From assembly GCA_963751515.1 (NCBI GenBank), contig CAVVUR010000016.1, forward strand, positions 12,086 through 76,085: a stretch of 64,000 nt of DNA, in the 5' to 3' direction. Positions 1 through 64,000 of this stretch are shown piece after piece. Position numbers and translations under genes: made by a program. Source of the DNA: an uncultured delta proteobacterium (GTDB lineage Bacteria; Desulfobacterota; WTBG01). Each line of letters starts with the position of its first letter. Positions within the stretch are counted from its first letter, which is position 1. Under the pieces are notes generated by a model. That model was not told where the DNA came from, did not search any database, and saw nothing but the letters and a program-made list of their open reading frames with translations.

Positions 1-955
1 CAAAGCCCGGGACGAAAAGCTCCTCGATCACCCTCTTGCACGAGGCCTTCACATCTTTGGTAATGCCGCACTCTTCAATATAGCGCTTGATCACCTGCAC
101 CGAGTGGCAGGCGGCCATGGCCGCAACCAGGAAGGGAAAGACCATCACCAGCGGATCCAGGCTGTAGCCCAGCAGCACCAGAAATCCTATGCCCCAGATG
201 CCGCTGATTATGGCCATAAACACCGGCAGCACCATGCCCCGGATCGAGCGGAAGTAGAAGAGAAACAGGGCCAGCATGACCACCAGGGTTATGGCCATGA
301 TGGTCATGATGGTGCCCACATAGCTGTCAATGTACCCCAGGTGCAGCGGCTCACCGGCCATGCTCAGGATATGATTATCATCCTCGTATTTCTTCTGTAT
401 CCTGATCAGCTCCTTGAAGACCACCGAGTAGTCAATCTCGTCATCAAAGAAATCGGCGGTGATCAGGGTCTTTTTGTTGTCAAACCAGACCAGCCCGCCG
501 TAGAAAACGCTGGCATAGACCTGCTCCCGCAGTGCTTGCGCCTCCTCCTGCGTCTTGGGCACGTTGGGAAACATCAGGGGAACAAATTCGTAGCCGCCGG
601 ACTTGAGCTGCATGTCCACCACCGTATTCACCGCCAGCGAAGTAATCTTAAACCGGTCCACCCCAGGGATGTAGTACAGCTCATCGGTTATCTCCCTGAT
701 CTTTTTCAGGGTGGCGGGATTGAAGATGTCCCCCTTGCGCACCTGGAAGATCATGGTCACGGTGTTGGCACCGCCGAACTTGGCCCGGATCTGGTTGTAG
801 GTTTTTATATACTTGTGCCCCTGCGGCAGCAGGTCGGAAAATTTGGTATACACCTTCAAATTGATCATATTGAGCGCAAAGAAAAGCGTTATCAACCCCA
901 TAATGATGAGCACCAGTCCCCTTTTCTCAATTATAAAATCAGCAAACTTTTTCAT
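1..955 (-). CDS. RND/MMPL-family transporter permease, N-terminal part (gene continues past the left edge)
   Basis: This gene is absent from the ORF track because it has no stop inside the window. The reverse complement of 955..1 reads MKKFADFIIEKRGLVLIIMGLITLFFALNMINLKVYTKFSDLLPQGHKYIKTYNQIRAKFGG... This shows TM1 followed by a large soluble loop and then a TM bundle, as in MMPL/HpnN-like RND proteins. The 104..973 '+' ORF is its antisense shadow. Confidence 0.7.
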   Translation of the reverse strand, partial: MKKFADFIIEKRGLVLIIMGLITLFFALNMINLKVYTKFSDLLPQGHKYIKTYNQIRAKFGGANTVTMIFQVRKGDIFNPATLKKIREITDELYYIPGVDRFKITSLAVNTVVDMQLKSGGYEFVPLMFPNVPKTQEEAQALREQVYASVFYGGLVWFDNKKTLITADFFDDEIDYSVVFKELIRIQKKYEDDNHILSMAGEPLHLGYIDSYVGTIMTIMAITLVVMLALFLFYFRSIRGMVLPVFMAIISGIWGIGFLVLLGYSLDPLVMVFPFLVAAMAACHSVQVIKRYIEECGITKDVKASCKRVIEELFVPGF

Positions 956-1020
956 GAGCTTCCCCTTGTGTAAAAAATATACCGGGTAACGATACCCAAA
1001 AAGGTTACCGCATTAATTAA

Positions 1021-2145
1021 TTACTCTCCCACCAGTTCCTTGGGCGGTTTAAATTCCGGCCAGTCATATGAGACACCCGAGAGCCATTCAAAGGTCTTGC
1101 CCCCGTCAATGGTTTTAAATACCGCCCCTGACTTCCCAACCACCCAGCCCACAGTTTCATTCACGAAAGCAACCGAGGTAAGCCAGCCCTTGGTGTGAAT
1201 GGCATCATCATTGTTGGTCCAGGTGTTTCCGCCGTCGCTGGACATGATGTAGGCACCGCGGTTACCCACCGCCCAGCACTTGTCTCCTACCATGGCGATG
1301 GAAAAGAGCGAGTTGGTGGAGGCGCTGTCAATTTTTTTCCACTCCTTGCCGCCATCGTCTGTTTTAAGCAGGGTGCCGTCAACACCTAAAATGAAGCCCC
1401 GCTGCCTGTCGGCAAAACGGATATCAAAGAGGGTCAGCTTCGGCAGCTCCCATTCATTCTCAGCCGTCTTCGGCGCCAAAGCCTCACAGGGACGGATTTC
1501 CCAGTTCTTGCCGCCATCCATGGTGTGATAGATGGAACCGAACTCCCCGACCAGCCACCCTTCATTGGCATCATGAAAGAATACCCCGTTGTAAATCACC
1601 TCCGCCGCAAAGACATTCTCATCGGTGCTCTGCTGTATGGTTTGGGGCTCCCAGGTCTTTCCCCCGTCAGCGGTATGGATGAGGGTCATCACATCGCCCG
1701 CCGCCCAGCCGTTGTTGCTGTCAGGAAAGTGGACGGTAAACAGATGCCTTTTGGTGCCGCTTTGCTGACGTTCCCAGGTCTTTCCCCCGTCCGAAGTATG
1801 TATCACGTTGCCCAGAATGCCCACTGCCCAGCCGTTCTGCCGGTCGGGGAAGCTGATATCGCAGATAAGCTCTCCCGACAGGCCGGTATTCTGAACCGTC
1901 CAGAAGTCCTTTTTGCTGTTTTCATACCTGATCTGGCTGCCCTGGCCGGTAGTGCCCAGATAGCTGTAGTCACCGGCTATGAGGATGTTGTCTTCATCAA
2001 ACGCGACCACCTTGGTAAGATTTTCCCCGACAATGGAAGGTATGTGAGGAACCTTAAAGGTTGACTTCTTCTGCTTGCAGCCCAGGGGTGAAGCAATCAA
2101 AGCCGCACTGATTACCATAATACATAGTTTATACGTGTTCACCAT
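1021..2145 (-). CDS. Ycf48/BNR-like beta-propeller lipoprotein
   Basis: The ORF 1021..2199 was trimmed to the ATG at 2145, which has a GGAGGA RBS 6 nt upstream. A lipoprotein signal (...ALIASPLGC) is present. Repeated 'S/T-DGGKTW' BNR/Ycf48 motifs occur (TSDGGKTWE, TADGGKTWE, TMDGGKNWE, TDDGGKEWK, SSDGGNTW, TIDGGKTF). It lies directly upstream of the RND gene. Confidence 0.7.
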   Translation of the reverse strand: MVNTYKLCIMVISAALIASPLGCKQKKSTFKVPHIPSIVGENLTKVVAFDEDNILIAGDYSYLGTTGQGSQIRYENSKKDFWTVQNTGLSGELICDISFPDRQNGWAVGILGNVIHTSDGGKTWERQQSGTKRHLFTVHFPDSNNGWAAGDVMTLIHTADGGKTWEPQTIQQSTDENVFAAEVIYNGVFFHDANEGWLVGEFGSIYHTMDGGKNWEIRPCEALAPKTAENEWELPKLTLFDIRFADRQRGFILGVDGTLLKTDDGGKEWKKIDSASTNSLFSIAMVGDKCWAVGNRGAYIMSSDGGNTWTNNDDAIHTKGWLTSVAFVNETVGWVVGKSGAVFKTIDGGKTFEWLSGVSYDWPEFKPPKELVGE

Positions 2146-2462
2146 GCCCGATCCTCCACATACATAACGCGTGAGTTTGGAATGCTTCCTTGCATGCATT
2201 TATAAATGAAGCAGAATTATCACTACCCATAATTGCTGTCAATGATAATTTGCCTGCGCGAATCATTTTTAACAAAAAAAATGCCACCGCTGCATCAACC
2301 ATCACTTGCAGAAGCCTCCTGCAACTGATGACCATGGACGATGGATTGAAATAAGCATTATTCATGCTATGGCTTCTGTATGAAAGACGCTTCAGATTTC
2401 AGGTATCTTATTGCCTTTCACCCGTGACATGTGAGTATCCTGCATCGTGTATGTGTAACTCG

Positions 2463-4175
2463 CTACTTCCTCTCCACCGGAGGCATTTTGTAATGGGCGC
2501 GCAGCCCGTTGATGCCGTCAATCATCTCCTGCGGCATGGCCTTCATTTCTTCCTCGCTGAACACCTGCCTGCCGGGCGCGCAAATGCTGCCGGGATCAAA
2601 AATCCTTCTCAGCTTTCTGAAGAGCAGGTGCACATTGGGCCCGTGTTCCGGAAAAAAAGTGGTAAGCGGTTCAATGGCCACGCCTATTCCAATGGCAGGG
2701 TATTTCTGCGAGACGAAATCAGCCACCGCGGCAACGGTGAGACCCCGCGCCCGGTTGAGCTTCTCCGGGTCAAGCGGATCAGGATACACATCCGCCTCCG
2801 ACAGCCAGTGCCTGCTTCCCCGTTCGATGGCGTAAAGAAACGGCGTGTCATCGATGCCGCCGCGGTCGGTGATGAAGGTTTCGCCCATGGCATTAATGGT
2901 GCGCCCCCAGATTTCCCTTGTTTTATAGGCGGTGTCCTTGAGCAATCCACCGGGAACGATGGATCCCCCGTAAAAAAAGCGGTTCATCCTGAAGCCGGTC
3001 ACGTGCCTGATGCAGTCCAGGTTCCAGGGCGCAAGTGCGTACAGCACATCCCCCTTGTATTCCGGGGTGAGGAAGGTGGCCTTGTGCTCCGCCATGATCT
3101 CGCGAAACACCTTCTCCTCGTACTCCATCTGCGCCTCAGAGGTAACGCCGTAGAGGATCACATAGAGGTTGAACGGGGGAAAGAATTTGCTGGTAACCCT
3201 ATCCATGGTCATGGCCTGGGTCTGGGAGCAGTAGTATGCGTTGTACACCCCGGTGGCATTGAGCCCCATACCGATGCCCGACTGGGCAACCGCGTGGAGC
3301 GCCCTGACCTCGGAATCGTAATCGGGAAATTCAACCCAGAGGAGCTTTACCCGGTCAGGAGGGGGCGCGGTGTCGTAGCGGGGCTCGTGATAGTCGGGAA
3401 TGGAGGGGCGGCCGGCGGGCGGTTCAGGCAGCTCGACACCCCCCGTCCAGGAATGAAGCTTGACTTTTATTTCGGTGATGATGCCGGTCGTGCCCGCTCC
3501 GCCTCTCACCAGGCTCAGCAGGTCCGGGCCGGGCCCGTATTCCCAGAGACAGTTGGCGCCTGAAACGGTGTCCGACCCGGTTATCAGGATATCGCCTGTA
3601 GGAAGCACCACCTTAATGCTCACGATGTTCCTGGTGAGCGTTCCGTACTTGAGATCGGTCTGCCAGATGCCGGCGAATGCCGACTGGGAGGATAATTTGC
3701 AGAGGGTGGTGGCGAGGGGTGTTCCTCCGTTCCAGAGACCCCGCTTCATCGCTTCCGCCTGCAGCTGTCCGTAGTCCCCATAAGCCTCCAGGGTGGCGGT
3801 GAGATTTTCCTCGTCTATATGCACGCGGTTCATCCTGCTCACGTGAACACAAATAGTGGGAAGCGGTGTGGTCGGCCCGTTGAAGGCGATCATCCCGTTG
3901 GTAAAGGGAATGACCTGAACCCCGAAGCGGTTGGCGATGCGCATGATCGCCTGCACCTCTTCGGTCGATCCCGGCAGGACAATGCATGCGGGGATCATCG
4001 TGGCGTCCCGCTGGTGCTTTCTCAAAACCCCGCCGGTATCCACCGAAAAGCGGCTGTAGGTTTCAATAACCGCCCGGTCTTCCGAAATCCACTCCGGGCC
4101 CACCACATCCTGCAGCGCCTGGAAGACATCCCGTGAAACCTTGTTGGGAATTACCTTTGCTTTGGGCTCTGACAT
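2463..4175 (-). CDS. FAD-binding oxidoreductase, VAO/PCMH (FAD_binding_4) family, long form (570 aa)
   Basis: The N-terminal FAD-binding region reads ...PACIVLPGSTEEVQAIMRIANRFGVQVIPFTNG...VHVSRMNRV. The GlcD-like C-terminal motif FDPGSICAPGRQV is present. It is a paralogue of 5962..7683. Confidence 0.8.
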   Translation of the reverse strand: MSEPKAKVIPNKVSRDVFQALQDVVGPEWISEDRAVIETYSRFSVDTGGVLRKHQRDATMIPACIVLPGSTEEVQAIMRIANRFGVQVIPFTNGMIAFNGPTTPLPTICVHVSRMNRVHIDEENLTATLEAYGDYGQLQAEAMKRGLWNGGTPLATTLCKLSSQSAFAGIWQTDLKYGTLTRNIVSIKVVLPTGDILITGSDTVSGANCLWEYGPGPDLLSLVRGGAGTTGIITEIKVKLHSWTGGVELPEPPAGRPSIPDYHEPRYDTAPPPDRVKLLWVEFPDYDSEVRALHAVAQSGIGMGLNATGVYNAYYCSQTQAMTMDRVTSKFFPPFNLYVILYGVTSEAQMEYEEKVFREIMAEHKATFLTPEYKGDVLYALAPWNLDCIRHVTGFRMNRFFYGGSIVPGGLLKDTAYKTREIWGRTINAMGETFITDRGGIDDTPFLYAIERGSRHWLSEADVYPDPLDPEKLNRARGLTVAAVADFVSQKYPAIGIGVAIEPLTTFFPEHGPNVHLLFRKLRRIFDPGSICAPGRQVFSEEEMKAMPQEMIDGINGLRAHYKMPPVERK

Positions 4176-4205
4176 ATATCATCCTCTCCTGAAAGCCTTC
4201 AGAAT

Positions 4206-5678
4206 TTAAAAGCACAATTTTCCGGGGTTGAGAATGGCATTCGGATCAAGCTCCTGTTTGATCTGCCGAAGCTTGGTGGTATACTCACCCGCCCGCCCAT
4301 AGATCATTTCCGCCCACGGCCCGTAAGGACGGTCAAAATATGCCCCGTGGTTGATGAGTGTCTGCGCGGCCCCGGTCCAGAGGTTCTTGACCCTGCGGGT
4401 CTCCAGATCGTCGTTCAGGTCACAGTGAAGATCAAACTCGCAGTGCACCGCCCTGCCCCGTTCCAGCGGGAGCAGGTACCCGCCGAAAGAAGATACGCTG
4501 TAACCGGCCGCTTCGCACTCGTTCCGCACAATCTCCTCCATCTCCGCCAGCGACTGCAGCGAGCATTTAAAGCTCAGGCTGTGCACCGATCCCCGGTAAT
4601 TGAATTTCTTGAGAATGCCCCAGGGATAAAGGATCTCGTTGAGCATCAACCGGCTCAACCCGCTCACCTGGGGGAGGGTTTCTTTAACTTCGACATTAAG
4701 AGCGTGACAAACCTCTTGTAATGCCTCTGTTTCATAGGCAATCTTTTCCTCGGGATGCCTGGGCCCACCGATAATACAAAGTGCCAGCATCCAGGCCGGG
4801 AGAATGCTCCGGTATCGTTCAAAGCTCTCGGAAGGCCTGGGTGCAGCGGGAAATGCATCCGGCACCGTCCACTCGTGGCTCAAGAGGGAAGCCAGGTTAA
4901 ACCGGTTGAGGAGAAAGCACTCCAGGCCGATTTCCCTCCGCTGTATCCTTTTCAAAGGCTCACGCGCATCAGCCAGCGCGTTGAAGCTTAAGAAATACAT
5001 CTTCCGTTCCCTGATGAAAGGCTCAATCTTGACGTTCATCTTGGTCATGATGCCGAGTGTGCCCTGCGCGCCGGTCCAGAGGCGGAAGATGACGTTTCTC
5101 ACCGGACCCAGCGGTCCTCCCGGAGCGCCCCCCGCGCACCATGTGCCGGTTTTAAACAGCTCGCCATCGGGAAGCACGATCTCGGTGTCCATGATAAGAA
5201 AATTGCCCGATTCAAAGCTGGGCGCCGCCATGACCGGATCCCGTTCCAGGAAACTGGTGAGGACGGAACGGGCGGGTGGCACGCCGAAAGGAATCAGCAC
5301 CCGGAACCCCTTCTCCAGCAAGGCGGCCTGGAGCTGGGCATAGGTAACCCCCGGCTCAACCACCGCGGACCAGTTCTCTTCATCGATCTGAATGATCCTG
5401 TTCATGCGCGAAAGGTTCACCATGATCCCGCCGTGGTCCGGGAGGGCTGCGCCATGAAAATTCAAGCCCGAGCTGTAGGGAATGAGCGGGGTCCGGGTTT
5501 CATTGGCCAGCCTCACCACCCGCTGCACTTCCTCGGCCGTCCCGGGGAACACCACAAAATCAGGCATGCGCTTCGGCGCAAATGACTGATCATGGGAATA
5601 TGCCTCAAGCGTTGCGGCATCGTCTAAAACCCGCTTCTCGCCAAAAATATCCACCAGCTGTTGCCGTGTCAGCGCCAT
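4206..5678 (-). CDS. FAD-binding oxidoreductase, GlcD/VAO family (490 aa)
   Basis: Family landmarks are ...FVVFPGTAEEVQRVVRLANETRTPLIPYSSGLNFHG...VNLSRMNRIIQIDEEN...GAQGTLGIMTK... and the C-terminal LDPNAILNPGKL. Confidence 0.8.
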   Translation of the reverse strand: MALTRQQLVDIFGEKRVLDDAATLEAYSHDQSFAPKRMPDFVVFPGTAEEVQRVVRLANETRTPLIPYSSGLNFHGAALPDHGGIMVNLSRMNRIIQIDEENWSAVVEPGVTYAQLQAALLEKGFRVLIPFGVPPARSVLTSFLERDPVMAAPSFESGNFLIMDTEIVLPDGELFKTGTWCAGGAPGGPLGPVRNVIFRLWTGAQGTLGIMTKMNVKIEPFIRERKMYFLSFNALADAREPLKRIQRREIGLECFLLNRFNLASLLSHEWTVPDAFPAAPRPSESFERYRSILPAWMLALCIIGGPRHPEEKIAYETEALQEVCHALNVEVKETLPQVSGLSRLMLNEILYPWGILKKFNYRGSVHSLSFKCSLQSLAEMEEIVRNECEAAGYSVSSFGGYLLPLERGRAVHCEFDLHCDLNDDLETRRVKNLWTGAAQTLINHGAYFDRPYGPWAEMIYGRAGEYTTKLRQIKQELDPNAILNPGKLCF

Positions 5679-5820
5679 ATACGGTTCTCCTTAATTTATT
5701 CCGATTGGGTATCTATAGTGAATCAGCGTTCATTAGTCAAGCACTAATAGCAGGCAGTGGTGAGCCTCAGGCATGCGCGTCCGGGCATCATTATTCAGTG
5801 CAGCCGGGACATCGGCCGGT

Positions 5821-5938
5821 CTTAAAATCCGAAATCCGAATATCGAAATCCGAAACCACATACTGATGTGTGATGTGAGATCTGGGATATGAGATTAAAA
5901 TTTTTTTTAGCCCATATCACAAATCGCATATCCCATCC
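5821..5938 (+). repeat. Intergenic repeat family 3, copy 1 (heptamer tandem + hairpin with A/T loop)
   Basis: The sequence cttaaaatccgaaatccgaa...tgatgtgtgatgtgagatctgggatatgagattaaaattttttttagcccatatcaca recurs in inverted orientation at 56345..56438. It starts with tandem AATCCGA-like heptamers. It lies between two FAD-oxidase genes. Confidence 0.65.
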
Positions 5939-5961
5939 CGCATGGATTTAGTGCTTCGAAT

Positions 5962-7683
5962 TTATACTGTAATAGTATCCATGTTAAAAAGATTACGCAA
6001 CTGGTTCAGCTTTTGCACCGCCTCTGTGGGATACTTCTTGAGCTCTTGCTCGGTCAGCACCTGCCTGCCGGGGCTGCATATGCCCTGCGGGTCAAAGACC
6101 TTTCTTAATTTTCTCAGCAGGAGATGGACATTGGGGCCCTGCTCGGGGAAAAAGGTGACCAATGGTTCAGCCGGGCCACCGAAGCCGAAGGGCGCGCAGT
6201 GCCGCTCGGCGCCATTTTTAACCGCGCTGTACATGGTTATGGCAACACATTGTTCCAGCGAATGAGGGTCCAGCGGATCCGGGTAGATATCCGTCTCCGA
6301 GAGCGTGTAGCGCCCCGCCGGCTCTATGCCGTACACAAAGGGGGTTGTTTCCGCCCCGCCCCGGTCGGTGACGTGTGTCTCACCGAAGCGCTCGAGCGCT
6401 TCACGCCAGAGCCCGCTGTGGTAGAGGGCCACCTCGGGCGGACCCGCGGGAAGGCTCCCGCCCGCGTACATGCGCCGGTTCATGCGATAGCCGCAGACAT
6501 TCCTGATGCAGTCCAGATTCCAAGGCTGAAGCGCCTCGAGAACCTCCGGCTTGTAGTCGCGGGAGAGAAACCTGCCGCCCTGCTCTTCCGCTATCTCCCT
6601 GAGGACCTTTTCCTCATATTCCAGCTGGCCCTCTGATACGATGCCCGCGCAGATGACATAGAGGTTAAAGGCGGGGAAAAAATTGCCCGTCGCCCGCTCC
6701 TCGGTCATTTTCTGGGTGGGGGAACAGTAATAGGACGAATACACCCCCGAGGCATTGAGCCCGATGCCGATGCCCGCGTGGGCAATGGCCCGGTATGCCC
6801 TGATTTCAGATTCGCAGTCGGGAAACTCTATCCAGTGGATGCGGTGCTGAGGCGGGGCAGGGGCATGATCATAGCGCTCATCGGCATAGCAGGGAATGCA
6901 GGGCCTTCCCGCCAGCGGTTCCGGCATCAGCTCCCCGCCGACCCAGGTGTGCAGCTTGACGGTCACCTCGGTAATGATGCCGGTGGTCCCGGCGCTGGCG
7001 CGCACCACCCCGGTGAGGTCAGGGCCCGGCCCGCTCTCCCATACGCGGCCAACGCCCGCAACCGCGGGGGAACCGGTGCTCATGATTTCACCGGTGGGCA
7101 GCACCAGCTTTATGTCCACGATGTTTCTGTCCAGCAGGCCGTATTTCTTGCTGGTCTGCCAGATGCCCGCAAAGGCCACCTGGGAAGCGAGCTTGCACAG
7201 GGTGGTTGCCAGCGGCGTCCCGCCATTCCAGAGCCCCACCCTGGCGGCCTCGGCCATGAGCTGCCCGTAGTCGGCATAGGGCTCAAGTGTGGCCGTCATG
7301 AGCTGCTCATCGACGGACAGCACCCGGTTCATCCGGCTCAGGTGAATGCAGATCATGGGCGCGGGAAAGGTGGGGGCGCTCATCATTTGGCCGTTGGTGA
7401 AGGGTATGAAAGGAACCCGGTAGCGATGGGCGATCCTCACCACTGACCGCACTTCATCGGTGCTGCCCGGCAGCACCACGCAGGCGGGAATGCTGGAAGC
7501 ATTTTTTGCGTGCTTCTTTAAAAACCCTTCCGCGTCCAGCGAGAGCTTGCTGTAGGTTTCCAGCACCGCCCGGTCCCGGGAAATCCACTCCCTGCCAACG
7601 ACACGCTCCAGTGCCTGGTAGATGTCGTCCGGCAGCTGTGCCGGAATTATTTTTTTCTTTTCAGCGGGAGGATTCATGCTCAT
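5962..7683 (-). CDS. FAD-binding oxidoreductase, VAO/PCMH family, long form (573 aa)
   Basis: It is collinear with the 2463..4175 product over its full length (…PACVVLPGSTDEVRSVVRIAHRYRVPFIPFTNG…; C-terminal FDPQGICSPGRQV). Confidence 0.8.
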   Translation of the reverse strand: MSMNPPAEKKKIIPAQLPDDIYQALERVVGREWISRDRAVLETYSKLSLDAEGFLKKHAKNASSIPACVVLPGSTDEVRSVVRIAHRYRVPFIPFTNGQMMSAPTFPAPMICIHLSRMNRVLSVDEQLMTATLEPYADYGQLMAEAARVGLWNGGTPLATTLCKLASQVAFAGIWQTSKKYGLLDRNIVDIKLVLPTGEIMSTGSPAVAGVGRVWESGPGPDLTGVVRASAGTTGIITEVTVKLHTWVGGELMPEPLAGRPCIPCYADERYDHAPAPPQHRIHWIEFPDCESEIRAYRAIAHAGIGIGLNASGVYSSYYCSPTQKMTEERATGNFFPAFNLYVICAGIVSEGQLEYEEKVLREIAEEQGGRFLSRDYKPEVLEALQPWNLDCIRNVCGYRMNRRMYAGGSLPAGPPEVALYHSGLWREALERFGETHVTDRGGAETTPFVYGIEPAGRYTLSETDIYPDPLDPHSLEQCVAITMYSAVKNGAERHCAPFGFGGPAEPLVTFFPEQGPNVHLLLRKLRKVFDPQGICSPGRQVLTEQELKKYPTEAVQKLNQLRNLFNMDTITV

Positions 7684-7789
7684 TGCGCATCATTGTGGAA
7701 AGGGGCGGGAAAATGAAAGGCGGGGTGTGGCAGGCATTGTGCTGCACCCCGCTGACTGCTCTTCCCGAATTATCGCCGCAGTGGAGCGG

Positions 7790-9136
7790 CTAGCCGCGGG
7801 CCTGCATGGGGAAGCCCGCCCTGATGCACCCGTCAAAAACGGCGGCAAGCGGCACATTCCGCATCCCTACCAGCTTCTGATGAATAACGGGCCGCTGCTT
7901 GGCAACGGCCGGCATTATCTCCGCCAGGGCGCCGCCGACCAGTTTGGGGGTCTCATAAGGATCAAGGATGCTGGGCAGTGATTTTTTAACCAGGCTCAGC
8001 ACGAAGTCAATCTCGTCAGGGGTGAGCCGGAGGGGAAGCACGGCATTGCGCATCATGCTTCGGTAGTCGTATTTATCCAGCACCTCCTCTTTCCACCAGC
8101 GGAGGTAGGATGAAACCCCTTCGCGGGATATTTTTCCATCGGTCAGGGCAAAGCTGACGGCGTTGGCCGCCTTCCAGCCGCTGATAACCGCCCCGGTCAT
8201 CTCCGCCTCCTGGCACCACACCGCGTCGGAGACAAGCAGCACCTGGTCCTTGTAAGGATCGACAATGTGCGACTGCGCGTTGCCCGCGGAGGTCAGGGTG
8301 CGCTTTATCTCTGCCTTTTCGAACCAGGGCGCGAAAAATCCTTGTGTCGAGAATCGTTCAAAGGCGCCGGCGAGGTCCTGGCCGGGGCTGAGCGAGGTGG
8401 TCATGACGAAGTAGGTGTCCTCCGTCGTCCGCGGTGTCATCCACACGCGCTTGGAAGGTGTCTCGTCGAGAAATATCTGGAAGAGGGCAAATTTTTCCGG
8501 CGGCTTTACCCCCACCATTTCATACCCCAGGGTCACCGCAGTGCCGAAATACTTCCGATCCCGGTTGCAGCCCAGGGTGTGGGCTATTCTAGAGGCGCGG
8601 CCGTCGGCGGCGATGACGAAGGTGCCCCTGAAGGACCTTCCTTCGCGGGTGAAAACCGTCACCCTGCCTCCCTGCAACTCGGTCCGGATTACATTATACG
8701 GGTTATAGACATCAACCTTCAGGGCGCAGGCCTCCTCCAGGAGGCAGCGCAGCAGCGCCCCCTTATCGTACGTCGCGCTCACCCTGCCGCTCTCGCCCCT
8801 GCGCTCATTCTCTTCATAGTTGCCGAGCTGGATTTTGTTGCCCCGGTGGGAGTATATAGCCCAGGTGAAAAAGTCCTGGTGGGGGCCGTCATAGTTGACG
8901 GTAAAACCGTATCCCGGGAAGCAAAGCTTCTTGTCCCGGCTGTTTAAGCGTACCCGCTCCTCAAGATATTTCCCGGTCAGGGTCACCACCATCATGCTGC
9001 AGGCACGGTTGATATCAGTAATGTGCTCTTTTCGCTCGATCAGGGCCACGCTCAGCCCGTGTTCAGCTGCTGTTTTGGCTGCCATCAGGCCGGCAGGCCC
9101 TGCGCCGACTACGATCAGATCATATTCTCCGGGCAT
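7790..9136 (-). CDS. FAD-dependent oxidoreductase, geranylgeranyl-reductase/FixC-like superfamily
   Basis: A Rossmann motif YDLIVVGAGPAGLMAAKTAAEHGLSVALIERKE is present. The start was moved to the ATG at 9136, which has a GAGGAG RBS about 6 nt upstream. It is a paralogue of 12910..14208. Confidence 0.75.
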   Translation of the reverse strand: MPGEYDLIVVGAGPAGLMAAKTAAEHGLSVALIERKEHITDINRACSMMVVTLTGKYLEERVRLNSRDKKLCFPGYGFTVNYDGPHQDFFTWAIYSHRGNKIQLGNYEENERRGESGRVSATYDKGALLRCLLEEACALKVDVYNPYNVIRTELQGGRVTVFTREGRSFRGTFVIAADGRASRIAHTLGCNRDRKYFGTAVTLGYEMVGVKPPEKFALFQIFLDETPSKRVWMTPRTTEDTYFVMTTSLSPGQDLAGAFERFSTQGFFAPWFEKAEIKRTLTSAGNAQSHIVDPYKDQVLLVSDAVWCQEAEMTGAVISGWKAANAVSFALTDGKISREGVSSYLRWWKEEVLDKYDYRSMMRNAVLPLRLTPDEIDFVLSLVKKSLPSILDPYETPKLVGGALAEIMPAVAKQRPVIHQKLVGMRNVPLAAVFDGCIRAGFPMQARG

Positions 9137-9212
9137 CTTCACTCCTCTCATCATTCGTCATTACAATCAGTCTGCGCCGCTGCTCACACGCTCATGAGCG
9201 GCCACCGGCCCG

Positions 9213-9425
9213 TTACTCGTCAAGAATAGTGATCGCCTTTTCCGGGCAGGCGTCCTGGCAGGAAAGACAGCAGTGGCAGATCACGCCCGCCTCTTCGATT
9301 GCCTTGGCTTTTTTCTTTCCGTCCGGTGTTTCAATCAAAACCCACAGTTCCAGGCCGCACTGCTCAAGGCACTGCCCGCAGCCGCGGCACTTTTCCAGAT
9401 CGACCAGATGTTTCACCATATGCAT
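9213..9425 (-). CDS. 4Fe-4S dicluster ferredoxin (70 aa)
   Basis: Two cluster motifs are present: CRGCGQCLEQC and CHCCLSCQDACP. Confidence 0.75.
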   Translation of the reverse strand: MHMVKHLVDLEKCRGCGQCLEQCGLELWVLIETPDGKKKAKAIEEAGVICHCCLSCQDACPEKAITILDE

Positions 9426-9434
9426 GACACCTCA

Positions 9435-9842
9435 TCACAAAGTAGACTTAACCTCATCAACCATTTTTTTAAAGCGGGGATCTGATTCATACAGCCGGAC
9501 CATGGCATCGAAAAAGGGAAAGGTGGCCATGAGGTGGACGGGAACGTTGGGATCGGTCATATCGCCCTTCAGCAGCTCACCCTTGTCCTTGATTTCCATG
9601 AGATCGAAGGTGTTGTCGATGGCGCTGCAGAGATCAGCCGTTTTCAGCTTCAGCACCACGTGGCAGTCGTCCCGTATCCCCTGCTCCAGATAGAGCTTGC
9701 CGTCTTTTACCACCTGGGTGAACTCGTGCGCGTCAAGCTTCATGCCCACCTTGTGGTCACTGAAATCAGCCATCATCCCCTGCGCCGTTTCATCCGCATT
9801 GGTAAAATCGGCGCCTGCCGCAAGCATTTCCATAACCGACAT
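9435..9842 (-). CDS. Small soluble protein, SCP2 sterol/lipid-carrier-like (tentative)
   Basis: A GGGAGG RBS lies 8 nt upstream of the ATG at 9842. The C-terminal half (…LKTADLCSAIDNTFDLMEIKDKGELLKGDMTD…FPFF) resembles the SCP2 'G-K-L-x-I-x-G-D' region by eye only. Confidence 0.55.
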   Translation of the reverse strand: MSVMEMLAAGADFTNADETAQGMMADFSDHKVGMKLDAHEFTQVVKDGKLYLEQGIRDDCHVVLKLKTADLCSAIDNTFDLMEIKDKGELLKGDMTDPNVPVHLMATFPFFDAMVRLYESDPRFKKMVDEVKSTL

Positions 9843-9855
9843 GTCTCATCCCTCC

Positions 9856-10584
9856 CTAAAAATAGACAGCATTAAGCAGCTTGATCATGCCATCACCCAG
9901 TTCTTCCCGTACCGGACCCGGCAGCATTTCCGTAAAAAAATGGGCGCGCAGGGTGGTGCGCAGCGCCGAACGTTTTGCCGCCAGCTCCTTTTTCTTCGCC
10001 TCATCGGTAACCGGCACCGCCTCGGCAAGAAACGCGAGGTAGCTCTTGAGATATTCAGTGTGCGGGGCCAGGGCCGCCAGGCGCATCCCCTCCTTCTCGA
10101 TGGGAACCCGGGCCGCGGTGTAAATGATGGAGGCGAGAGAGCGGATGACATCGCTTTCCTCGGGACAAATGCCGGGCAGGGCGGCAAACCGGTCCCAGAG
10201 GGGCTGCACCGACTCAATATACTTCTTGCGGTATTCCTCATCCACCAGGCTGTCCACCGTGGGGATGATATCAACCAGAAGCATGACCTCCTCCGGCCCC
10301 TCTTCGAGACGCGAGAGAAACAGGGGCAGGTCATAGGCTTCCCCGGGCATGATGCTGCAGAAGGCAAAGTGCCTGCTGCCGGCATGGACAAAGGAGCCGA
10401 TGCCTATTTTTTCCAGCTTGTCAGCGCGGTATGCGCTGAACCCTCCCCGCGCTTGGCCTCTGGCAAACTCCAGTGCGGGCGCAAGATTCTGCCCATTCCA
10501 CTCCTGAAGCGCGGTGGGCTGCAGCGAATCAATCAGTCCCTTCATTTTTTCCAGATAGGGTGTCCATTTCACGCCTGCATCCAT
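9856..10584 (-). CDS. Ferredoxin-dependent bilin reductase (Fe_bilin_red)-like protein, divergent copy B
   Basis: An AGGAGG RBS lies 7 nt upstream of the ATG at 10584 (the track ORF starts at 10608). The core reads …FAFCSIMPGEAYDLPLFLSRLEEGPEEVMLLVDIIPTVDSL… This parallels the PcyA segment …YGLPLFGCDIVAG…AIADLSPT… by eye. Confidence 0.55.
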   Translation of the reverse strand: MDAGVKWTPYLEKMKGLIDSLQPTALQEWNGQNLAPALEFARGQARGGFSAYRADKLEKIGIGSFVHAGSRHFAFCSIMPGEAYDLPLFLSRLEEGPEEVMLLVDIIPTVDSLVDEEYRKKYIESVQPLWDRFAALPGICPEESDVIRSLASIIYTAARVPIEKEGMRLAALAPHTEYLKSYLAFLAEAVPVTDEAKKKELAAKRSALRTTLRAHFFTEMLPGPVREELGDGMIKLLNAVYF

Positions 10585-10597
10585 TTCTCTACCTCCT

Positions 10598-11365
10598 TTA
10601 AAAGACAAGGCTCACGAAGAGGTGGCTTTTTTCCGCGCCAAAAATCTTTTTCATCACCTCTCCGCCCGGATCAAGATCGCGGTAATATTTCTGGGTCTTG
10701 CTTTTTCTGCGCAGCATCTCCTGCCGGTACCCCTCATCCCGAATGGGCTCCGCCTGCTTCAGCAGGTCAAGCCACACCCTGGCATAGGCAACCACCGCCT
10801 CCATCAGTTTCACCCGGTCCACCTTCTCCTCCACCCGCCCGTCAAGGCTGAAGGGAGAGAGCGACTCGCGCGCCCAGGGCCAGGGCCCGTACCGTCTCTG
10901 CACCAGACACCGTCCCTCACTGGTAAATCCCGGTATGGTGCGGTACTTCCGCCACAGCGGCGCTATCTCCCGGTAGTATTTTTGCAGGTACTCCTCGTGC
11001 CGGGCGATGTCCACCGTGGGCATTAAATCCATGGTCACGCCCACCCGCGGCGCCGTTTCGTCAAACTCGCAGGCATAGATGGGCAGGTCATAATCGTTGC
11101 TCGCGGTCATGTTCAGGGCGCAGTACTTGGCCCGTCCCATGTAATGCAGCTCACCGATGGTAATCTTCTCGATTCTGTCGCTTCCCTTGATGAGGTATGG
11201 CTTGTAGAAGCCGGTGGCCATGGGTGTTTTAAACTCCCAGGCCGGCCTGGTGTCCATGCCCTGGTAGGTTTCAAGCGGCACCAGCTCCAGTCCTTCAAAC
11301 AGCCTATAATCCTCCACGATCACCTTCTCGAACGCCGTCATCTCATTCCATGCTACCTTTGCCAT
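10598..11365 (-). CDS. Ferredoxin-dependent bilin reductase (Fe_bilin_red)-like protein, copy A
   Basis: A GAGGAG RBS lies 7 nt upstream of the ATG at 11365. Two regions match FDBR landmarks by eye: …KYCALNMTASNDYDLPIYACEFDETAPRVGVTMDLMPTVD… and the C-terminal …YYRDLDPGGEVMKKIFGAEKSHLFVSLVF. The corresponding PcyA/PebA landmarks are '…LP.FGCDIV…DLSP…' and '…NDP…FG…F'. Confidence 0.6.
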   Translation of the reverse strand: MAKVAWNEMTAFEKVIVEDYRLFEGLELVPLETYQGMDTRPAWEFKTPMATGFYKPYLIKGSDRIEKITIGELHYMGRAKYCALNMTASNDYDLPIYACEFDETAPRVGVTMDLMPTVDIARHEEYLQKYYREIAPLWRKYRTIPGFTSEGRCLVQRRYGPWPWARESLSPFSLDGRVEEKVDRVKLMEAVVAYARVWLDLLKQAEPIRDEGYRQEMLRRKSKTQKYYRDLDPGGEVMKKIFGAEKSHLFVSLVF

Positions 11366-11496
11366 AACCACACTCCTCTTGTACGGTGGGTATTCCTGTC
11401 CGGCTTCGCCTTCATTTCCTTACGCTGCGGTTAAGCAACCGGCCGCGGCTGGCCCCTCAAATGCACCGGCATGCAAAACAATAGTTCCATAAAAAT

Positions 11497-11525
11497 TTGA
11501 CTGTACATTCGGATTCTGCTACCAT
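11497..11525 (+). promoter_or_regulatory. Candidate sigma70 promoter for the outer-membrane protein gene
   Basis: The elements are TTGACT (11497-11502), a 17-nt spacer and TACCAT (11520-11525). Confidence 0.3.
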
Positions 11526-11574
11526 ACCCACATCCGCTTACTTTATTCATAAGGGCTACGCTATGGTTCGAAAT

Positions 11575-11603
11575 TAACTATCATCCGCCTGAGCCTCTGT
11601 CAA
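11575..11603 (-). promoter_or_regulatory. Candidate sigma70 promoter for the FDBR-like/flavoprotein operon
   Basis: On the minus strand the elements are TTGACA (11603-11598), a 17-nt spacer and TAGTTA (11580-11575). The -10 element is weak. Confidence 0.25.
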
Positions 11604-11763
11604 CCGATAAATACAACTTTCCGTAAATCGACTTCTTCTTTCTGTTTGAGTGTATCAACAGACCATAGATATAACAATGTACTCTCCAGACCGTCCGATA
11701 AAAACATCCGGTACTCATTCAAGCGCGCGCTGTCGGACGTTGCGCAGGCTGTGCCGGTGGGGT

Positions 11764-12840
11764 ATGTTCATTGTATTCATGATTATCATCCGGCCTGTTA
11801 CCGCCTCTGCCGATAATGGACCTGTGCCGCCCGGTCAAGTATCAATAATCGGAGATGCGGCATTGCAGGACAGCGGAGTGACGAGACCGGAGGTGCGGCT
11901 TTTAGACTACGATGAAAAAGAAACCTCCCCTTCGATGCGGATGCTGCTGAGCGGCAAGAACCGGGCGAACGCAGAAACAGGTGATACGCGGCATGCTGCT
12001 CCTGACGATGCGGAATCAGGCAACGGGCAGGCCAACGCCCGGCACAAATGGCAAACGGTTCTGCCGGTGCTGGGAGAGGAGGCTGAAGCAAAGGGGCATA
12101 CCCTTCCCCTGGCCTTCGGGGTAATGCCGAGTTTCTATTCCGGAAGGCGGCACATCAGCGTGAGCGACGCGCAGGTTTCCATCAAGGGCCGGGCCATTGC
12201 CGTGGACGGGCTGACCGACATCAAGGTGAAGAGCAGGGAACTGAACTGGGCGCTGCGCCTTGACGCCTGGCTGTTCCCCTTTATGAACGTCTATGGGCTG
12301 TTCGGGTACACGCGCGAGGATGCCGATGCTTCAGTAGGTCTTACCCCCTACGATCGCCTGCGCAAGCGGTTTGGCAAACACCCCCGGGATCTTGACATAC
12401 ACATTGACCTGACCGGCGTCACCTACGGCGTGGGATATACCCTCGTCGGGGGATATAAAAAATTCTTTGCCTCATACGATTGGAATTACACCATCAGCGC
12501 GCTTCGGGGCAACATACCTTTGGGAAACAGCCTGAGTCCCGATGTGAAGGCGATGCTGAACTCCGTCCGCCTCGGATGGAGAGCGCAGGCGGCTGACTGT
12601 AAGATCAACCTCTGGATCGGCGAGACCTATTGGGACACCACCAACACCATAAAGGGCGACCCCCGGGTTCCGGTTTTGGGAACGGTCAAGTTCAGGGTGC
12701 GGGAGAAGACCTCGAAGCCGTGGAGCACTCACATCGGAACCAACGTCGAACTGTCGCCGTCCATTCAACTGGTGCTGGACATGGGATCAAACTTTTCCGG
12801 TCTTTTCGCCATCGCCCCCACCATCATGTACCGTTTCTAG
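11764..12840 (+). CDS. Putative outer-membrane beta-barrel protein
   Basis: A signal-like N-terminus (MFIVFMIIIRPVTASA) is present. An alternative start at 11677 would add a basic n-region. The mature part has alternating-polarity strands, and the C-terminal …TIMYRF ends in an aromatic residue, as OMPs typically do. Confidence 0.55.
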   Translation: MFIVFMIIIRPVTASADNGPVPPGQVSIIGDAALQDSGVTRPEVRLLDYDEKETSPSMRMLLSGKNRANAETGDTRHAAPDDAESGNGQANARHKWQTVLPVLGEEAEAKGHTLPLAFGVMPSFYSGRRHISVSDAQVSIKGRAIAVDGLTDIKVKSRELNWALRLDAWLFPFMNVYGLFGYTREDADASVGLTPYDRLRKRFGKHPRDLDIHIDLTGVTYGVGYTLVGGYKKFFASYDWNYTISALRGNIPLGNSLSPDVKAMLNSVRLGWRAQAADCKINLWIGETYWDTTNTIKGDPRVPVLGTVKFRVREKTSKPWSTHIGTNVELSPSIQLVLDMGSNFSGLFAIAPTIMYRF

Positions 12841-12858
12841 CAGCTGGTAAGAAACAAA

Positions 12859-12883
12859 AGGCCGGGGATGCATGTCCCGGCCT
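12859..12883. terminator. Hairpin between convergent genes (possible bidirectional terminator)
   Basis: The sequence aggccgggg-atgcatg-tcccggcct forms a 9-bp stem. It is flanked by A/T-rich runs on both sides. Confidence 0.45.
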
Positions 12884-12909
12884 GGTATTATTCAGCAAAC
12901 GCGCGCGTC

Positions 12910-14208
12910 TTAGCCGTCCTTGAGGCTGCTTTCAAGGGTACTGCTGCGGACGCTCCTGATTTTTGCGTAGGTGGCAGGGCGTTCCCGCTCAATCTTCTTC
13001 GGATCGCGCAGGATTGCGTCCCATATCATCCGGGATGACTTGTACTGGCTGAAGCTCCCGTCCAGGAGCACATCCTCACACAGGCCGAAAAGGTAGTCAA
13101 GCTCGTCATCGGTGTAGGTAGGCACAAAGGCATATCCCTGCTGCACCTGCATCATACCCTTGTCATTGAACTCAAATGATTTAAGCCACCAGTCGGCGTA
13201 TTCCGCGAACCCCGTTTCACCCTTGAGTTCCCTGGCAACCGCCTCCGCGGCCTTATAACCGCAGCTCAAAGCCCCCTGCCCCTGCACTTCAACAAACGCG
13301 GCAGAATCTCCTATAATTATAGTATTGCCTTTGCAGGGCTGGGCAATAGGGGTAAATGCCTTGACCGAACAGCAGTAGCGCTCTTCAATCTTGGCGTTGG
13401 CGAACCGGTCGGCTATGGGGCTGTCTTTGGTAAACCGGCCAAAGGCCTCCAGCGGCAGGTCCCGGGGACTGCCGAGACTAATCACATCCGCCCAGTCCTC
13501 AAAATGGCCGGCAGGCCCGGTGCCGATGATGGGAGCAAGATTTGAGCCGTAGCACCTGCCATACCAGAGAACCCACTCGGCAGGGTTATAGTGCTTCACA
13601 CCCGACATGTAGCTGGCCATGCAGAGGGCAAAACCCATGTAGCCGCGATTGGCATTGAAACCCATTGCCTGCCCCAGTCGGGTATTGCAACCGTCGGCGA
13701 TGATGAGCTTTTTCGCCTTCACTTTCTCCTTCTTTCCCCTGCTTACGCACTTGACCTCAACCCCCTGGGCGCTGTCGATCGCGTCATAGCCGCTGGTTTC
13801 ATTTCTGAAGGTGACCCCCAGCGCCAGACATTCCTCGAGCAGGCTCCCCAGCAGGAAACCCTTGTCGTACTTGTAGGCATACGGCCGGCGGTCAGGCCAG
13901 GCGAAGTGGATGGCCCTGCGCTTGGGAGAATAGTACCATTTGTCTATGCAGGGGAACAAAGCCCCCTTATAGTCCACCACCCACCCGTTCACCGTGGAGG
14001 TTATGGTGCCTTTTTTAGGATCCACTAAAACCGTATCTCCATTATAGTCTTCATCGAGTATCAAATGCTCGCTGCAGTAACGGGTAATTTTGGAGATGTC
14101 TTTGCGCTTCTCAATGAGAATCGTCTTGAGCCCCTTCTTGGCCGCCCACTTGGCAGCATGCACACCTCCGGGACCGGCGCCCACAATGGCAAGATCGTAA
14201 ACCGTCAT
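12910..14208 (-). CDS. FAD-dependent oxidoreductase, geranylgeranyl-reductase/FixC-like superfamily (paralogue 2)
   Basis: The N-terminus reads MTVYDLAIVGAGPGGVHAAKWAAKKGLKTILIEKRKD… The overall architecture resembles 7790..9136. It is the last gene of the NuoEFG-like operon. Confidence 0.75.
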   Translation of the reverse strand: MTVYDLAIVGAGPGGVHAAKWAAKKGLKTILIEKRKDISKITRYCSEHLILDEDYNGDTVLVDPKKGTITSTVNGWVVDYKGALFPCIDKWYYSPKRRAIHFAWPDRRPYAYKYDKGFLLGSLLEECLALGVTFRNETSGYDAIDSAQGVEVKCVSRGKKEKVKAKKLIIADGCNTRLGQAMGFNANRGYMGFALCMASYMSGVKHYNPAEWVLWYGRCYGSNLAPIIGTGPAGHFEDWADVISLGSPRDLPLEAFGRFTKDSPIADRFANAKIEERYCCSVKAFTPIAQPCKGNTIIIGDSAAFVEVQGQGALSCGYKAAEAVARELKGETGFAEYADWWLKSFEFNDKGMMQVQQGYAFVPTYTDDELDYLFGLCEDVLLDGSFSQYKSSRMIWDAILRDPKKIERERPATYAKIRSVRSSTLESSLKDG

Positions 14209-14257
14209 TACTTCCTCCTTGGATGCTTACATATTCATTCAGAATTGCGGCAACTCT

Positions 14258-15196
14258 CTAGCTGATGGCCTGCATGGGACAGATGAGCTCGCAGCTGTGG
14301 CAGGCAGTGCAGTTCTGCGGATAGAGCTGCGCCTTTTTATCATAACCGCCCTTATCCTCGAGCTCCAGCGCGCCGCAGGGGCAGTTCTCCATGCAGCCGC
14401 CGCAGCCCAGGCACTTGTCCTGGTCAACCACCGGATACTGCCGGCACGAGGGGCAGATGTCAAAAAATTCATTGGGCAGATTCTTTTCCCGCTTCACCTT
14501 TTCCAGATGCGGCTCCGGCGCGTAGGGATTGCCGCACTTTTTGCAGCACTTCAGTTTGTGCTCCACCTTCCAGTTCAGGATCTCCCGCTGCGGACCGGTT
14601 TGATCGCACCCGTCCGGCGTGCAGAGCGCGGTGGAAAACAGGTCGTTTTTCTTGATGATGCCGGTGGGACAGATGAAGGCGCATGAGCCGCAGGCAATGC
14701 AGTCATCCGCGGTCTTGCTGAAGGGCGAGTCCACCAGCTTGCCCAGGCCGCGTCCCGCAAACTGAATGGCGCCCGCCTTGACCACGTCGTTGCAGGCGCG
14801 GACGCACAGCCCGCAGAGTATGCAGTACTCATTATCCTTTCCCATCTGCTGGGCGATTTCGGTCACCCCGTACTCCGCGGCCAGCTCCTGGACCATCTGC
14901 ACGTTGGGGCAGCGCGCCAGATGGAGCTCGAGAATCATCTTGCGCGCTTCTTTGATGCGGGGGGTGTGGGTGTGCACCTCCAGCCCGTCGCTCACCGGGT
15001 AGGTGCAGGATGTGTCCACCGTCACCCTCCCGTTTTTCCCGATCTCCACCACGCAGAGGCGGCAGGCGCCATAGGGCTTGAGCGCGTCATTCGAACACAG
15101 CGTGGGTATCTCAATCTCATTGGCCCGCGCCGCCTGAAGGATGGTCATGCCCTCCTCTGCCTTTATTTTCCTTCCGTTTATCTTTAAGCTCACCAT
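14258..15196 (-). CDS. 2Fe-2S + multi-4Fe-4S iron-sulfur protein (NuoG/HydA N-terminal-like, no catalytic domain)
   Basis: The start is the ATG at 15196 (MVSLKINGRKIKAEEGMTILQAA…). A plant-type 2Fe-2S N-domain is present (…CSNDALKPYGACRLCVVE). Several CxxCxxCxxxCP motifs follow (CILCGLCVRAC, CIACGSCAFICP, CLGCGGCMENCP, CTACHSCELICP). Confidence 0.75.
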   Translation of the reverse strand: MVSLKINGRKIKAEEGMTILQAARANEIEIPTLCSNDALKPYGACRLCVVEIGKNGRVTVDTSCTYPVSDGLEVHTHTPRIKEARKMILELHLARCPNVQMVQELAAEYGVTEIAQQMGKDNEYCILCGLCVRACNDVVKAGAIQFAGRGLGKLVDSPFSKTADDCIACGSCAFICPTGIIKKNDLFSTALCTPDGCDQTGPQREILNWKVEHKLKCCKKCGNPYAPEPHLEKVKREKNLPNEFFDICPSCRQYPVVDQDKCLGCGGCMENCPCGALELEDKGGYDKKAQLYPQNCTACHSCELICPMQAIS

Positions 15197-15236
15197 AAAT
15201 ATCATCCTCTCTCGTATCGCTACGCCGTTTATGCCC

Positions 15237-16967
15237 TTACGCTTTCTTTCTGAGCAGTTTGCCTTCAATCACCTGCGGGAAATGGGTGAGCACCGAGATA
15301 AAGGGCACCGCTGCGGTTTTGCCCAGGGCGCAGGCGCCGGTATCCGACAGTGCCGATGCCAGGCGCTTGACCAGGGCTATGTGCTCGCTTGTTCCCTGCC
15401 CTTCCATCACGTCAGTTATGATCTGCTGGAGCCGCTTGGTGCCCTCCCTGCAGATGCTGCACTTTCCGCAGGACTCGTCGGCAAAAAAGTCGGTGAAAAA
15501 CTTTGCCATCTCCAGCAGGTCCGTGTCCTCATCCATGACCACCAGCCCGCCGGAACCGAGCAGGCTTCCTTCCTTGGCCAGGCGATCGTAGTCGAGCTTG
15601 ATCTTCAGCAGTTTGGCCGGCAGAATGCCGCCTGAGGGGCCTCCCGCCTGGAAACCTTTTATCTTCTTGCCGTTGGCGGCGCCGCCGCCGAAGGTTTCAA
15701 TGATCTCCCCGATCTCCATGCCCAGCGGTACCTCCACCCAGCAACTCCGGGCCACATGGCCGGACAGGGCCACAATTTTCGTGCCGGTGCTGCCGGGCGT
15801 ACCGATACCCGCATACCACTTCCCGCCCTTGGCGATAATGGCGGGAATGGTTGCCAGGGTCTCGAGATTGTTGACCACAGTGGGTTTGTTGAAAAGCCCG
15901 CTTTCGGCGGGATACGGGGGCCGCGGCCTCGGCTCGCCGAACGAGCCTTCCAGCGCATTGAGCAGCGCCGTTTCCTCGCCGCACACGTACGCCCCTCCTC
16001 CCCGCTTCACCCGCAGGGAGAAAGAAAATCCCGAACCCGCTATATTGCTCCCGATCAGGCCCAGGGCTTCCGCCCCCTCGATGGCCCGGATGAGCCGCTC
16101 GTGGGCCACCTGGTACCGGTCATTCAAATAAATGTAGCCTTCCGATGCGCCCACCGCGTAGCCGGCGAGGGCCATCCCCTCTATGACCGCGTGGGGATCC
16201 GATTCCAGAAAGCTCCGGTGCATGCCGATTTCGGGATCGCCCTCGCTGCCGTTGGCGACAATGTACTTGGCATTCCCGGCCGCCTGACGGCAGGCCTGCA
16301 GCTTAATACCCGCCGGGAATCCGGCGCCGCCCCGGCCGCGGAGCTTGGACACGGTTACTTCCCTGATGACTTCATCCGGACTCATGGAGGTCACCGCTTT
16401 CAGCAGCGCCTGGTAGCCGCCCAGCGCGCAATATTCCTCAACCTGCTCCGGGCTGACCGTGCCGGCGTTTTTGCTGATGAGCTTCATCTGCTTTTTGAAA
16501 AAATCGAACTTCCCGCATTCTTTGAGCGCGGCCGCGTCCTTGGGGACTTTCGCCCCGGCATACTTGATCGATACACCGCCTTCCGCGGTTAACCTGTCCA
16601 TCCTCATCAGGGCCAGATCCTTGACCACGCCCCCCTTTGCCACCGAGGCCACCAGGTCAGGAACCCGTTCCACGCTCACCCGGCCATAGGTGATGCGCGG
16701 CTTTCCCGGGCAGATCACTTCAACAATGGGTTCGGCATAGCAAAGACCGTTGCAGCCCACCACCACCACATCAGCCTTGGCTTTCTGCTTCTTAATCTCA
16801 TACTTCAGGGCTTCAAAAATCTTCCCCGCGCCCTTGGCCAATCCGCAGGTTGCCATGCCGACGGTAATCCGGGCACGTGCCGGCGTCAGCATGCTGAGCC
16901 CCTTCTTCTGTATCGCGTTCAGGTCAAGCGGTTTATCCTGTTTCATAGACTCCCCTTTATCATTCAC
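15237..16967 (-). CDS. NuoF/HydB-like NADH-binding FMN/FeS flavoprotein with N-terminal thioredoxin-like 2Fe-2S domain
   Basis: The motifs are GRGGAGFPAGIKLQ (NADH/FMN), ESCGKCSICREG (the N3-type 4Fe-4S) and N-terminal …CGLAKGAG…VGCNGLCYAEP. Confidence 0.85.
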   Translation of the reverse strand: MNDKGESMKQDKPLDLNAIQKKGLSMLTPARARITVGMATCGLAKGAGKIFEALKYEIKKQKAKADVVVVGCNGLCYAEPIVEVICPGKPRITYGRVSVERVPDLVASVAKGGVVKDLALMRMDRLTAEGGVSIKYAGAKVPKDAAALKECGKFDFFKKQMKLISKNAGTVSPEQVEEYCALGGYQALLKAVTSMSPDEVIREVTVSKLRGRGGAGFPAGIKLQACRQAAGNAKYIVANGSEGDPEIGMHRSFLESDPHAVIEGMALAGYAVGASEGYIYLNDRYQVAHERLIRAIEGAEALGLIGSNIAGSGFSFSLRVKRGGGAYVCGEETALLNALEGSFGEPRPRPPYPAESGLFNKPTVVNNLETLATIPAIIAKGGKWYAGIGTPGSTGTKIVALSGHVARSCWVEVPLGMEIGEIIETFGGGAANGKKIKGFQAGGPSGGILPAKLLKIKLDYDRLAKEGSLLGSGGLVVMDEDTDLLEMAKFFTDFFADESCGKCSICREGTKRLQQIITDVMEGQGTSEHIALVKRLASALSDTGACALGKTAAVPFISVLTHFPQVIEGKLLRKKA

Positions 16968-17709
16968 CTAACATTTCTGAAATCTTGGTATGGGCATCAT
17001 CACCGCTGTACATTTCACCGTTCACCAGCACCGCGGGCGAAAGGTCGCAGCAGCCCAGGCATCGCACCTTTTCCAGGTTAATGTCCGCGTCCGGCGAGGC
17101 CGCTTTCTCCTCAAGCTGTTTCAGCATTGAACCGCTGCCCTTGAGGTGGCACCCCGTGCCGTCACAGACGCTCACCGTGTATTTTCTGGGCGAATCGGTT
17201 GGAAACGCCGTGAATGAGGTTACCAGCCGGTAGAGGGTGCTCATAAAAACGTTTTTCTTCTGGCTCACCACCCGCAGCGCCTCTTCCGGCACATGGCCGA
17301 ACTTGGCCTTCAGGGCGTGAAGTATGGCGGGGACTGATTCCTGGCCGCCGGGATATGACGCCACGATGCCTTCAACCACGCTTATGTCAACACCTCCCAT
17401 GGTGGCAAAACCCTTGAGGATGTTGGACTTGAACGGCTCGGGCACTATTTCATTGACGATCTCCACAACCTGGGCTTCCTGGTAGGCCCCGCCCTTCGCC
17501 TTCTGCCCGAGTATATCCATCAGTTTCACCCGGAACACATCCTGCAGCGATTCCGGCACCTCCTTGATCATGAGCTCAAACATGGCCTTGCTGCTGCCCG
17601 CCCATGCGCCCGGGGCCGCAGCCTGGGGAGCCTGAGCAGTTGCAGGAGACGAAGCTTTCGCCGGTGAGCTCTTCTTTGCGCCTGCTTTCATACGCTTACT
17701 CTTAGACAT
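16960..17709 (-). CDS. NuoE/HydC-like 2Fe-2S protein with ~110-aa N-terminal extension
   Basis: The C-terminal part carries …VCDGTGCHLKG…VRCLGCCDLSPAV… The N-terminal part is an Ala/Pro/Lys-rich tail followed by an unassigned ~70-aa region. Confidence 0.75.
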   Translation of the reverse strand: MSKSKRMKAGAKKSSPAKASSPATAQAPQAAAPGAWAGSSKAMFELMIKEVPESLQDVFRVKLMDILGQKAKGGAYQEAQVVEIVNEIVPEPFKSNILKGFATMGGVDISVVEGIVASYPGGQESVPAILHALKAKFGHVPEEALRVVSQKKNVFMSTLYRLVTSFTAFPTDSPRKYTVSVCDGTGCHLKGSGSMLKQLEEKAASPDADINLEKVRCLGCCDLSPAVLVNGEMYSGDDAHTKISEMLGE

Positions 17710-17752
17710 TACCTGCTCCTTTCAACGATATCCCGAAGCCGGGACACTCATC

Positions 17753-18484
17753 TTATGCAACCGCGTCAAGATACTGCTGTATCAGGCCTTCCAGTTGTTT
17801 ATACGCCCGGTCAACCGATGCCTGTGCCTCGGCCATTTCCCCCTCGCTCAGCTTTTCAAACCGCCCCTGCGCCTTGAGATAGTCGGCAAGCGGCCTGGGC
17901 TTCCCCGTCTTCACCGTAAGGCCGTACGCGCCCGCGCCCGCTTCATACAGAGGAAAGGCCCGGCCTTCCACCGCCAGCCGCCCCAGTTTTACCGTGAAAT
18001 CCGCATCAAACTTCCAGCCCGGGGGGCAGGGACAGAGCACGTGCACATAGGCGTCGGCAGTGCTTTTGAAGGCCCGCTTCATCTTGTCGTACAGGTCAAA
18101 GGGATAGCTGGGACAGGCCGTGGCCACATAGTTGAAACCCTGTGACGCAGCGAGCTGGGGCATGGGTTTCTCAAGCAGGTCGGCGAGAGATCCGCCCGCT
18201 TCGTTATCGCAGCAGATCACCAGCTTCCCCCGGGCCTTGGGAATGGTCAAAAAGGTGACATCGGTCGCGCCCGTTCCGAAGTGCCCGGAACCGGCAGTGC
18301 CGGCCCTCCCATGCTCCGCTGACGCCCAGGCCCCCTTTTCAATGCTCATGCCCAGGGCCTTGTATGTCTGGCGGATGGCCAGCGCCAGCCCGCATCCCGG
18401 GCATGCCTGGTTCAGCTCAGGGACGAAGTATTCCTTACAAGGCAGGAAATTAGAAACATAGAGACTGTACTTATCCATTGTCAT
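17753..18484 (-). CDS. Pyruvate/2-oxoacid:ferredoxin oxidoreductase beta-subunit-like protein (degenerate)
   Basis: The start ATG at 18484 overlaps the upstream stop (ATGA). The PorB-like N-terminal motif …CPGCGLALAIRQ… is present. I cannot find a clear GDG…N TPP/Mg motif (the region reads GKLVICCDNEAGG). Confidence 0.6.
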   Translation of the reverse strand: MTMDKYSLYVSNFLPCKEYFVPELNQACPGCGLALAIRQTYKALGMSIEKGAWASAEHGRAGTAGSGHFGTGATDVTFLTIPKARGKLVICCDNEAGGSLADLLEKPMPQLAASQGFNYVATACPSYPFDLYDKMKRAFKSTADAYVHVLCPCPPGWKFDADFTVKLGRLAVEGRAFPLYEAGAGAYGLTVKTGKPRPLADYLKAQGRFEKLSEGEMAEAQASVDRAYKQLEGLIQQYLDAVA

Positions 18485-18768
18485 TCCTCCTTGAACATGC
18501 TGATGGCCCCGAACCAGCATTCCCGGTGGCATATGCCGCAGCCCTTGCACTTGGCGGTATCAGCTTCGAAATAACCCTCCTCATTGCGGAACACCGCACC
18601 GTCGGGACAGTACACAAAGCAGAGCCCGCAGCGGATGCATTTGTCCTTGTCCCACTCCGGCGTCCACTCCCGCGCGTCTCCCGGCCGAAATGGCGTGCCA
18701 CTGCCCTGATCAAGCAACGAGCAGCTGATCATCTTTTTCTGAAATCCCGCAGTCGATTCCAAAATCAC
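18481..18768 (-). CDS. PFOR delta-subunit-like 2x[4Fe-4S] ferredoxin
   Basis: The sequence …DKDKCIRCGLCFVYCPDGA…DTAKCKGCGICHRECWFGAI… has the typical PorD layout. Confidence 0.7.
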   Translation of the reverse strand: MILESTAGFQKKMISCSLLDQGSGTPFRPGDAREWTPEWDKDKCIRCGLCFVYCPDGAVFRNEEGYFEADTAKCKGCGICHRECWFGAISMFKEE

Positions 18769-18835
18769 ATCTCCTTTGCAAAAAGTTTACCTGCACTAAC
18801 CATGAACCATGTTCATATTCGCCGTGACCGCAATC

Positions 18836-19006
18836 CTACACTTCTGCCGGCGCCTTCACCGGGCAGACTTTCACGCATGTCCGGCACTCCAGGCAGAGCT
18901 GCACGTCCACAAATGCGCGGTCCTTGACAAAACAGATGGCCGTCCGGGGGCAGAGATCCACGCACCCGCCGCACCCAACACACTTTTCCCTGTCAATTCG
19001 AATCAC
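18836..19006 (-). CDS. Small 2x[4Fe-4S] ferredoxin (56 aa, GTG start), not in the ORF track
   Basis: My own translation is (M)IRIDREKCVGCGGCVDLCPRTAICFVKDRAFVDVQLCLECRTCVKVCPVKAPAEV*. An AAGGAG RBS lies 8 nt upstream of the GTG at 19006. It is the first gene after a good promoter. Confidence 0.6.
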   Translation of the reverse strand: MIRIDREKCVGCGGCVDLCPRTAICFVKDRAFVDVQLCLECRTCVKVCPVKAPAEV

Positions 19007-19110
19007 CCTGCGTCTCCTTTAAGCGCCGTGCCTGCTTTCACCCGGTTTTGGCACAGCAATCCGGTTATGCGCCCGCTCCCGGGCACGGAAAAATAAGACC
19101 GAGACCGTAT

Positions 19111-19139
19111 CTATAATATTTTTATTCCGCGGCTGTCAA
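19111..19139 (-). promoter_or_regulatory. Candidate sigma70 promoter of the ferredoxin/PFOR-like/NuoEFG-like operon
   Basis: On the minus strand there is a perfect TTGACA (19139-19134). It is followed by a 15-17 nt spacer and overlapping TATTAT/TTATAG (19118-19111). Confidence 0.4.
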
Positions 19140-19199
19140 GTTTTTTTCACTTTTTTGCTGCAGCCTCATGCGGCGGCTGATCCCGGCCACCGGTGAGAC

Positions 19200-19231
19200 A
19201 AAAAAGGCCGTTTGGCATAAGCAAAACAGCC
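19200..19231 (-). terminator. Rho-independent terminator downstream of the tRNA
   Basis: The minus-strand RNA GGCUGUUUUGC-UUAU-GCCAAACGGCC forms 10 of 11 pairs. A UUUUUU run follows. Confidence 0.55.
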
Positions 19232-19263
19232 CCCCTTGCTTCATTCACCTCAGCGGGAAAAAG

Positions 19264-19340
19264 TGGTGGCGGTGCAGGGAGTCGAACCCCGGACACTGCG
19301 GATATGAGCCGCATGCTCTAACCACCTGAGCTACACCGCC
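19264..19340 (-). tRNA. tRNA with CAU anticodon (elongator Met type; lysidine-modified Ile2 not excluded)
   Basis: The reverse complement is GGCGGTGTAGCTCAGGTGGTTAGAGCATGCGGCTCATATCCGCAGTGTCCGGGGTTCGACTCCCTGCACCGCCACCA. It folds as a cloverleaf with a 7-bp acceptor stem, anticodon loop CTCATAT and an encoded CCA. The 1:72 position is paired and the anticodon stem lacks the GGG/CCC triplet, so it is not an initiator. Confidence 0.9.
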
Positions 19341-19393
19341 CTATTCCACGGACTTCCATGAAACCTCAAGCTTCTCCACCCCCGCAGCCGTGC

Positions 19394-20272
19394 TCAATCT
19401 CCGGCAGAGGGCTCATCCGCCTTCGGCTGCGGTTCGGCTGCGTCCTCAAGCTCATCAACTGACTTATCATATGCCGGGTTTTCAGGGGGGGCCTTAATTG
19501 CTCCTTTTCTCTTAAACAGAAGATTCTTTAACCCGCCCTCTCCTTCCTTCTCTTCATCGGCAGCTTCTTCTTCACCGGTAGCTGTGGTAGCTTCATCCTC
19601 CTGCACCGGCTCCCCGGTTTGAACACCGCCGGATGCGTCCGAAGGCGCCTCAGGCTTTACCGGCTCATCACTTTCTGTCATAGGTTCAGGACCTGCCCTG
19701 CCGCCTGCCGCACCTCCCGCACTCTCCGAACGCGCCTTCACTGCCGGTTCGGCGGGCGAAGGAAGATCCTCTTCAGGGGTCAGCACCCCATCCTCAACCG
19801 CCCCCCGCACCTCCTGGGCGATGAGCTGCAGACGGGGTATCACCTCGTCCTGCCCCAGGGTTTGTGAAAATACCGGCACGGGGGCACCCGCACCCGAAAC
19901 GGCAAGCATGTTGACAGCGATGATCAGGTCGTTCCCCATTGTCGCTGCGCTGCCAAAAAGCACGTAATCAGCCCCGAGCGACTTTCCCACCCCCCTCACC
20001 TTTTCCAGCGACGGGGTTTCCCGGCCGGCACCTGCATACATTGCTTTTACCGCGGCCTGCTCAATAACCGCCAGGCCGGAGCCGGAAGCGACACGCGAGG
20101 CTATCATGTCCCTCAGACCTTCGGCAATATAATCTATATTCTCCTGCCCGCCGGTGGTCAGGGGAAGAATGGCTATCTTTTGCTTCGGCTGCGGCCCGGC
20201 ATGCAGGGGCATTGCCCTTCCGCAGAGCGCAGCGCTTAAGCACAGGACAAGGACACGAGAAGAGGCTTTCAT
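19394..20272 (-). CDS. Secreted protein with LpoB/TolB-N/CsgG-like N-domain and long acidic, Pro/Glu-rich tail
   Basis: An AAGGAG RBS lies 10 nt upstream of the ATG at 20272. The signal peptide is MKASSRVLVLCLSAALCGRAMPLHA. The pattern KIAILPL…IDYIAEGLRDMI…GADYVLFGS… is typical of this small periplasmic fold. Confidence 0.55.
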   Translation of the reverse strand: MKASSRVLVLCLSAALCGRAMPLHAGPQPKQKIAILPLTTGGQENIDYIAEGLRDMIASRVASGSGLAVIEQAAVKAMYAGAGRETPSLEKVRGVGKSLGADYVLFGSAATMGNDLIIAVNMLAVSGAGAPVPVFSQTLGQDEVIPRLQLIAQEVRGAVEDGVLTPEEDLPSPAEPAVKARSESAGGAAGGRAGPEPMTESDEPVKPEAPSDASGGVQTGEPVQEDEATTATGEEEAADEEKEGEGGLKNLLFKRKGAIKAPPENPAYDKSVDELEDAAEPQPKADEPSAGD

Positions 20273-20429
20273 AAACAAAACGCTCCTTACGCTCAGGAGC
20301 ACACTACGGGTGCTTGTTTAGTTGTTTACATTGCGGGAATAATTTTTTATTATTATATCGCCTTGCAATTGTCAATAAAAAACAGCCCGCGCGCGGATGC
20401 GCACGCCTCGCGCCGGCCATCCAACCAGC

Positions 20430-21540
20430 ATGGCCCTTGTCTGCATAGAAAAAATACAGCAGACCCTGTCTGCCGCCGTGGAGCTGCTGCTGAGTCATGC
20501 AGGTCTTCCTGATAGCCTCAGCGGCGAATCCATTCTGCTCAAGCCCAACCTGTTTGAGCCCCTCGCACATCACCGGGCAGACCACCAGCCCTTTCCTGGT
20601 GGAAGCGGTGATGCAGTGTTGCCGCCGGCGGGGGGCCCGCGCGGTAACGGTTGGAGAAGGGCCGAGCTACTTTACCGCTGACCATGCCCTCAGGGAATGT
20701 TTTACGAAAACCGGCATCTCGGAGGTCTGTGAGCGCTGCAATGCCCCGTGGGTCCTTTTTGATGAACACCCCTACCGTACGTTCAAGGATGTTTCCCCCG
20801 ACCTGCCTGCCGAATTCAAAATATCAGAGCACGCCTTTGTGCATGACCGGATCATCAACCTTCCGGTCCCCAAAACGCATTATTTGACCACCGTGTCCGT
20901 CGCCATGAAGAACCTCAAAGGATTTGTGAAGCGTGAGCACAAGCCGCTTTTTCATCGCGTCGGCGTTGACGGCGCGGTAGTCGCGCTCAACACCATCATC
21001 AGGCCGTTCATGAACGTGGTGGACTTTACCACCCAGCCTGGGCAGACGGCATCCTTTGTCCTGGCAGGAAAAGACATCGTGGCCGTGGACAGCGTCAGCA
21101 CCGCGCTCATGGGGTTAAGCCCCGGGGAGATACGGACCATCCGTCTGGGTTTTCAGGCCGGATTGGGAGAGATGCGTTTTGAGGGGATTGATATCAGGGG
21201 GGAGGATATCAAGGGCCTGCGCATGCAGTACGAACTCCCCGCGCAGTGGCTTGTGAAGACATTCCCCGATCTCACCATCAGGGGAGAGGATACGGCCTGC
21301 AGCGGATGCATCATTCCCCTGTTTTCATCCCTCCGCCAGCTGGCTCAGGAGAGCCGGGTGTTCAAACATCCCCTTACCGTTGCGCTCGGCACCACCCCGG
21401 TCACCGCAGGCGGCGCGTTAATCACCGTCGGAGCATGCGCGTCAAACAGCGCGGAGACTGAACACCGGGTTGGCGGATGTCCCCCGGACCGGGAGGACAT
21501 GGTGAAGGCCTTACGGGAATTGACCCGGCACAGGGGCTGA
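20430..21540 (+). pseudogene. DUF362-domain protein, reading frame broken by a 1-nt indel near 20560-20575
   Basis: The N-terminal piece (frame of ORF 20397..20681) reads MALVCIEK…ESILLKPNLFEPLAH. The rest (ORF 20497..21540) continues …ITGQTTSPFLVEAVMQCCRRRGARAVTVGEGPS… Together they reproduce the canonical DUF362 'KPNl…TT.P.vv.av…vgeg' N-terminus. Confidence 0.6.
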
Positions 21541-21563
21541 GGGGAACGAGGCAATTAAAATTA

Positions 21564-23102
21564 TTACTTCCGCGAAAATCCTAATTTCTCAATCAGCGAT
21601 CCCTGCATGAAACTTTCCCGCAGGCCTGCAATGATCTTCGTTAGCTCAGGCGAGGCTTCCCGCGCAAATAATGCAAGCAGCTGATCAGCGTGCGCACGCG
21701 TACCGCTATCGAGGCCGGCCCGTTCTCCCCTGAGCCGGGACTGTATCACCGGGATCGCTTCTTTTGCCAGGCTGTACGCTGCTACCCTCACCCGCGGGTT
21801 GCAGAAGCAGATCACCAGCGCTTCAATGGCGTGGGGTGAATAATAGAGATCGATCAACTGTCTCCCCTCAGGAGTCGCGGCGAGCACCTCGTCCCGAACC
21901 CTCCGCAAGGCACCCATTTCAGCCCCGGTCAACGGCAGCGCAAGGGAAGTGAAGCAGGGAAATGGCGGCGCGGCCGCCGCGGTGGTAAAGCTCCAGATGT
22001 CACTGTAGACGGGTGGACCTTCGACGCATTCGTCGACCGCCCTGACCTTCCAGTAATAGGTTGTGTCGGGGTTGAGCTGGCCGCCTCCCCGGTTTGGATC
22101 ACAGTAAGGAACGCTCAGATTGTCACAGACGAGCGCGCTGAAGCTCTCGTTTTCAACCAGCGACCGGTCCGAGGAAAAATAGACGATTTGATGAATGATG
22201 CCGTCCACCTGCTCCTGCGACTCCCCTTCCCACCACTTGAGGGTTGTAAAAAGGGACTGGTCGAAAGCACCGTCTTCCGGAGCGGGGGAATTCGGGTACG
22301 GAGGCTGCATGTCCCGCTGCAGCACCACCGTCACCGCCGATTCAGCCGGCGGCTCGGCGTTGGAAGAGGTAACCTTTATGGAGGCGCTGTAAAGCCCGGT
22401 GCATCCCTCCTGCTTGGAGCGGTCTATTCTCACTTTTATGGCCTCGCTGGTCCCGCTGGATAGCGTACCGCTCAGGCTGCTGCTGCCGTTGATGGTAAAC
22501 CAGTCCGCGCTTGACGGAACAGCGGCCTTCCAAGCCATTTCTCCCTGGCCGTTGTTCTTAACCAGGAATGTTTCCTCATCCACCAATGAACCGAAATCCA
22601 GCTCATTGGGCTCCACCCTGAGAATGTTGTATTCGGCAATGGTCATGGTGGTGTTGACCTCGAGCTGATCCAGCACCAGCAGTGGATCACAGCTTTGCGT
22701 CAGCTCATCATACGCGTACTGTTGCACGATGAATTTTCCGGCATGAATGCCGACCGGATCCCTTCCCTCGTTCTTCAGCTGCGGGACAATGCACAGTCCG
22801 CAGGCGCCCAGCGATACCTGCGCATACCTCTGATCTCCTGCCGTGAGATCAATCATCCCCGCCGCGTTGCCTTCAACGCTGAGCCAGTCATCATCCGCCA
22901 CCACTCCCCAGCAGAGCACCCCGTCACCGCAATTGGAAATGGTAATTTTTTGAACTTTTATTTTAGGAGAATAGGGTTCCACCTCTCCGAAGTCGACCGT
23001 CTCTGGTATGATCTGGAGCTGCGGCTGAGCATAAGTGGATGAAACAAAAAGCATTGCAAATATTACTGCAGGGAACACTCCGCGCACATGGCTTTTCAGC
23101 AC
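21564..23102 (-). CDS. Secreted multidomain protein (two BACON/Ig-like modules, FN3-like module, unassigned C-terminal domain)
   Basis: The signal peptide is …AMLFVSSTYA. Two modules follow the pattern '…DFG…ITISN.G.G.L.W…DDWLSV…' The FN3-like part reads …LNPDTTYYWKVRAVD…WSFTT. The domain calls are by eye. Confidence 0.5.
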   Translation of the reverse strand: MLKSHVRGVFPAVIFAMLFVSSTYAQPQLQIIPETVDFGEVEPYSPKIKVQKITISNCGDGVLCWGVVADDDWLSVEGNAAGMIDLTAGDQRYAQVSLGACGLCIVPQLKNEGRDPVGIHAGKFIVQQYAYDELTQSCDPLLVLDQLEVNTTMTIAEYNILRVEPNELDFGSLVDEETFLVKNNGQGEMAWKAAVPSSADWFTINGSSSLSGTLSSGTSEAIKVRIDRSKQEGCTGLYSASIKVTSSNAEPPAESAVTVVLQRDMQPPYPNSPAPEDGAFDQSLFTTLKWWEGESQEQVDGIIHQIVYFSSDRSLVENESFSALVCDNLSVPYCDPNRGGGQLNPDTTYYWKVRAVDECVEGPPVYSDIWSFTTAAAAPPFPCFTSLALPLTGAEMGALRRVRDEVLAATPEGRQLIDLYYSPHAIEALVICFCNPRVRVAAYSLAKEAIPVIQSRLRGERAGLDSGTRAHADQLLALFAREASPELTKIIAGLRESFMQGSLIEKLGFSRK

Positions 23103-23429
23103 CGTTTATCACCTCGCACTTAGTAGTTACGTAATTCTGTCACTGGCATACAATCAGCGCCACACCCTCTGTCTTCGGAAAAAGGCCGGAAAAACTTTAA
23201 CCGGCATTGAGCTCATTGAGTTATATGCTGCCTGGCATACATACAGTGCACGCACCATGAATGTATCCGGCGGAAACAGGCAGGACATACCGAGTGACAG
23301 GCAAATTGTGGCATGCCGGTAATAAAAAGCTTTAATTCCTGCCGCACCTATGCTAGAAAACAGCCACTTGATCCTCGATTACTTAAGGATATGCTGCTGT
23401 CAGACCTGTGATACCCAAAGGAGGGGAAC

Positions 23430-24350
23430 ATGAAAATTTTGATTACCGGCGGGGCGGGTTTTATCGCCTCCCACGTTGCCGATCTGCTGATAGACAACGG
23501 TCATGCCATAGTCATCGTCGACGACCTTTCCAACGGCAGGAGGGAAAATATAAATCCCCATGCCGCCTTCTACCATGCAAGCATTCTGGACCAGACGCTT
23601 GCCGACATCTTCAGAAAAGAAAAACCGGAAGTGGTGATCCACCACGCGGCCCAGATCTCGGTCAGGAACTCCGTGCAGGACCCCCTGAACGACATGGAAA
23701 TAAATATCAGGGGATCTCTGCTGCTGCTCGAGCAGTGTAAGAACTGCCGGGTGCAAAAATTTATTTTTTCATCCACCGGCGGGGCGCTGTACGGGGAACA
23801 GGACTATTTCCCCGCGGATGAAAATCACCCCACCCGTCCGCTCAGCCCCTACGCCATCGCCAAGCTGAGCGTGGAGAAATACCTTTTCTTTTATCATACC
23901 ACCCACCGTCTTCCCTATACCGTTCTCAGGTATGCCAATGTGTATGGCCCCCGGCAGGATCCCTTCGGCGAAGCCGGGGTTATAGCCATCTTCAGCCAGA
24001 AAATGCTTAAGGGCGATCAGCCGGTCATTAACGGTGACGGTAACCAGACCAGGGATTTTGTTTACGTGGGTGATGTTGCCCGCGCCAATCTGCTGGCGCT
24101 CAATCACCAGGTAACCGGTGAAATAAATATCGGCACCGGCATAGAAACATCCATCAATACCATTTTCCATGAAATCAGATCATTACTGGCACCCGCTACG
24201 CCGGCAGTGCACGGGCCGGCCATGCCCGGCGAACAGCTGCGCAGCGTTCTCTCCTGCAAGAAGGCCCATGCTGTTTTAGGGTGGGAACCAACGGTGCCGC
24301 TCACCGAAGGGCTCAGGCACACGGTTGACTTTTTCAGGAACCAGCAATAA
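23430..24350 (+). CDS. NAD-dependent epimerase/dehydratase (UDP-glucose 4-epimerase-like SDR)
   Basis: An AAAGGAGG RBS is present. The N-terminus is MKILITGGAGFIASHV, and the YxxxK motif is present (SPYAIAKLS). Confidence 0.85.
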   Translation: MKILITGGAGFIASHVADLLIDNGHAIVIVDDLSNGRRENINPHAAFYHASILDQTLADIFRKEKPEVVIHHAAQISVRNSVQDPLNDMEINIRGSLLLLEQCKNCRVQKFIFSSTGGALYGEQDYFPADENHPTRPLSPYAIAKLSVEKYLFFYHTTHRLPYTVLRYANVYGPRQDPFGEAGVIAIFSQKMLKGDQPVINGDGNQTRDFVYVGDVARANLLALNHQVTGEINIGTGIETSINTIFHEIRSLLAPATPAVHGPAMPGEQLRSVLSCKKAHAVLGWEPTVPLTEGLRHTVDFFRNQQ

Positions 24351-24444
24351 GCCCCTATCAGAATTCTCCCTTCACTATTCTCCTGCACGTCTTTGATGCA
24401 AAAATAGATTTGGGGTGCCCACTCAGCCTGAACCACTCCGGCAG

Positions 24445-24530
24445 GGAGAGGGATCGATTGGTTTCCTTCTTTTCCTAAAGGGAAGAGAGAATCAATTTGT
24501 ATTCCCTCGCTCCCCGGGGAGAGAGGGATT
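24445..24530. repeat. GGGAGAGGG-type palindromic (REP-like) element cluster
   Basis: gggagagggatcgattg (24445-24461) pairs imperfectly with caatttgtattccctcgctccc (24493-24514). This is followed by the near-perfect palindrome tccctcgctcccc|ggggagagaggga (24502-24530). A related hairpin lies at 28134..28158. Confidence 0.4.
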
Positions 24531-24989
24531 TGAGAAAGGAGACGCGTGTGGCATGGGGACATTCGTGCAAACCATGGGTGGTGGACTGAAATGGGGATAA
24601 CCGGAAGGATATCCTGCTGGGCAATGGCAGCCTTATGCTTTCCCTCAACGAGGGAAGTGACCGTCATCCCCTCTTCGGCCCTGCGCCCTCTGATGGCAGG
24701 AGGAAAGGAAATCCAGGTTGATGGCACATCTGCGCCCTGTGTTGTCGACTGGAATGCTGACGGGCAGTTGGATGTGCTGGTGGGTACCGGCAACGGGCAG
24801 ATAAACGTCTATTACGCAGCTACCGGAGAGGAAGAACCGGCGATCACCCACAGTGAAACCATTGAGCTCAACGGACAGTCGATGATGCTGGAAGGTGCTG
24901 TATTCCCCTTCCCCGTGGACTGGAATGAGGACGGAAGCACTGAACTGCTCATCGGAACCGGAGAGGGGGAAATGTATCTCGCCCTCTAG
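24482..24989 (+). pseudogene. FG-GAP/VCBS-repeat protein remnant (5'-truncated, in-frame TGA, frameshift)
   Basis: Frame 2 reads …GHSCKPWVVD*NGDNRKDILLGNGSLMLSLNEGSDRHPLFGPAP. The TGA (24587-24589) sits where the two downstream repeats have Trp (VVDWNADGQLDVLVGTGNG, VDWNEDGSTELLIGTGEG). Those repeats are in a different frame (ORF 24546..24989). Confidence 0.5.
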
Positions 24990-25054
24990 TACACAGAAAT
25001 CAGGGAACCACCGTACACATAATCAAATCACTTCTCCCGCAACCTTATTATCAT

Positions 25055-25094
25055 AAAAAATAGCCCCCAAGCCTGTTGTTGGCCAAGGGGCTAT
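25055..25094 (-). terminator. Rho-independent terminator of the TSP3/dockerin gene
   Basis: The stem atagcccc…ggggctat has an inner gcc/ggc stem. On the minus strand it is followed by a U6 run (the complement of A 25055-25060). Confidence 0.55.
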
Positions 25095-25108
25095 TCCCAT
25101 GGTTACGT

Positions 25109-27625
25109 TCATGGACATAGTGGACAGTCAGTCCGGTTAAATTCGTCCTTCATCATCACCAGGTCAGCAAGGTCGACACTGTTATCGTAGTTGCAATCAG
25201 CATTACAGGGGTTCGTTGCACAATCCGTTCTTAAGAAGTCCCGCTTCATTATGACGAGATCAGTAAGATTAACCTTGGTATCACTGTTACAGTCTGCATA
25301 ACATTCACAAGCATCACCACAGTTGTTGCCAGCCGGGGGATAGGAGTCTAATTGTTCTGGGTTGGGTATGTTAGGGCAGTTGTCACAGACAACATCAACA
25401 CCGTCACCATCCGGGTCTATAGTATCCAGGTCACAAATGTCTCCTGTTCCGTTATTATCACAGTCAATTTGAAGTGGATTATAGTCATTAGGACAGTTAT
25501 CACAGCAATCCCCTAAACCATCGTCATCTACATCATATTGATCCGGATTGGGTGTGGCGGGGCAATTATCACAAACATCACCCACGTCATCTTCATCGGC
25601 ATCAGTTTGGTCTGGGTTAGCAATATTTAAGCAGTTGTCCACCTGATTATAGACACCGTCGCAGTCATTATCGCAATTGACCCCTTCCTCGCAATTGGTG
25701 AACACGTCGCAGGTGTTGCCGACTCCATCGCAATCTCCATCTTCCTGATCCGGATTATGGTGAACGGGACAGTTATCGCAGGCATTGCCGTGGGAATCGC
25801 TGTCACTATCCTCCTGCCCGGGATTGGGGGCTGCAGGACAATTATCCACAATATCCGGTAGCCCATCGCCATCACTATCAGCTCCGCAATAAGCATCCCA
25901 GCCCCCATCTGCAGATGAATAATCAGAATAGTGAGGCACCGCACAGGAATAACCATAGGACCATGAGCCATCTTGACACACATCTTCAGAAACCCCACCA
26001 AAAATACAAATGGAGTCATAGTCTTTATAACATGAATTGATATAGTCTTCGGGTTCACCCCCCATCATTAAAACAAATGCCTGGTGCGCTGCTTGTTGCG
26101 TTCTTGACAGTTCTTCCGTTGGTGACCATCCTGCTTTATGAGGCGGAGGGCATGACGAACAGGTAGGTGGGTAGGTAAATTCAGTACATTCTGTACATGA
26201 GGCGCTGTCAGTCCACCATTTAATAATGCCGTTGTAGCAGGCATCACCTATACCGTCCGCATCACTATCTTCCTGGTTCGGGTTAACAACGGCAGGGCAG
26301 TTGTCATTGACATCCAGGATTCCATCATTGTCGTCATCATCATCACAGGCATCCCCGATCCCATCCCCATCCGTATCTCTCTGGTCAGGGTTAGTTGCAG
26401 CGGGACAATTGTCACACAAGTCTCCCAGCCCATCCTGATCCCCATTTTCCTGATACGGGTTAAAAAGGTAAGGACAGTTATCTATCTCACCGCACACCCC
26501 ATCTCCATCACTATCATTTTCGGGATCAATGAGACATTGGTCACACGCATCACCTATGCCATCGCCATCTAAATCCTCCTGATTGGGGTTATAGGTATTT
26601 GGACAGTTATCGCAGCCATCGGCTATAATATCTTCGTCCACATCCGATTGGTCCGGATTAAACACATAAGGGCAATTGTCATCCTGATCAAGAATACCGT
26701 CATTATCCCAATCCCCATCATAATGAAGGATGATGCCATCTTCACCCACGGCAAAAACATCCGTCCCTGAACTGCCCCCGATCCCATAGAGACCATTAAC
26801 GGTTCCACTGCTCATGCTAGACCAGATGTTCCCATCATAGTGAATGATGGTGCCACCTTCTCCCACCGCATAGACATCCGTCCCTGAACTGCCCCAGACA
26901 TCACTGAGAAATCTAGTTGTAGCGTCATCCATCTCCAACCAGATGTTCCCATCATAATGGAGGATGGTGTCACCCACGGCAAAGGCATCTGTTACCGAAC
27001 TGCCCCAGATACTGGGAACATACTTTGCGGTATCGTCTACCGACCAAGTACTCCCATCATAGTGTCGCATAGTTCCATATGCACCGACGGCATGGACATT
27101 TGTTCCCGAGCTGCCCCAGATATCATAAAGAACACGCGTCGTTTCACTATTCATAGCCGACCAGGTATTACCATCATAGTGAAGGATAGTGCCTTCGTCT
27201 CCCACAGCAAAGACATCCGTTCCCGAACTTCCCCAGACAGCATGGAGTCTCCCAGCTGTGCCGATGGTCATCTCAGACCATGTGTTTCCATCATAATGAA
27301 GGATGATGCCACCAAAATAACCACCCACCGCATAAACATCGGTTGGCGAGCTCCCCCAGACATCCAAAAGATACGCTGTGGTACCGATACCGATGGTCAT
27401 CTCAGACCATGTGTTTCCATCATAATGAAGGATGATGCCATTACCACCCAATTCGAACCCCACTGCGAACACATCAGTCCCAGAGCTGCCCCAGATTGCA
27501 TAAAGGTCATTTCCTTGCGGCAGCTGATTCTGCCTTTCCCAGCCCGCATATGAAGGTCTGGTCATTGCAAGCAGTAAAAATGAAATGAATATCAATGCCA
27601 TGATTGCACTGTAAAATCCTTTCAT
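25109..27625 (-). CDS. Large secreted protein: beta-propeller repeats + ~11 thrombospondin type-3 (DNCP…NPDQ.D.D.DG.GD.CD) calcium-binding repeats + C-terminal dockerin-like pair
   Basis: The signal peptide is [27 protein letters not shown]. Six to seven ~45-aa repeats follow the pattern '[13 protein letters not shown]…[12 protein letters not shown]'. I counted 11 DNC(P/L) motifs in the translation. The tail [20 protein letters not shown]…[20 protein letters not shown] is a dockerin type-I duplicated EF-hand. Confidence 0.8.
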
Positions 27626-28133
27626 TTCATCCTCCTTCTCAAATAAAAATACCCGCCCTCTCAGACATGCTCCCTCTGAGATAAGGCGGGGTTGTTTTCC
27701 TATAATGCGATCTTCTCACAAAATCCCCCTATCGGATATCTATCATGTTATAATCTAACCATAAAAGGCCCTTTTATTCAACAACAAAAAAAGCAGCCCC
27801 AAGCCATTAATGATCAACGGGTGATTTCGCATTACATCCAGGTTCTGTGCTACAATACTTCACCTCATAAGGTTGCTCATAATTGTTATTCCGATTGCAA
27901 TTTTGTATACAATTCGCTCTTATCCTCCATCAGGCACCCTTAATACAAATCTGCAATGTAGTAAAAGCACCTGCAACGTATCTGGTACAGGGATTGCATT
28001 TCATTATAACAGGATAAAAAAAGTATTGGGGTCATTCCGTTCAACATGTATTTCCTGTTGTTGTCACCCGGAACGGAGTGACAGGTCTCCTGGATTGATG
28101 CGATAATAAGATCGCGGATACCCCATCATCCTA

Positions 28134-28158
28134 CCCCTCTCCCGCGGCGGGGAGAGGG
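28134..28158. repeat. GGGAGAGGG-type palindromic hairpin
   Basis: The sequence ccctctccc-gcggcg-gggagaggg forms a 9-bp perfect stem. It has the same arm sequence as the element at 24445..24530. Confidence 0.4.
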
Positions 28159-28277
28159 AAATGCATCAGCACATATGGATTTGGTGTGTAATGCAATTGG
28201 GGGGAGAAAACTGCACGGCTAAGGGATATTCTGAAGATTGCTGTTAAGGTGTGTGTATCGTAAGGAGGGGCATTACC

Positions 28278-28556
28278 ATGGAACTAACTACCGATATCGT
28301 ACTCGAAATCCCGCTCTGGCACATGGCAGTGCTGCTGATCATTATGCTGGCCTGCCTGGGGTTTAAAAAGTATGCTGCGGGATTGATAGCGGCAATCCTT
28401 TTTGTCATGTACTGGGGATACGTGTACAACTATGACAAATTCGTCCAGCAGTCATTTCAGTTCAATTACGCGGCATTGTTCTTTTTCCTCATAGGAGCAT
28501 GCAATGCCCTCATCGTAATCGCTCTATCCATTTGCGCGTTTTCCATGGATGACTGA
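28278..28556 (+). CDS. Small integral membrane protein (92 aa, 3 predicted TM helices)
   Basis: An AGGAGG RBS lies 7 nt upstream of the ATG at 28278. The hydrophobic segments are …WHMAVLLIIMLACLGF…, …GLIAAILFVMYWGYV… and …AALFFFLIGACNALIVIALSICAF…. Confidence 0.5.
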   Translation: MELTTDIVLEIPLWHMAVLLIIMLACLGFKKYAAGLIAAILFVMYWGYVYNYDKFVQQSFQFNYAALFFFLIGACNALIVIALSICAFSMDD

Positions 28557-28583
28557 TTGGCGGGTGTCCGCCGCTGCCGGTCA

Positions 28584-30086
28584 TCACAGCCGCAAATTGA
28601 ATTCACTGATCAACCGGGAGAGATAGGTCCGCTGAATCCCCATGATATCGGCAGCCTTCTTCCGGTTGCCGTGGGTGTAGGCCAGGGTCTTGGTCAAAAA
28701 TTCCTTCTTGAAAATATCCTGCGCCTCTTTCAGGGTCATGCCCACCTCGACACCGCTCTGCAATCCTGAATCCGTTTTCCCGATGGGCAGATCGGCAACC
28801 GCGATCTTTTCCCCGTCACCCATCACCACCGCCCGCTCGATGGCATTCTCCAGCTCGCGCACATTCCCCGGCCAGTCGTAGCTTAAAATTGCCTTGATGG
28901 CCTCCGATGAGAACTCCCGTTTCCGCAGGCCCCGGTCACTGGTATATTTGTGCAGAAAGTATTTGGCCAGCACGCCTATATCTTCCCTGCGCTCCCGGAG
29001 CGGCGGTATCTTTAACTGGATCACGTTGAGCCGGTAAAAAAGGTCCTCGCGGAACTTGCCTTCCCTGGTCAACTTATTGAGCTGCTTGTTGGTCGCGGAT
29101 ATAACCCTGACATCAACGGTTATGGGCACTGAGCTGCCGATGCGGTTGAAGGTGCCTTCCTGGAGGACCCGCAGCAGCTTCACCTGCATGGTCTGGCTCA
29201 TCTCTCCGATTTCATCGAGGAATATGGTGCCGCCGTCGGCGGTCTCAAACAGCCCGATCTTCCTGTAGAGCGCGCCGGTGAAGGAACCCTTTTCATGGCC
29301 GAAGAGCTCGGCCTCCAGAAGCGTTTCGGGAAGGGCCCCGCAGTTGACAATCACGAAGGGCTGGTCCCGGCGCTGCCCGGACCGGTGGATCAGGCGCGCC
29401 AGCAGCTCCTTGCCGGTCCCGCTCTCTCCTTCAATCAAGACCGTGGTCTTGGAGTTGGCCACTTTGAGGGCGTCGGCGATCACCTTCTGTATCTCCTTGC
29501 TCTCGCCTACAATCTGGTATTTCATCTCCAGCTGATTTTTCAATCCTGTATTTTCATCAATGACCTTGCGGTATTCCTTTGCCTTGACGATGGCCAGCGC
29601 CGCCAGGTTGGCAAAGGCCTCCAGCATTTCCATGTCCTCTCGCCGGATGGGATTGCCGTCCTCGCGGTCGATAATTTCCACCACGCCGATCACTTCCTCG
29701 CCGATCTTCATGGGCACGCAGGCAATGGATTTGGTGTCAAAGCCGATCGATTCGCTTATCTTCTTATCCCACAGGTCATCCGTGCTGACATCCTCCACCA
29801 GCAGCGGCTTGCCCGTTTTTGCCACGTATCCCGCGATGCCTTCACCCAGGCCGACTTCAAATTTCTTCACGTCATCGCTCTTTTCTCCGGTGGCGACCTG
29901 GAAGTAGAGCGTATCGGTTTTTTTATCAAGCAGCAGCAGCGAGCTGGCCCGGGCTTTCATCACCTCGGTGGCGGACTCAATGATCATTCCCAGCAGGTGG
30001 TCCAGATCAAAAACCGAGGTCACCAGTGAGGAAATATTGGAAATAAATTGCAGCCTGGGATCGTTAAACTTGCTCTTCCCTTTCAT
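28584..30086 (-). CDS. Sigma-54-dependent transcriptional activator (GAF sensor - AAA+ - Fis-type HTH)
   Basis: The motifs are Walker A GESGTGKE, the GAFTGA-type loop (EKGSFTGA) and C-terminal …[21 protein letters not shown]. The ATG at 30086 has an AAGGGGA RBS. Confidence 0.85.
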
Positions 30087-30344
30087 CAGTTCCCCTTGGC
30101 ACGCTTCCACAGCATGAGGTCAGGACTTACACTGCAGCCGTTTGAGTAAATCAGTAACCGGGTAAGGCGGCGTATGCATGGTCGGAAAATGGTATTATAT
30201 TGTGCACTCACTGTTATCGACAGCATGCGCTTAATACTTTAATGCTTTAGGGGTGTGCACTTTATTACAACCGGGACGGGAATTTACAAAGGGATGTGAC
30301 GAAGAACGATCCCTTTATATGCAGTAATGTATGTAAAGGGTAGC

Positions 30345-30369
30345 CGCAGGCTTCAGCCTGCGTTTTTTT
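30345..30369 (+). terminator. Textbook intrinsic terminator in an ORF-free intergenic region
   Basis: The sequence cgcaggc-ttca-gcctgcg forms a 7-bp GC-rich stem with a 4-nt loop. T7 (30363-30369) follows immediately. Confidence 0.5.
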
Positions 30370-30749
30370 GTGATCTTCTGACATGGATTGCTGATAAAAG
30401 ATTGCTGCACATTGTTTGCGCAGGCTGAAGCCTGAAGCTACAATCAATAATTGAACTACACACCTGCCTTCATTCCATTGATGATCCCCCAGCCGCCAAG
30501 ATTACTTCTTATTGGATCCTGCGATCACCGAGCAGGATGGCTATTGGATACTTATCGGCAAATGTTTAGTGTCACTGCCTGATACATGTGCATATCAAAA
30601 TAAGCCGCTCGTTTTACTAAAGTTATTTATGGAGTCTCCGATACATTTAGGTAGCGTGAGAGCCGGTACCGGCACATGAGAGTGTACCGGCATCCGGCCG
30701 TGAACCATAAAAGAGGTCGTTTGCACAGACCATCTGTAAGCAACTGCCC

Positions 30750-31847
30750 ATGCTCTTAACCAAGCTTTTAACCGAGATTAAGCAAAAAAACGCATCGGAC
30801 CTGCACATCCGCTCCATGTTGCCTCCTGTGATGCGTATTGACGGCAACCTCTATCGGGGAGACCATCCTGCTTTATCAACCGAAGAGATCGAGGCAATGG
30901 CCCAGAGCATTATGAATGACAACCTAAAAAAGAAATTCACGCAAAAATTATCTGTTGACACTTCATATTCGGTCCCGGGGGTAGGCAGGTTCCGGGTGAA
31001 TATATTCCGTCAGCGCGGAACCACCTCTCTGGTTTTCAGAAATATACCCTTTGTCATTCCGACCATCGAGTCCCTCAATCTTCCCCAGGTAATAAAATCC
31101 TTCTGTGATAAACCTCAGGGGTTGGTGATTGTTACCGGGCCGACCGGTTGCGGCAAATCCTCAAGCCTGGCGGCCATGATCCAGCTGATCAATCAAACCA
31201 ACAGCCGCCACATCGTCACCATCGAGGACCCAATCGAATACCTCTTCAAAAATGAGAACTCCATTATCAGCCAGCGGGAAATCGGCATCGATACACCGAA
31301 CTTTGCCCACGCACTCAAAGATGCTCTCAGGCAGGATCCTGATGTAATCCTGATCGGCGAAATGAGGGACATTGAAACCACCTCCATTGCCATGAACGCA
31401 GCGGAAACCGGCCACCTCATCTTCAGCACCATGCATGCCAACAACACCTATGAGGCAGTATCACGCATCATCGACATCTTTCCCAACGATCAGCAAAACC
31501 AGATAAAGCTGCAGCTCGCCAATGTGCTTATCGGCGCCATCTCGCAGCGGCTGATCAGCCGGGCGGATATGGCAGGAAGAATCCCGGCAGTGGAAATTCT
31601 CATCGCCACTGCCGCCATCAAGAAAATGATTGCCCAAAGCCAATACAAAGAAATACTGGAGCAGATTGAAAAATCGGTGGTTCATTACGGCATGCAATCG
31701 CTTGAGCAGTCCCTGCTGGCGCTGCTTGCCAACAAGATGATCAACCTTGACGAGGCGCTAAACACCACCTTGCGGCAGAGCGAGCTGGAACTGATGCGTG
31801 AGCAGTTGGGCATCGGCGAACTCGGTGGTTTTCGGTCCAGCAATTAA
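30750..31847 (+). CDS. pilT: Type IV pilus retraction ATPase PilT
   Basis: The sequence carries …ASDLHIRSMLPPVMRIDG…, Walker A GPTGCGKSS, and the Asp box/His box region …DPDVILIGEMRD…GHLIFSTMH…. Confidence 0.9.
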   Translation: MLLTKLLTEIKQKNASDLHIRSMLPPVMRIDGNLYRGDHPALSTEEIEAMAQSIMNDNLKKKFTQKLSVDTSYSVPGVGRFRVNIFRQRGTTSLVFRNIPFVIPTIESLNLPQVIKSFCDKPQGLVIVTGPTGCGKSSSLAAMIQLINQTNSRHIVTIEDPIEYLFKNENSIISQREIGIDTPNFAHALKDALRQDPDVILIGEMRDIETTSIAMNAAETGHLIFSTMHANNTYEAVSRIIDIFPNDQQNQIKLQLANVLIGAISQRLISRADMAGRIPAVEILIATAAIKKMIAQSQYKEILEQIEKSVVHYGMQSLEQSLLALLANKMINLDEALNTTLRQSELELMREQLGIGELGGFRSSN

Positions 31848-31884
31848 CACCGTCTGTGGAATTACTTTTGTTCGGAGAATAATT

Positions 31885-32226
31885 ATGCCCCAGGAATCCT
31901 ATGCCGACTTCTCGATTATTCAGAAATATCTCGATCAGAAACGATATTACGACGAAGCAATGAAGGAACATCAGGCCAAGGTTGCCAAGCTGGAAAGCAG
32001 CATCGGTGAGCTCAAAGATGAACTGCAGGCCAAGGACCAGGCGCTGAAGCAGCTCCTTGAGCAGGCGGAGGCCTATGAGGCCACCATTAAGGAACGGGAA
32101 AAATCGATGCAGGAATTAACCCTTACCATTCACCGGCTCAAGAAGCAGGTGGAGGGGGGAATGCCCGGCAATGGAGGCCAGAACGGCGAAGAGCAGAAGG
32201 TCAAATTCGGCTTCATGAAAAAATAA
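31885..32226 (+). CDS. Coiled-coil protein (113 aa), function unknown
   Basis: A GGAGAA RBS lies 7 nt upstream of the ATG at 31885. A heptad-rich, Glu/Lys/Gln-rich region is present (…KVAKLESSIGELKDELQAKDQALKQLLEQAEAYEATIKEREKSMQELT…). Confidence 0.5.
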   Translation: MPQESYADFSIIQKYLDQKRYYDEAMKEHQAKVAKLESSIGELKDELQAKDQALKQLLEQAEAYEATIKEREKSMQELTLTIHRLKKQVEGGMPGNGGQNGEEQKVKFGFMKK

Positions 32227-32247
32227 GGGGCGGCCTGCGGCTGCCCC
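32218..32247 (-). terminator. Hairpin + U-run downstream of the J-protein gene
   Basis: The sequence ggggcggcc-tgc-ggctgcccc forms a 9-bp stem including one G·U pair. On the minus strand UUAUUUUUU follows. Confidence 0.4.
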
Positions 32248-32288
32248 GGTCTGCATATCCCATCATCTTCCATCACAGCGAAGTCTTC

Positions 32289-33264
32289 TCAGATGCCTTC
32301 CTTCACCAGCTCCTCAAGCAGGCCGCGCTGATGCCTGTCGAGCCTGGTGGGGACCTTCACCACAATCCGCACGTAGAGATCGCCCTTTCCCTTGCCCTGA
32401 AAGTGGGGAAGACCATATCCCCGCAACCTGATCCTGCTGTGGCTTTGCGTGCCCGCCGGGACTTTCACCGTCCGCGTCGCCCCTTCCAGGGTGGGCACCT
32501 CTATGGTAGACCCCAGCGCCGCCTGGGTGAACTGAATCTCCTTGTCACAATAGAGATCGCTCCCCTCCCGCTTGAAGAGGGGATGATCGAGCACGGTTAT
32601 CCTGATATACAAATCGCCGTGCTGGCCCCCCTCCGATCCGCGCTGTCCCTTTCCCGCGATTCTCGAGCTTTTTCCCGGTGCTGATGCCGGGGGGAATCTT
32701 GATGTTCACCCTGTTTAGGGTTTCGTCTTCGTCCCGGAAGGCAATCTGCTTGGAGGTACCGGCGGCGGCCTCCTCCAGGGTTATGGACAGGTCGTAGATC
32801 GCGTCCGCTCCCTTCTGGGGTGGACTGTAGTAGCGGCCCCCCGCGGCTCCCGAAAAGGGGCCCCCGCCCGCGTCACGGCCATATGCATTGAAGAAATCCT
32901 GGAAGTTGACCGTTTTCGACGTTCTCCTGCCGCCGCCGAAGAGGGTGCTGAAAATGTCCTCCGTCCCCAAGCCGGAATCCTTGAACAGGTCACCGATATC
33001 AAAGCCTCTGAAAATGTCCTCCTGGCTGTAGCGGCGGTGAAATCCCGAGTATCCCACGGCATCATATTCCTGCTTCTTTTTCTTGTCGCTGAGCACCGCG
33101 TAGGCCTCGCTCACCTCCTTGAACCGCTCCTCCGACTCCTTGTTGCCCTGATTCCTGTCCGGATGATACTTGAGGGCCAGCTTGCGATAGGCCTTCTTTA
33201 TCTCTTCCTCCGAGGCGGTTTTTTTTACCCCCAGGATGTCGTAGTAATCTCTTTTTGCAGCCAT
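32289..33264 (-). pseudogene. DnaJ/CbpA-class J-domain co-chaperone, frame broken by a 1-nt indel near 32655-32680
   Basis: The J domain reads [13 protein letters not shown]…YHPDRN… and is followed by a G/F-rich region (ORF 32545..33264). After …[12 protein letters not shown] the +1 frame continues [38 protein letters not shown]… (ORF 32289..32612). This is the expected CbpA C-terminal domain sequence. Confidence 0.75.
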
Positions 33265-33274
33265 AGCCTTCCGT

Positions 33275-35023
33275 TCAGTGTGAGTAGGATTGTTTAATGA
33301 GGCGATCCAAATATCCCTCCGGGTCCCGCAATGCCTCGCGGCTGAGGGTAAACCGGTGAATGCCGTTCTTCTCCTGTATCAGTGTAAGCCCGTGCTGATA
33401 ATTCTTAAGCAGCGCGCTCAGAAGCTCCTCTACGGCGGTCCCCTCCTCCAAAGACCGCTTTACCAAACTGTCTACCGCCCGGTCTTCAAACAGGATTTTA
33501 ATTCCGCACTCCTCAAAAAAGAGCTCCTCGTACTGCCTGACCTCCTCAATCAGTGAATGGATCTTTTCGAGCACGGCGTTCACCTCGGAGCCCTTCATCA
33601 CCACCCGGTCGATCAGGAGCGAAAGCCGTGCGCCCTTCAACAGTTCCCGCTGCTCCCGGGGAAAGCTGTTCTTCTGCCTGACAATGTGCTCCCGCAATTC
33701 CTTCTTTTCCTTCAGAATCGCCCTCCGGTACCGCTTCCTGTCATCGCTGCTCTCACCCTGCTCTAACAGCGCCTGCAGCGATCCGGCGGGATCGTCCACC
33801 AGCGCCCTGGTCACCAGCAGCCGTTTGATGGAGGTCGAGGGAAGTTTCTTCTCAAATTTCATCAGCACGCTCTCCACCGCGCTGACCAGGCCCCGGGCAC
33901 CGGTATTGTGTCCGCAGGCACGCTCCGCAAGGGCGTAGAGCGCATCCTCCTCGAAGCGCAGATCGATGCCGTAGGCCCGGAAATCCCGTTTTTTGGCATT
34001 AATCACCGTGCTGTTGCGGTGCCTGAGTATGTGAAACAGGTCTTCCACATCCAGCCTGTCAAAGACGGTGGTCACCGGCAGCCTGCCCACGAATTCCGAT
34101 TCAAACCCGTAATTGATCAGGTCCTCCGGGGTTACCATTTTCAGATAGTCTGCGTCATTATCGCTCTTCTTAAGCTCCGCGCCGAATCCGATCCCCTGTC
34201 TGGCCACCCGCTTTCTGATGGTCTCGCTCAGGCCGTTGAAGGCCCCGCTCACGATAAACAGGATGTCTTTGGTGTTGATGACCCGCTTCTCCTTCTTGCC
34301 CGTTTTGCGATACTGCTCCATGGCCTCCATCTGCGACACCAGGTCGTGGGGCACCTTAAGGTCAACCTCGGTTTCCTCCATGGGCTTCAGCAGGCACCGC
34401 TGCACCCCGGTGCGTGAGACGTCGATACCGATGACCGTGCCGCCCGAGGCTATTTTATCTATTTCATCAATGTAAATGATCCCGCACTGGGCGAGCTCAA
34501 TGTCGCCGTCCGCTTCGCGCACCAGGTCTCTCACCAGGTCCTCGACATCGCCTCCCACGTACCCGGTTTCGCTGAACTTGGTGGCATCCCCCTTCACGAA
34601 GGGTACGCCGATCTTTTTGGCAATGAGCTTGATGAGGTAGGTTTTCCCCACACCCGTGGGACCGATCATGATGATATTGTTCTTGATCATTCCCACCCGG
34701 TCGGGGTTGTCCCGGCCCCGGCATGCCTCCCGGTACTGTATTCTCTTAAAGTGGGTGCAAATTTTGGTGGCCAGCACCTCCTTGGCATCACCCTGCCTGA
34801 CCACGAACTGGTCAAGGTAGGCCTCCAGCTCTTCCGGCTTTAAATCAAAGGCTATTTTCCTTGACTGTGAGGGCGCTCCCCCCTCTCCATCAAGCACCCC
34901 CTCTTCCTTCTGGGGCATGGCCACCGGTGTGGCCAATTTGATCCGGTCGCCGTACTTCTTGGTGAGGTATTCATTCAGCTCTTTTTCCAGTTCTTTCGGA
35001 TCGGGAAGTGTTCCAACCGCCAT
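33275..35023 (-). CDS. ClpX/HslU-like AAA+ ATPase lacking the ClpX zinc-binding N-domain, with extended C-terminal region
   Basis: The motifs are Walker [10 protein letters not shown], Walker [11 protein letters not shown], and ClpX-like …[16 protein letters not shown]… The ATG at 35023 has an AAAGGA RBS. There are no N-terminal Cys pairs. Confidence 0.8.
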
Positions 35024-35100
35024 GATTATCCTTTCTTGCGAAGATTTCAGCACCGGGCGCTTCCTATTTTATTAGCAGGCTGTTGCAAGTCACCCGTTTG

Positions 35101-35329
35101 CTTGCGTAGCTCAAGGGGTGGGGCTTTTGATGCCACAACAATGTGTCTTTACTCTTACGGCACGACCCGGAGCCTAACGACTCAAATCGCAGACAGGCAG
35201 CTTTGCAGAGGCTTCGATAGAGGCTGTTACTATGCGGGTCTGCAAACAAAGTTAGAAAGTCGCTGCCGTTCTACAGGCTCCGAATAATTTTGTTGTGGCT
35301 AAAAAGCCCCACCCCTTGAGCCACGCAAG
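35101..35329 (+). mobile_element. MITE-like element, family 1, copy A (~229 bp, ~40-bp terminal inverted repeats)
   Basis: The left end is cttgcgtagctcaaggggtggggcttttgatgccacaacaa. The right end is ttgttgtggctaaaaagccccaccccttgagccacgcaag, its near-perfect reverse complement. The whole element recurs inverted at 43288..43510. It has no coding capacity. Confidence 0.75.
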
Positions 35330-35703
35330 ATTTATCAGCCTGCACCACTACTTTTTCAACAACCTTCTATATAATAACATACTTAACAGCAGTCTGCAAA
35401 TAAATACCCGGCAAAAAATATTTGCTGTGTCGGCAGGAGCGCATTCATGCGCGATACATTCGCGGTTCAATCCGCTCCTGCCCGATCACACCGTGCTTGA
35501 TGCAGACCCGCAGCGGTGAACCCGCATGCATGCGGGGCCCTTTCGCAATACCCCGGGATTAGGTATTGACAATGGGCCTCCTTTCATGCTTAATAGGATG
35601 CTGCTATGCGGACGCGGTGTGCGAGCATGGCGGGAAGCTGAAGGAAGCGTCAGGGGACTCACTCATTGACAACCGGATACCTGGAAGGGAGAATGGTTCT
35701 GTA

Positions 35704-35823
35704 ATGGCCCGATCAAAATTCAAGCACAAAAGAAAAAGGCATAAATGCGATCTGAAACTGAAGCAGAGAAAGGTTCGCGAGCGCGCCGCGGCGGCAAATC
35801 CGTCCGGGGAAGCAACGGCCTGA
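35704..35823 (+). CDS. Possible very basic small protein (39 aa)
   Basis: The sequence is MARSKFKHKRKRHKCDLKLKQRKVRERAAAANPSGEATA. A GGGAGAA motif lies about 12 nt upstream. There is no other support. Confidence 0.25.
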   Translation: MARSKFKHKRKRHKCDLKLKQRKVRERAAAANPSGEATA

Positions 35824-35824
35824 G

Positions 35825-36528
35825 TCAGGGCGCGAGGGAGGCAATCCTGTCGGCGGCAATGGTCAACAGCACCGATCCTTTTTTGTCACCGGTCACCTTC
35901 TTGTAGTAATCAAGTGCTTTCGTCTTATCATTCAGGGCTTCATAACATCGCGCGATGGCAACGTACAGCAGGTCCGGCAGCGAATTGGACTGTTCCTGCA
36001 GTGACCGCCCGTAGCATTCGACGGCCGTGGCGTAGTCCTGCTTTTCTTCATGGCAGTATCCCAATCCCTCGTACGCATAACAGCGCAGATAATTTCCGGG
36101 GCGGGAGCGGCTGATGAAGCGGGTATAGAAGTCAATTGCCTTATCGTATTCCTTCAGGCGGTAGGAGCTCTCACCCAGATAGAACAGGGCATTCACCCCC
36201 GAGTCGGTACCCGGATACTTTTCCTCAAGGGCGCTGAACTGCGCGAGCGCATCGCGGTACTTCCGGTCTGAAGGCCGGTCGTTTCCGCCGGACCCGCCGC
36301 CTGATAGAGCGCAACCGCCTGATGAAACGATGCCCGGGCTTCCTGTTCTCTTCCCGCCCGGTAGTAATACCAGACGACGGCGATCAGCACCAGCAGCAGC
36401 ACCGCGCCTGCGGCGGGCGCCAGCAACCGGTAGCGCGCCTTAACATAAGCCATGACCCGGCTTGAGGTGGAGATGAATTCATCTGGTTCATTGACGTCTT
36501 TGCGCTGCACTTTTATTTTTCTGGGCAT
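35825..36528 (-). pseudogene. Membrane-anchored TPR protein (YfgM/YbgF-like), frame broken by an indel near 36280-36330
   Basis: The N-terminal piece (36193..36528) has a TM anchor, …LLAPAAGAVLLLVLIAVVWYYY… A shifted frame then reads …SGGNDRPSDRKYRDALAQFSALEEKYPGTDSGVNALFYLGESSYRL… This runs straight into ORF 35825..36196 (TPR repeats). Confidence 0.55.
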
Positions 36529-36727
36529 GGACTCCTCGCTTGCACATGCGTTTACATATCCTTCAGATCATGCTTTCCCGCTTCACCGCAGCTTCCGCGC
36601 CGCCGGGCAGGAGCCGGCATCTGATCTCCCCGGGCCGCAACCGCCCCGGGGCAGCAAGCCTGCCGGCAACTGCTAACTGTACACAGTGCGTTTCCCTTTG
36701 TCAATCTTTTGTTGGAAGGCACCGCTG

Positions 36728-37597
36728 ATGACGCAGCTTGGACCGTTTATTGATGCGCACGTGCACGGCTTTCTCAGGCCGGCAGACGGCGCCCTCTTCA
36801 AGCGCACCATCACCGCCCTCACCGCCCGCGGCCTTGAGAAAATCGTCATCACCGCGCTCCCCCTCCACAACTTCAGCTACGAGCTCAAGATCAGCCTGGC
36901 GCCCGACCACATCCGCCCCATCATCAGCGCCGGCAACAGCGATGAAACCGAGCTGCTCAATGCCTGGACGCGGGAATACGGCTTTGAGGAAACAATCGCG
37001 CCTTTCCTGGATGTGCGGTTTGTGACCGAACACCCCGGGCCGGTGCTGGACGCTCCCGGGGTCTCGGGGTGGGCGGGCATCAAGGGCGCGTATATCCCCG
37101 AAGCGGACAGGGTGCTCGCCATCCAGGGCATCCCCCAGGCACTGGGCATATCACAGGAGCGTTACCGACGCGTCCAGGGGGACATCTTCAGCTGCGCCCA
37201 GGAGCGCAACCTGCCCCTCCTCTACCACGTCAACCTTGCGGAGCATTTCGACTGGCTGCACGAGATGCTCACCGCCTACCCCCGTCTCAGGATCTGCATT
37301 CCCCACCTGGGATACAGCCTGCGCAGGATTACGGAGCTGCTTGAACGCTTCCGGAACACCTATACCGACCCTTCGTACCTCATCGCGGTGCTCAGGAAAA
37401 ACAACCCCCGCTACTGCTCCTTTATTCAAGCCTTTCACACCCGCATCCTGTCAGGATCGGATGCCGTCCTGGTCTCAAACCCCACAGAAGAAATCCTCTC
37501 CTACGCGCGCTATTTCAGCGAGCTTGCCGTGGGAGAGGAAATGAAGCGGCGGATTTTGCGGGAGAATGCCCGCTCCTTCCTGTCACCGCCCGGGTGA
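36728..37597 (+). CDS. Amidohydrolase-superfamily (TIM-barrel metal-dependent hydrolase) protein
   Basis: The N-terminus MTQLGPFIDAHVHGF… carries the HxH metal motif. Further His/Asp residues lie downstream. Confidence 0.65.
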   Translation: MTQLGPFIDAHVHGFLRPADGALFKRTITALTARGLEKIVITALPLHNFSYELKISLAPDHIRPIISAGNSDETELLNAWTREYGFEETIAPFLDVRFVTEHPGPVLDAPGVSGWAGIKGAYIPEADRVLAIQGIPQALGISQERYRRVQGDIFSCAQERNLPLLYHVNLAEHFDWLHEMLTAYPRLRICIPHLGYSLRRITELLERFRNTYTDPSYLIAVLRKNNPRYCSFIQAFHTRILSGSDAVLVSNPTEEILSYARYFSELAVGEEMKRRILRENARSFLSPPG

Positions 37598-37600
37598 GGG

Positions 37601-38182
37601 TCAGACCTCAAGGAACGCTTTCATCCGCTCGAAGGTGTGCCGCCCGATGCCCGGAACCGCAAGCAGCGACTGGAGCCGCGGGAAGGGACCGTACCGGTCC
37701 CGGTAGCTCACAATGGCGCGGGCGGTTTTTTCTCCGATGCCCGGCACCAGCGCCAGCTCCTCAGCGCCGGCCAGATTGATCGAAAAAGGTACACAATAGA
37801 GGAAACGCTTGTGGGGATCCATCAGCGTTACCGCGGTTGACCCGGGACCGGTTCCGATGGAAAGCAGCGAGCCGTTCACCGGCGCCGCACGCAGCACATC
37901 TTCCGGCACGAAGGCCCCGCTCTCCAGTCCGCCCGCTTCCCGTATCGCCGCGGCAAAGCCCGTTTGATCCAAAAAGCTGTACACTCCCGGCCGGGCCACC
38001 CCTCCGGCCAGCTCGATGACAAAGGGCGGGCGCTTGTGCCCCGCCTTCGTCGCGGGAGGAACTGAGGCGCCGCCGCCGACCGGCAGACCGAAGCGGCACA
38101 AAAACAGGACCAGCACCGCAACCGCCATGCCGAACATGACCCGGCACTGCTCCCGGCTGAAACGGATCTTATCTGCGTTCAT
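37601..38182 (-). CDS. comEA: ComEA-family helix-hairpin-helix DNA-binding protein
   Basis: The C-terminus is …[59 protein letters not shown]. An N-terminal TM anchor is present. The start is uncertain (38182 or 38137). Confidence 0.75.
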
Positions 38183-39742
38183 CCTTATAGAGCTTGTAGT
38201 TGACGCTGTCGGCCAGCGCCTGCCAGCTTGCCTCAATGATGTTTTCAGACACGCCGACGGTTCCCCAGGTGTGGGTGCCGTCTCCCGATTCCACCAGCAC
38301 CCGCACGCGGGAGCCCGTGCCCTGACCCGAGGAGAGCACCCGCACCTTGTAATCGATGAGCGACGTCTCCTTGAGCTGGGGATAAAATTTTTCCAGCGCC
38401 TTGCGCAGGGCGTTGTCGAGCGCGTTCACCGGCCCGTTTCCCAGCGCGGCGGTGTGCTCGGTTCTGCCGCCGACCCTGACCATGATGGTCGCCTCGCAGA
38501 GCGGCTCTCATCGCCGTGCCGGCGCTCATTGATGATCCGGAAGCCCACCAGCTCGAAATACTTCCGCCGGGTGCCCAGCGCCTCCATCATCAGCAGCTCA
38601 AATGATGCCTCGGCGCCTTCAAACTGATAGCCCTGGTTTTCGAGGTGCTTCAGGCGCTCCATGATCTCCTGCACCACCGGGTCCTTGCTTGAAATGTTGA
38701 TCTTGAACTCCCGGGCCTTCTGCAAAATGCTGCTTTTGCCGGAGAGGTCGGAGATTAAAACCCGCTGCACGTTGCCCACCAGGCCGGGGACGATGTGCTC
38801 ATAGGTCCGGGGCTTTCTGGCGATGGCGCTGACGTGGACGCCGCCCTTGTGGGCAAAGGCGCTTCTTCCCACATAGGGCTGGTGGCTGAGCGGCTGCAGG
38901 TTGGCCAGTTCATAGACAAAGCGTGACACCTCCTGCAGCCCGGCAAGCTGCCTGCCGGTGATGCAGGGCAGCTTGAGCTTCAGCACCAGGTTGGGTATGA
39001 TGGAGCATAAATTGGCGTTGCCGCAGCGCTCGCCCATGCCGTTGATGGTTCCCTGGACCTGGCTGATGCCCAGCTGCACGGCGATGATGCTGTTGGCCAC
39101 CGCCACTTCCGAGTCATTGTGGGTATGGATGCCGAGCGGGGTACCCTTGAGATGACCCTGCACCTCGCCAATGATGTCCCGCAGGCTGTCCGGCAGCGTG
39201 CCCCCGTTGGTATCGCAGAGGACAACGCAGTCCGCCCCGGCCGCGGCCGCGGCCTGGGCTGTCTTGAGGGCGTATGCGCGATTCGCGGCAAAACCGTCGA
39301 AGAAGTGCTCCGCGTCAAAAAATACCCGCGCGCACTGCTGTTTCAGGTAGGAAACGGTATCGGTAATGAGGCGCAGGTTTTCCGCGAGGCTGATGTGCAG
39401 GGCGTCCCTGACATGGACGTCCCAGCTTTTCCCGAAAACGGTGACCGCGCCGGTGCGGGACCTGACCAGCGCCTTCAGGTTGCGGTCCTCCTCCGTCGGG
39501 GTGCCGGCCTTCGCGGTGCTGCCGAAGGCGACGATGGTAGCGTGCTTGAGGGAAAGGTCGTGCACCTCCTTGAAAAACTGCGCGTCCTTGGGATTGGACC
39601 CCGGCCATCCTCCTTCGATGTAATGGATGCCCAGCTCATCAATTTTTCTGGCGATGCGCAGCTTGTCTTCAACGGTAAAGGCAATATCCTCGGCCTGAGA
39701 GCCGTCGCGCAAGGTTGTGTCGTACAGCTTCACGTCCCGCAT
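38169..39742 (-). pseudogene. cimA: (R)-citramalate synthase (LeuA/CimA family), frame broken by a 1-nt indel near 38495-38515
   Basis: The N-terminus reads [22 protein letters not shown]…[13 protein letters not shown]… (ORF 38426..39742). After …INERRHGDE a shifted frame reads [38 protein letters not shown]… (ORF 38169..38483). This is the regulatory LeuA-dimer-type C-terminal domain. Confidence 0.8.
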
Positions 39743-39772
39743 GTGATTTCTCCGATCGGATGAGGTGACGCA

Positions 39773-41008
39773 CTATCCTGCCGCAGTTTCCTGCTTCCCG
39801 CCCAGGCCGAAGGCATCATGGAGCACCCGCACCGCCAGCTCCGTGTACTTGGCGTCCACCACGCAGGAAATCTTGATCTCCGAAGTGCTGATCATCATGA
39901 TATTGATCCCCTCCCCTGCCAGCACCTCGAACATTTTTGCGGCAACACCCGCGTGGCTGCGCATGCCCACGCCCACGATGGAAACCTTGGCGATATCCTT
40001 GTTGCACTGCACGTCGGCGGCGCCTATATCCCTGGCGACCTTCCTGACCACCTCCAGGGCCCGGTTCACCTCGGTTTCGGGAACGGTAAAGGTGAGATCG
40101 GTACACCCGTCCTCGCTCACGTTCTGGATGATCATGTCCACGTTGATGGAGGCCTGGGAGATGGGCGTAAAAATCCTTGAGGCGGTCCCGGGCCGGTCGG
40201 GCACCTTCACGATGGTAATTTTGGCCTCATTCCTGTCATAGGTGACACCCGACACAAGAACTTTTTCCATGATTGCATCCTCCTTGGTGACTATGGTTCC
40301 GTCATTTTCAGTAAAGGTAGACCGGACGTGTATGGGAATGGAATATTTCTTGGCAAACTCCACCGAGCGGGTGTGCAGCACCTTCGCGCCCAGGCTGGCC
40401 ATCTCCAGCATTTCATCATAGGATATGCGCTCCAGCTTGCGGGCGTGCGGACATATGGATGGATCGGTGGTGTACACCCCCTCCACGTCGGTATAGATCT
40501 CGCACATATCGGCCTTGAGCACGCCGGCCAGAGCCACCGCCGTGGTATCGGACCCCCCCCTGCCCAGGGTGGTAATGTTGCCTCCCTCATCAATCCCCTG
40601 AAACCCCGCGACCACCACGATGCTTCCCTTTTTCAGCGCCCCGGTAATCGCCCCGGTGTCAATGCTCTCGATGCGCGCCTTGGTAAAATCGCTGTCGGTG
40701 ATAATCCTCACCTGAAAGCCCAGCAGGGAAACGGCGTGATAGCCGAGGGACTGTATGGCCATGGCCAGCAGGGCAACGGAAATCTGCTCGCCGGTGGAAA
40801 CCATCACGTCATATTCCCGCCCGTCCGGTTTATCCGCCATCTCCTTTGCCAGCCTGATCAGGCGGTCCGTTTCTCCCGCCATGGCGGAAACCACCACCAC
40901 CAGGTCATGGCCCGCCTTTCTCGTCCCCACGGCCCTGCTGGCCACGTGCCGTATCCGCTCGATGGAACCAACCGATGTACCCCCGAACTTTTGCACAATC
41001 AGCGCCAC
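39773..41008 (-). CDS. lysC: Aspartate kinase
   Basis: The N-terminus is [19 protein letters not shown]…[13 protein letters not shown]… Tandem ACT domains lie at the C-terminus. Confidence 0.9.
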
Positions 41009-41100
41009 TGTGATATCCTCCTTATCTTTCTATTGCTTCATCGGGGCCGGGGCCGTACGCCGGCCTCCGCCCATCATTCTTCCGCAGGCCCGGCACGGTC

Positions 41101-41595
41101 TTAATGACCTTCCATGCCCGGCAGCATCTTTTGGAGTGCCCGCACCAGCCGAGCAGAACGATCGCCCGTTGCCGATACCGCCGCCCTCCGCGTGGTTTCA
41201 TTCAGGTATGCCAGCCGGACCATCAGTCGGTCACGGGGGAGCAGCGCCTCATGTTTATCGGCCCACTCGATCAGGGCAACGCCCGCTCCGCCCAGGTACT
41301 CCTCCAATCCGAGGCCCGAGCACTCGGAGGGTCCCTCAATGCGGTAAAAGTCAAGATGGTAGAGCGGCACCCTTCCCCGGTACTCGTTGATCAGGGTGAA
41401 GGTGGGGCTGGCAATATAGCTCTCCTCCGGTATGCCTGCACCCCGCGCGATACCCTGCGCCAGGGTGGTCTTGCCCGCGCCCAGCTCGCCGATCAATGCC
41501 ACGACGTCACCGGCCTCAAGCAGCGTCCCCAGCTTCCTGCCCCAGGCTGCCGTCTCATCGGGGCTGTGCGATACAATGCTGATCTGACATCCCAT
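41101..41595 (-). CDS. tsaE: tRNA t6A37 biosynthesis ATPase TsaE (YjeE)
   Basis: The sequence …LIGELGAGKTTLAQGIARG…SPTFTLINEY…LYHLDFYR… matches the family. Confidence 0.85.
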   Translation of the reverse strand: MGCQISIVSHSPDETAAWGRKLGTLLEAGDVVALIGELGAGKTTLAQGIARGAGIPEESYIASPTFTLINEYRGRVPLYHLDFYRIEGPSECSGLGLEEYLGGAGVALIEWADKHEALLPRDRLMVRLAYLNETTRRAAVSATGDRSARLVRALQKMLPGMEGH

Positions 41596-41603
41596 ATCAC
41601 GCC

Positions 41604-43208
41604 CTACATTTTCACATCCATCGAAGCATACCCGGCACCGAGGGATGCGGGAAGCCTGCGCTCCAGCAAGGACTTAAGCACGCGGGGCAGCACCCGGATC
41701 AGATCGCCGGCCGGGAACCCCTGGGGGCCCTCTTCGCATGCCAGCAGATCCCCGGCCATACCGTGGCAGAATACCGCCGCGTGCACGCTGAGGGCAGCAT
41801 CATACCCCTGAGCGATGAATCCCGCGATCATTCCGGTGAGCACGTCTCCCATTCCTCCTGAGGCCATGCCGGCATTGCCGGTAAGATTGATGGCAACGGA
41901 TCCGTCAGGTTCGGCAACCAGTGTGCGCGCCCCCTTGAGCACCAGGCAGCACCCGTAATGCTTGGCGAAATCCCGTGCCGCACCGGCCCGGTCACGCTGC
42001 ACCTCACGCGTGCCCGATCCCGCCAAACGCGCCATCTCGCCGGGATGGGGAGTCAGCACCACCGGTACCTTCGCCCGTCTGAGCGTCTCCAGGCTGCCGC
42101 TCAGCGCGTTGAGCCCGTCGGCATCGATGACCAGGGGGACGGTGCTTCGTTCAATAAGTCCTTGGACCAGCTGTGCGGCCCCGGCCCGGGTGGAAATGCC
42201 GGGTCCCAGCGCCAGCACCTTCTTGCCTGCCACCAGTTTCATCACTGCTTCAAGACTGCCGGCTCCGAAATAACCGGCCTCTTCCCCGGGAATGGGCTCC
42301 GTCATCACCTCGGTCAGCTTCACCTCCATGATGCTGTTCAGGCTCTCCGGAACAGCCAGGGTAACCAGGCCCGCGCCCGCGCCGGCAGCGCCCCCGCAGC
42401 AGAGTGCGGCCGCCCCTGTTTTACCGGGTGAGCCGGCAACCACCAGCACGTGCCCGCAATCGCCCTTATGGGCGGCAGGGCCTCGCGGCCTGAGCATCCG
42501 GCAGGCATCGTCAAAGGTCAGCACCCGGTCCCTGATGCCTTCCGCTTCAATGAGCGCGGCAGGAATGCCGATGTCGATCACCCTCACCCTGCCGGCATAG
42601 TCCGCCCCGGGATGGACGCACAGGCCTGCCTTGGGAAGACCGAAGGTGACGGTACAAGCGGCCTTCACACAGGTGCCCAGCACCTCGCCGGTATCGGCGT
42701 GCAGGCCTGAGGGCAGGTCAACCGACACGACGGGTATTCCCGCCCGGTTGATATGATTAATGACTTCCGCGGTCAGTCCGCTTACCTCACTGGAAAGCCC
42801 TGTTCCAAAAATGGCATCCACCACCAGCCCGCAGGCTGAGAGTTCCGGCAGCGCCGCCCTCCAGGCATCCTGTCCGGTGATTGCCCGGATGTCCGCCTTC
42901 ATCCGCAGGAGAATGTCCAGGTTCGCCCTGGCATCACCCTTCAGCGCTTCGGGTGAAGCGAGAAGCAACACCCGCACCTCGAGGCCGCGGTTGATGAGAT
43001 ACCGGGCGATGACAAAGCCGTCGCCGCCGTTGTTCCCCCTTCCCGCAACAACGGCCACCCTGTTCCCGGTAATGCGGGGATATTCCCGGAATATCTCACC
43101 CGCAACGCCCCGGCCGGCATTTTCCATAAGCACCATGCCGGGGATGCCGATCTCTTCAATGGTTTTGCGGTCCAGCCTTCTCATGCGCTCCGCCGTGACA
43201 ACCTTCAT
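41604..43208 (-). CDS. nnr: Bifunctional NAD(P)H-hydrate epimerase / ADP-dependent dehydratase (YjeF)
   Basis: The N-terminal YjeF_N part reads …GRGNNGGDGFV… The C-terminal carbohydrate-kinase part reads …GHVLVVAGS…GMASGGMGDVLTG…. Confidence 0.85.
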   Translation of the reverse strand: MKVVTAERMRRLDRKTIEEIGIPGMVLMENAGRGVAGEIFREYPRITGNRVAVVAGRGNNGGDGFVIARYLINRGLEVRVLLLASPEALKGDARANLDILLRMKADIRAITGQDAWRAALPELSACGLVVDAIFGTGLSSEVSGLTAEVINHINRAGIPVVSVDLPSGLHADTGEVLGTCVKAACTVTFGLPKAGLCVHPGADYAGRVRVIDIGIPAALIEAEGIRDRVLTFDDACRMLRPRGPAAHKGDCGHVLVVAGSPGKTGAAALCCGGAAGAGAGLVTLAVPESLNSIMEVKLTEVMTEPIPGEEAGYFGAGSLEAVMKLVAGKKVLALGPGISTRAGAAQLVQGLIERSTVPLVIDADGLNALSGSLETLRRAKVPVVLTPHPGEMARLAGSGTREVQRDRAGAARDFAKHYGCCLVLKGARTLVAEPDGSVAINLTGNAGMASGGMGDVLTGMIAGFIAQGYDAALSVHAAVFCHGMAGDLLACEEGPQGFPAGDLIRVLPRVLKSLLERRLPASLGAGYASMDVKM

Positions 43209-43252
43209 CCTTCCTCCGCAGAAAGGTGATCCGGGTTAGAAAAAGCCTCAGC

Positions 43253-43510
43253 CTAGTGCAGTGCGTCATTGATTTCTTTATTTATATGTGGCTCAAGGGG
43301 GAGGGGCTTTTTAGCCACAACAAAATTATTCCGGAACCGGTAGAACGGCAGCGTCTCTCTAACTTTGTCCGACAGACCCGCATGGCAAAAGCCTGTATCG
43401 AAGCCTCTGCAAAGCTGCCTGTCTGCGATTTGCGTCGTAAGGCACCGGGTCGTGCCGTAAGCCTAAAGACACATTGTTGTGGCGTCAAAAGCCCCTCCCC
43501 TTTGAGCCAC
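43253..43510 (-). mobile_element. MITE-like element, family 1, copy B (core 43288..43510) plus 35-nt leader shared with copy C
   Basis: The core is the reverse complement of copy A with a handful of mismatches. The leader ctagtgcagtgcgtcattgatttctttatttata is repeated at 59388. Confidence 0.75.
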
Positions 43511-43589
43511 TGAACCTCTTCTACAGCATGCTATTCGCAACGCACAGGAGCCTTTCATACCTAAAGAAGTGTTTGACGCACTACAGTAG

Positions 43590-44330
43590 CTACCGCTCGG
43601 CCTTGCCCGGAGCCGTTTGTATAACCTCAACCATATCCTTCACTGCCTGCCGCATCCCTACCATGAGCGCCCGTGCAACGATACTGTGCCCGATGCTGAA
43701 TTCTTCGATCTCGGCAATGCCCAGCAGTTTTTTAATATTGAAGTAATTCAATCCGTGGCCGGCATTGACACCCAGCCCCAGCCGGGAGGCAAGTGCCGCG
43801 GCCCGCCGAATTCTCTGCAGTTCCTGCTGCTGCCGGAGGGGAGTTTTTGCCTCAGCGAAGCTGCCGGTATGTACCTCGATGTAATCCGCTCCCGCCTCCT
43901 TCTTCGCCGCTTTTACCTGGCGCGGGTCCGGATCCACAAACAGGCTCACCGCGATCCCGGCCTGCTGCAATGCCTTTACCGCCGACCGCACCGAGGTACG
44001 GTGGGTGACAACATCAAGGCCGCCTTCCGTGGTCAGCTCCTGGCGCTTCTCCGGTACCAGGGTGGCCATCTCCGGCTTGATCTGCCGGGCCTTGCTCACC
44101 ATCCCCGGTACCGCCGCCATCTCCAGGTTCAGCCTGGTCCGGACCGTTTCGCGCAGCAGCTCCAGGTCCCTGTCCTGAATGTGCCTTCTGTCCTCGCGCA
44201 GGTGCACGATGATGCCGTCACAGCCCCCCAGCTCTGCCAGCGCGGCGGCCACCACCGGGTCGGGCTCGTCACCTCTCCTGGCCTGCCTTACGGTTGCGAT
44301 ATGGTCAACATTCACCATTAGTCCAGCCAT
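43590..44330 (-). CDS. pdxJ: Pyridoxine 5'-phosphate synthase
   Basis: The sequence reads …VNVDHIATVRQARRGDEPDPV…HLREDRRHIQDRD…HAGHGLNY…. Confidence 0.9.
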   Translation of the reverse strand: MAGLMVNVDHIATVRQARRGDEPDPVVAAALAELGGCDGIIVHLREDRRHIQDRDLELLRETVRTRLNLEMAAVPGMVSKARQIKPEMATLVPEKRQELTTEGGLDVVTHRTSVRSAVKALQQAGIAVSLFVDPDPRQVKAAKKEAGADYIEVHTGSFAEAKTPLRQQQELQRIRRAAALASRLGLGVNAGHGLNYFNIKKLLGIAEIEEFSIGHSIVARALMVGMRQAVKDMVEVIQTAPGKAER

Positions 44331-44419
44331 CGAACCTCACGCTCCTCCCTGAGTCTTTCGCAAGTAAATCTGTGATTACTTCCCTCAGGTGTAAAATTTA
44401 AAATACTTTTTTCTGAATT

Positions 44420-45370
44420 TTACGTGTCTTTGGCCGGTTCCTTGCTCAACACCACCTCACAGCTCTCCGGTATGGACTCCAGCAGTGAGACCCCCTCCGG
44501 CAGATTAACCGCCGACTGCCGGCTGTAGGTTCCCGGCTTGCCATCCTTCATGTCGATGGTGGCAATAATCCCGCTGGCGGCAACTGTCTCCTCCAGCTGG
44601 TAGGGATACTGTATGCGCACCTGGATGGTATCGGGCACGATGCGCGCCTTGTAACGGCTGCCGACCACGACCACCGGTATGCCCGACAGCGTCTTCTCTC
44701 GAATCCGTGAATTAATCGTGACCACCACCTGCACCTTCTTCCTGCCGACCGACCGCGGGGGATCCAAATTGGTAAGGGCCAGGGGGATCTCCCGCGTGAC
44801 CGATCGTGTCTCCCCGGAGATGTCCACCGGCCGGGTAAGCACTTTCTGCAACGATGCGGCCTCGCTTTCAGCGACAGTGACGTCAACCACGGGCGGGTCA
44901 ACAGAGACCCCCTGCACCACATATCCCGAAGCGGGCTCTCCCGCCAGATCAACGGTCACCGGGACCCGCCTCGAAGTCAGCGCCTCCATGGTCAGCTCCA
45001 CTTCGGCGGGGCTGATGCTGGTAATCCTGGTGCCGTTGGGCAGCCTGACGGACTCGCTCAGATCACTGAAAACCATTTTGCCCGGCTTGGCTCCTTCAAG
45101 GTCCACCACCGCTTTGAGGCTGCTAAAAGACATGGTTGCCAGCAGACTCCGCGAGCCGCTGACCCGCAAATTCACGCTGCGGGGCGACTGCCGGGTAACC
45201 ACCATGTCGGGCGGCTTATTGATAAACTCCACGGGAACATCGGCGAAGGAGAACTCCGCCTTCTTCTCCCCCATCACGAAAAACCAGAGGGTGAGCGCCA
45301 GCAGGAGCGAAAAAAACTTTATCGCCCGGTTCCTGGTCAGTGCATCCCGTACAAGCGCGCCCAGTTGCAT
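44420..45370 (-). CDS. YbbR-domain protein (CdaR-like regulator of diadenylate cyclase)
   Basis: An N-terminal TM segment is followed by repeated YbbR-like beta-rich modules. It lies immediately downstream of cdaA, the conserved gene order. Confidence 0.75.
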   Translation of the reverse strand: MQLGALVRDALTRNRAIKFFSLLLALTLWFFVMGEKKAEFSFADVPVEFINKPPDMVVTRQSPRSVNLRVSGSRSLLATMSFSSLKAVVDLEGAKPGKMVFSDLSESVRLPNGTRITSISPAEVELTMEALTSRRVPVTVDLAGEPASGYVVQGVSVDPPVVDVTVAESEAASLQKVLTRPVDISGETRSVTREIPLALTNLDPPRSVGRKKVQVVVTINSRIREKTLSGIPVVVVGSRYKARIVPDTIQVRIQYPYQLEETVAASGIIATIDMKDGKPGTYSRQSAVNLPEGVSLLESIPESCEVVLSKEPAKDT

Positions 45371-45378
45371 GATTTTAC

Positions 45379-46158
45379 CTACGCCCGTTTCAGCATCACT
45401 TTCCCGGCGGGAAGCAGTTTCAGCAGGGTGTCCCGGAGCACCTGCTCGCTCAGGTTAAGCCTAATGGTACCGTCAAAGGACAGGGCAATGGTGTTCCGCT
45501 CCTCCGAAATGATAATCACCACCGCGTCGGTCTCCTTGCAGAGGCTCAAGCCGCAGCGGTGCCGCGTCCCGAAGGTGCCGCTTATTTCTATGGTCGCATC
45601 CAGGGGCAGCAGGCATCCTGCCGCGGCGATCCGTCCCTCCTGGATGATCACCGCCCCGTCATGGAGGGGCGACTCGGGCAAAAATATGCTGACCATGGTT
45701 TCCTGCTGAACGACGGCATCAATGCGCACGCCTTTTTCAATGTAATCATTAAGTCCGGTTTTCCGCTCAAACACGATCAGCGCGCCCACCTTCCGCTCCA
45801 CCAGCTCCGCGCTGGCCCGCACCACTTCCTCAACCATCTCCACTTCCTGCAGCCTGCCGCCGCTGCCGCCGATGAAGGGGTTTCTGCCGACGCGGCTCAG
45901 CGCCCGCCTGATATCCTCCTGGAAGATCACCACCACCACCAGAATGATGGAGGCGAGAAAATTATTGAGGATCCAGTGGAGGGTAAACAGCCCCATGCGA
46001 TAGGATATGCCGTAGAGCCCGATCACCACCACCAGCCCGATGAGCATCTGGACCGCGCGGGTGCCCTTGATGAGCAGGATGATGCGGTAGATGACATAGG
46101 CAACAATGAGGATATCAATGACATCCCAGAGGCGAAGGTTTTGAATTATTTCCAGCAC
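45379..46158 (-). CDS. cdaA: Diadenylate cyclase CdaA (three N-terminal TM helices + DisA_N/DAC domain)
   Basis: The motifs are …GALIVFERK…, …DGAVII…, …GTRHRCGLSL… and …VVIIISEERN…. Confidence 0.85.
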   Translation of the reverse strand: MLEIIQNLRLWDVIDILIVAYVIYRIILLIKGTRAVQMLIGLVVVIGLYGISYRMGLFTLHWILNNFLASIILVVVVIFQEDIRRALSRVGRNPFIGGSGGRLQEVEMVEEVVRASAELVERKVGALIVFERKTGLNDYIEKGVRIDAVVQQETMVSIFLPESPLHDGAVIIQEGRIAAAGCLLPLDATIEISGTFGTRHRCGLSLCKETDAVVIIISEERNTIALSFDGTIRLNLSEQVLRDTLLKLLPAGKVMLKRA

Positions 46159-46217
46159 AGCCCATCTCCCGGGAAACAGATGCGGACCGCCCGCAGGCGC
46201 CGCGCAGGCGGATTGCT

Positions 46218-47108
46218 TCAGCCGGCCGACATGATGGCGTCGGCCATGGCGGCCACCCGCTTCATCACCTTAACATCATGCACCCTCACCATGCCGGCGC
46301 CGTTGGCGATGGCGATGGCAACCGCGGCGGCGGTTCCCTCTTCCCTCTCGCCCGGGCCAAGGCCGAGCACCTCACCGATGAAGGCCTTCCGCGAGGGACC
46401 GACCAGCAGGGGTTTTTCGAGCGATGTAAAGCAGCCGAGGTGTTTCAGCAGGGAGAGATTCCCCTCGGGCACCGATTTGCCGAAACCGATGCCGGGGTCG
46501 ATCATAATCCTCCGCTCACCGATCCCTGCGGCCAGGGCGGCGTTGATGCGCTCCCGGAAGAAGGCATGAATCTCAGCAATCACATCATGGTACAGGACCT
46601 GCCGCTGCATGGTCCGCGGCGTCCCCCTCATGTGCATCAGCACCACCGCAGCGCCGCACCGGGCGACCAGCGGCGCCATGTCCGGATCCGAGCGAAGCGC
46701 GCTGATATCGTTGATCATGACGGCACCTGCGTTGATGGCATCAGCCGCAAGTGCCGCCTTGGCGGTGTCGACCGAAAGGGGTATCCGGATCCGGGCGGCA
46801 AGCCGCTCAATCACCGGCAGCACCCTCCGTCGCTCCTCCTCAAGGGAAACAGGCCGGGCGCCCGGCCGGGCGGACTCCCCGCCGATATCGATGACGTCAG
46901 CACCCTCATCCGCCATGCGCAGGGCGTGGTCCACGGCGCGCCCCTGGTCAAAAAATCTGCCGCCGTCGGAAAACGAATCGGGCGTCACATTGAGGATGCC
47001 CATGATATGGGTTCGCCTGCTGAAGTCGAGGCGGTAGCTCCCGCACTCCAGCTGCAGCCGGGAACAATCATCGGGATGTTTGTGGGTAGAAAGGATCGGG
47101 GAACCCAT
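46218..47108 (-). CDS. folP: Dihydropteroate synthase
   Basis: The motifs are …IMGILNVTPDSFSDGG…, …GADVIDIGGESARPGA… and …DPGIGFGK…. Confidence 0.9.
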   Translation of the reverse strand: MGSPILSTHKHPDDCSRLQLECGSYRLDFSRRTHIMGILNVTPDSFSDGGRFFDQGRAVDHALRMADEGADVIDIGGESARPGARPVSLEEERRRVLPVIERLAARIRIPLSVDTAKAALAADAINAGAVMINDISALRSDPDMAPLVARCGAAVVLMHMRGTPRTMQRQVLYHDVIAEIHAFFRERINAALAAGIGERRIMIDPGIGFGKSVPEGNLSLLKHLGCFTSLEKPLLVGPSRKAFIGEVLGLGPGEREEGTAAAVAIAIANGAGMVRVHDVKVMKRVAAMADAIMSAG

Positions 47109-47235
47109 TGCCTGTCGCTCGCGAGCCGGTAAAAACCGGCGACTTCAAACCGTCTCCGGGAGAAAACGCCACTGCACCCCGTCTCCGGGGGAATATGACA
47201 GGTACAGTAGCATGTTTTTAAAAAGGGGCGGCTTT

Positions 47236-47366
47236 CCTCAGGCTGTTCAAAAACATCCGGATGCAAGGCACGTCAAATCCTGAGGTATGAGGCGCACTAT
47301 CCGATACGCCGCAATGGCGAAGGATGAACGTGTAACCCAGGGGATGGGTGTTTTTTAACAGCCTGC
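47236..47366 (+). repeat. Intergenic repeat family 2, copy D (~130 bp, own terminal inverted repeat CAGGCTGTTCAAAAAC / GTTTTTTAACAGCCTG)
   Basis: It aligns over its full length, with scattered mismatches, to 59503..59631. It lies between ftsH and folP. Confidence 0.65.
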
Positions 47367-47418
47367 GGGAGGAAGCGTGCGGTTATGGTTCAAGCCCGCG
47401 CGAGCCGATGAAGAAAGA

Positions 47419-49248
47419 CTAGCTGCCCATTTCCCGCACCGTTGTAAACGCGCCGTTATCGAGGGGGTTATAATCCTTCATTATTTTTTCTATCTCGCTG
47501 TTATCCAGCACTTCCTTCTCCAGAAGCACCCTGGCCAGACGGTGGAGCAGGCCCGTGTTCTCAACCAGCAGCTGCTTGGCCCGCTCATAATTCTCCATAA
47601 TAATCCGTCGCACCTCTTCATCGATCCGCTCGGCCGTATCCTCGCTGTAGTCGCGGTGCTGGGCAATCTCCCGGCCTAGAAAGATCTGCTCCTCCTTTTT
47701 GCCGAAGGTAAGCGGCCCCAGCTTGTCGCTCATGCCCCAGTCGCAGACCATCTTTCGTGCCAGGTCGGTTGCGCGCTCCAGGTCATTGCCCGCGCCGGTG
47801 CTCACGTCCTTATTGATAATTTCTTCAGCCGCCCTGCCCCCCAGCAGCACCGCAATCTCCGCCAGCAGGAATTTTCTCTGCTTGGTGTACTTCTCGTCGG
47901 GCAGATAGTGCGTCTGGCCAAGCGACCAGCCGCGGGGAATGATGGTCACCTTGTGTATGGGATCGGTTTCGGGTATGAGCTTGGCCACCAGCACGTGCCC
48001 TATTTCATGGTATGCCGTATTTTCCTTGTCCTGGGCGCTGATGATCATGCTCTTGCGCTCAACACCCATCACCACCTTGTCCTTGGCAACCTCAAAGTCC
48101 GAGCGGTCAATCTTCTTCTTCTCTTTGCGGGCCGCCATTAAGGCGGCTTCATTCACCAGGTTGGACAAGTCGGCACCGCAGAAGCCCGGCGTGCTTTTGG
48201 CGATGGTCTCCAAATCCACATCGTCCGCAAGCGGCTTGTTCTTGGAATGCACCTTTAAAATTCCCTTGCGGCCCTTGATGTCGGGAATGGGAACCACCAC
48301 CCGGCGGTCAAACCTGCCCGGGCGCAGCAGGGCGGGATCGAGCACATCCGGCCGGTTGGTGGCGGCAATCAGGATGACCCCTTCATTGGATTCAAACCCG
48401 TCCATCTCCACCAGGAGCTGATTCAGCGTCTGCTCGCGCTCATCATGCCCGCCGCCGAGGCCCGCGCCGCGGTGCCTTCCCACGGCGTCGATCTCGTCAA
48501 TAAATATGATGCAGGGGGCGTTTTTTTTGCCCTGCAAGAAAAGATCCCTCACCCGCGATGCACCCACTCCCACAAACATCTCCACGAAGTCGGACCCGCT
48601 GATGCTGAAGAAGGGCACCCCCGCCTCCCCGGCAATGGCCCGGGCAAGGAGGGTCTTGCCGGTCCCCGGCGCACCCATAAGGATGACCCCCTTCGGAATC
48701 CGGCCCCCCAGCAGGGTGAACTTTTTGGGATCCTTGAGGAACTCGATAATCTCCTCCAGCTCTTCCTTGGCTTCATCGATGCCGGCGACATCCTCGAAGG
48801 TCACCTTCTGCTGCTGTTCGGTCAGCAGCTTGGCCCTGCTTTTGCCGAAGGACATCGCCTTTCCGCCGCCCGTCTGCATCTGCCGCATGAGAAAGATCCA
48901 GATGGCGATGATAATGATCATGGGAAACCAGCTGATGAGGATGGTGGTCCAAGGGGACTGCTTTTCCGCTTCACCGGTGATCATGACCCCCTTTTCCCGC
49001 AGGTCTTCAACCAGCCTGGCATAGCCGGGGTTGTAAGTCTGAAAGCGCCGGCTGTTCAGGAGCGTGCCCTCAACGTCGTTGCCCTGGATGAGAACCTCGC
49101 TCACCTCGCCTTTCGCCACCAGATCCAGGAATTCGGAAAAGTTAATATCATCCCGCTTTACTCTGGGCTGGCTGAACAGATTGATCAGCAGAACAAAAAC
49201 CAGCACCACGCCGAGCCACAGGGCAATATTTTTATTGAAACGGTTCAA
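47419..49248 (-). CDS. ftsH: ATP-dependent zinc metalloprotease FtsH
   Basis: The motifs are Walker A GAPGTGKT, Walker [10 protein letters not shown], an SRH region and the zinc motif HEIGH. Confidence 0.95.
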
Positions 49249-49411
49249 TGCGCACCTCGCGGGATAGGAAGAAACTGTTGTGCTTTTTCATGCCCATCGA
49301 TTGCAATACGGGCATGTGCCGGTACCTGCCCCCTCAAAATTTCAACCATATTTCGTGCAATTCTAACATAAACATTCCCGATCATCAAATGTTTTATCCG
49401 AAAACCCGTAA

Positions 49412-50803
49412 CTATTCCATTTCAATTTTCAGCACCCTTCTCGTTTTACCGGTAACCCTCAGGCGGTGATTGATCCTCATGCCCGCCACCCAGGCCACTT
49501 CATCACCAAACAGGACCAGGGGAACGCGCCTTCGTTCCGTCCGGGGTATTTTCTCATCGGTAAAGAGGTCCTGTATCTTCTTCTTCCCCCCCATGCCCAG
49601 CGGCTGAAAGGAATCCCCGGGTTTGGCGCTGCGAACGGTAAGCGGCATGCGCACCCTGTCAGCGTCAAGACAGGCGACTGCGGCGTTGCTTTCCAGTGCC
49701 ATTACGCTGCGTCTCCGCAGCACCGTAAAGGTCATCCGCATCCCTGTCTCCTGGATCACCACCTGTTCCGGCACTGCGTCATACTGATAGCTGAAGGCAG
49801 AGGTACTGCATGCGGGCCCGGTGGTAAGCGTCAGGAAGCGGTACGACTTTTCGGCGTGAATCCCGTCCGGCAGCTTCAGTGTTTTGTGCGATTCAGCGCC
49901 CGCCATGATCCCCATGAGATCATACAGGTGCGCGGCACCTATGCGCATCAGGTTTCCCTTGAGGCCCACCAGGATTGCTCTCAAGCACCGCAGTTGAATG
50001 ACCGGGGGCACGGCGGCAAAGCGGGCACAGTCTATGACTGCGCTGCTTTCGTTTTGCGATGCCAGAACTGCTTTAAGTTTTTTTTGAGCTATTTCATCCA
50101 AGTATTCGTTTTCCATGCTAATAATCGATGCTGTGGTAACCAGGGTTTTTACCAGCTGCGGATTGAAATCCTTTTTTAACAGGGGGAAAATCTCCCGGCG
50201 CAAACGGTTTCTCACATACTCACCTTTCAGGTTGGAGCTGTCCGTCACAAAGTCGATTCCCCTGATCCTGAGATAGGCTTCAATCTCCTCACGGGTGGTT
50301 TCGATCAGGGGCCGAATGATGATGCCATCCCGTACCGGGGGCATGCCACCCAGTCCCTTGAGCCCCGCCCCTCGCAGCAGCCAGAGCATGACCGTTTCCG
50401 CCTGGTCGTCGGCATTATGGCCCAGGGCAATTTTTCCCGCCCGGCATTGTAAGCGCACGTCTTGCAGGAAGCGGTAGCGGACTTCCCGGGCCCCTTCCTG
50501 CAGAGAGCGCGAGTGTTCCCTGCAGTAGGCCGGAACATCCTCTTCCTTCACCACGCAGGGCAGTCCGAGACCGCGGGCAAAGCGCTCCACGAACCGCGCA
50601 TCCCGTGCGGCCTCGGATCCCCTCACCCCATGATTGAGATGGGCTACCGTCAGGGTCAGGTTATAGATGCCGCGGAGCCGGTGCAACACATGGCAGAGCA
50701 TAATTGAGTCCGGCCCGCCCGACACACCCACCACGACCCTGTCTCCCGGCTCAAGCATCCGGTATTTTTTTATGGTTTTTTTTATCTTTCCCGGTGTAAG
50801 CAT
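49412..50803 (-). CDS. tilS: tRNA(Ile)-lysidine synthase
   Basis: The start is the ATG at 50803 (MLTPGKIKK…). The PP-loop is VGVSGGPDS. It lies upstream of ftsH, the common gene order. Confidence 0.85.
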   Translation of the reverse strand: MLTPGKIKKTIKKYRMLEPGDRVVVGVSGGPDSIMLCHVLHRLRGIYNLTLTVAHLNHGVRGSEAARDARFVERFARGLGLPCVVKEEDVPAYCREHSRSLQEGAREVRYRFLQDVRLQCRAGKIALGHNADDQAETVMLWLLRGAGLKGLGGMPPVRDGIIIRPLIETTREEIEAYLRIRGIDFVTDSSNLKGEYVRNRLRREIFPLLKKDFNPQLVKTLVTTASIISMENEYLDEIAQKKLKAVLASQNESSAVIDCARFAAVPPVIQLRCLRAILVGLKGNLMRIGAAHLYDLMGIMAGAESHKTLKLPDGIHAEKSYRFLTLTTGPACSTSAFSYQYDAVPEQVVIQETGMRMTFTVLRRRSVMALESNAAVACLDADRVRMPLTVRSAKPGDSFQPLGMGGKKKIQDLFTDEKIPRTERRRVPLVLFGDEVAWVAGMRINHRLRVTGKTRRVLKIEME

Positions 50804-51050
50804 GACACACGATTCAGAGGTTGAAAGGCATATGCGCCGGCACGTCGTCTTTTCCCTGCCACAAACCCTGCGGGAATATCCTAACACAAAAATGACATTT
50901 GCAAAACACAAACCCCGCGTCCAGGTGGTGCTAAACGGGGAAGAGGGACTGCTCGTTCTTTTTTGACTTTTAATTAACTGCCAATGTGGTATATACTTTT
51001 ATACCAGCGCACCGATGATTGATTACCACCAATGCCCGGGGTTCACTACC

Positions 51051-51275
51051 ATGAAACCAAAACTGATCCTTGCAACAGTGGCGGTCCTCATCTTTGTGAT
51101 CATCCTGATCCAGAACACCCAGGTTGTGGTGGTGAAACTTTTGTTTTGGGAACTGAGCATGTCCCAAATCATCCTCATCGGGTTAACCCTGCTTCTGGGA
51201 ATCGGCTTCGGCTTAATCCTTGCCACATTTTACAGTTACCGCGCTGGAAAGCACAAGGGCAAAGGGACGTTTTAG
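51051..51275 (+). CDS. LapA/DUF1049-like small inner-membrane protein
   Basis: The sequence is MKPKLILATVAVLIFVIILIQNTQVVVVKLLFWELSMSQIILIGLTLLLGIGFGLILATF… It has two TM helices with the characteristic '…QN.q.v.v.f…' linker. Confidence 0.55.
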   Translation: MKPKLILATVAVLIFVIILIQNTQVVVVKLLFWELSMSQIILIGLTLLLGIGFGLILATFYSYRAGKHKGKGTF

Positions 51276-51321
51276 TCACCGCATCTTATTCATACCACAA
51301 AGCGAAAGGAGTACCAGCCTC

Positions 51322-53000
51322 ATGGCAAACAGAAAAACCGTTGCTGCACAGCAGGAAACCGATACCCCCTGTTCAGTGAGTCCCGCCGGTGAGCGGTTTC
51401 CCATTCCCCGGCAGCAGGATTACGCTGCTGAGTTCGAGCGCATAAAAAAACTGGCGGAGCGGGCACGGGCTGAAGGAAGGGAAATCGTGGTGGTAATGGG
51501 CGTGGGCTTTGTCGGCGCGGTGATGGCGGCCATTATTGCCGACACCACGGATGAAAAGGGCGCAGCAGGAAATTCGTCATCGGGTGCCAGAGGCCGAGCA
51601 CCCGCAGTTACTGGAAAATCCCCCTCCTCAACCGGGGCGAGGCACCGGTCACCGCCGAGGACCCGGAGGTGCCGGCCATTATCAAGCGCTGCGTGGCGGA
51701 CAAAAAAACCCTGATTGCCACCTACAACAGCCAGTGTCTCTCCCTTGCCGACTGCGTGGTGGTGGACGTGCAGTGCGACTACACCAAGCATGACCTGGGT
51801 GACATGCGAACGGGAGAGGCTGAAATGGCGGCCCTCGAGGATACCATGCGCACCATCGGCAGGACCATACCGCCGGCCTGCCTGGTGCTGATTGAGACAA
51901 CGGTCGCGCCGGGGACAACCGAATTTGTCGCCTGGCCCATTCTCAAGAAGTCGTTCACCCAGCGCGGCATAGAGTCGGAGCCGCTGCTCGCCCACAGCTT
52001 TGAGCGGGTGATGCCGGGCAGGGAGTACGTGTCGAGCATACGCGATTTCTGGCGCGTCTGCGCCGGCTGCACCCCCGACGCGCGGGAGCGGGTGGAAAAG
52101 TTTCTTCGCGAGGTGCTCAACACCAGGGACTACCCGCTCACCATCATGGACCGGCCCATTGAATCGGAAACCACCAAGATCGTGGAAAACACCTACCGCG
52201 CCACCATCCTTGCCTTTCTCAACGAATGGAGCCTTTTTGCCGAACGCAACGGGGTGGACCTGATCAAGGTCATCAGCGCCATAAAAATGCGCCCCACCCA
52301 CAGCAACATCATCTTTCCCGGGCCCGGCATCGGCGGCTATTGCCTGCCCAAGGACGGCGGCCTCGGCTACTGGGCCTACCGCCACATTCTGGGATTTGAA
52401 GACGGGGAGAGCGTCTTCAGGATCACCCCCGCGGTGATTGACATCAACGACACCCGGGCGCTGCACGCGGCCGAGCTTACCCGCGACGCGCTGCGCAACA
52501 TGGACCGGTATATCGCCGGTGCGGAAGTGCTCCTCTGCGGCGCCAGCTACCGGCAGGACGTAGGTGACACCCGTTACAGCGGAAGCGAGCTGGTGGTCCG
52601 CAAGCTTACCGAAATGGGCGCCGATATGCGGGTGCACGATCCCTACGTGGACCACTGGTATGAGCTTGAAAGCCAGGACAGCTATCCCTCAGCGACACAT
52701 TCCTGGAAGCGCTTTTTCAGAAGCCAGGATGCCCTGGCGCACACCCGGGTCCTCAAGGACCTCCCGGAGGCGCTCCAGGGCGTGGAGGCGGTCATCTTTG
52801 CTGTTCCTCACGCCGCCTACCTCAAGCTCAGCCCGGATGAGGTGGTGCGGTGGGCGGGGCGTCCGCTGGCGGTGATCGACTGCTTCGGAATCCTCCCTGA
52901 TCATGCCATCCGGCGCTACTTCGAGCTGGGATGCGAAGTAAAGGCCCTGGGCCGCGGGCATGTCCAGCGCATCAAAAAAGAAGTGCAGAAGCGGAAATAA
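51322..53000 (+). pseudogene. Nucleotide-sugar dehydrogenase (UDP-glucose/GDP-mannose dehydrogenase family), frame broken by a 1-nt indel in gatgaaaaggg (~51551-51561)
   Basis: An AAAGGAG RBS precedes the ATG at 51322. The N-terminal Rossmann part reads …IVVVMGVGFVGAVMAAIIADTTDEKG (ORF 51220..51714). The shifted frame continues …RSRKFVIGCQRPSTRSYWKIPLLNRGEAPVTAEDPEVPAIIKRCV… (ORF 51669..53000). That piece contains the catalytic GGYCLPKD. Confidence 0.75.
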
Positions 53001-53038
53001 TTGTTTCATGCAGCAGCATTACATCATCGGGAGCACCA

Positions 53039-54688
53039 ATGCAGCATCACCCGCTCGCAGGCAAGCAGGTTCCCCGGACACTGCTCACCGATATCCCCCT
53101 CTTGGTGAGTACGTACTACACCCGCCATCCGGATCCGCAGGTCAAAAGCCAGCAGGTGACCTTCGGCACCTCCGGGCACCGCGGCTCCTCGTTTAAGGGC
53201 AGTTTCAACGAAGATCACATCCTTGCCATTACCGAGGCCATCTGCCGTTATCGCGACACTCACGGCATCACCGGCCCTCTTTTCCTGGGCAAGGACACGC
53301 ATGCCCTCTCCGAGCCGGCCCATTCCACCGCCCTGGAAGTGCTTGCCGCCCACGGCATCGAGGTGATGGTGCACATGGATTCGGGCTACACCCCTACCCC
53401 GGTTATTTCGCATGCCATTCTCAGCTACAACCGGGGCAAAAGCTCGCACCCGGCTGACGGCATTGTCATCACTCCTTCTCACAATGGACCGGAAGACGGA
53501 GGTTTCAAATACAATCCTCCGCACGGAGGTCCTGCCGATACCGCCACCACCGGCTGGGTTGAAAAAAAAGCCAATGAACTGCTGGCAGACAATAACCAGG
53601 AGGTGCGCAGGATATCGTACGCGAAGGCCGTGAGCGCTGATACAACTCACGCATATGACTACATTACTCCCTATGTGGATGATCTCAGGCATTGTATCGA
53701 CCTCGATGCCGTGCAGTCCGCAGGTCTGAAGATAGCTGCGGATGCCCTGGGAGGGTCAGGCATTGCATTCTGGGAGCCCATTGTCGAGCGCTACAAATTA
53801 AACATTGATGTGTTTAACCGGGCAGTTGATCCCACCTTTAGCTTTATGACCGTGGACAAAGACGGAAAAATCAGGATGGATTGTTCTTCCCCCTTTGCCA
53901 TGGCCGGCCTCATCAAGCTCAAAGACAGCTATGATATTGCCTTTGGCAACGACCCCGATTATGACCGGCATGGCATCGTTACCCGGAGCAGGGGGCTGCT
54001 GAACCCCAACCACTACCTCTCGGCGGCGATCTGGTATCTCTTCCAGAACCGGCCGGGCTGGCGGGAAGAAGCCGCGATCGGGAAAACCCTGGTGAGCAGC
54101 TCCATGATCGACAGGGTTGCCGGCACATTAAAGCGAAAATTGAGCGAGGTACCCGTGGGATTCAAGTGGTTTGTCGACGGCCTGCTTGACGGATCGTACG
54201 CGTTCGGAGGGGAAGAAAGTTCCGGCGCGGCCTTTGTCCGCAGGGATGGCACCGTCTGGACCACCGATAAGGACGGCTTCATCATGGACCTGCTGGCTGC
54301 TGAAATTACCGCCAGGACCGGGCGTGATCCCGGTGAACATTATGCAGTGCTTACCGAGCGCTTCGGAAACCCGGTTTATGAAAGGATCGATGCGCCGGCC
54401 ACCCCCGAGCTTAAGGCGGCGCTGCAGCATCTTTCACCCCGGCACATCACCGCTTCTGAAATGGCCGGGGAAAAGATCACTGCCGTCCTGACCGCAGCCC
54501 CCGGCAACGGCGCTTCCATCGGCGGGATTAAGGTGATGACCGAAAACGGCTGGTTCGCGGCACGGCCGTCGGGTACAGAAGATGTGTACAAGATGTACGC
54601 GGAAAGCTTCAAGGGCGAAGACCATTTGCGGCGCATCCAGGAGGAAGCGCAGGCACTCATCAACACCGCTTTCCGCAGCGCGGGATAA
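53039..54688 (+). CDS. pgm: Phosphoglucomutase, alpha-D-glucose-phosphate specific
   Basis: The sequence carries …FGTSGHRGSS…, the active-site TPSHNGPEDGGFKYN, …GDPDYDRHG… and …GGEESSGA…. Confidence 0.9.
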   Translation: MQHHPLAGKQVPRTLLTDIPLLVSTYYTRHPDPQVKSQQVTFGTSGHRGSSFKGSFNEDHILAITEAICRYRDTHGITGPLFLGKDTHALSEPAHSTALEVLAAHGIEVMVHMDSGYTPTPVISHAILSYNRGKSSHPADGIVITPSHNGPEDGGFKYNPPHGGPADTATTGWVEKKANELLADNNQEVRRISYAKAVSADTTHAYDYITPYVDDLRHCIDLDAVQSAGLKIAADALGGSGIAFWEPIVERYKLNIDVFNRAVDPTFSFMTVDKDGKIRMDCSSPFAMAGLIKLKDSYDIAFGNDPDYDRHGIVTRSRGLLNPNHYLSAAIWYLFQNRPGWREEAAIGKTLVSSSMIDRVAGTLKRKLSEVPVGFKWFVDGLLDGSYAFGGEESSGAAFVRRDGTVWTTDKDGFIMDLLAAEITARTGRDPGEHYAVLTERFGNPVYERIDAPATPELKAALQHLSPRHITASEMAGEKITAVLTAAPGNGASIGGIKVMTENGWFAARPSGTEDVYKMYAESFKGEDHLRRIQEEAQALINTAFRSAG

Positions 54689-54733
54689 GATGCACTCACG
54701 CCACTAATCTTTTACCACAACGGATCAGTCCCT

Positions 54734-54946
54734 ATGCAAACAAAAAACCGCCCGCCGGACACACCGGTAGACATCCTCACTGCTGCACTGAAAAAAGAAA
54801 GGGAAGCCTACGCTTTTTACAATCAGCTCATCAACAGCTCCACGATAACCGTGGTCCAGGAACTGCTGGAGCAGCTGCGCGATGAAGAACACAAGCACAT
54901 ACTCATGATAGAGGGAAAAATCTCAAGGCTCAGGGGTGTCAGCTGA
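54734..54946 (+). CDS. Small ferritin/rubrerythrin-like helical protein (70 aa)
   Basis: The pattern …EREAYAFYNQL…QLRDEEHKHILMIEG… follows the ExxH diiron half-site. Confidence 0.4.
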   Translation: MQTKNRPPDTPVDILTAALKKEREAYAFYNQLINSSTITVVQELLEQLRDEEHKHILMIEGKISRLRGVS

Positions 54947-55016
54947 AACTGTTCGGGAGGAATGTACCGGTTACCGGGAATCTGTTTGTGAGGGAACACA
55001 CAGAAGGAGTCGAGGA

Positions 55017-55349
55017 ATGATTAAAAAAACTATTTCCGCCATAGAAGAAAGGGTCAAACAGCTCGATTCGATGAAGCAGGACAACCGGGCAGAGTTGCTC
55101 ATGCTGCTTGCAACCCTGAAAACCGAGATCGAAGAGCTGGCCAAAACATGTCGCGAAGAGGCGGAAAGCATTCTGGGATTCACCACCGTCTCGACCCATG
55201 AAACCATGCGGCAGGACAAAAACCCCCAACTGGTAAAGGTGTCACTGGAAGGCCTGGCCTCGTCGGTAAAGGGATTTGAGACGTCCCATCCCACCCTGGT
55301 CGGGACGGTTAACCGCATATGCGTGATGCTCTCCAATATCGGCATATAG
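55017..55349 (+). CDS. DUF4404-like protein
   Basis: A GAAGGAG RBS lies 7 nt upstream of the ATG at 55017. The C-terminus …FETSHPTLVGTVNRICVMLSNIGI matches my recollection of the DUF4404 signature. Confidence 0.5.
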   Translation: MIKKTISAIEERVKQLDSMKQDNRAELLMLLATLKTEIEELAKTCREEAESILGFTTVSTHETMRQDKNPQLVKVSLEGLASSVKGFETSHPTLVGTVNRICVMLSNIGI

Positions 55350-55372
55350 CCTGTCCGTGCCATGGCGCGGCC

Positions 55373-56311
55373 ATGCCGGCACAGTTGAAAGCCGTTTTCC
55401 TGCTTGTTCTTCTTTGCAGTTGCACAAACGCTGACATCCCGGGACAGCAGAAGATGCAGCCTTCCCCTCGCTACGCACAATCCGTGTTGCCTACACCGGT
55501 GCTGAACATCCCTGAAGTCTCCTCCGTCTTCGGCGCGCAGGCCGTCAAGCCGCGCGACCATTATGATACGGGCCTTTTGCGCGAACTGGAGTTTATTGCC
55601 CTGCCGCATACGGTATTTACCATCGAGGCGGTGATCCGCAGGGAAGAGGAGACCGTATACCGGGTCACTACGGCCGATTACCCCTATCCCTCAGCGGGCG
55701 GATATTATATAGACAGCAGGTTCGTCCGGGCAAGCGTTGAAAAACCTCCCGAGCGCGCGAAGCGCCTCCCGGACAAAAAAGCCATCATTGCTTTTCTGAT
55801 CTCGTCGGAGGGAAGCGCGTATCTCTGGGGCGGTAATGTGAGAGAAGGGATATCACAGATGCTTTCGTTCTACCCTCCGCCCGCCGCCCTCACTCAGGAG
55901 GAACGCGACCGGTGGATGCTTCAGGGATTGGACTGCTCCGGCCTCCTCTACCAGGCAACCGGCGGCTGCACACCGAGGAACACGGGTTCACTTGTAAACT
56001 TCGGAGATGCAGTGCCCATCGCAGATTTAACTCTCTCTCAGATCATTCAGGCGGTCGAGCCGTTTGATATCATTGTCTGGCCGGGACATGTCATCATTGT
56101 TCTCGACCGGGACCGGGTCATCGAAAGCCGTCTTGATTATGATAATACCCGGGCCGGCAATCAGGGCGGCGTTAGAATCCGGACTATCGGGGGGGTGCTA
56201 ACCGAAATTCTCAATGAACGGATACCGGTCAACAGTTACACTGTCAAGGAGATACCCGAACAGAAGCAGTTTGTTATTCGCAGGTGGTATCCGCACGGCA
56301 GCCAGCAATGA
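55373..56311 (+). CDS. NlpC/P60 (C40) family cell-wall peptidase lipoprotein
   Basis: The lipobox is …LLVLLCSC. The catalytic region reads …YLWGGN…GLDCSGLLYQA…VWPGHVIIVLD…. Confidence 0.65.
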   Translation: MPAQLKAVFLLVLLCSCTNADIPGQQKMQPSPRYAQSVLPTPVLNIPEVSSVFGAQAVKPRDHYDTGLLRELEFIALPHTVFTIEAVIRREEETVYRVTTADYPYPSAGGYYIDSRFVRASVEKPPERAKRLPDKKAIIAFLISSEGSAYLWGGNVREGISQMLSFYPPPAALTQEERDRWMLQGLDCSGLLYQATGGCTPRNTGSLVNFGDAVPIADLTLSQIIQAVEPFDIIVWPGHVIIVLDRDRVIESRLDYDNTRAGNQGGVRIRTIGGVLTEILNERIPVNSYTVKEIPEQKQFVIRRWYPHGSQQ

Positions 56312-56344
56312 TGGCTGCTCATACCTCCGAAGCACGAAATCCCT

Positions 56345-56438
56345 GAGACATGCAATGTGGGATAAAAAATTTTTAATCTCATATTGCGGATCGCACATCA
56401 CACATCATTACGTAGTGCTTCGGATTTCGGATTTAAGC
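56345..56438 (-). repeat. Intergenic repeat family 3, copy 2 (inverted relative to 5821..5938)
   Basis: The reverse complement reads cttaaatccgaaatccgaa…tgatgtgtgatgtgcgatccgcaatatgagattaaaaattttttatcccacattgca. Confidence 0.6.
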
Positions 56439-56465
56439 CTATAAGCCGGCCTCAGGAGAAAAACT

Positions 56466-57695
56466 ATGAAGCTGCCTTATATTTTACTACTCCCCCTATT
56501 GCTCTTTGTTGCCACGGCGGCATCCTTTCCCGGCACATCAGTTGATCCGGCAAGCCCGGCCGATGACGCGGCAGTGAGCGCTGGAAATACGCGGTTTGCA
56601 CTTGACCTGTACCGCCAGCTGAGGGCAGCCAAGGGAAACCTTTTTTTCTCTCCCTACAGCATTTCAACCGCACTTGCCATGACCTATGTGGGCGCCCGCG
56701 GCACCACCCAGCAGCAGATGGCGGAAACATTGCATTTCATGCCGGATGGGCAGACGCTGCACCCCGCATTTTCATCCCTTCAGTCGCAGCTGAAGCAGGA
56801 ACAGGAAAAAGGTGAGATTGAGCTGAGCGTCGCCAACGCCCTGTGGATAGAGAAGAATTTTTCATTGCTGCAGACCTTTACCAGCCTGACCGGCCGCTAT
56901 TACGAGGCGACATTGCACAGGGTTGCTTTTACCAATGAGACTGAAAAGGCGCGCCGTGCCATCAACTCATGGGTGGAAGAAAAAACCAAAAACAAAATAC
57001 AGGAATTAATTAAACCCGGCGTGCTGGATTCACTCACCCGCCTGGTTCTTACCAATGCCATATATTTTAAAGGGAAATGGGCGCGACAGTTTACAAAGGA
57101 CCGGACGCAAGAAGAGCAGTTCTGGATGGCACCAGGAAAGGCGGTCATGGTGCCCATGATGAACCAGCAGGATGAATTCGGGTACTTGGAGGATGAAATG
57201 CTTCAGGCCCTTGAACTGCCCTACGCCGGCGACAATCTTTCCATGATCGTGCTCCTGCCCCGGAAGGCCGACGGACTGCCTGAGCTCGAAGCTGCTTTGA
57301 CAGCCGAGGTTCTCGCTTCCCGGCTGGATGCCATCAGGAAACGTGAAGTCCGGGTATGCCTGCCGAAATTCACCATGACCTCTCAGTTCGAACTCGCCAA
57401 AACACTGGGCGCCATGGGTATGCCGGATGCGTTCAGCGAGGCGGCGGACTTTTCCGGCATGACCGGCGGCAAGGATCTCTTTATCAGCGCCGTGGTGCAC
57501 AAGGCCTTCGTGGATGTCAACGAGGAGGGAACCGAGGCGGCCGCGGCAACGGGCGTGGCCATGCGCCTCACCGCAGCACCGGCGCCCCCGCCGCTCTTCC
57601 GGGCGGATCACCCCTTCATCTTCCTGGTCCGGCACAATCCGACAGGAAGCATCCTTTTTCTGGGAAGGTTAAGCCGACCGGCTGAAGCGTTGTAA
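56466..57695 (+). CDS. Serpin-family serine protease inhibitor with signal peptide
   Basis: The sequence carries …NTRFALDLYRQL…NLFFSPYSISTALAMTYVGARGTT…, the hinge and reactive-centre loop …EEGTEAAAATGVAMRLTAAP…, and …FRADHPFIFLVRH…. Confidence 0.85.
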   Translation: MKLPYILLLPLLLFVATAASFPGTSVDPASPADDAAVSAGNTRFALDLYRQLRAAKGNLFFSPYSISTALAMTYVGARGTTQQQMAETLHFMPDGQTLHPAFSSLQSQLKQEQEKGEIELSVANALWIEKNFSLLQTFTSLTGRYYEATLHRVAFTNETEKARRAINSWVEEKTKNKIQELIKPGVLDSLTRLVLTNAIYFKGKWARQFTKDRTQEEQFWMAPGKAVMVPMMNQQDEFGYLEDEMLQALELPYAGDNLSMIVLLPRKADGLPELEAALTAEVLASRLDAIRKREVRVCLPKFTMTSQFELAKTLGAMGMPDAFSEAADFSGMTGGKDLFISAVVHKAFVDVNEEGTEAAAATGVAMRLTAAPAPPPLFRADHPFIFLVRHNPTGSILFLGRLSRPAEAL

Positions 57696-57793
57696 TGTTT
57701 CCGCCCAATGGTTGAACCTGGGGCAGGTCTGAGGAATCCCTGCCCACCCAAGCGGCTTCACAGATTATCCAAAAAAGTCAAGAGGAGCGCTCA

Positions 57794-58093
57794 ATGTCCG
57801 CCTATCTCATACTCGACATCGACGTCCACAATCAGGAGCTGTATGCCCGGTATGTCGCGCGGGCCACGTCAATTATTGAAAAGGCAGGGGGAAGGTATCT
57901 GGTGCGGGGCGGCAGGGTAACCCGTCTCTCGGGAGAGTGGCTTCCGAAACGGCTGGTGGTTATAGAATTCAAGTCGGTGGAGCAGGCACAGCAGTGCTTT
58001 TCCTCGCCGGAGTATCTGAAGATTGCCCCACTCCGGGAGCAGGCAGCCGTTTCACGCGCCATTATCGTGGAAGGTTACGCCCCGCCTCAATGA
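57794..58093 (+). CDS. DUF1330-domain protein
   Basis: MSAYLILDIDVHNQELYARY…GGRYLVRGG…VVIEFKSVEQAQQCFSSPEY… matches the family pattern. Confidence 0.8.
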   Translation: MSAYLILDIDVHNQELYARYVARATSIIEKAGGRYLVRGGRVTRLSGEWLPKRLVVIEFKSVEQAQQCFSSPEYLKIAPLREQAAVSRAIIVEGYAPPQ

Positions 58094-58102
58094 CACCGGC
58101 GG

Positions 58103-58432
58103 TTATTGAAACGTCTGCAGGATATAGCGGGCGATTGCCTCCGCATCCTTATCCGGTATAACCTTTTCGCTGAAGGAGGTCATGCCGGTGGGCGCCTTGC
58201 GGATAATACTCACGATCGCTTCCGGGGTCTCTATCTTATTTTTTTTCAGATCCTGCGCGTACAGCGTCTTTGCCGGATTGATCACATTCTTCCCGCCGGG
58301 ATGGCACGCCTGGCAGTACCGCTTGAAAAGGGTCTCACCTCCGGAAGCTGCTTCCGTGTTTTGCCCGCAGGCAACTGCGGCACAACACAGAATCAGAAAA
58401 GCACACATCCCACTGAATCCCGCTTTTTTCAT
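58103..58432 (-). CDS. Class I monohaem c-type cytochrome (c553/c6-like), secreted
   Basis: A GGAGG RBS lies 8 nt upstream of the ATG at 58432. A signal peptide, the haem motif CQACH and a distal Met region (…APTGMTSF…) are present. Confidence 0.75.
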   Translation of the reverse strand: MKKAGFSGMCAFLILCCAAVACGQNTEAASGGETLFKRYCQACHPGGKNVINPAKTLYAQDLKKNKIETPEAIVSIIRKAPTGMTSFSEKVIPDKDAEAIARYILQTFQ

Positions 58433-58612
58433 CAATCGCACCTCCGCGTGCACTTTTACCTTTTCACCAGGAATTTTTATAAAACCTCCTCATTTCCCCT
58501 TAACCCAAAGGGCATGCAGTTACCGCTTCGGGCCAGCTTCATCGCAAGGGCACGGGAGGAGGAAAATGCAGTTTCGCCTCTTCCAACTCCTCACCACATT
58601 CCGGACAGGGTT

Positions 58613-59209
58613 TTAATTCTTATAGGCACCAATCCAGTCTATCTCCAGGCGGAAAGGACCATTTTGCTTATCCGCAATCAAAAATCCGAAGGTTTTTATT
58701 TGTGCCTTGTCAACCGGAGGGGCACTGGTTGTCTGTCCCATGAATTTGGCAACGAATGACGAAAAGGGGGCATCAATGGTGAGCCATTCGCCGTTTTTAG
58801 TGCTGAATGCAAACCGGTAGGAAAAGCCATTGAAGGCACCGTCATTTTTCAGGGTAATCTTATAGTTTTTCCCGTCACCTTTAACCCGGAATCTGATGCC
58901 GTCAAACCCGCTCACATCGAATTGTGCCGGTTTCATGTTTGCCGAGGCAAAGCCGCCATTGTTTTCCAATGAGACCGCACCGGAGAAAACGGCGGTTCCC
59001 GGCTTCTGCACAATAAAGCTGCTGTTTGAAACCCCTCCCATGACCACATCGTTGATGACGGACCAGTTGGCCGCGTCACCCGATTGTTCAAAATCAAGCA
59101 GTATGCGCTGTTTTGCTTCCTCCGCCATAACCGTAGCCCCCGTAAAAAGTATGCTTAAGGAAAATATCAGGAACAATCTGCAATAACTTCTGATCACGCC
59201 ATCTTTCAT
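58613..59209 (-). CDS. CIA30-domain (complex I intermediate-associated protein 30-like) secreted protein
   Basis: The sequence reads …WSVINDVVMGGVSNSSF…FSGAVSLENNGGFASAN…. Confidence 0.75.
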   Translation of the reverse strand: MKDGVIRSYCRLFLIFSLSILFTGATVMAEEAKQRILLDFEQSGDAANWSVINDVVMGGVSNSSFIVQKPGTAVFSGAVSLENNGGFASANMKPAQFDVSGFDGIRFRVKGDGKNYKITLKNDGAFNGFSYRFAFSTKNGEWLTIDAPFSSFVAKFMGQTTSAPPVDKAQIKTFGFLIADKQNGPFRLEIDWIGAYKN

Positions 59210-59387
59210 GCGGCTGACCTCCTTTCAATCATGCGCCCTCATGCGGCTCAACAGGCTTTGTGCACTCTTTTCCTCATAGGGCATTCACTATCTGTGTAAC
59301 ACATAGCGTCATGATTGTAAACAGTTGCTCTGCAAATCCAACCCGAAAGTTCCGATAATGCCCTTAAACAGCGGCTGTCTCCGCCGT

Positions 59388-59498
59388 CTAGTGCAGTGCG
59401 TCATTGATTCCTTTATTTATATGTGGCTCACGGGAGGGGGCTTGTAACGCCACAACAAAATCATGCTGAACCGGTAGAACGGCAGCGTCTCTCTAACT
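59388..59498 (-). repeat. Family-1 MITE half-copy C (leader + one terminal repeat + ~50 nt of core)
   Basis: It is near-identical to 43253..43364 (ctagtgcagtgcgtcattgatt.ctttatttatatgtggctca.ggg…ccacaacaaaat.at.c.gaaccggtagaacggcagcgtctctctaact). Confidence 0.7.
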
Positions 59499-59502
59499 GG
59501 TT

Positions 59503-59631
59503 TTCAGGCTGTTCAAAAACCACCAGATGCAAGGCACGCGAAATCCTGAGGAATGAGGCTTACATACATGTACGCTGCAGTGACGAAGGATGAGCGTGTA
59601 ACGCAGGGGATGGGTGTTTTTCAACAGCCCG
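59503..59631 (+). repeat. Intergenic repeat family 2, copy C2, abutting the family-1 half-copy
   Basis: caggctgttcaaaaac…gatgcaaggcacg…aaatcctgagg.atgaggc…gaaggatga.cgtgtaac.caggggatgggtgtttttcaacagcc aligns to 47236..47366. It ends at the stop codon of the ABC permease gene. Confidence 0.65.
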
Positions 59632-61329
59632 CTAAACTTCCAGGCTTGAGAGTTGCTGAAGCCCCAGGCGCATGGGGAGAATGGCCACAAGCGCATTCAG
59701 CAACGCGGCGGCCGTAAGCAGGCCGGCGATCTCGGTCCGTTCCCAGCCGGTCAGGGGCAAACCCCTGAATTGAGCCATGAAGAAGAGGTAGACCGGCCGC
59801 GCCTCCAGCACCACCATCAGCCCTATAAACAGCACCGCCACGATCATGTAAAACATGCCGCCGAAACCCGTGGCCACCTGCGATACGTTTTCCGCGTTGA
59901 AGCGGGGGAACCGGGCGCCGCACCCCATGCCCAGGCTGGTAATGCCAAAGGTCATTCCCGCAATGCTCAACACCGAGAGCCACTGCATGAAAGGGGCCGC
60001 GTTCATCAGCAGATTGGTGGTGATGATGAGCAGTTCGGCCGGAATGAGCAGAAAGAAGAAATTGACCCAGAACTTGCTCCAGAGCACCGTGCGCAACTCC
60101 AGAGGCGACGACTTGAGGATCCAGAAGGATTTTCCCTCGATGCTTACGCCGGGAAAGGTAAACCGCCCGGCGATAGCGGCAATCACAAATGCCGCCAGTC
60201 CCAGATTAAGGAAGGCAATGACATTCTGCAGATAGAATGTGGGAAGCGGCGAGCGCTCCATGGGAAGGACGCTGAAATTATACACGTAGATAACGATCAG
60301 CGCCCCGATCAGGAAGAGCTGCGTCCACTGGTTGGTGTCCCGCAGAAAAAGCTTCAGATCCTTGAGAATGATGACGCGGACCGCCGGGGAAAGCGGATTC
60401 AGCAACCATTCAAGAGCGCGGTTGAACAGTGTTGACCGGGAAAAGCGGGCGGTTCTGGCCTCCTGGGCCTTTGACCAGGCGTCAACGTAGTGGCGCTTGA
60501 AGACCCATTCGCCCATGACCGCGAAGGCCAAACCGGTGCTCCAGAGCAGCATGACCGGGAATGGCGACCAGCGCGCGGTATCAAAAAGAAAAGGGGCCAG
60601 GCCGTCGGCCGCCCACTGGCTGGGGAAAAAGGGAGAGGTGGGTGTTCGTAAATTGCTGACATAATCCATCATCAGGTAAAAGCTCTCCGGGTCCACCAGC
60701 CGCTCGGGCTGAAGGAAGCGGATGAAGAGAAACACCCCCACCACAATCAGGATGAAGGCAAACACGATGATCTCCTTCAGGCGGCGCGCGGGAACGAGGG
60801 AGACCAGAAGCAGGATGAGCACGGTTGCTGCCGCGGCAGGGATGAGCACAAAGGGGATGATCACCCCCGCCAGGGCAAGATAATAAGCGAACGAGGCATG
60901 GTATACCAGGCCGTAGGCGAGGAAGACGGGCGAGCTGAAGAAAAGCACCGTCCAGGAGCTGCTGATCACGGTTTCAAGAAACCGGCCGGCATAGAGGCCG
61001 GTGGCGGAAACGGGCATCGCGTTGAGCAGCTGCAGGTCGTCCGACAAAAAATAGGTGGAAAGCGCGGTGATGGTATTACTGAAGAGCAGCAGTGAGAAGC
61101 AGGTGAGAAAGACCATGGAGAGCAGCTTGGCGGCGAGAAGGGTCCCGATGACCTCGATGCCGGCAAAGTAGCCCAGCACCCGGTAAAATATGTAAAAGGT
61201 CCCGGCCCAGAAGAGCATCGCGGCGGCAGAAAAAATAATCACGCGAACCAGCTTCCTGCTCCCCGCATCCCTTGAGCTGTTCCGGTAAGAAAGTACTTTT
61301 GCCGCAAGCAGCAGTAGGGTTTCACCCAT
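59632..61329 (-). CDS. Polytopic membrane protein, putative ABC-exporter permease (565 aa, ~12+ TM)
   Basis: It is hydrophobic throughout and sits directly downstream of the ABC ATPase gene. No further family assignment is possible by eye. Confidence 0.6.
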   Translation of the reverse strand: MGETLLLLAAKVLSYRNSSRDAGSRKLVRVIIFSAAAMLFWAGTFYIFYRVLGYFAGIEVIGTLLAAKLLSMVFLTCFSLLLFSNTITALSTYFLSDDLQLLNAMPVSATGLYAGRFLETVISSSWTVLFFSSPVFLAYGLVYHASFAYYLALAGVIIPFVLIPAAAATVLILLLVSLVPARRLKEIIVFAFILIVVGVFLFIRFLQPERLVDPESFYLMMDYVSNLRTPTSPFFPSQWAADGLAPFLFDTARWSPFPVMLLWSTGLAFAVMGEWVFKRHYVDAWSKAQEARTARFSRSTLFNRALEWLLNPLSPAVRVIILKDLKLFLRDTNQWTQLFLIGALIVIYVYNFSVLPMERSPLPTFYLQNVIAFLNLGLAAFVIAAIAGRFTFPGVSIEGKSFWILKSSPLELRTVLWSKFWVNFFFLLIPAELLIITTNLLMNAAPFMQWLSVLSIAGMTFGITSLGMGCGARFPRFNAENVSQVATGFGGMFYMIVAVLFIGLMVVLEARPVYLFFMAQFRGLPLTGWERTEIAGLLTAAALLNALVAILPMRLGLQQLSSLEV

Positions 61330-61348
61330 GCCCGTGATCTCCTTAGAC

Positions 61349-61433
61349 GGTTGTTAAAAAAACCCATCTGATTTGCGTCTCAAAGGGGGAGGGGCTTTTG
61401 AACAGCCTGAAGAAAACACTTTTTCAACAACCG
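61349..61433. repeat. Composite repeat remnant E (family-2-like end + solo family-1 terminal repeat + cagcctg…ctttttcaacaacc motif)
   Basis: ggttgttaaaaaaaccc … ttgcgtctcaaagggggaggggctttt gaacagcctgaagaaaacactttttcaacaacc. The last part also flanks copy A (35336-35365). It fills the whole ATPase-permease spacer. Confidence 0.5.
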
Positions 61434-61434
61434 G

Positions 61435-62193
61435 TCAGAACTGCATCGAATCCGCCAGACGGCGCTCTTCCTCTCCCCCGGTAAGCTTGAAAAAGAGGGT
61501 TTCCAGCTTAACCCCCTCGCTGCCCGCCTTTTGCCTGAGCTCACCGATCGTGCCCGACGCCACAATCCGGCCTCCGTGAATGATGGCAATGCGGTCGCAG
61601 ACCTCCTCCGCCACTTCCAGGGTATGGGTGGACATGAAAACCGCCCCCCCACGCGAGGCAAAGCTTCGGAACACCTCTTTTACCAGCCGGGCACCGGCCG
61701 GATCCAGCCCCACCATGGGCTCATCCACAATGATTATTTTGGGCTGGTGCAGGAACGCGGATATCATCACCAGCCGCTGCTTCATGCCATGAGAAAAACT
61801 TTCAATCAGCTCGTCCTTCCACTCCTCGATGCCGAACAGCCGTAAAAGCGCCGTCATACGCTCATCGGTTTCATTGGCTGCGCAGCCGTAAAGCCCGGCA
61901 AGAAAACGGAGGAATTCACGCGCGGTCAGCTTTTCATAGAGAAACGGCCGGTCGGGAATGAACCCCACCGCCTTTTTCGCCTCCAGCGGGTGCTCCTCCA
62001 GGTCCCACCCGTCAATGATCACCTGCCCGCTGCTGGGCTTGATCAGGCCCGCCAGCATCTTGATGGTGGTGGTCTTCCCCGCCCCGTTCGGGCCCAGGAA
62101 ACCGAAAATCTCCCCCCGCTTCACCTCCAGGGAAACGCCGTCGACGGCAATGAGATTGCCGAACCGCTTTGAAAGCTCGCGCAGCTGCATCAT
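61435..62193 (-). CDS. ABC transporter ATP-binding protein
   Basis: The motifs are Walker A GPNGAGKTT, signature FSHGMKQR, Walker B IIIVDEP and an H-loop MSTH. Confidence 0.9.
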   Translation of the reverse strand: MMQLRELSKRFGNLIAVDGVSLEVKRGEIFGFLGPNGAGKTTTIKMLAGLIKPSSGQVIIDGWDLEEHPLEAKKAVGFIPDRPFLYEKLTAREFLRFLAGLYGCAANETDERMTALLRLFGIEEWKDELIESFSHGMKQRLVMISAFLHQPKIIIVDEPMVGLDPAGARLVKEVFRSFASRGGAVFMSTHTLEVAEEVCDRIAIIHGGRIVASGTIGELRQKAGSEGVKLETLFFKLTGGEEERRLADSMQF

Positions 62194-63671
62194 CGGTATT
62201 CCACCACCTCCACCTTCAGCGCTCCGATCAGCCGGATGATTGCAAGCTGCCGGTCCAGCCCCCCTTCAATCAAACGGATATGGGTTGCGTCCGCCGGAAG
62301 CTGGTCCAGGGTCGGGTCCGCGCTCACCCAGCGCCCCGCGTAAAACTCCGCCCAGGCATGGTAATAGAAGCTGCCCTGATTATACACGATTCCCGCGCAG
62401 AGCTTGCAGGGTATGCCTGCGGCACGACAAAGGGCAACGAAAAGCGTGGCATGTTCATTACAGTCGCCCACCTTCAATCGCAACACATCCAGCGCGCTGG
62501 GAATGCTCAGGGCCGGCTTCTTTTCAATCGTGCGATATACCCAGCCGTGAATGAGCGCAGCCGCTTGGAGGGCATCGCGCTCATCACCGATAATTTCAAC
62601 GGCCTGCGTGCGAAGTGCGGGGTCGGCACTCTGAATAAAAGGGGTGGGGCTGAGATATTCCTGCATCTCCTTTTCGCCAACCGGGATGATGCAGGGCGGT
62701 ACGTCCGAAAGATCCTCCCGGGTAATTTCCAGCGTATCGGCACGCAGTGCCTGCCGTTGTGAGGAAAGGTCAAATCCCTGCAGGTCGCAGTTCATCAGGC
62801 GCACCTTGAGGTATGCCGGATAGTCGGCGGTGATGGGCCTTTCCACCGGAATGGCGCTGGCCGTCAGAAAATCCTTCTTTGTGCCGCGCCAGTTCGCGGT
62901 AAGGGCGTCAACCTTGCTTTCCCGGATCAGCATCAGGCCCATCGGGCTCTCTTCGCGCATGGTATTGCCTTCCTCATCTATCCAGGAGCGCAGCGTGATG
63001 CCCTTAAATGTGCTCCCGAGACGGTAGCATGCAATGGTCCTGCCGCGCATCTCCAGGTCCTCCTTCCCCTCAACCACGATCTCCACCGGGGCGCTGGCCA
63101 TGGTGACGGGATCAAAAATGCTGTAGCGCAGCCTCTTCCCCACCTCCAGTCCCTCGGAAAGCATAAGCGGCTTGAGCGTGCCGGCAAGGCAGGGCGCCTC
63201 CTCCAGCTCGATGGCAGTGCGCTTCGTGCCTGCACCCGACGACATCTCCATCTGCAGCCGGTTGCCGGCAACAGTCCCCGCCGCCTTAAAGCTGAAAAGG
63301 TTTGAAATCATCCGGAAGTCAAATGACCGGAGGGTAAAGGCATTGTCCACCAGGGAGGTTAGCTCCGTGTCTATCCTTTGGGCGGTCCCCATGACCGTGA
63401 GATCCATGACCGCCTGCTCATCCATCTGATAGCCATCGCGCGACTTTTTTATCTTTGAAACGGAATAGCCGACCTTTTCCCCGCCCCAGTAAATCCCCAT
63501 CCACTCCTCCCGCGGCCGCAGCTGGCTAGTGGTGCCACCCGCCCGGGCATGGCTGCCCCCTCCTCCGTCAAAGCAGGTTCTTTGCACCAGTATGCCTACC
63601 ATGCCCAGCCACAGCAGCATGATGGCGGCCCTGATGACGATGCCGGCTGTCTTCCCCAGGTTGTTCCTCAT
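62190..63671 (-). CDS. Transglutaminase-like cysteine protease-fold protein with N-terminal TM anchor
   Basis: The C-terminal core reads …GDCNEHATLFVALCRAAGIP…YHAWAEFY…DPT (a Cys-His-Asp triad arrangement). The stop overlaps the start of the ABC ATPase gene. Confidence 0.75.
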   Translation of the reverse strand: MRNNLGKTAGIVIRAAIMLLWLGMVGILVQRTCFDGGGGSHARAGGTTSQLRPREEWMGIYWGGEKVGYSVSKIKKSRDGYQMDEQAVMDLTVMGTAQRIDTELTSLVDNAFTLRSFDFRMISNLFSFKAAGTVAGNRLQMEMSSGAGTKRTAIELEEAPCLAGTLKPLMLSEGLEVGKRLRYSIFDPVTMASAPVEIVVEGKEDLEMRGRTIACYRLGSTFKGITLRSWIDEEGNTMREESPMGLMLIRESKVDALTANWRGTKKDFLTASAIPVERPITADYPAYLKVRLMNCDLQGFDLSSQRQALRADTLEITREDLSDVPPCIIPVGEKEMQEYLSPTPFIQSADPALRTQAVEIIGDERDALQAAALIHGWVYRTIEKKPALSIPSALDVLRLKVGDCNEHATLFVALCRAAGIPCKLCAGIVYNQGSFYYHAWAEFYAGRWVSADPTLDQLPADATHIRLIEGGLDRQLAIIRLIGALKVEVVEYR

Positions 63672-63683
63672 ATGAATTAAGCC

Positions 63684-64000
63684 TTACAGGTCCCCGAAGG
63701 GCACAGGAACAAACGTCAGCACAAAAATCACCAGCATGCCCAGGCCCAGAATTCTGCGCCTGCCGTCCAGCGGCGCATCATGATCAAGCGGCGCGGGATG
63801 CCGTATGCCCAGCAGGGCAAAAAGGATGAGAGCCCACATCAGCCACATGTGCGACGCCCAGATGCCCAATCCCAGCAGGCAGATCAAGACTGCCGTTGAA
63901 ATGTGTTTTGTTCTCCTGCCGAAGACCGCGTAGGCGATGTGCCCGCCGTCGAGCTGCCCCACCGGAATAAGATTCATGGATGTGACCAGCAGTCCGATCC
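63684..64000 (-). CDS. M50 (site-2 protease) family metallopeptidase, C-terminal part (gene continues past the right edge)
   Basis: …NLIPVGQLDGGHIAYAVFG… is the conserved M50 motif, and TM helices follow. The frame stays open upstream to 64000. Confidence 0.75.
   Translation of the reverse strand, partial: IGLLVTSMNLIPVGQLDGGHIAYAVFGRRTKHISTAVLICLLGLGIWASHMWLMWALILFALLGIRHPAPLDHDAPLDGRRRILGLGMLVIFVLTFVPVPFGDL

Follow-up and report, generated by a model that had tools for sequence, protein, structure and literature searches.

A conserved gene core of FDBR-like paralogues, an SCP2-like protein and a ferredoxin in uncultured sediment bacteria, with a probable role in oxygen-free reduction of a pigment-like molecule

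The ferredoxin-dependent bilin reductases (FDBRs; PcyA, PebA/PebB, PebS and HY2, together with the pre-PcyA lineages) and RCCR share an alpha/beta/alpha fold. The pebA and pebB genes form an adjacent pair, and pre-PcyA clusters are defined by heme oxygenase, globin, V4R or B12-binding neighbours. In Castellaniella defragrans (AmeABCD) and in Pseudomonas, including P. putida (DUF1302/DUF1329/BNR/RND sets), Ame-type transporters have been tied to hydrophobic compounds; the association is with monoterpene tolerance or fatty-ester use, not with FDBR-like enzymes. Plant chlorophyll breakdown involves pheophytinase, Mg-dechelatase, PAO and RCCR. The locus described here carries relatives of several of these systems, and no description of its gene combination was found in the literature library searched, in agreement with the first-pass annotation of this DNA. 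Its two adjacent FDBR-like paralogues, related to bilin reductases of plants and cyanobacteria, recall pebA-pebB and display the FDBR/RCCR fold, detectable sequence homology and a ferredoxin gene alongside. It differs from the described FDBR systems in its presumably anaerobic Thermodesulfobacteriota hosts, its very low identity to solved FDBRs, its 2x[4Fe-4S] ferredoxin, its context of an SCP2-like protein and a hydrophobic-compound transporter, and a second paralogue (FDBR_B) that lacks the acid residues. The heme oxygenase, globin, V4R and B12-binding neighbours of the pre-PcyA kind are absent.

The window, i.e. the whole 64,000-nucleotide stretch analysed, carries at 2463-11365 eight genes in one direction, all on the minus strand. 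Four of their products are flavoproteins, three of VAO type and one a distant member of the GGR family; the others are two FDBR-fold paralogues, a protein with the SCP2 fold and a 2x[4Fe-4S] ferredoxin. This array is the middle of a cluster of approximately 20 kb, which covers about 1-18550 of the window and continues with DUF1302 and DUF1329 genes past the left edge. The features are as follows.

1-955, minus strand: inner-membrane RND/MMPL transporter, AmeD-like; N-terminal 318 codons, the gene passing the left window edge
1021-2145, minus strand: Ycf48/BNR-repeat lipoprotein, AmeC-like, COG4447 type; PF14870 138.8 bits, lipoprotein-like N-terminus MVNTYKLCIMVISAALIASPLGC
2463-4175, minus strand: VAO570, VAO-type flavoprotein, 570 aa; PF01565 70 bits
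4206-5678, minus strand: VAO490, VAO/GlcD-type flavoprotein, 490 aa; PF01565 89 bits, TIGR00387 glcD 90 bits (under cut-off)
5679-5961, no strand: VAO490-VAO573 spacer, 283 nt; short direct repeats; imperfect hairpin immediately after the VAO573 stop
5962-7683, minus strand: VAO573, VAO-type flavoprotein, 573 aa; PF01565 79 bits
7790-9154, minus strand: GGR1, GGR-superfamily FAD flavoprotein; start probably at 9136
9213-9425, minus strand: 2x[4Fe-4S] ferredoxin, 70 aa; Fer4 family matches, two 4Fe-4S motifs; proposed electron donor
9435-9842, minus strand: SCP2-like protein, SCP2-fold, 135 aa; proposed hydrophobic-substrate carrier
9856-10584, minus strand: FDBR_B, FDBR-like paralogue B; PF05996 25.5 bits, under the cut-off of 31
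10598-11365, minus strand: FDBR_A, FDBR-like paralogue A, proposed catalytic reductase; PF05996 51.6 bits (cut-off 31)
11764-12840, plus strand: putative outer-membrane protein, divergently transcribed; signal-peptide-like N-terminus, C-terminal ...MYRF (aromatic last residue)
12910-14208, minus strand: GGR2, GGR-superfamily flavoprotein; TIGR02032 63 bits (under cut-off), 27% identity to GGR1
14258-15205, minus strand: HoxU/NuoG-N-terminal-like Fe-S protein; PF13510 and Fer4 domains
15237-16967, minus strand: NuoF/HoxF-like NADH-binding FMN Fe-S subunit; PF01512, PF10589, SLBB
16960-17709, minus strand: NuoE/HoxE-like [2Fe-2S] subunit; PF01257 90.5 bits
17753-18550, minus strand: 2-oxoacid:ferredoxin oxidoreductase beta C-terminal-half-like protein, 265 aa; first gene of the upstream redox unit

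The first-pass annotation had placed a co-directional array at these positions, where the genes were indeed found, but had counted nine genes although its own tally (3+1+1+1+2) comes to eight; the array spacers contained no credible ninth ORF or Rfam element. From FDBR_A to VAO570 the spacers measure 13, 13, 9, 58-76, 106, 283 and 30 nt, short as had been stated, but no two of these eight genes overlap. The 283-nt spacer, described earlier as filled by a repeat element, does contain repeats (CGAAATCCGAA twice and one 14-nt inverted repeat, occurring once in the window), but they form a minor element. The spacer folds only slightly better than shuffled versions of itself (z -1.66), is kept in the 94% relative L005 and is not alignable in L012; its repeat element has no Rfam match and is not kept in a relative of 80% identity. 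It is possibly an internal terminator or promoter region.

Comparison with 105 related loci, partly redundant where one organism had been sampled in more than one collection, revealed that the conserved unit is a tightly packed four-gene core, FDBR_A-FDBR_B-SCP2-ferredoxin, and not the eight-gene array. FDBR_A and FDBR_B lay upstream of the SCP2-like gene in 63/63 informative loci, and the ferredoxin gene lay downstream of it in 80/84. All informative core loci belonged to uncultured Thermodesulfobacteriota-type MAGs and metagenomes, and relatives of the cluster occurred only in uncultured, sediment bacteria of this type. The arrangement is far beyond chance, since it is conserved in many genomes; the neighbourhood conservation that the first-pass annotation had asked for was observed, but its invariant part is the core only. 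The window-type array was also present in L005, L006, L012, L035, L041 and L042, and VAO570 orthologues were found directly upstream of FDBR_A in L013, L014 and L030. The GGR-like and three VAO genes of the window make up one accessory set among several that replace one another; the redox sets are GGR-like, VAO/CCG/ETF, HoxEFU-like or a corrinoid methyltransferase system. Of the 21 loci whose sequence reaches 6 kb or more to each side, 17 carried GGR-like, 19 VAO and 14 BNR/RND genes. The gene directly after the ferredoxin was BNR in 26 related loci and GGR1-type in 24, and in most cases an AmeABCD-type envelope transporter, made up of BNR lipoprotein, RND, DUF1302 and DUF1329 proteins, came after the core.

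This variability bears on whether the cluster is biosynthetic, tailoring the cell's own lipid-soluble pigment or cofactor (a reduced tetrapyrrole or prenylated compound) for export to the outer membrane by the Ame-type machine. In favour of this, the known FDBRs have biosynthetic roles, the core proteins show strong conservation (a mean column identity of 82% for the SCP2-like family), and DUF1302/DUF1329/BNR/RND sets have been proposed as exporters of a cell-envelope component (quoted in bioRxiv 10.1101/2020.07.04.188060). We nevertheless regard a biosynthetic role as improbable. Six MAGs each contained two FDBR_A-family loci which, where the sequence is long enough, were either two core clusters differing in their accessory sets or one core cluster and one FDBR_A-plus-MFS arrangement; the accessory modules swap and include demethylases, alpha/beta hydrolases and dehydrogenases with ETF; TetR-type regulator genes adjoin some clusters; and upstream biosynthetic genes are absent. 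Paired loci, interchangeable modules and TetR neighbours are typical of substrate-specific catabolic or detoxification loci.

The FDBR-like pair proposed in the first-pass annotation was supported by Pfam (FDBR_A above cut-off) and, for FDBR_A, by profile and by fold. The FDBR_A profile matched tomato HY2 (E 1e-13), and the AF2 model of FDBR_A (pLDDT 88) matched HY2 at TM 0.74-0.76 in Foldseek, followed by PebB, RCCR, PcyA, PebA and HemF, with solved FDBRs displaying just 13-18% identity in these alignments. Within the FDBR_A family, which has many invariant residues, E100 is invariant and D232-P-G-G near-invariant. Glu100 aligns with the central-sheet proton-donor position (Asp105 in PcyA/PebS, Asp122 in KflaHY2, Asn in land-plant HY2), and Asp232 aligns with the distal Asp, Asp263 of SlHY2. 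The central-sheet Asp is the proton donor in characterised enzymes, whilst the distal Asp is needed for A-ring reduction (bioRxiv 10.1101/2022.08.22.504806; PMC13316938). In these alignments FDBR_A keeps acidic residues at the two catalytic positions. FDBR_B (26% identity to FDBR_A, E 2e-24) has the family consensus S-(R/Q)-W-E-E where FDBR_A has C-E-F-D-E, and its C-terminus is unconserved; it is a paralogue without the acid residues of FDBR_A, which counts against the mechanism we favour below.

The 135-aa protein had no match in Pfam or NCBIfam, but its AlphaFold (AF2) model (pLDDT 91.5) matched SCP2, AF1534 and UbiJ-SCP2 in Foldseek with probability 1.0 and TM 0.55-0.72, upholding the SCP2-like assignment made earlier. 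Residues H30, D59-C60-H61 and H103 are invariant in its family. The ferredoxin keeps eight Cys across 68 distinct orthologues (CxxCxxCxxxC ... CxxCxxCxxxCP); it is not the plant-type [2Fe-2S] ferredoxin of known FDBRs, which also counts against the favoured mechanism. Its two clusters set it apart from FixX.

For the flavoproteins, the broad assignments of the first-pass annotation stood and the closer ones did not. GGR1 belongs to the GGR superfamily (TIGR02032, GG-red-SF, 75 bits, under the 158.8 cut-off; PF01494 56 bits), but its match to FixC is confined to the FAD-binding N-terminus (E 1.4e-4), and neither GGR1 nor GGR2 is close to FixC. PF01565 was found in all three VAO proteins, but these lack the residues with which the PCMH/VAO 4-phenol subfamily binds phenol: the C-terminal half of VAO570, a paralogue of VAO573 (57% identity), is only marginally PCMH-like, with the Tyr473/Arg474 pair aligning to Ile/Gly, and VAO490 has His at the position of EUGO Tyr91. 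It is very unlikely, in our judgement, that the locus is a generic flavoprotein or electron-transfer cluster of FixABCX-like or GlcDEF/lactate type, with FDBR-like and SCP2-like proteins as non-catalytic accessories or chance neighbours. GGR-like proteins do belong to COG0644 'FixC', ETF alpha/beta, GlcD/GlcF-like and ferredoxin genes are present in many loci, and other cluster types combine ETF alpha/beta with a FixC-COG flavoprotein as in FixABCX/ETF modules. However, the window has no ETF, the restricted FixC match of GGR1 speaks against such a role, the core block is invariant where the flavoproteins vary, and FDBR_A has its acidic and many other invariant residues.

On the left flank, the RND transporter and Ycf48-like lipoprotein reported earlier were confirmed. 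The homologues of the RND protein (PF03176) are annotated as RND exporters, and in the 94% relative L035 the RND gene is followed by DUF1302 and DUF1329, so that the four families of the AmeABCD and Pseudomonas sets occur in one block, in a different gene order and with homology seen at Pfam-family level only. The outer-membrane barrel proposed on the other flank has the signal peptide and terminal aromatic residue but no Pfam match; its orthologue occupies the same place in L005, L006, L012, L041 and L042. GGR2 is syntenic in these five loci and L009, and the 17753-18550 gene, whose product matches NF008818 and NF008819 at ~130 bits (under their cut-offs), in L005, L006, L009, L041 and L042. 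The NuoE-, NuoF- and HoxU-like genes resemble HoxEFU modules without hydrogenase subunits; HoxU and FeFe-hydrogenase A6 N-terminal models match the 14258-15205 protein under their cut-offs.

The substrate is probably tetrapyrrole-derived, e.g. a chlorophyll, haem or bilin-type breakdown product, because every known protein of this fold has a tetrapyrrole substrate and because related loci contain HemF-like and weakly ferrochelatase-like proteins; this is the weakest step of our explanation. Of the candidates offered in the first-pass annotation (chlorophyll, bilin, isoprenoid quinone or carotenoid compounds), the tetrapyrrole types gain some indirect support. All Foldseek matches of FDBR_A at E <= 0.001 were tetrapyrrole enzymes (FDBRs, RCCR, HemF), apart from two chains belonging to the Ycf2/Orf2971-FtsHi motor complex of chloroplasts. 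In a sister arrangement (L033, L119, L120), an FDBR_A-like gene with MFS is immediately preceded by two HemF-like genes. Related loci also encode a HemG-like flavodoxin domain and three separate extracytoplasmic protein families with sub-threshold ferrochelatase matches, and the closest full-length RND homologue adjoins a CobN/ChlH-ChlI-ChlD-type chelatase. As in plant chlorophyll breakdown, there is an RCCR/FDBR-fold reductase, the related loci have (generic) alpha/beta hydrolases and weakly chelatase-like proteins, and the substrate would be a hydrophobic tetrapyrrole; the dechelatase analogy is a sub-threshold ferrochelatase similarity, plant SGR being an unrelated protein. Against a tetrapyrrole, every ferrochelatase-like signal is under curated thresholds, a PDB search with the ChelLike profile gave no match, and there was no match between the ChelLike and K families either. 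The plant pathway's ring-opening oxygenase has no counterpart: no heme oxygenase, ChuW-type radical SAM or other ring-opening enzyme was found among Pfam-annotated neighbours, and a linear tetrapyrrole would therefore need an outside source.

In seven loci the ferredoxin is directly followed by a corrinoid protein, a URO-D-family (substrate) methyltransferase, an MtrH/MtgA-like (methyl-THF) methyltransferase and the RACo activator, as in O-demethylases of Mtv, Odm and Mto type. As such a system is typical of aryl-methyl-ether demethylation, these loci point to methoxylated aromatics over tetrapyrroles. With the same architecture, the substrate might be hydrophobic and either a methoxylated aromatic or of quinone type, with lignin- or lignan-derived phenylpropanoids, stilbenes and isoprenoid quinones (ubiquinone, for example) as candidates. 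The FDBR-like proteins would then reduce a conjugated side chain or quinone-methide-like system, VAO and GGR proteins would act on alkyl/prenyl chains, and the corrinoid system would take off methoxy groups. The VAO-type enzymes in 19/21 well-covered loci, the monoterpenes and fatty esters of known Ame-type transporters, the place of UbiJ, a binder of ubiquinone intermediates, among the closest SCP2 folds, and the membership of menaquinone reductase MenJ in the GGR family are consistent with such a compound. It is a possibility that we hold only tentatively, since no characterised FDBR-, RCCR- or HemF-fold protein has a non-tetrapyrrole substrate (PMC10151467), the Tyr/Tyr/Arg phenolate site found in the 4-phenol-oxidising subfamily is missing from the VAO proteins, the very divergent URO-D-family subunit is not close to any solved O-demethylase, and the window-type cluster has no corrinoid system.

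In sum, the cluster probably serves to reduce, without oxygen, a greasy and pigment-like molecule taken up from outside. In its specific form, the proposal is that a cofactor-free enzyme driven by ferredoxin reduces a conjugated and hydrophobic substrate, probably tetrapyrrole-derived, with an SCP2 carrier and Ame-type transport; in our estimation it has about an even chance of being correct. The cluster's own ferredoxin would pass single electrons to a cofactor-free FDBR-like enzyme (FDBR_A alone, an A/B pair, or A then B like PebA/PebB), which would protonate and reduce at least one C=C bond in a hydrophobic extended-pi molecule. The SCP2-like protein would hold or pass on this substrate, and the AmeABCD-type machine (BNR lipoprotein, RND pump, DUF1302 outer-membrane protein and DUF1329 LolA-like protein) would carry the molecule through the envelope, in or out. 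Low-potential electrons would come from NADH via the HoxEFU-like diaphorase in the window type, and from GlcDEF-like VAO/CCG dehydrogenases with ETF in other types, whilst GGR-like and VAO-type flavoproteins may modify side chains. The cluster places FDBR-like enzymes in a new context, that of presumably anaerobic sediment bacteria, a lipid-carrier-like protein and an envelope transporter.

The region at 2463-11365 was described in the first-pass annotation as a nine-gene operon; we counted eight minus-strand genes, listed here in transcription order.

10598-11365, minus strand, FDBR_A, an FDBR-like (bilin reductase-fold) protein of 255 aa, first in transcription order
9856-10584, minus strand, FDBR_B, the FDBR-like paralogue, 242 aa
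9435-9842, minus strand, SCP2-like protein, 135 aa
9213-9425, minus strand, ferredoxin, 70 aa
7790-9154, minus strand, GGR-superfamily flavoprotein (GGR1), 454 aa
5962-7683, minus strand, VAO-type flavoprotein VAO573, 573 aa
4206-5678, minus strand, VAO-type flavoprotein VAO490, 490 aa
2463-4175, minus strand, VAO-type flavoprotein VAO570, 570 aa, last in transcription order

Spacers within the array measured 13, 13, 9, 58-76, 106, 283 and 30 nt, and an ORF and Rfam search of them revealed no ninth gene, riboswitch or other RNA. The repeat element proposed to fill one spacer corresponded to two 11-nt direct repeats and an imperfect hairpin in the 283-nt spacer; short repeats are thus present, but the element occurs only once in the window and is not retained by an 80 %-identical relative, and the hairpin was only marginally above shuffled-sequence stability. 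Sigma-70 promoter and terminator scans returned sites no commoner than in shuffles, and the sigma-54 promoter pattern was rarer than chance, with none upstream of FDBR_A. The spacer between VAO570 and the next gene, encoding a BNR lipoprotein (2146-2462), differed in length by ~740 bp from its counterpart in a 94 % relative (L005:18916-20003), which holds an extra 191-codon ORF.

Annotation of the first two genes as FDBR-like was supported by several lines of evidence. FDBR_A matched PF05996 at 51.6 bits, above the curated Pfam cut-off of 31, and FDBR_B, which scored 25.5 bits and fell under that cut-off, was assigned through its clear paralogy to FDBR_A (26 % identity, E 2e-24). A 22-sequence FDBR_A profile retrieved tomato HY2 (E 1e-13), and the AF2 model of FDBR_A (pLDDT 88.3) matched HY2 structures 6kme/6kmd in Foldseek at TM 0.74-0.76. 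The model superposed on HY2, PebB, RCCR, PcyA and PebA at TM 0.65-0.77, with HemF next, and FDBR_A is predicted on this basis to adopt the alpha/beta/alpha sandwich fold common to solved FDBRs. When the FDBR_A profile is aligned to HY2, the invariant Glu100 of this protein occupies the proton-donor site of the central sheet, which is Asp105 in PcyA/PebS and Asn in land-plant HY2, and Asp232, part of a D-P-G-G motif that is itself conserved, lines up with HY2 Asp263, the distal residue required for A-ring reduction (bioRxiv 10.1101/2022.08.22.504806; PMC13316938). A counterpart of His88 could be placed only tentatively. By alignment, Arg or Gln replaces Glu100 in FDBR_B, which has no conserved distal Asp and carries strongly conserved motifs of its own. 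A third, more divergent FDBR-like paralogue of 245-274 aa (PF05996 at 23 bits in one tested member) was observed in related loci from MAGs and metagenomes (L003:19011-19802, also L020, L023, L031, L010, L011, L071, L076 and L084), often after DUF1329 or upstream of the FDBR genes and their partners, and was sometimes adjoined by an SDR, alpha/beta hydrolase or PNPOx gene.

The 135-aa protein had no Pfam or NCBIfam match at E <= 0.01. Its model (pLDDT 91.5) is nevertheless predicted to have the SCP2 alpha/beta fold, in agreement with the SCP2-like guess made from the raw sequence: the top 29 Foldseek PDB matches were all SCP2 proteins or SCP2-like domains (AF1534, TT1886, UbiJ-SCP2 and alkylsulfatase C-terminal domains) at probability 0.99-1.0. 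With 82 % mean column identity, this protein (9435-9842) shows more conservation than a passive carrier usually would, and its invariant residues (His30, Asp59-Cys60-His61 and His103) may mark a site for docking or for binding a metal or cofactor. The eight Cys of the neighbouring ferredoxin are kept in 68 distinct orthologues, and the protein would therefore be of the 2x[4Fe-4S] type.

FDBR_A had ~100 close database relatives (53-98 % identity, ~255 aa each), all unnamed proteins from MAGs or metagenomes. A scan of 1.84 billion cluster representatives yielded only 125 related clusters at E <= 0.001. A search of 185,579 species representatives yielded thirty loci, with few exceptions from genomes labelled Thermodesulfobacteriota or Deltaproteobacteria; all 30 lay in uncultured MAGs, with no cultured carrier among them, and several record names denoted a sediment source (e.g. 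Lac Pavin, Alinen sediments). A metagenome scan with the SCP2-like protein contributed 80 further loci, and six MAGs carried two FDBR_A-family loci per genome. Loci were mapped by BLAST against our own reference protein set, with Pfam support for representative members only, and are partly redundant because the same organisms occur in different collections.

Mapping these loci revealed FDBR_A and FDBR_B upstream of the SCP2-like gene in 63/63 loci with enough upstream sequence, and the ferredoxin gene downstream of it in 80/84. Where at least 6 kb was available on both sides (21 loci), a GGR-like gene was present in 17, a VAO-type gene in 19 and the BNR/RND pair in 14. The exact window layout recurred in six loci (L005, L006, L012, L035, L041 and L042). 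Other layouts comprised MFS, GGR and VAO504-CCG-VAO546-ETFbeta/alpha genes upstream of the four-gene core (FDBR_A-FDBR_B-SCP2-like-ferredoxin) with an Ame-type module (BNR lipoprotein, RND, DUF1302 and DUF1329) downstream; the core flanked on both sides by VAO/CCG arrays; and the core with a TetR regulator, a HemG-like flavodoxin protein and a PNPOx protein. In seven loci (L015:4524-9200, also L088, L089 and L094-L097), genes for a corrinoid protein, a divergent URO-D-family methyltransferase, an MtrH/MtgA-like protein and a RACo activator directly followed the core ferredoxin. With the core kept and the accessories swapped from layout to layout, what is conserved is the set of four core genes, usually accompanied by an Ame-type transporter. 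The neighbourhood that the first-pass annotation singled out is thus conserved in relatives, but its GGR and three-VAO block is one accessory set among several.

A sister arrangement was observed in which two HemF-like (PF01218) genes of 250 aa precede an FDBR_A-like gene and an MFS transporter (L033:8165-12113, L119:7908-12122 and L120:8355-12098). It comes without FDBR_B, SCP2 or ferredoxin and has a ParA/NifH-like ATPase gene and a dodecin gene nearby; in L033 and L119, a chelatase-like gene and an alpha/beta hydrolase gene lie upstream.

The array is bordered in the window by the following features.

1-955, RND/MMPL pump, start only, downstream of the array
1021-2145, Ycf48/BNR lipoprotein, downstream of the array
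11764-12840, putative outer-membrane protein, upstream and divergent
12910-18550, minus strand, second unit with PorB-C-terminal-like, NuoE-like, NuoF-like, HoxU-like and GGR2 (second GGR-superfamily) genes

Family matches bore out the suggestion of a flanking RND transporter with a Ycf48-like lipoprotein, the N-terminal part of the pump lying at 1-955. The window stops short of DUF1302 and DUF1329, and co-location of all four families was read from relatives: both genes follow the RND pump in the 94 % relative L035, with unrelated genes beyond, and follow BNR/RND in at least 12 other loci. The co-location of DUF1302, DUF1329, COG4447/BNR and RND characteristic of AmeABCD-type systems is thus present, with BNR and RND in the window and the rest in relatives. 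The exact sequence of the window BNR protein was not on record with either start codon tried, and the region left of the window was reached through RND homologues instead. Two contexts of the RND subfamily (L037 and L038) had no connection with the core; an RND gene by itself therefore does not mark such clusters. On the other side, the NuoE/NuoF/HoxU-like/GGR2 unit is headed by the gene for a 265-aa protein (17753-18550), syntenic in relatives, whose similarity to 2-oxoacid:ferredoxin oxidoreductase beta subunits (PorB, PadI) is confined to their C-terminal half. A tRNA-Met (CAT) gene lies just past this right-hand cluster end (19264-19340, minus strand). The remainder of the window is housekeeping; it includes a full-length bacterial serpin (56466-57695; PF00079, 436 bits) and large proteins with BACON_2, thrombospondin type 3 repeats and a dockerin domain (21564-23102 and 25109-27625), followed by a GAF-sigma54 activator (28584-30110). 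The BACON_2/dockerin proteins and the activator are probably unrelated to the cluster.

Against TIGR02032, GGR1 scored 75.4 bits and GGR2 63.1 bits, both under the curated cut-off of 158.8, and their sequences indicate kinship to the geranylgeranyl reductase family at superfamily level only. GGR1 matched solved GGR, FixC and halogenase structures mainly across the FAD-binding N-terminus. Of the proposed GGR/FixC-like reductase, superfamily membership therefore stands, but the family cut-off is not reached and the match to FixC (7koe_C) covers residues 9-46 only. Given this limited match and the absence of ETF genes from the window, we rejected a FixABCX reading for the window, from which the core ferredoxin also differs in its eight conserved Cys, equivalent to two clusters. 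All three VAO-type proteins contained PF01565 (FAD_binding_4; 70-89 bits), and VAO570 and VAO573 are paralogues with 57 % identity. VAO490 has a His aligned to EUGO Tyr91, and VAO570 has Ile/Gly aligned to PCMH Tyr473/Arg474 in a weak alignment (E 0.17). Assignment to the 4-phenol-oxidising VAO/PCMH subfamily was rejected, the phenolate-binding Tyr/Tyr/Arg triad being missing from VAO490 and VAO570 as aligned, and its apparent loss weakens a simple alkylphenol reading.

The tight combination of a dedicated ferredoxin, a lipid-carrier fold and a reductase fold that works without a cofactor and, by alignment, appears to retain its acidic residues points to proton-coupled reduction of a conjugated, hydrophobic substrate, in which the FDBR-like enzyme would receive its electrons from that ferredoxin. 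The NuoE/NuoF/HoxU-like genes offer a plausible route from NADH to ferredoxin, and in other cluster types GlcDEF-like VAO/CCG proteins and ETF could supply ferredoxin electrons. The AmeABCD-type system of Castellaniella is needed for monoterpene growth or tolerance, and a DUF1302/DUF1329/BNR/RND-type system matters for the fitness of Pseudomonas on Tween 20 and on fatty esters.

As to the substrate, we tentatively favour a tetrapyrrole-type compound, at an even chance or somewhat below. Apart from two chains belonging to the chloroplast Ycf2/Orf2971-FtsHi motor complex, FDBR_A had only tetrapyrrole enzymes as significant Foldseek matches, and the two HemF-like genes placed directly before an FDBR_A-like gene and MFS in three loci were above the Pfam cut-off. 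Three secreted or membrane-anchored families in the loci matched ferrochelatase weakly, all sub-threshold: ChelLike (E 2.8e-4), a 659-aa family (E 0.0097) and the K family, for which ferrochelatases made up 10/11 PDB profile matches, all at E ~0.09. K family members are secreted proteins or lipoproteins of 580-906 aa with the conserved motifs EKIGVIYVVHGG and YERIGGxDP (e.g. L030:184-2904) and adjoin the core in >10 loci; they had no Pfam or NCBIfam match. The ChelLike profile found no support in the PDB, and hhalign detected no relation between ChelLike and the K family. Alpha/beta hydrolases, PNPOx-like proteins and a HemG-like flavodoxin domain also recur in the loci. The closest full-length homologue of the window RND pump, with 70 % identity over the N-terminus, adjoins a CobN/ChlI/ChlD-type chelatase: in L036:1858-11871, a CobN/ChlH-like (1300 aa), ChlI-like and ChlD-like set is directly followed by the RND gene and then by PNPOx, SDR and DUF169 genes. 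Counting against a tetrapyrrole, the chelatase matches stay below threshold and gained no backing from these PDB and profile-profile comparisons, and no ring-opening enzyme was seen among the Pfam-annotated neighbours. The corrinoid methyltransferase layout points instead to aryl methyl ethers; we consider a methoxylated aromatic or quinone substrate less likely. The URO-D-family methyltransferase gave nothing significant against the PDB.

Known FDBRs depend on ferredoxin and take biliverdin or another bilin from heme oxygenase. Here a ferredoxin gene is adjacent, and no PF01126 heme oxygenase was found among Pfam-annotated neighbours in L001-L004, L035, L119 and L120. Among non-phototrophic bacteria, the FDBR relatives known so far (pre-PcyA 1-3) occur with HO, an Fe-S protein, two V4R proteins and a globin (BBAG), or with a B12-binding protein and a globin (PMC10151467). 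Such contexts were absent from the window and all mapped loci, and membership in pre-1, pre-2 or pre-3 was rejected. Our literature search found no mention of FDBR_A-family accessions or of the gene combination, in keeping with the initial impression that it is not a described pathway, and no description of an anaerobic pathway for the tetrapyrrole ring. We therefore regard the cluster as a variant on a known type of enzyme, in a setting that is both conserved and new, outside any described pathway.

Should the substrate be a tetrapyrrole, these clusters might constitute the first oxygen-independent uptake and reductive dismantling of hydrophobic tetrapyrroles (chlorophyll-, phyllobilin- or haem-derived) in anoxic sediments, with a lineage of the FDBR/RCCR/HemF fold working without any oxygenase, a reading we regard as improbable. 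Rockwell et al. describe every enzyme of the FDBR fold as ultimately oxygen-dependent (PMC10151467), which an oxygenase-free tetrapyrrole pathway would contradict. Frascogna et al. noted uncharacterised FDBR clades and asked whether earlier FDBRs exist (PMC13446030); if the reading is true, the cluster could supply the 'archae-FDBR' sought in bilin-evolution studies. An anaerobe lineage with its own 2x[4Fe-4S] ferredoxin, in which heme oxygenase was not found, bears on both the tie to O2 and the question of earlier FDBRs. A methoxylated aromatic or quinone substrate would instead be the first non-tetrapyrrole chemistry for the fold. Little is known of the enzymes that act in anoxic soils and sediments on chlorophyll, bilins and similar lipophilic conjugated pigments. 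A conserved FDBR-like system that is linked to a transporter and occurs in widespread, uncultured Desulfobacterota of sediments provides a concrete, testable gene set for the fate of these pigments.

Follow-up and report, generated by a model that had tools for sequence, protein, structure and literature searches.

Ferredoxin-dependent bilin reductases (FDBRs) canonically take their electrons from a plant-type [2Fe-2S] ferredoxin and not from one of the 2[4Fe-4S] type. RCCR, a dimer, acts in a catabolic pathway, where it reduces a linear tetrapyrrole by two electrons drawn from ferredoxin. In GtPEBB the catalytic set consists of Asp-99 on the central sheet, Arg-215 and Asp-219, and the sheet acid has been called critical in all FDBRs (PMC6755814); a glutamate at this position, Asp105 in PcyA, is found in active Pre-1 FDBRs (PMC13446030). 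The pre-PcyA enzymes (Pre-1/2/3) of heterotrophic bacteria are FDBRs outside the phototrophs, and their genes cluster with those of haem oxygenase, an Fe-S protein, two V4R proteins and BBAG globins, or of B12-binding and globin proteins. According to Rockwell et al., all known enzymes of the FDBR/RCCR/HemF fold ultimately depend on O2, and on this ground the origin of the FDBRs is dated after oxygenic photosynthesis; RCCR itself is preceded by the oxygen-dependent pheophorbide a oxygenase (PMC10151467). In the same work (Rockwell et al., 2023) sequences from 'Ca. Schekmanbacteria' fall into the RCCR outgroup, and their mention in the literature is limited to this outgroup role (PMC10151467).

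The window described here, the whole stretch of 64,000 nucleotides that was analysed, comes from an uncultured bacterium of sulfate-reducer type and contains a minus-strand array with two adjacent genes for FDBR-fold proteins, termed A and B, followed by the genes for an orphan protein, C135, and a ferredoxin:

10598..11365, minus strand: A, FDBR-fold protein of 255 aa, apparently catalytically competent (PF05996, AF2, Foldseek, profile against the PDB, residue conservation)
9856..10584, minus strand: B, degenerate FDBR-fold paralogue of 242 aa lacking both catalytic acids (PF05996 below gathering threshold, AF2, Foldseek, hhalign)
9435..9842, minus strand: C135, orphan protein of 135 aa, constant partner directly after B (position after B in related loci)
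9213..9425, minus strand: ferredoxin of 70 aa, 2x[4Fe-4S], presumed electron donor (Fer4 family matches; two CxxCxxCxxxC(P/G) motifs)

Fold and ancestry of the A/B pair

The first-pass annotation of this DNA had described two adjacent minus-strand reading frames, each with its own ribosome-binding site, and both coordinates and sites were confirmed: A starts with an ATG at 11365, with GAGGAG 8-13 nt upstream, and B with an ATG at 10584, 13 nt past the stop of A, with AGGAGG 7-12 nt upstream. The genes of the module are tightly spaced throughout, with gaps of 9-13 nt.

The resemblance of both proteins to FDBRs goes far beyond chance. A matches the Pfam family Fe_bilin_red (PF05996) above threshold (51.7 bits, gathering 31, E 1.2e-13), and B matches it below the gathering value of 31 but significantly (25.6 bits, E 1.1e-5), with many members of the B family carrying a precomputed PF05996 assignment. 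Searching the PDB with the A-family profile retrieves HY2 at E 2.3e-12. The AF2 models of A and B (pLDDT 91.4 and 93.7) both display the alpha/beta/alpha sandwich with a central antiparallel sheet and C-terminal helices, with TM values of 0.64-0.77 to PebB/HY2/PebA/PcyA. In Foldseek the A model matches GtPEBB, HY2, RCCR and PcyA at TM 0.70-0.77 and the B model RCCR, its top match, GtPEBB and PcyA at TM 0.67-0.77, the E values of the two models against PebB, HY2, RCCR and PcyA ranging from 1e-9 to 2e-11. All solved proteins matching either model at E <= 0.01 are FDBRs, RCCR, HemF or the FDBR-like subunits of the Ycf2/Orf2971-FtsHi complexes (8xqw_H, 8xks_P). The FDBR fold, assigned by eye in the first reading, is thus correct for both proteins, each having HMM as well as structure matches. 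Motifs for cofactor binding were detected in neither protein.

Against the NCBIfam equivalogs for PcyA, PebA and PebB the two proteins score 25-35 bits overall, the best values being 29.5 bits for A and 35.2 bits for B, below the cutoffs of 206-327. RCCR shares the fold with both (TM 0.67-0.74), yet its family PF06405 matches A only sub-threshold and over aa 86-133 (21.5 bits, gathering 24.9) and does not match B.

The motifs read YDLPIYACEFDE...MDLMPTVD...YYRDLDPGGEVMKKIFG...LVF in A and YDLPLFLSRLEE...VDIIPTVD in B. Aligned by hhalign, the A-family and B-family profiles match with a probability of 99.9 % (E 3e-33, 27 % identity), and on these profiles we regard A and B as old paralogues. The pair had been called a tandem duplication; the paralogy stands, but a recent origin is rejected, because each profile scores the Schekmanbacteria-type clade above the other paralogue. 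Sequences of this clade (OGL44139.1 type) are the nearest named relatives of A and B, reaching about 148 bits with each profile. They are likewise bacterial, non-photosynthetic and uncharacterised, and share with A the sheet motif [SC][DE][WF][DN]E and the DPG motif, but they are encoded by single genes followed by two MFS transporter genes (loci L037 and L038), without B, C135 or ferredoxin. The text searched of the supplement to PMC10151467 contained no Desulfo or Schekmanbacteria accessions. Nor is a pair of FDBR-like genes unusual in the wider bacterial clade, as had been supposed, since the related loci L036 and L040 carry two each. All of these keep the acidic and DPG motifs.

B changes faster than A: in locus L001 the identity to the protein of the window is 62 % for A and 44 % for B, and clustering at 50 % leaves one representative for the A family and seven for the B family.

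Catalytic residues

Four residues of A, Y92, D93, E100 and D113, are invariant in all 46 sequences of its family. Glu100 aligns with PcyA Asp105 and GtPEBB Asp-99, the position of the proton donor on the central sheet, and Arg229 and Asp232 in the motif YRDLDPGGE match GtPEBB Arg-215 and Asp-219; the latter two are present in 38 of the 46 sequences and replaced by Leu and Ser in the remaining eight, a solo subfamily. The landmarks noted by eye are therefore real, ACEFDE placing Glu100 at the sheet position and RDLDPGG corresponding to the Arg/Asp pair of GtPEBB. Judged by these residues, A keeps the FDBR catalytic set and is apparently competent.

A resembles the PebB/HY2 clade (GtPEBB, 6QX6; tomato HY2, 6KME) in its sandwich fold (TM 0.70-0.75), the YDLP sheet motif, the acidic residue on the central sheet, the Arg-x3-Asp-Pro-Gly helix-loop motif associated with A-ring reduction and its size of about 250 aa. 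It differs in that identity is only 17-18 %, that Glu replaces Asp on the sheet, as in the active Pre-1 enzymes, that its gene lies outside any haem oxygenase or biliprotein context and is accompanied by those of B, a degenerate paralogue, and of the orphan C135, that the donor gene encodes a 2[4Fe-4S] rather than a plant-type [2Fe-2S] ferredoxin, and that the hosts are anaerobic.

B had been reported to differ at the catalytic aspartate, and the family bears this out: position 92, equivalent to Glu100 of A, holds R, Q, L, T, S, I, Y or F and never D or E, and the DPG motif, with its distal Asp and upstream Arg, is absent from B. The invariant polar residues of the B family are E95, D105, D111, H175, Y178 and K180, and a conserved block spans aa 136-182 with invariant R148, H175, Y178 and K180. 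This block could be a second active site instead of an interface. A heterodimer of catalytic A and non-catalytic B is plausible.

The gene module and its neighbourhood

B lies directly downstream of A and is followed by C135 and ferredoxin genes in 27 of the 32 assessable related loci, the gene for a 2[4Fe-4S] ferredoxin being kept right after that for C135. The C135 family comprises 278 clusters, all of 135-136 aa, and has no match in Pfam, NCBIfam or the PDB in single-sequence and profile searches, which also came out negative for an SCP2-like carrier, the impression gained by eye. In L036, which belongs to a different, distant clade, a C135 homologue (57 bits) follows an FDBR-like gene, forming a trio with a ferredoxin gene. 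A metal or Fe-S protein was rejected as well: C135 has no universal metal site, because the Cys and His residues conserved in the A/B clade are missing from the L036 homologue.

All module-bearing related loci come from Thermodesulfobacteriota-type MAGs; the host MAGs derive from sediments and carry genes of anaerobe type (AFOR, CCG/Hdr-like, NrdD). Literature searches by Pfam names and for FDBRs in anaerobes returned no description of the A/B clade. A, B, C135 and the ferredoxin form an uncharacterised, anaerobe-specific module.

The array around the module comprises the following genes:

2..955, minus strand: AmeD-like HAE3/MMPL RND transporter, N-terminal 326 aa, truncated at the start of the window (tblastn, 55 % identity to the MMPL protein of L029, E 5e-108)
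1021..2199, minus strand: AmeC-like periplasmic BNR/Ycf48-like propeller (PSII_BNR, 139 bits)
2463..4175, minus strand: flavoprotein c, FAD_binding_4, 570 aa (PF01565, 70 bits)
4206..5678, minus strand: flavoprotein b, FAD_binding_4, GlcD/D-LDH-like, 490 aa (PF01565, 89 bits; TIGR00387, 90 bits, sub-threshold)
5962..7683, minus strand: flavoprotein a, VAO/PCMH-type FAD_binding_4, 573 aa (PF01565, 79 bits; family in 15 loci)
7790..9154, minus strand: GGR1, FAD-dependent oxidoreductase of the geranylgeranyl-reductase/FixC/PHBH superfamily, 454 aa (FAD_binding_3, 56 bits; TIGR02032, 75 bits, cutoff 158.8)
11650..12840, plus strand: putative outer-membrane beta-barrel, sole plus-strand gene of the array (weak OMP_b-brl match only)
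12910..14208, minus strand: GGR2, second flavoprotein of the GG-reductase superfamily, 432 aa (TIGR02032, 63 bits, sub-threshold)
14258..17709, minus strand: NuoG-N-terminal-like, NuoF-like and NuoE-like genes (Fer2_4 and Fer4; Complex1_51K and NADH_4Fe-4S; 2Fe-2S_thioredx)
17753..18550, minus strand: X265, resembling only the C-terminal half of a PorB-type TPP subunit (NCBIfam PRK11864, 131 bits, cutoff 405, aa 127-258)

The first-pass annotation had placed the pair in a flavoprotein/ferredoxin operon and had overlooked the conserved 135-aa protein and the envelope transporter. GGR1, whose PDB relatives are remote, adjoins the module in about 15 loci; its reading as FixC, with the ferredoxin as FixX, was dropped, the FixC match being limited to the FAD-binding N-terminus (aa 9-46). 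Flavoprotein c matches alkyl-DHAP synthase and D-LDH in the PDB (E 5e-13) and, over its full length, p-cresol methylhydroxylase (E 5e-8), and a gene of its family immediately precedes A in L012, L013 and L031. GGR2 is syntenic in L004, L005, L008 and L011 and, distantly, in L026, where the Nuo-like block also lies upstream of A; the NuoG/F/E-like genes are a possible NADH-linked electron-input module. The beta-barrel gene is kept in the close relatives L004, L005 and L011, and whether it belongs to the array is uncertain.

AmeABCD-type cassettes, known from monoterpene and fatty-ester metabolism, combine four genes, which encode an outer-membrane DUF1302 protein, a LolA-like protein of DUF1329, a BNR protein resembling Ycf48 and an RND transporter of the HAE3 type. 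The AmeC role of the BNR protein is assigned after PMC6394551. The window extends far enough to include the BNR gene and, of the RND gene, the part for the N-terminal 326 aa; L001 and about 10 other loci have all four. An AmeC-like gene comes after that of the ferredoxin in about 12 related loci, and MMPL, DUF1302 and DUF1329 genes follow in about 10. The BNR and MMPL/HAE3 genes of the window, and the DUF1302 and DUF1329 genes of related loci, resemble the cassette of Castellaniella defragrans, which is linked to monoterpene genes there, whereas the link here is to FDBR-like genes.

Related loci add HemF-like, OYE, UbiD and B12-radical-SAM neighbours. Two HemF-like genes (39 and 42 bits, gathering 31.8) lie directly upstream of solo-A genes in L002 and L034, an NIR_SIR-domain gene lies between the two FDBR-like genes of L040, and L036 contains a B12-radical-SAM gene. 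A link to chelatases was set aside as an unverified hint. It came from weak, sub-threshold Pfam Ferrochelatase matches (E 0.0036 and 0.0081) in two families of related loci. One is a lipoprotein of 580-900 aa whose gene immediately precedes A in L008, L010, L019 and L021, the other a protein of 450-480 aa. NCBIfam gave no match, the window contains no copy, and the A3 family profile finds nothing in the PDB. A promoter and terminator scan of positions 900-14400 gave counts at shuffle expectation and no informative sites; a sigma-54-like TGGAAC...TTGC seen by eye upstream of A has the wrong spacing.

The lack of bilin context remarked on earlier holds for the window and for the related loci with Pfam annotation. 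A Pfam scan of the main reading frames of the 64-kb window gave no match to a haem oxygenase, a phytochrome, a phycobiliprotein or a globin, and none of the four was seen in the nine related loci with Pfam annotation. No maker of linear tetrapyrroles, whether haem oxygenase or ChuW/HmuW-type radical SAM enzyme, was found in the window or the same nine loci, and the cluster partners of pre-PcyA (HO, V4R, BBAG globin) are absent from the window and the related loci. As the module comes without haem oxygenase, its substrate is probably not ordinary biliverdin.

Candidate function and competing readings

The reading we prefer, with a probability of about one half, is that the module serves an oxygen-independent pathway, in which a conjugated hydrophobic substrate, probably derived from a tetrapyrrole, is reduced at the expense of ferredoxin by an enzyme that needs no cofactor. 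A would be this enzyme, a reductase of the FDBR/RCCR fold whose substrate lies with the central beta-sheet on one side and the C-terminal helices on the other. The co-encoded 2[4Fe-4S] ferredoxin would pass it two electrons one at a time, and protons would come from Glu100 on the sheet and from Asp232 in the helix loop, positioned by Arg229, in an arrangement as in PebB and HY2. B, an old paralogue that has kept the fold but lost both the central-sheet and the distal acid, would most likely be a non-catalytic partner, either a subunit of a heteromer or a means of substrate hand-over, and C135 may be a further obligatory partner. The substrate would be conjugated, hydrophobic or amphiphilic and not derived from haem oxygenase, a tetrapyrrole-derived pigment being the most probable candidate, and would be handled without oxygen together with the GG-reductase-like and VAO-type flavoproteins and the AmeABCD-like RND envelope cassette, in a catabolic or a biosynthetic direction. 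We lean towards a tetrapyrrole because the matched solved proteins are tetrapyrrole enzymes or FDBR-like subunits of the Ycf2/Orf2971-FtsHi complexes and HemF-like, NIR_SIR and B12-radical-SAM genes occur as neighbours, and towards a hydrophobic compound because AmeC-like and AmeD-like genes end the array of the window and about 10 loci have full cassettes.

The neighbours also permit another substrate class. Constant companions such as the GG-reductase-like, VAO/PCMH-like, CCG, ETF, OYE, UbiD and AmeABCD-like genes are more typical of anaerobic isoprenoid or aromatic metabolism than of tetrapyrrole metabolism, and the fold might have been recruited, still for ferredoxin-driven radical chemistry, to a polyene or isoprenoid, a quinone-like or an aromatic/enoate compound in anaerobic degradation. 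The module adjoins genes for GG-reductase-superfamily flavoproteins and three VAO/PCMH-type flavoproteins, CCG/ETF genes and the AmeABCD-like cassette; other clades pair an FDBR-like gene with UbiD, with FAD_binding_4 and CCG, or with OYE/FadH-type reductases; and an enzyme that opens a tetrapyrrole ring was seen nowhere in the loci examined. We nevertheless consider a non-tetrapyrrole substrate somewhat unlikely, given that the characterised members of the FDBR/RCCR/HemF fold all act on tetrapyrroles (PMC10151467), that A has the exact acid/Arg constellation of bilin A-ring reduction and that the solo-A subfamily is flanked by HemF-like genes. Ordinary bilin biosynthesis, with haem oxygenase encoded elsewhere in the genome and A converting biliverdin to a phytobilin that would serve a bilin-binding protein or a photoreceptor, would agree with HY2 and PebB as the best sequence and structure matches, with the name phytochromobilin:ferredoxin oxidoreductase given by NCBI to P0245, a relative from Dehalococcoidia, and with the reduction of biliverdin by the pre-PcyA enzymes of heterotrophs (PMC13446030). 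It is improbable in view of the equivalog scores far under their cutoffs, the absence of all the pre-PcyA cluster partners from the window and the related loci, the sediment Thermodesulfobacteriota-type hosts with their AFOR, CCG/Hdr-like and NrdD genes, and conserved operon partners unconnected with light sensing.

The roles of the two proteins could likewise be divided differently. If both were active, A and B would catalyse successive two-electron reductions of one substrate, as adjacent pebA and pebB do; such adjacent sequential pairs are the norm for PebA/PebB (PMC6755814), both members of the L036 and L040 pairs keep their acidic and DPG motifs, and B has its own set of invariant polar residues. 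Since B never has Asp or Glu at the sheet position held to be critical in all FDBRs (PMC6755814), lacks the distal Asp and changes markedly faster than A, we regard two active enzymes as unlikely. A purely non-enzymatic role, with A and B as ligand binders or scaffolds, for example as carriers for the flavoproteins or the RND system, has precedent in the chloroplast Ycf2/Orf2971-FtsHi motor complexes, whose FDBR-like subunits have no known reductase role, and would suit the loss of catalytic residues from B; the catalytic triad of A, kept throughout the A/B-type clade, and the ever-present dedicated ferredoxin gene make it very improbable.

Set against the dating of FDBRs by their dependence on O2, a clade that is well conserved and catalytically intact-looking, occurs only in MAGs of anaerobes, has its own ferredoxin and comes without haem oxygenase is of direct relevance, and its four small genes provide a concrete, expressible test case. 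If it reduces a bilin formed independently of O2, such as an anaerobilin-type product, or some other pigment, sediments would harbour a branch of anaerobic tetrapyrrole turnover that is so far unknown, and the account of how phycobilin biosynthesis evolved would change. A substrate outside the tetrapyrroles would mark the first switch of substrate class within this fold of cofactor-free radical reductases. Under both outcomes degenerate B and orphan C135 would count as new components. We suggest, as a tentative proposal that is rather less probable than the reductase function itself, that uncultured anaerobic Thermodesulfobacteriota and allied lineages take up or export a pigment derived from a tetrapyrrole, or one conjugated in a comparable way, which a complex of A, B, C135 and ferredoxin reduces without O2. 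Were this so, the FDBR/RCCR/HemF fold would not be tied to oxygen-dependent tetrapyrrole chemistry, the A/B clades would represent the 'archae-FDBR' lineages sought by the field, and their heteromeric architecture with an orphan partner would be unlike that of any characterised FDBR.

Sequence family and fold of the A and B proteins

The tandem FDBR-like genes lie on the minus strand, only 13 nt apart, each preceded by a GGAG-type ribosome-binding site:

10598-11365, minus strand: A, FDBR-like protein of 255 aa
9856-10584, minus strand: B, FDBR-like protein of 242 aa

Both open reading frames are present as described in the first-pass annotation, which had assigned the pair by eye to the ferredoxin-dependent bilin reductases (FDBRs), and the motifs it quoted are found verbatim. 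A Pro/Arg/Gly-rich antisense ORF of 384 aa across the A/B junction (9697-10851, plus strand) is most likely an artefact of high G+C content. The Pfam family Fe_bilin_red matches A with 51.7 bits (E 1.2e-13, gathering threshold 31) and B with 25.6 bits (E 1.1e-5), below gathering; RCC_reductase gives a sub-threshold match to A. As the NCBIfam equivalogs PebA, PebB and PcyA reach only 25-35 bits at cutoffs of 206-327, neither A nor B is orthologous to a named bilin reductase. Searches of public metagenomes returned 117 clusters for the A family, nearly all of 255 aa, and 149 for the B family (about 242 aa). Their members are annotated as hypothetical throughout, and the named ones belong to MAGs of Thermodesulfobacteriota, Deltaproteobacteria or 'Pseudomonadota'.

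AlphaFold2 models built from 46-sequence alignments are confident for both proteins (pLDDT 91.4 for A, 93.7 for B). Searched against the PDB with Foldseek, the A model retrieved GtPEBB, tomato HY2, RCCR, PebA and PcyA (TM 0.68-0.77, E down to 2e-11), and the B model RCCR, GtPEBB and PcyA (TM 0.67-0.77); further matches were the distant HemF and the FDBR-like subunits of chloroplast Ycf2/Orf2971-FtsHi motor complexes. HY2 (E 2.3e-12) and then GtPEBB (E 4.6e-9) are the solved structures closest to A by sequence profile. The FDBR fold proposed by eye thus withstood comparison with HMMs and structures for A as well as B. A belongs to the FDBR superfamily by its sequence, its fold and its catalytic residues alike, B by its fold only. 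Aligned with hhalign, the A-family and B-family profiles match with a probability of 99.9 % (E 3e-33, 27 % identity).

The A profile was run with HMMER against 1.84 billion cluster representatives in an exhaustive search, which yielded only 133 proteins at E <= 1e-3. The A family itself ranked first (461 bits), followed by full-length bacterial FDBR-like clades at 95-151 bits, amongst them the B family (120 bits) and the clade P0242 (148 bits), which includes OGL44139.1 of Candidatus Schekmanbacteria. Sequences of the plant HY2 type and the PebB type, identified from their motifs, scored about 36-51 bits. The Schekmanbacteria group was said to lie between FDBRs and RCCR and then put within the RCCR outgroup, with no further study (Rockwell et al., PMC10151467); beyond this passing mention we found no description of the present clade in the literature searched. 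Since the B profile scores P0242 (148 bits) above A (only 114 bits), A and B are old paralogues within the bacterial radiation rather than products of a recent tandem duplication.

Predicted catalytic residues of A and divergence of B

Three residues are key in GtPEBB (PMC6755814): Asp-99, which lies on strand S4 and is called 'critical in all FDBRs'; Asp-219 of the H6-H7 loop; and Arg-215, by which Asp-219 is kept in position. These correspond, in a HMMER alignment (chain numbering offset 2), to Glu100, Asp232 and Arg229 of A. All 46 family members have Glu100, Tyr92, Asp93 and Asp113 without exception. A Glu instead of Asp at position 100 is not disqualifying; active Pre-1 FDBRs carry Glu there too (PMC13446030). 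Arg229 and Asp232 are kept in 38 of the 46; the eight exceptions (Leu, Ser) all fall into one subfamily, termed solo-A. Alignment and structural model together show A to combine the FDBR fold with the full acid/Arg constellation of A-ring-reducing FDBRs.

Most FDBR-like bacterial clades share a sheet motif, [S/C][D/E][W/F][D/N]E, and a C-terminal DPG motif; in B-type clades both the central acid and DPG have specifically been lost. In B the position equivalent to Glu100 is Arg in 32 of 46 sequences, otherwise Gln, Leu or others, and an acid in none; the DPG motif is absent. B has invariant residues of its own (Ser91, Glu95, Asp105, Asp111, His175, Tyr178, Lys180), and its residues 136-182 form a block of very high conservation. 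It diverges faster than A: the proteins of the related locus L001 are 62 % (A) and 44 % (B) identical to those of the window, and clustering at 50 % identity leaves one representative of the A family and seven of the B family. Given the loss of the acid and the DPG motif and the faster evolution of B, the sequences fit a pair in which one copy is catalytic and the other degenerate.

The conserved module and its genomic neighborhood

Scanning one genome per GTDB species gave 32 loci, all from MAGs and none from a cultured organism; one of them (L004, on a 1.27-Mb contig of MAG MFD03899.bin.1.233) is 97 % identical to the window. Neighborhoods were counted over the GTDB-species loci plus three metagenome loci, 32 of which had enough sequence. 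In 27 of these 32, A is immediately followed by B, then by C135 and a ferredoxin, with intergenic gaps of 9-13 nt in the window:

9435-9842, minus strand: C135, orphan protein of 135 aa
9213-9425, minus strand: 2x[4Fe-4S] ferredoxin, 70 aa

C135 sequences fall into 278 clusters, every one of 135-136 aa, and have no Pfam, NCBIfam or PDB sequence match. The other five loci are without B and represent solo-A, in which Leu and Ser replace Arg229 and Asp232; an MFS transporter follows A. In L002 and L034, two tandem HemF-like genes of 250 aa each (39 and 42 bits to PF01218, gathering threshold 31.8) stand directly upstream of solo-A together with a gene for a ParA/NifH-like ATPase (L002 7908-9848, L034 8165-9957). 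The hosts are apparent anaerobes; HemF, the coproporphyrinogen oxidase family, is normally O2-dependent. Two separate A-type loci occur per MAG in the pairs L008+L034 and L010+L028, each one A/B-type and one solo-type, and in L016+L018, L019+L033, L023+L032 and L026+L030.

To count companion genes, every ORF of the loci was clustered without recourse to annotation. Those downstream of the module in the window are:

7790-9154, minus strand: GGR1, GG-reductase-superfamily flavoprotein (family in 17 loci)
2463-7683, minus strand: three VAO/PCMH-type FAD_binding_4 flavoproteins (family in 15 loci)
1021-2199, minus strand: Ycf48-like BNR protein (family in 12 loci)
955-2, minus strand: first 326 aa of a HAE3/MMPL RND gene, after the BNR gene and cut by the window start

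Of the further companions, MFS transporters occur in 11 loci, MMPL/HAE3 RND proteins, DUF1302 and DUF1329 in 9-10 each, HdrD/GlcF-like CCG proteins in 9 and ETF in 5. BNR, RND, DUF1302 and DUF1329 constitute an AmeABCD-type cassette, which the literature ties to traffic of hydrophobic compounds (monoterpenes in Castellaniella, Tween/fatty esters in Pseudomonas). The BNR and partial RND genes of the window form an AmeC/AmeD-like half of such a cassette at the end of the FDBR-like array.

Upstream of A the window holds:

11650-12840, plus strand: putative outer-membrane beta-barrel of 396 aa, between A and a GG-reductase-like gene; no significant family match
17753-18550, minus strand: PorB-type beta-subunit match (2-oxoacid:ferredoxin oxidoreductase), C-terminal half only, 265 aa, 131 bits at a cutoff of 405

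The beta-barrel gene is the sole plus-strand gene inside the long minus-strand array and is kept in the close relatives L004, L005 and L011. Beyond it follow the second GG-reductase-like gene and NuoG-N-terminal-like, NuoF-like and NuoE-like genes, ahead of which stands the PorB-type gene. This block, which also precedes A in the distant locus L026, may be an NADH/ferredoxin electron module of unusual kind, and its NADH-linked, possibly bifurcating, electron input may supply reduced ferredoxin. A family of 580-900-aa lipoproteins, built of two halves that contain HGG/NH and interrupted by variable domains (ferrochelatase match weak and unconfirmed), is encoded directly upstream of A in L008, L010, L019 and L021, occurs also in L016, L020, L022-L024, L029 and L031, and has no copy in the window.

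The other 40 kb of the window carry housekeeping genes, including FtsH, TilS, FolP, CdaA, PdxJ and aspartate kinase; Pfam scans of the main ORFs gave no match to haem oxygenase, phytochrome or globin, nor any ChuW-type gene. The window also encodes a full-length serpin (56466-57695, plus strand, PF00079 436 bits), a gene uncommon in bacteria, and two large, probably secreted or surface-located proteins (21564-23102 and 25109-27625, both minus strand), one with BACON_2, one with thrombospondin type-3 repeats and a dockerin.

Loci of other FDBR-like clades vary in composition. L036 has two FDBR-like genes (cluster 8001-12622): the first is accompanied by a C135 homologue (57 bits) and a ferredoxin, the second by another ferredoxin and a B12-binding radical SAM enzyme. 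The C135 homologue of L036 is missing the conserved Cys and His residues of the A/B clade. L040 (7724-11089) likewise has two FDBR-like genes, with a NIR_SIR/Fer4 protein between them and a ferredoxin ahead of the first, and in L041 the FDBR-like gene is grouped with UbiD, FAD_binding_4, CCG and a protein weakly resembling C135. The FDBR-like gene adjoins an OYE/FadH-type reductase in L039 and L030 and is followed by two MFS transporters in the Schekmanbacteria-type L037 and L038. No haem oxygenase was found in the sampled loci L030 and L036-L041.

Proposed function and alternatives

A of the A/B-type module is always co-encoded with a low-potential-type ferredoxin. Reduced ferredoxin would deliver two single electrons to a conjugated substrate held between the sheet and the C-terminal helices, with protons coming from Glu100 and Asp232 in the manner of PebB and HY2. 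B and C135 could be non-catalytic partners, for example in a heteromer, as substrate carrier or in hand-over; the flavoproteins would perform adjacent redox steps and the AmeABCD-like cassette would carry a hydrophobic substrate or product over the envelope. We lean towards a tetrapyrrole-derived substrate, because all characterised enzymes of the fold, to our knowledge, act on tetrapyrroles and because HemF-like, NIR_SIR and B12-radical-SAM neighbours recur in relatives.

A conjugated molecule other than a tetrapyrrole is a serious rival, if clearly the less probable, since no ring-opening enzyme was found in the window or the annotated related loci and the constant neighbours are more like anaerobic isoprenoid or aromatic metabolism. 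That A and B are both active and act sequentially, like PebA and PebB, is unlikely; the pair would fit it in arrangement, the residues of B would not. Still less credit goes to ordinary biliverdin reduction with a haem oxygenase encoded at a distance: functional FDBR membership calls for a biliverdin-type substrate derived from haem oxygenase and fails on the gene context of the window and the annotated related loci, and the hosts appear to be anaerobic, judging from taxonomy labels and neighbour gene types (AFOR, CCG, NrdD, NuoEF/PorB-like). A purely binding role, conceivable for B, is very improbable for the pair given the acids retained in A.

The module stands apart from the PcyA/PebA/PebB equivalogs, RCCR and pre-PcyA (the FDBRs of heterotrophic bacteria), membership in which fails on score or cluster composition. 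Its fold is known and its chemistry probably so; the architecture of A, degenerate B, C135 and 2[4Fe-4S] ferredoxin is new, as is the host physiology, and very probably the substrate. This matters because all relatives of the FDBR fold are currently held to depend on O2 (PMC10151467) and earlier FDBR lineages are actively being sought, and the A/B/C135/ferredoxin module is small enough for direct testing.

Follow-up and report, generated by a model that had tools for sequence, protein, structure and literature searches.

We analysed a seven-gene operon within a 64,000-nucleotide stretch of DNA from an uncultured delta proteobacterium (hereafter the window), and give roughly even credence to the reading that its products form an NADH-dependent reductase system that operates without canonical bifurcation and is built on a re-used Por-Bfu electron-transfer scaffold. 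Sequence comparison indicates that the operon is a derivative of Por-Bfu, a catalogued type that the initial annotation had missed, because its nearest canonical PFOR-like relatives sit in Por-Bfu operons with the same gene order. Within the BfuABC family, Por-Bfu belongs to Type 2 (BfuB clade 45) and is predicted to oxidise pyruvate (Schut et al. 2022, PMC9304861).

Operon layout and conservation

All seven genes are co-directional on the minus strand and span 12910-19006, as the initial annotation had placed them (Table 1), with intergenic gaps of no more than 70 nt and a Shine-Dalgarno sequence at 7/7 start codons. The promoter previously proposed at 19111-19139 is best kept as a candidate, since a perfect -35 element (TTGACA, 19139-19134) is paired with a weak, AT-rich -10 (TATTAT at N15 or TATAGA at N18) and a consensus promoter scan did not call it; an Rfam search of the leader of roughly 100 nt returned no element. 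Scanning the coding strand within the seven-gene unit revealed no terminator-like site, such that the internal interruption against which the initial annotation had cautioned was not seen. Directly 3' of the GGR stop, between it and a convergent 396-aa gene, lies a strong hairpin (GGCCGGG-N9-CCCGGCC) followed by a T-run (TTTTGTTTCTT), and the terminator scan gave this same 12848-12883 hairpin on the plus strand.

Table 1. Features of the seven-gene operon and its flanking signals (positions in the window).
Feature	Position	Strand	Basis
Intrinsic terminator	12848..12883 (approximate)	-	Read from minus-strand sequence
GGR-superfamily FAD flavoprotein, 432 aa	12910..14208	-	TIGR02032, fold match
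NuoG-N-terminal-like/stand-alone BfuA, 312 aa	14258..15196	-	Pfam, Fer2_4
NuoF/BfuB-like, NADH and FMN binding, 569 aa	15237..16946	-	PF01512, SLBB, PF10589
NuoE/BfuC-like, [2Fe-2S]	16960..17709	-	PF01257, residues 113-236
PorB-like, short, 241 aa (265-aa ORF)	17753..18478	-	Partial PorB model match
PorD-like (PFOR delta), 2x[4Fe-4S]	18481..18768	-	TIGR02179
Ferredoxin Fd56, 56 aa, 2x[4Fe-4S]	18836..19006	-	Fer4 families match, 8 Cys
Promoter-like element	19110..19139	-	Read directly from sequence

The genes are kept together elsewhere, another point on which the earlier reading depended: the identical seven-gene order recurs in 22 further loci with unrelated flanks (GGR identity 51-95%) and is partly visible in 6 more at contig ends. 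Ratios of dN/dS fell between 0.05 and 0.24 for all seven genes, revealing purifying selection. Every carrier is an uncultured MAG or SAG.

A Por-Bfu scaffold with losses and additions

Among canonical PorB proteins, those closest to the PorB-like subunit (34-36% identity) are encoded in PorG-PorD-PorA-PorB-BfuC-BfuB-BfuA operons, which have the order PorD...PorB-BfuC-BfuB-BfuA in common with the seven-gene operon. Identity to one such Por-Bfu operon (L086) was 47% for the NuoG-like protein (BfuA), 44% for the NuoF-like protein (BfuB) and 59% for PorD, and both systems possess a Type 2 BfuA with A1, A2, A4 and a CxxC...CxxC site and without A3. They differ in that Por-Bfu has PorA and PorG, neither of which was found in any of the 22 loci, whereas the seven-gene operon has a PorB that is about 65 residues shorter and without the TPP motif, a BfuB lacking both its B2 ligands and its B3/B4 ferredoxin domain, a BfuA plus a C-terminal 2x[4Fe-4S] domain (two extra [4Fe-4S] clusters; the L086 BfuA ends where this domain starts), a BfuC plus an N-terminal domain, and an added ferredoxin and GGR-like flavoprotein, one at each end.

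The PFOR-delta-like and PFOR-beta-like subunits are indeed orphans, as first annotated, with the correction that the beta subunit has its TPP motif deleted. The PorD-like protein scores 75.8 bits against TIGR02179 (cutoff 60), and its 8/8 Cys are invariant among orthologues. The PorB-like protein, named a PFOR beta subunit in the source databases, reads as a PFOR beta remnant: it resembles PorB solely at a CPGCG motif near the N terminus and over its C-terminal half, a Pfam search returned no match at all (PF02775 included), and alignment with canonical Por-Bfu PorB places deletions over the third cluster Cys and the GDG and NTG motifs. The GDG and NTG segments, which bind the TPP diphosphate, are deleted throughout the short PorB family (~118 clusters), and superposition on OOR/PFOR beta covers ~130 residues (2.4-2.5 A), only half of the beta fold being left. 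One [4Fe-4S] cluster is probably retained (conserved Cys, in the numbering of the 265-aa ORF: C50, C53, C113, C173, C175), an assignment made uncertain by the loss of the canonical third Cys and by the lack of the compensating C173 in some members.

These features weigh on whether the operon might still encode a Por-Bfu-like 2-oxoacid:acceptor oxidoreductase, with PorA and PorG encoded elsewhere and the GGR-like gene a passenger. Both PFOR-like proteins are genuinely homologous to their Por-Bfu counterparts, the gene order is identical and the database product name agrees, but TPP chemistry is absent given the GDG/NTG deletion across the short family, the undetected PF02775 and the 0/22 loci with PorA or PorG. 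With the beta fold halved and the GGR gene strictly co-conserved besides, we regard such residual activity as very improbable.

The assignment of the NuoEFG-like trio as Bfu-type was borne out, with the NuoF-like protein closest to NfnB, HydB and WorB (E about 1e-134 to 1e-148), the NuoE-like protein finding its best PDB matches among HydC/NfnC-type subunits, and the NuoG-like protein finding its best match in WorA (9mqx_A, residues 28-277), the stand-alone BfuA of WorABCSL. The NuoE-like protein has an N-terminal extension of ~110 aa, whose motifs, like the Cys ligands of the protein, are kept in 22 orthologues, and the canonical Por-Bfu BfuC is shorter (156-164 aa). Predicted sites in the NuoG-like protein comprise A1 ([2Fe-2S]), A2 and A4 ([4Fe-4S]), a zinc-finger-like CxxC...CxxC site and the C-terminal 2x[4Fe-4S] domain, which brings the predicted [4Fe-4S] sites to four; the protein lacks a catalytic domain. 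It has no HxxxCxxC motif, and the A3 cluster is accordingly absent, as in Type 2 BfuA. Its length is held at 301-320 aa among 24 orthologues with all cluster cysteines kept, and so the suspicion that it could be a pseudogene fragment of a hydrogenase or FDH did not hold up.

Electron input and the question of bifurcation

The FMN and NADH motifs of the NuoF-like protein are strictly conserved, and its B1 [4Fe-4S] site, together with C1, is consistent with NADH input. Its extra N-terminal domain is thioredoxin-like as annotated, while the [2Fe-2S] site proposed there is probably not a regular one, since the domain offers just 3 Cys plus a Glu and even those are gone in one clade. To evaluate the protein for the features of bifurcating HydB, we used the published Bfu signature (PMC9304861, PMC11829005). 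In alignments to solved BfuB chains, the B2 ligand positions (Cys, Cys or Thr, His) are occupied by D483, M521 and K570, and the protein stops ahead of the ferredoxin domain. The B2 Cys ligands, the conserved His and the C-terminal 2x[4Fe-4S] B3/B4 domain are absent in 22/22 NuoF-like orthologues, and no Fer4 domain occurs among the top 120 homologues. The literature regards B3/B4 as essential for bifurcation, which is abolished in the T. kivui HydABC when they are deleted (PMC11829005), and the non-bifurcating homologues known lack the same B2/B3/B4 sites (PMC11829005; PMC9304861). Because the NuoF-like subunit is without the B2 ligands, the His and the B3/B4 domain, the bifurcating or confurcating reductase envisaged by the initial annotation appears unlikely in its canonical Bfu form.

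A BC core of just FMN, B1 and C1 is also found in the HoxEFU diaphorase, in FdsBG of NAD-dependent formate dehydrogenase and in the complex I N-module, but the seven-gene core is closer in sequence to bifurcating BfuB and BfuC and retains the Bfu-type N-terminal thioredoxin-like domain, which argues for a secondarily simplified Bfu outside those lineages. A structural precedent for its adaptor is WorABCSL of Acetomicrobium mobile (PDB 9MQX, PMC12318220), in which WorA, likewise a stand-alone BfuA without catalytic domain or A3 and with a zinc-finger-like C-terminal site, plugs an extra FeS subunit chain into the BC core. There, the catalytic partner is a tungstopterin aldehyde oxidoreductase reached via a polyferredoxin, whereas in the seven-gene operon it would be a flavoprotein reached via PFOR-derived subunits; moreover, WorB has B2 (Zn), B3, B4 and B5 and bifurcates, whereas the NuoF-like protein lacks B2, B3 and B4.

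We propose that NADH would give up its electrons to the FMN of the NuoF-like protein, from which they would pass singly via B1 to A1, A2 and A4 of the BfuA-like subunit and onward to its extra C-terminal 2x[4Fe-4S] domain. They would then cross the three clusters of the PorD-like/PorB-like pair, which may serve as the old PFOR wire minus TPP, to reach the dedicated 56-aa ferredoxin, which would pass them to the FAD of the GGR-like flavoprotein for the hydrogenation of C=C bonds in a putative substrate, most likely of an isoprenoid-type or tetrapyrrole-derived class. A linear NADH-to-FAD route has no obvious need for ~ten [4Fe-4S] and two [2Fe-2S] clusters, and a PFOR-type docking module with a free-type ferredoxin gives the system a three-terminal look that would fit bifurcation as well.

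We therefore weighed a non-canonical bifurcating or confurcating enzyme, in which the low-potential branch would be the PorD/PorB-like pair and Fd56, in place of the C-terminal domain lost from BfuB. By analogy with Bcd-Etf, exergonic C=C reduction by NADH would drive ferredoxin reduction (2 NADH + Fd(ox) + substrate -> 2 NAD+ + Fd(red) + product); in the confurcating version, NADH and reduced ferredoxin would both be spent on a hard-to-reduce substrate. The large potential gap from NADH to an alkene would be worth conserving. Structurally, the BC core has bifurcating enzymes alone as its closest relatives, a PFOR-type ferredoxin-docking module is kept, as is a ferredoxin of clostridial type that varies least of all the subunits, and the NuoE-like subunit has its conserved extra N-terminal domain; the minimal flavobicluster B1-FMN-C1 is also present (PMC11829005). 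Against this, every orthologue lacks the B2 site and B3/B4 domain, and homology with WorA and with the BfuA of Por-Bfu places the attachment of the additional FeS domains at the A4 end, on the mid-potential path, and not beside C1. Simple GGR-ferredoxin pairs further suggest that the ferredoxin is donor to the flavoprotein and not a product, and on balance we consider this alternative rather unlikely.

The flavoprotein, its ferredoxin and the FDBR-like neighbours

Of the seven products, Fd56 is the best conserved (77-98% identity across loci versus 51-95% for GGR), with 8/8 Cys invariant among 15 distinct orthologues. Fd56-like genes (37-45% identical) adjoin GGR-family genes as simple two-gene pairs, and GGR-family genes of about 46% identity are found as such GGR+Fd pairs. 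Archaea provide documented cases of a GGR co-transcribed with a ferredoxin dedicated to it (PMC6401487). The archaeal systems closest to the present one are T. kodakarensis Fd-2/TK1087 with GGR/TK1088 and the M. acetivorans GGR with its ferredoxin, where the small 2x[4Fe-4S] protein is the specific donor; in T. kodakarensis, a PFOR-family enzyme in turn reduces that ferredoxin (PMC6401487).

The GGR-like protein shares with archaeal GGR the fold, the GxGxxG motif (here GAGPGG) and a conserved Cys of catalytic type close to the flavin (invariant C45), and has IIGD. Its model (pLDDT 79) found its best fold match in T. acidophilum GGR (3OZ2, TM 0.69/0.74). It differs in its ~20% identity to the archaeal enzymes, in a TIGR02032 score of 63 bits that falls under the cutoff of 158.8, and in that PxxYxWxFP, the cavity motif that is the GGR signature, is not conserved; further, the seven-gene operon has bacterial hosts and encodes its own donor system, starting from NADH. 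Its candidacy as catalytic partner, put forward in the initial annotation, gained from its consistent co-encoding across loci, and we presume it to be a catalytic C=C reductase, a function suggested by the modelled GGR fold alone.

The case for the supply of the adjacent FDBR-like pathway, as proposed earlier, was weakened. Physical linkage to an FDBR-like operon is confined to the four closest relatives (L004-L006, L016), and most seven-gene operons have unrelated neighbours, but a looser functional association does hold: in 20/85 loci (9 of them Bacillota), GGR-family and FDBR-like genes are no more than 10 kb apart, a co-occurrence of the GGR-like family with FDBR-like genes seen in both Desulfobacterota and Bacillota. 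Such links raise the alternative that PorD-PorB-NuoE-NuoF-NuoG is an autonomous NADH:ferredoxin oxidoreductase, a free-standing hub that would keep Fd56 reduced as it diffuses to clients such as GGR1, its GGR2 paralogue and the adjacent FDBR-like enzymes, with the GGR-like protein co-transcribed yet no subunit. FDBR enzymes are ferredoxin-dependent by definition (Pfam PF05996), and Fd56-like genes directly adjoin FDBR-like genes in four loci (L050, L051, L071, L079). A sister clade (L084, L089, L090) carries the five-gene core without adjacent GGR or Fd, which weakens the case for a stable seven-subunit complex, and in L010 a second, divergent core set has other GGR-superfamily flavoproteins on its flanks, from which the core is seen to be modular. 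This alternative is nonetheless rather unlikely in our judgement, as the uphill step from NADH to ferredoxin would, if there is no bifurcation, call for a ferredoxin of unusually high potential or a downstream pull, the GGR gene is always last and in a fixed position across 22 loci while FDBR genes are usually elsewhere, and the TPP-less PorB has no explained role in a plain ferredoxin reductase.

To summarize its biology, we return to the NADH-to-flavoprotein route as our preferred reading, under which the seven-gene set looks like a bifurcating pyruvate enzyme that was rebuilt, in uncultured relatives of sulfate reducers, into an NADH-fed iron-sulfur wire for a GGR-like flavoenzyme.

Organization and recurrence of the seven-gene operon

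Adopting the shorter gene starts, which match the gene calls on the identical public contig as well as orthologue conservation, we found the seven genes to run head to tail from 19006 to 12910 on the minus strand (see table). Shine-Dalgarno sequences precede all seven start codons, and no intergenic gap exceeds 70 nt. The initial annotation had read these genes as one uninterrupted operon, and this was borne out by a terminator scan of the coding strand that found no terminator-like site within the unit, with a GC-rich hairpin and then TTTTGTTTCTT lying directly 3' of the GGR (geranylgeranyl reductase-like) stop codon. Upstream, a perfect -35 TTGACA is paired with a weak -10, and we consider this element a candidate promoter only. 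The leader had no Rfam match, hence no riboswitch was found, and none of the seven products contained a membrane-spanning or hydrophobic segment. A tRNA-Met gene (anticodon CAT) lies directly upstream in the same direction and the Dehalococcoides Por-Bfu cluster likewise has tRNA genes at its flanks (Schut et al. 2022, PMC9304861), a shared feature that may be coincidence.

Table. Features of the window considered here, with family matches where available.
Feature	Position	Strand	Family match or remark
VAO/GGR/FDBR cluster	2463-11371	minus	adjoins the seven-gene operon
396-aa protein	11650-12840	plus	no family match
GGR-superfamily flavoprotein, 432 aa	12910-14208	minus	
NuoG-N-terminal-like FeS protein, 312 aa	14258-15196	minus	PF13510, Fer4 families
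NuoF-like, 569 aa	15237-16946	minus	FMN-binding 51K PF01512 (3.9e-39), SLBB PF10531 (1.9e-06), NADH_4Fe-4S PF10589 (2.8e-26)
NuoE-like	16960-17709	minus	PF01257 (1.2e-25)
NuoE-like N-terminal extension, residues 1-112	17374-17709	minus	no Pfam family match
PFOR-beta-like (PorB-like), 241 aa	17753-18478	minus	
PFOR-delta-like (PorD-like)	18481-18768	minus	TIGR02179, 75.8 bits (cutoff 60)
Fd56, 2x[4Fe-4S] ferredoxin, 56 aa	18836-19006	minus	
-35 element TTGACA	19139-19134	minus	
tRNA-Met (CAT)	19264-19340	minus	
838-aa protein	25109-27625	minus	thrombospondin type 3 repeats, dockerin domain
Bacterial serpin, 409 aa	56466-57695	plus	PF00079 (1.7e-130)

We then assessed how widely this arrangement recurs. 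A scan using one genome per species returned 80 loci encoding relatives of the GGR-like flavoprotein, and tBLASTn with all window proteins revealed the full order Fd-PorD-PorB-NuoE-NuoF-NuoG-GGR in 21 distinct loci, with one further locus coming from a separate look-up and six contig-truncated loci showing the order in part. The flavoproteins of the syntenic loci are 51-95% identical to that of the window, and since the flanks vary between these loci we interpret the seven genes to travel as a unit, in keeping with the co-conservation that the single-operon reading had presupposed. Each gene has a dN/dS of 0.05-0.24 against a 92%-identical relative, and the most conserved subunit is Fd56 (77-98% identical across loci). 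All carriers are uncultured MAGs or SAGs, mostly labelled Thermodesulfobacteriota or Deltaproteobacteria, the exceptions by label being one Spirochaetota SAG and one Myxococcota MAG. In two long-read MAGs (L006 7241-8512 and L016 7278-8441) the NuoF ORFs look truncated (423 and 387 aa) with similarity continuing downstream, which probably reflects frameshift errors of sequencing and not true pseudogenes. As for the NuoG-like gene, the possibility that it is a pseudogene fragment of a hydrogenase or formate dehydrogenase, raised in the initial annotation, was discarded given its length, conserved cysteines, dN/dS of 0.11, and homology to stand-alone WorA and to the BfuA of Por-Bfu operons.

A NuoEFG-like core probably derived from the Por-Bfu type

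We evaluated the NuoE-, NuoF- and NuoG-like subunits as counterparts of BfuC, BfuB and BfuA, respectively, of the electron-bifurcating Bfu family. The NuoF-like protein was closest to the BfuB of solved bifurcating enzymes (NfnB, StnB, NiFe- and FeFe-HydB, WorB; E = 1e-134 to 1e-148), while the NuoE-like protein was most similar to the corresponding BfuC subunits and the NuoG-like protein to WorA. The domains used as criteria were IPR011538, IPR019554 and IPR019575 together with a C-terminal 2x[4Fe-4S] domain (IPR017896) for BfuB, IPR002023 for BfuC, and for BfuA a minimum of one [2Fe-2S] and one ferredoxin-type [4Fe-4S] domain. Much of the core is retained, including the FMN and NADH motifs of the NuoF-like protein (kept in 22 orthologues), both cluster sites B1 (CxxCxxC...C) and C1 ([2Fe-2S]), as well as the conserved ligand cysteines of the NuoG-like protein. 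A thioredoxin-like N-terminal domain (residues 33-111 of the NuoF-like protein) aligns to NfnB and HydB; its three Cys and one Glu, which resemble the Zn site found in C. saccharolyticus NfnB, might correspond to the B5 site of BfuB, and in a 660-aa clade Ser, Gly or Ala stands in place of these Cys.

Missing from this core are the B2 site and the C-terminal 2x[4Fe-4S] (B3/B4) domain. The NuoF-like protein ends 8 residues past its NADH_4Fe-4S domain without a Fer4 match, such that its alignment to solved BfuB chains of 584-630 aa stops at approximately residue 518-532. All 22 orthologues share this end point, and no Fer4 domain was found among the best 120 NuoF-like database homologues. Using as reference the B2 ligands of A. 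mobile NiFe-HydB (C438, C476 or Thr, H525, C531, C536), we found D483, M521 and K570 in place of the Cys, Cys/Thr and His of bifurcating BfuB, with the chain ending before the last two Cys and no His or Cys conserved in the B2 columns of the orthologues. The BfuB of L086, a canonical Por-Bfu operon, possesses all B2 ligands and the B3/B4 domain. Among the features that define BfuB in the literature are a C-terminal domain of ferredoxin type and a His that hardly varies (PMC9304861), and non-bifurcating homologues are missing sites B2-B5, with T. kivui HydABC no longer bifurcating once without B3/B4 (PMC11829005). Measured against these published tests, canonical Bfu bifurcation by the window enzyme appears unlikely from its sequence, which weakens the bifurcating or confurcating reductase that the initial annotation had thought possible.

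Other parts of the core have grown. The BfuA-like subunit has gained a C-terminal 2x[4Fe-4S] domain and the BfuC-like subunit a conserved N-terminal domain of ~110 aa, the latter consisting of low-complexity Ala/Pro/Ser sequence followed by the motifs MFE.M..EVP and IV.EiVP.PFK. Orthologues of the NuoE-like protein span 234-336 aa, as compared to 156-164 aa for the extension-free BfuC of canonical Por-Bfu operons.

To place this core we looked to the PFOR-derived subunits. The eight Cys of the PorD-like protein are invariant. The PorB-like protein falls in a family that comprises ~118 clusters, 220-262 aa in length, and its first canonical PorB relatives appear at 34-36% identity, both residing in PorG-PorD-PorA-PorB-BfuC-BfuB-BfuA operons, which is the Por-Bfu layout predicted by Schut et al. 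2022 (PMC9304861). Against L086, the NuoG-like protein is 47% identical to BfuA, the NuoF-like protein 44% to BfuB, and the PorD-like protein 59% to PorD, and the por genes stand directly upstream of bfuC-bfuB-bfuA in the window as they do in L086 and L087, a second canonical Por-Bfu operon. Taking together the nearest canonical PorB proteins, these subunit identities and the shared gene order, the window operon is best read as a derivative of Por-Bfu. Relative to that type it has gained the ferredoxin gene at its 5' end and the GGR-like gene at its 3' end, and PorA and PorG, present in L086 and L087, are absent from the window operon and all 22 syntenic loci.

The PorB-like protein itself has no match to the TPP-binding family PF02775 (GDG...NTG), nor does any member of its short family have a TPP-domain match. 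Compared with the canonical PorB proteins P0239 and P0240, three deletions have removed the third cluster Cys together with two pieces of the TPP motif, GDG and NTG, and only ~130 residues of its model superpose on the beta subunit of OOR/PFOR. PFOR activity with trans-encoded subunits was rejected since the TPP motif is deleted throughout the short PorB family. PFOR beta and delta appear to persist as a pure iron-sulfur wire after TPP loss, for which we found no description in the literature. We also considered whether Fd56 or the NuoG C-terminal domain might be the relocated B3/B4 domain of BfuB, but their BLAST similarity to the L086 BfuB C-terminus (31-44% over 48-94 aa) is no better than that between any two 2x[4Fe-4S] domains and so speaks neither for nor against it.

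The GGR-like flavoprotein and its genomic associations

The operon's final gene encodes a flavoprotein with a GAGPGG sequence at residues 10-15 (GxGxxG, FAD-binding) and an IxGD motif. Its model (pLDDT 79) has T. acidophilum GGR 3OZ2 as the best PDB fold match (TM 0.69/0.74, E = 3.5e-23, 20% identity), followed by flavin halogenases and monooxygenases, with FixC (7koe_C) at rank 26. From the initial label "GGR/FixC-like" the GGR part is thus retained and the FixC part is not. A FixC/EtfQO (FixABCX) reading was rejected given this rank, a sequence match confined to the FAD-binding N-terminus, and the lack of Etf genes nearby, there being no Etf (FixAB) genes in the window operon or the syntenic loci. 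All 24 orthologues have C45, which lies in an RYCSEH stretch one position past the aligned R44 of 3OZ2 and, judging from the alignment, corresponds to the archaeal GGR catalytic Cys that comes after the first beta-alpha-beta unit (Cys47 of S. acidocaldarius GGR). No match to the PxxYxWxFP cavity motif was found, only a degenerate PAEWVLWYG at residue 209 of which P, E and W are conserved, and the TIGR02032 score (63.1 bits) falls below its cutoff of 158.8, so we assign the flavoprotein to a distinct family within the GGR superfamily. Its predicted fold suggests C=C reduction. More distant family members (~46% identical) form two-gene pairs with an Fd56-like ferredoxin, resembling the dedicated Fd-GGR pairs documented in archaea (PMC6401487).

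Next to the operon, the VAO/GGR/FDBR cluster contains three paralogous VAO-type FAD_binding_4 proteins (570, 490 and 573 aa; a PDB sequence search with one of them matched the FAD-binding domain alone), a more remote paralogue of the operon GGR (454 aa, 27% identity), a 135-aa protein without any family match, and a tandem pair of FDBR-like proteins (250 and 257 aa; PF05996, one below the Pfam cutoff). The functional link to this cluster proposed initially stood at the level of families rather than of the two operons. Only the four closest relatives have the two operons side by side, and an FDBR-like gene lies within 10 kb of a GGR-family gene in 20 of 85 loci, nine of them Bacillota. In the isolate Ruminiclostridium papyrosolvens C7 (L075 8981-12571) an FDBR-like gene precedes a tandem pair of GGR-like paralogues, and other such loci include L047, L048, L066, L068, L070, L078, L081 and L083 as well as the Desulfobacterota loci L050, L051, L069, L071 and L079. 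Several Desulfobacterota loci also have an Fd56-like gene immediately next to an FDBR-like gene. This family-level link, supported by the Fd56-FDBR neighbours, suggests from gene context that GGR-like and FDBR-like families share a pathway of ferredoxin-dependent double-bond reductions in non-photosynthetic anaerobes. Our literature search found nothing on FDBR-like genes in Clostridia or Deltaproteobacteria, and the gene clusters of the pre-PcyA paper differ from these. Three Bacillota loci (L060, L072, L083) possess NuoEFG-like genes 4-9 kb from GGR-family genes, and these are 31-42% identical and probably ordinary HydABC-type.

Only two operon neighbours recur, each downstream in five loci of the more distant clades, and we rejected them as a substrate clue because such recurrence is insufficient for assigning one. 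They are a membrane-anchored metallophosphoesterase of ~413 aa directly after the GGR gene (L001 11469-12710, L013, L014, L033, L037) and a UbiD-family decarboxylase gene 2-9 kb downstream of the operon (L001, L017, L033, L034, L037), which in L001 has a UbiA prenyltransferase gene beside it; these neighbours hint, if weakly, at prenylated substrates. The two operons of the window are separated by a convergent gene for a 396-aa protein with an apparent signal-like N-terminus and beta-rich C-terminal part with a terminal aromatic residue, which is kept at the same position in the close relatives L004-L006 (58-79% identical). Elsewhere the window encodes a dockerin-containing 838-aa protein and a bacterial serpin, and a serpin also occurs upstream of the seven-gene operon in L085.

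Proposed electron route and meaning for the family

Summing the predicted cofactors gives FMN, FAD, two [2Fe-2S] and ~ten [4Fe-4S] clusters, the latter being B1, A2, A4, two extra in the BfuA-like subunit, two each in PorD and Fd56, and probably one in PorB. In WorABCSL, the 247-aa WorA serves as a stand-alone BfuA linking an FeS nanowire to the BC core, and added FeS subunits attach at its A4 end (PMC12318220). By analogy, this precedent and the cofactor inventory suggest a linear route. Electrons would pass from NADH to FMN/B1, then to A1/A2/A4 of the BfuA-like subunit, through its extra C-terminal clusters to PorD/PorB, and via Fd56 to the FAD of the GGR-like protein and the substrate. As NADH would readily reduce a C=C acceptor, the ferredoxin branch could have become dispensable.

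As an alternative to a fixed seven-subunit complex, the five-gene core may be a general NADH-driven ferredoxin-reducing hub. Consistent with a hub, a sister clade (L084 332-4992, L089 162-5196, L090 1190-4417) has only PorD-PorB-NuoE-NuoF-NuoG, its PorB-like protein being 43-45% identical and no ferredoxin or GGR-like gene adjoining the core in these three loci, and L010 has a second, divergent core with other flavoproteins of the GGR superfamily on either side. Near the core of L084, on the opposite strand, lies a gene for an MMPL-family transporter. The second module copy of L010 (2782-9664) directly follows the first and is ordered Fd, GGR2-like (452 aa), PorD (90 aa), short PorB (236 aa), NuoE (219 aa), NuoF (474 aa), NuoG (318 aa) and a FAD_binding_3 flavoprotein (388 aa); its NuoF is without the N-terminal thioredoxin-like and C-terminal ferredoxin domains, and its NuoG has the C-terminal 2x[4Fe-4S] domain.

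A bolder and, in our estimation, improbable reading is a non-canonical flavin/FeS bifurcation in which the PorD/PorB-like proteins and Fd56 replace the lost B3/B4, coupling NADH-driven C=C hydrogenation of lipid or pigment to reduced ferredoxin, so that uncultured Desulfobacterota of sediments would conserve energy by a form of "alkene respiration". The retained PFOR-type ferredoxin-docking module and the strong conservation of a free-type ferredoxin speak for it, and the loss of B2 and B3/B4 from the NuoF-like protein and its 22 orthologues speaks against it. If so, such respiration may act on detritus derived from chlorophyll, bilins or isoprenoids, together with the associated FDBR-like and VAO-type reductases.

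The system combines known kinds of parts: the scaffold of Por-Bfu, an adaptor of the WorA type and a GGR-ferredoxin pair. A geranylgeranyl-reductase partner does not feature in the Bfu catalogue, and because its search rule demanded the BfuB ferredoxin domain (PMC9304861) the window clade would have been left out; we also found no paper joining GGR-like proteins with NuoEFG or Por subunits. These genes represent a conserved, uncharacterised reductase system of ~120 protein clusters in at least 22 species-level Thermodesulfobacteriota MAGs and single Spirochaetota- and Myxococcota-labelled genomes. They further provide a natural experiment on Bfu bifurcation, in which the B1-FMN-C1 core and BfuA adaptor were kept while B2, B3 and B4 were discarded, a loss that coincides with a switch of partner, the low-potential TPP enzyme giving way to a flavoprotein that presumably handles a high-potential C=C bond, such that the proposed role of the B3/B4 branch becomes directly testable by comparison. 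Beyond this family, the cross-phylum FDBR link points to an anaerobic pathway that saturates isoprenoid- or tetrapyrrole-like double bonds in sediments and in plant-degrading clostridia.
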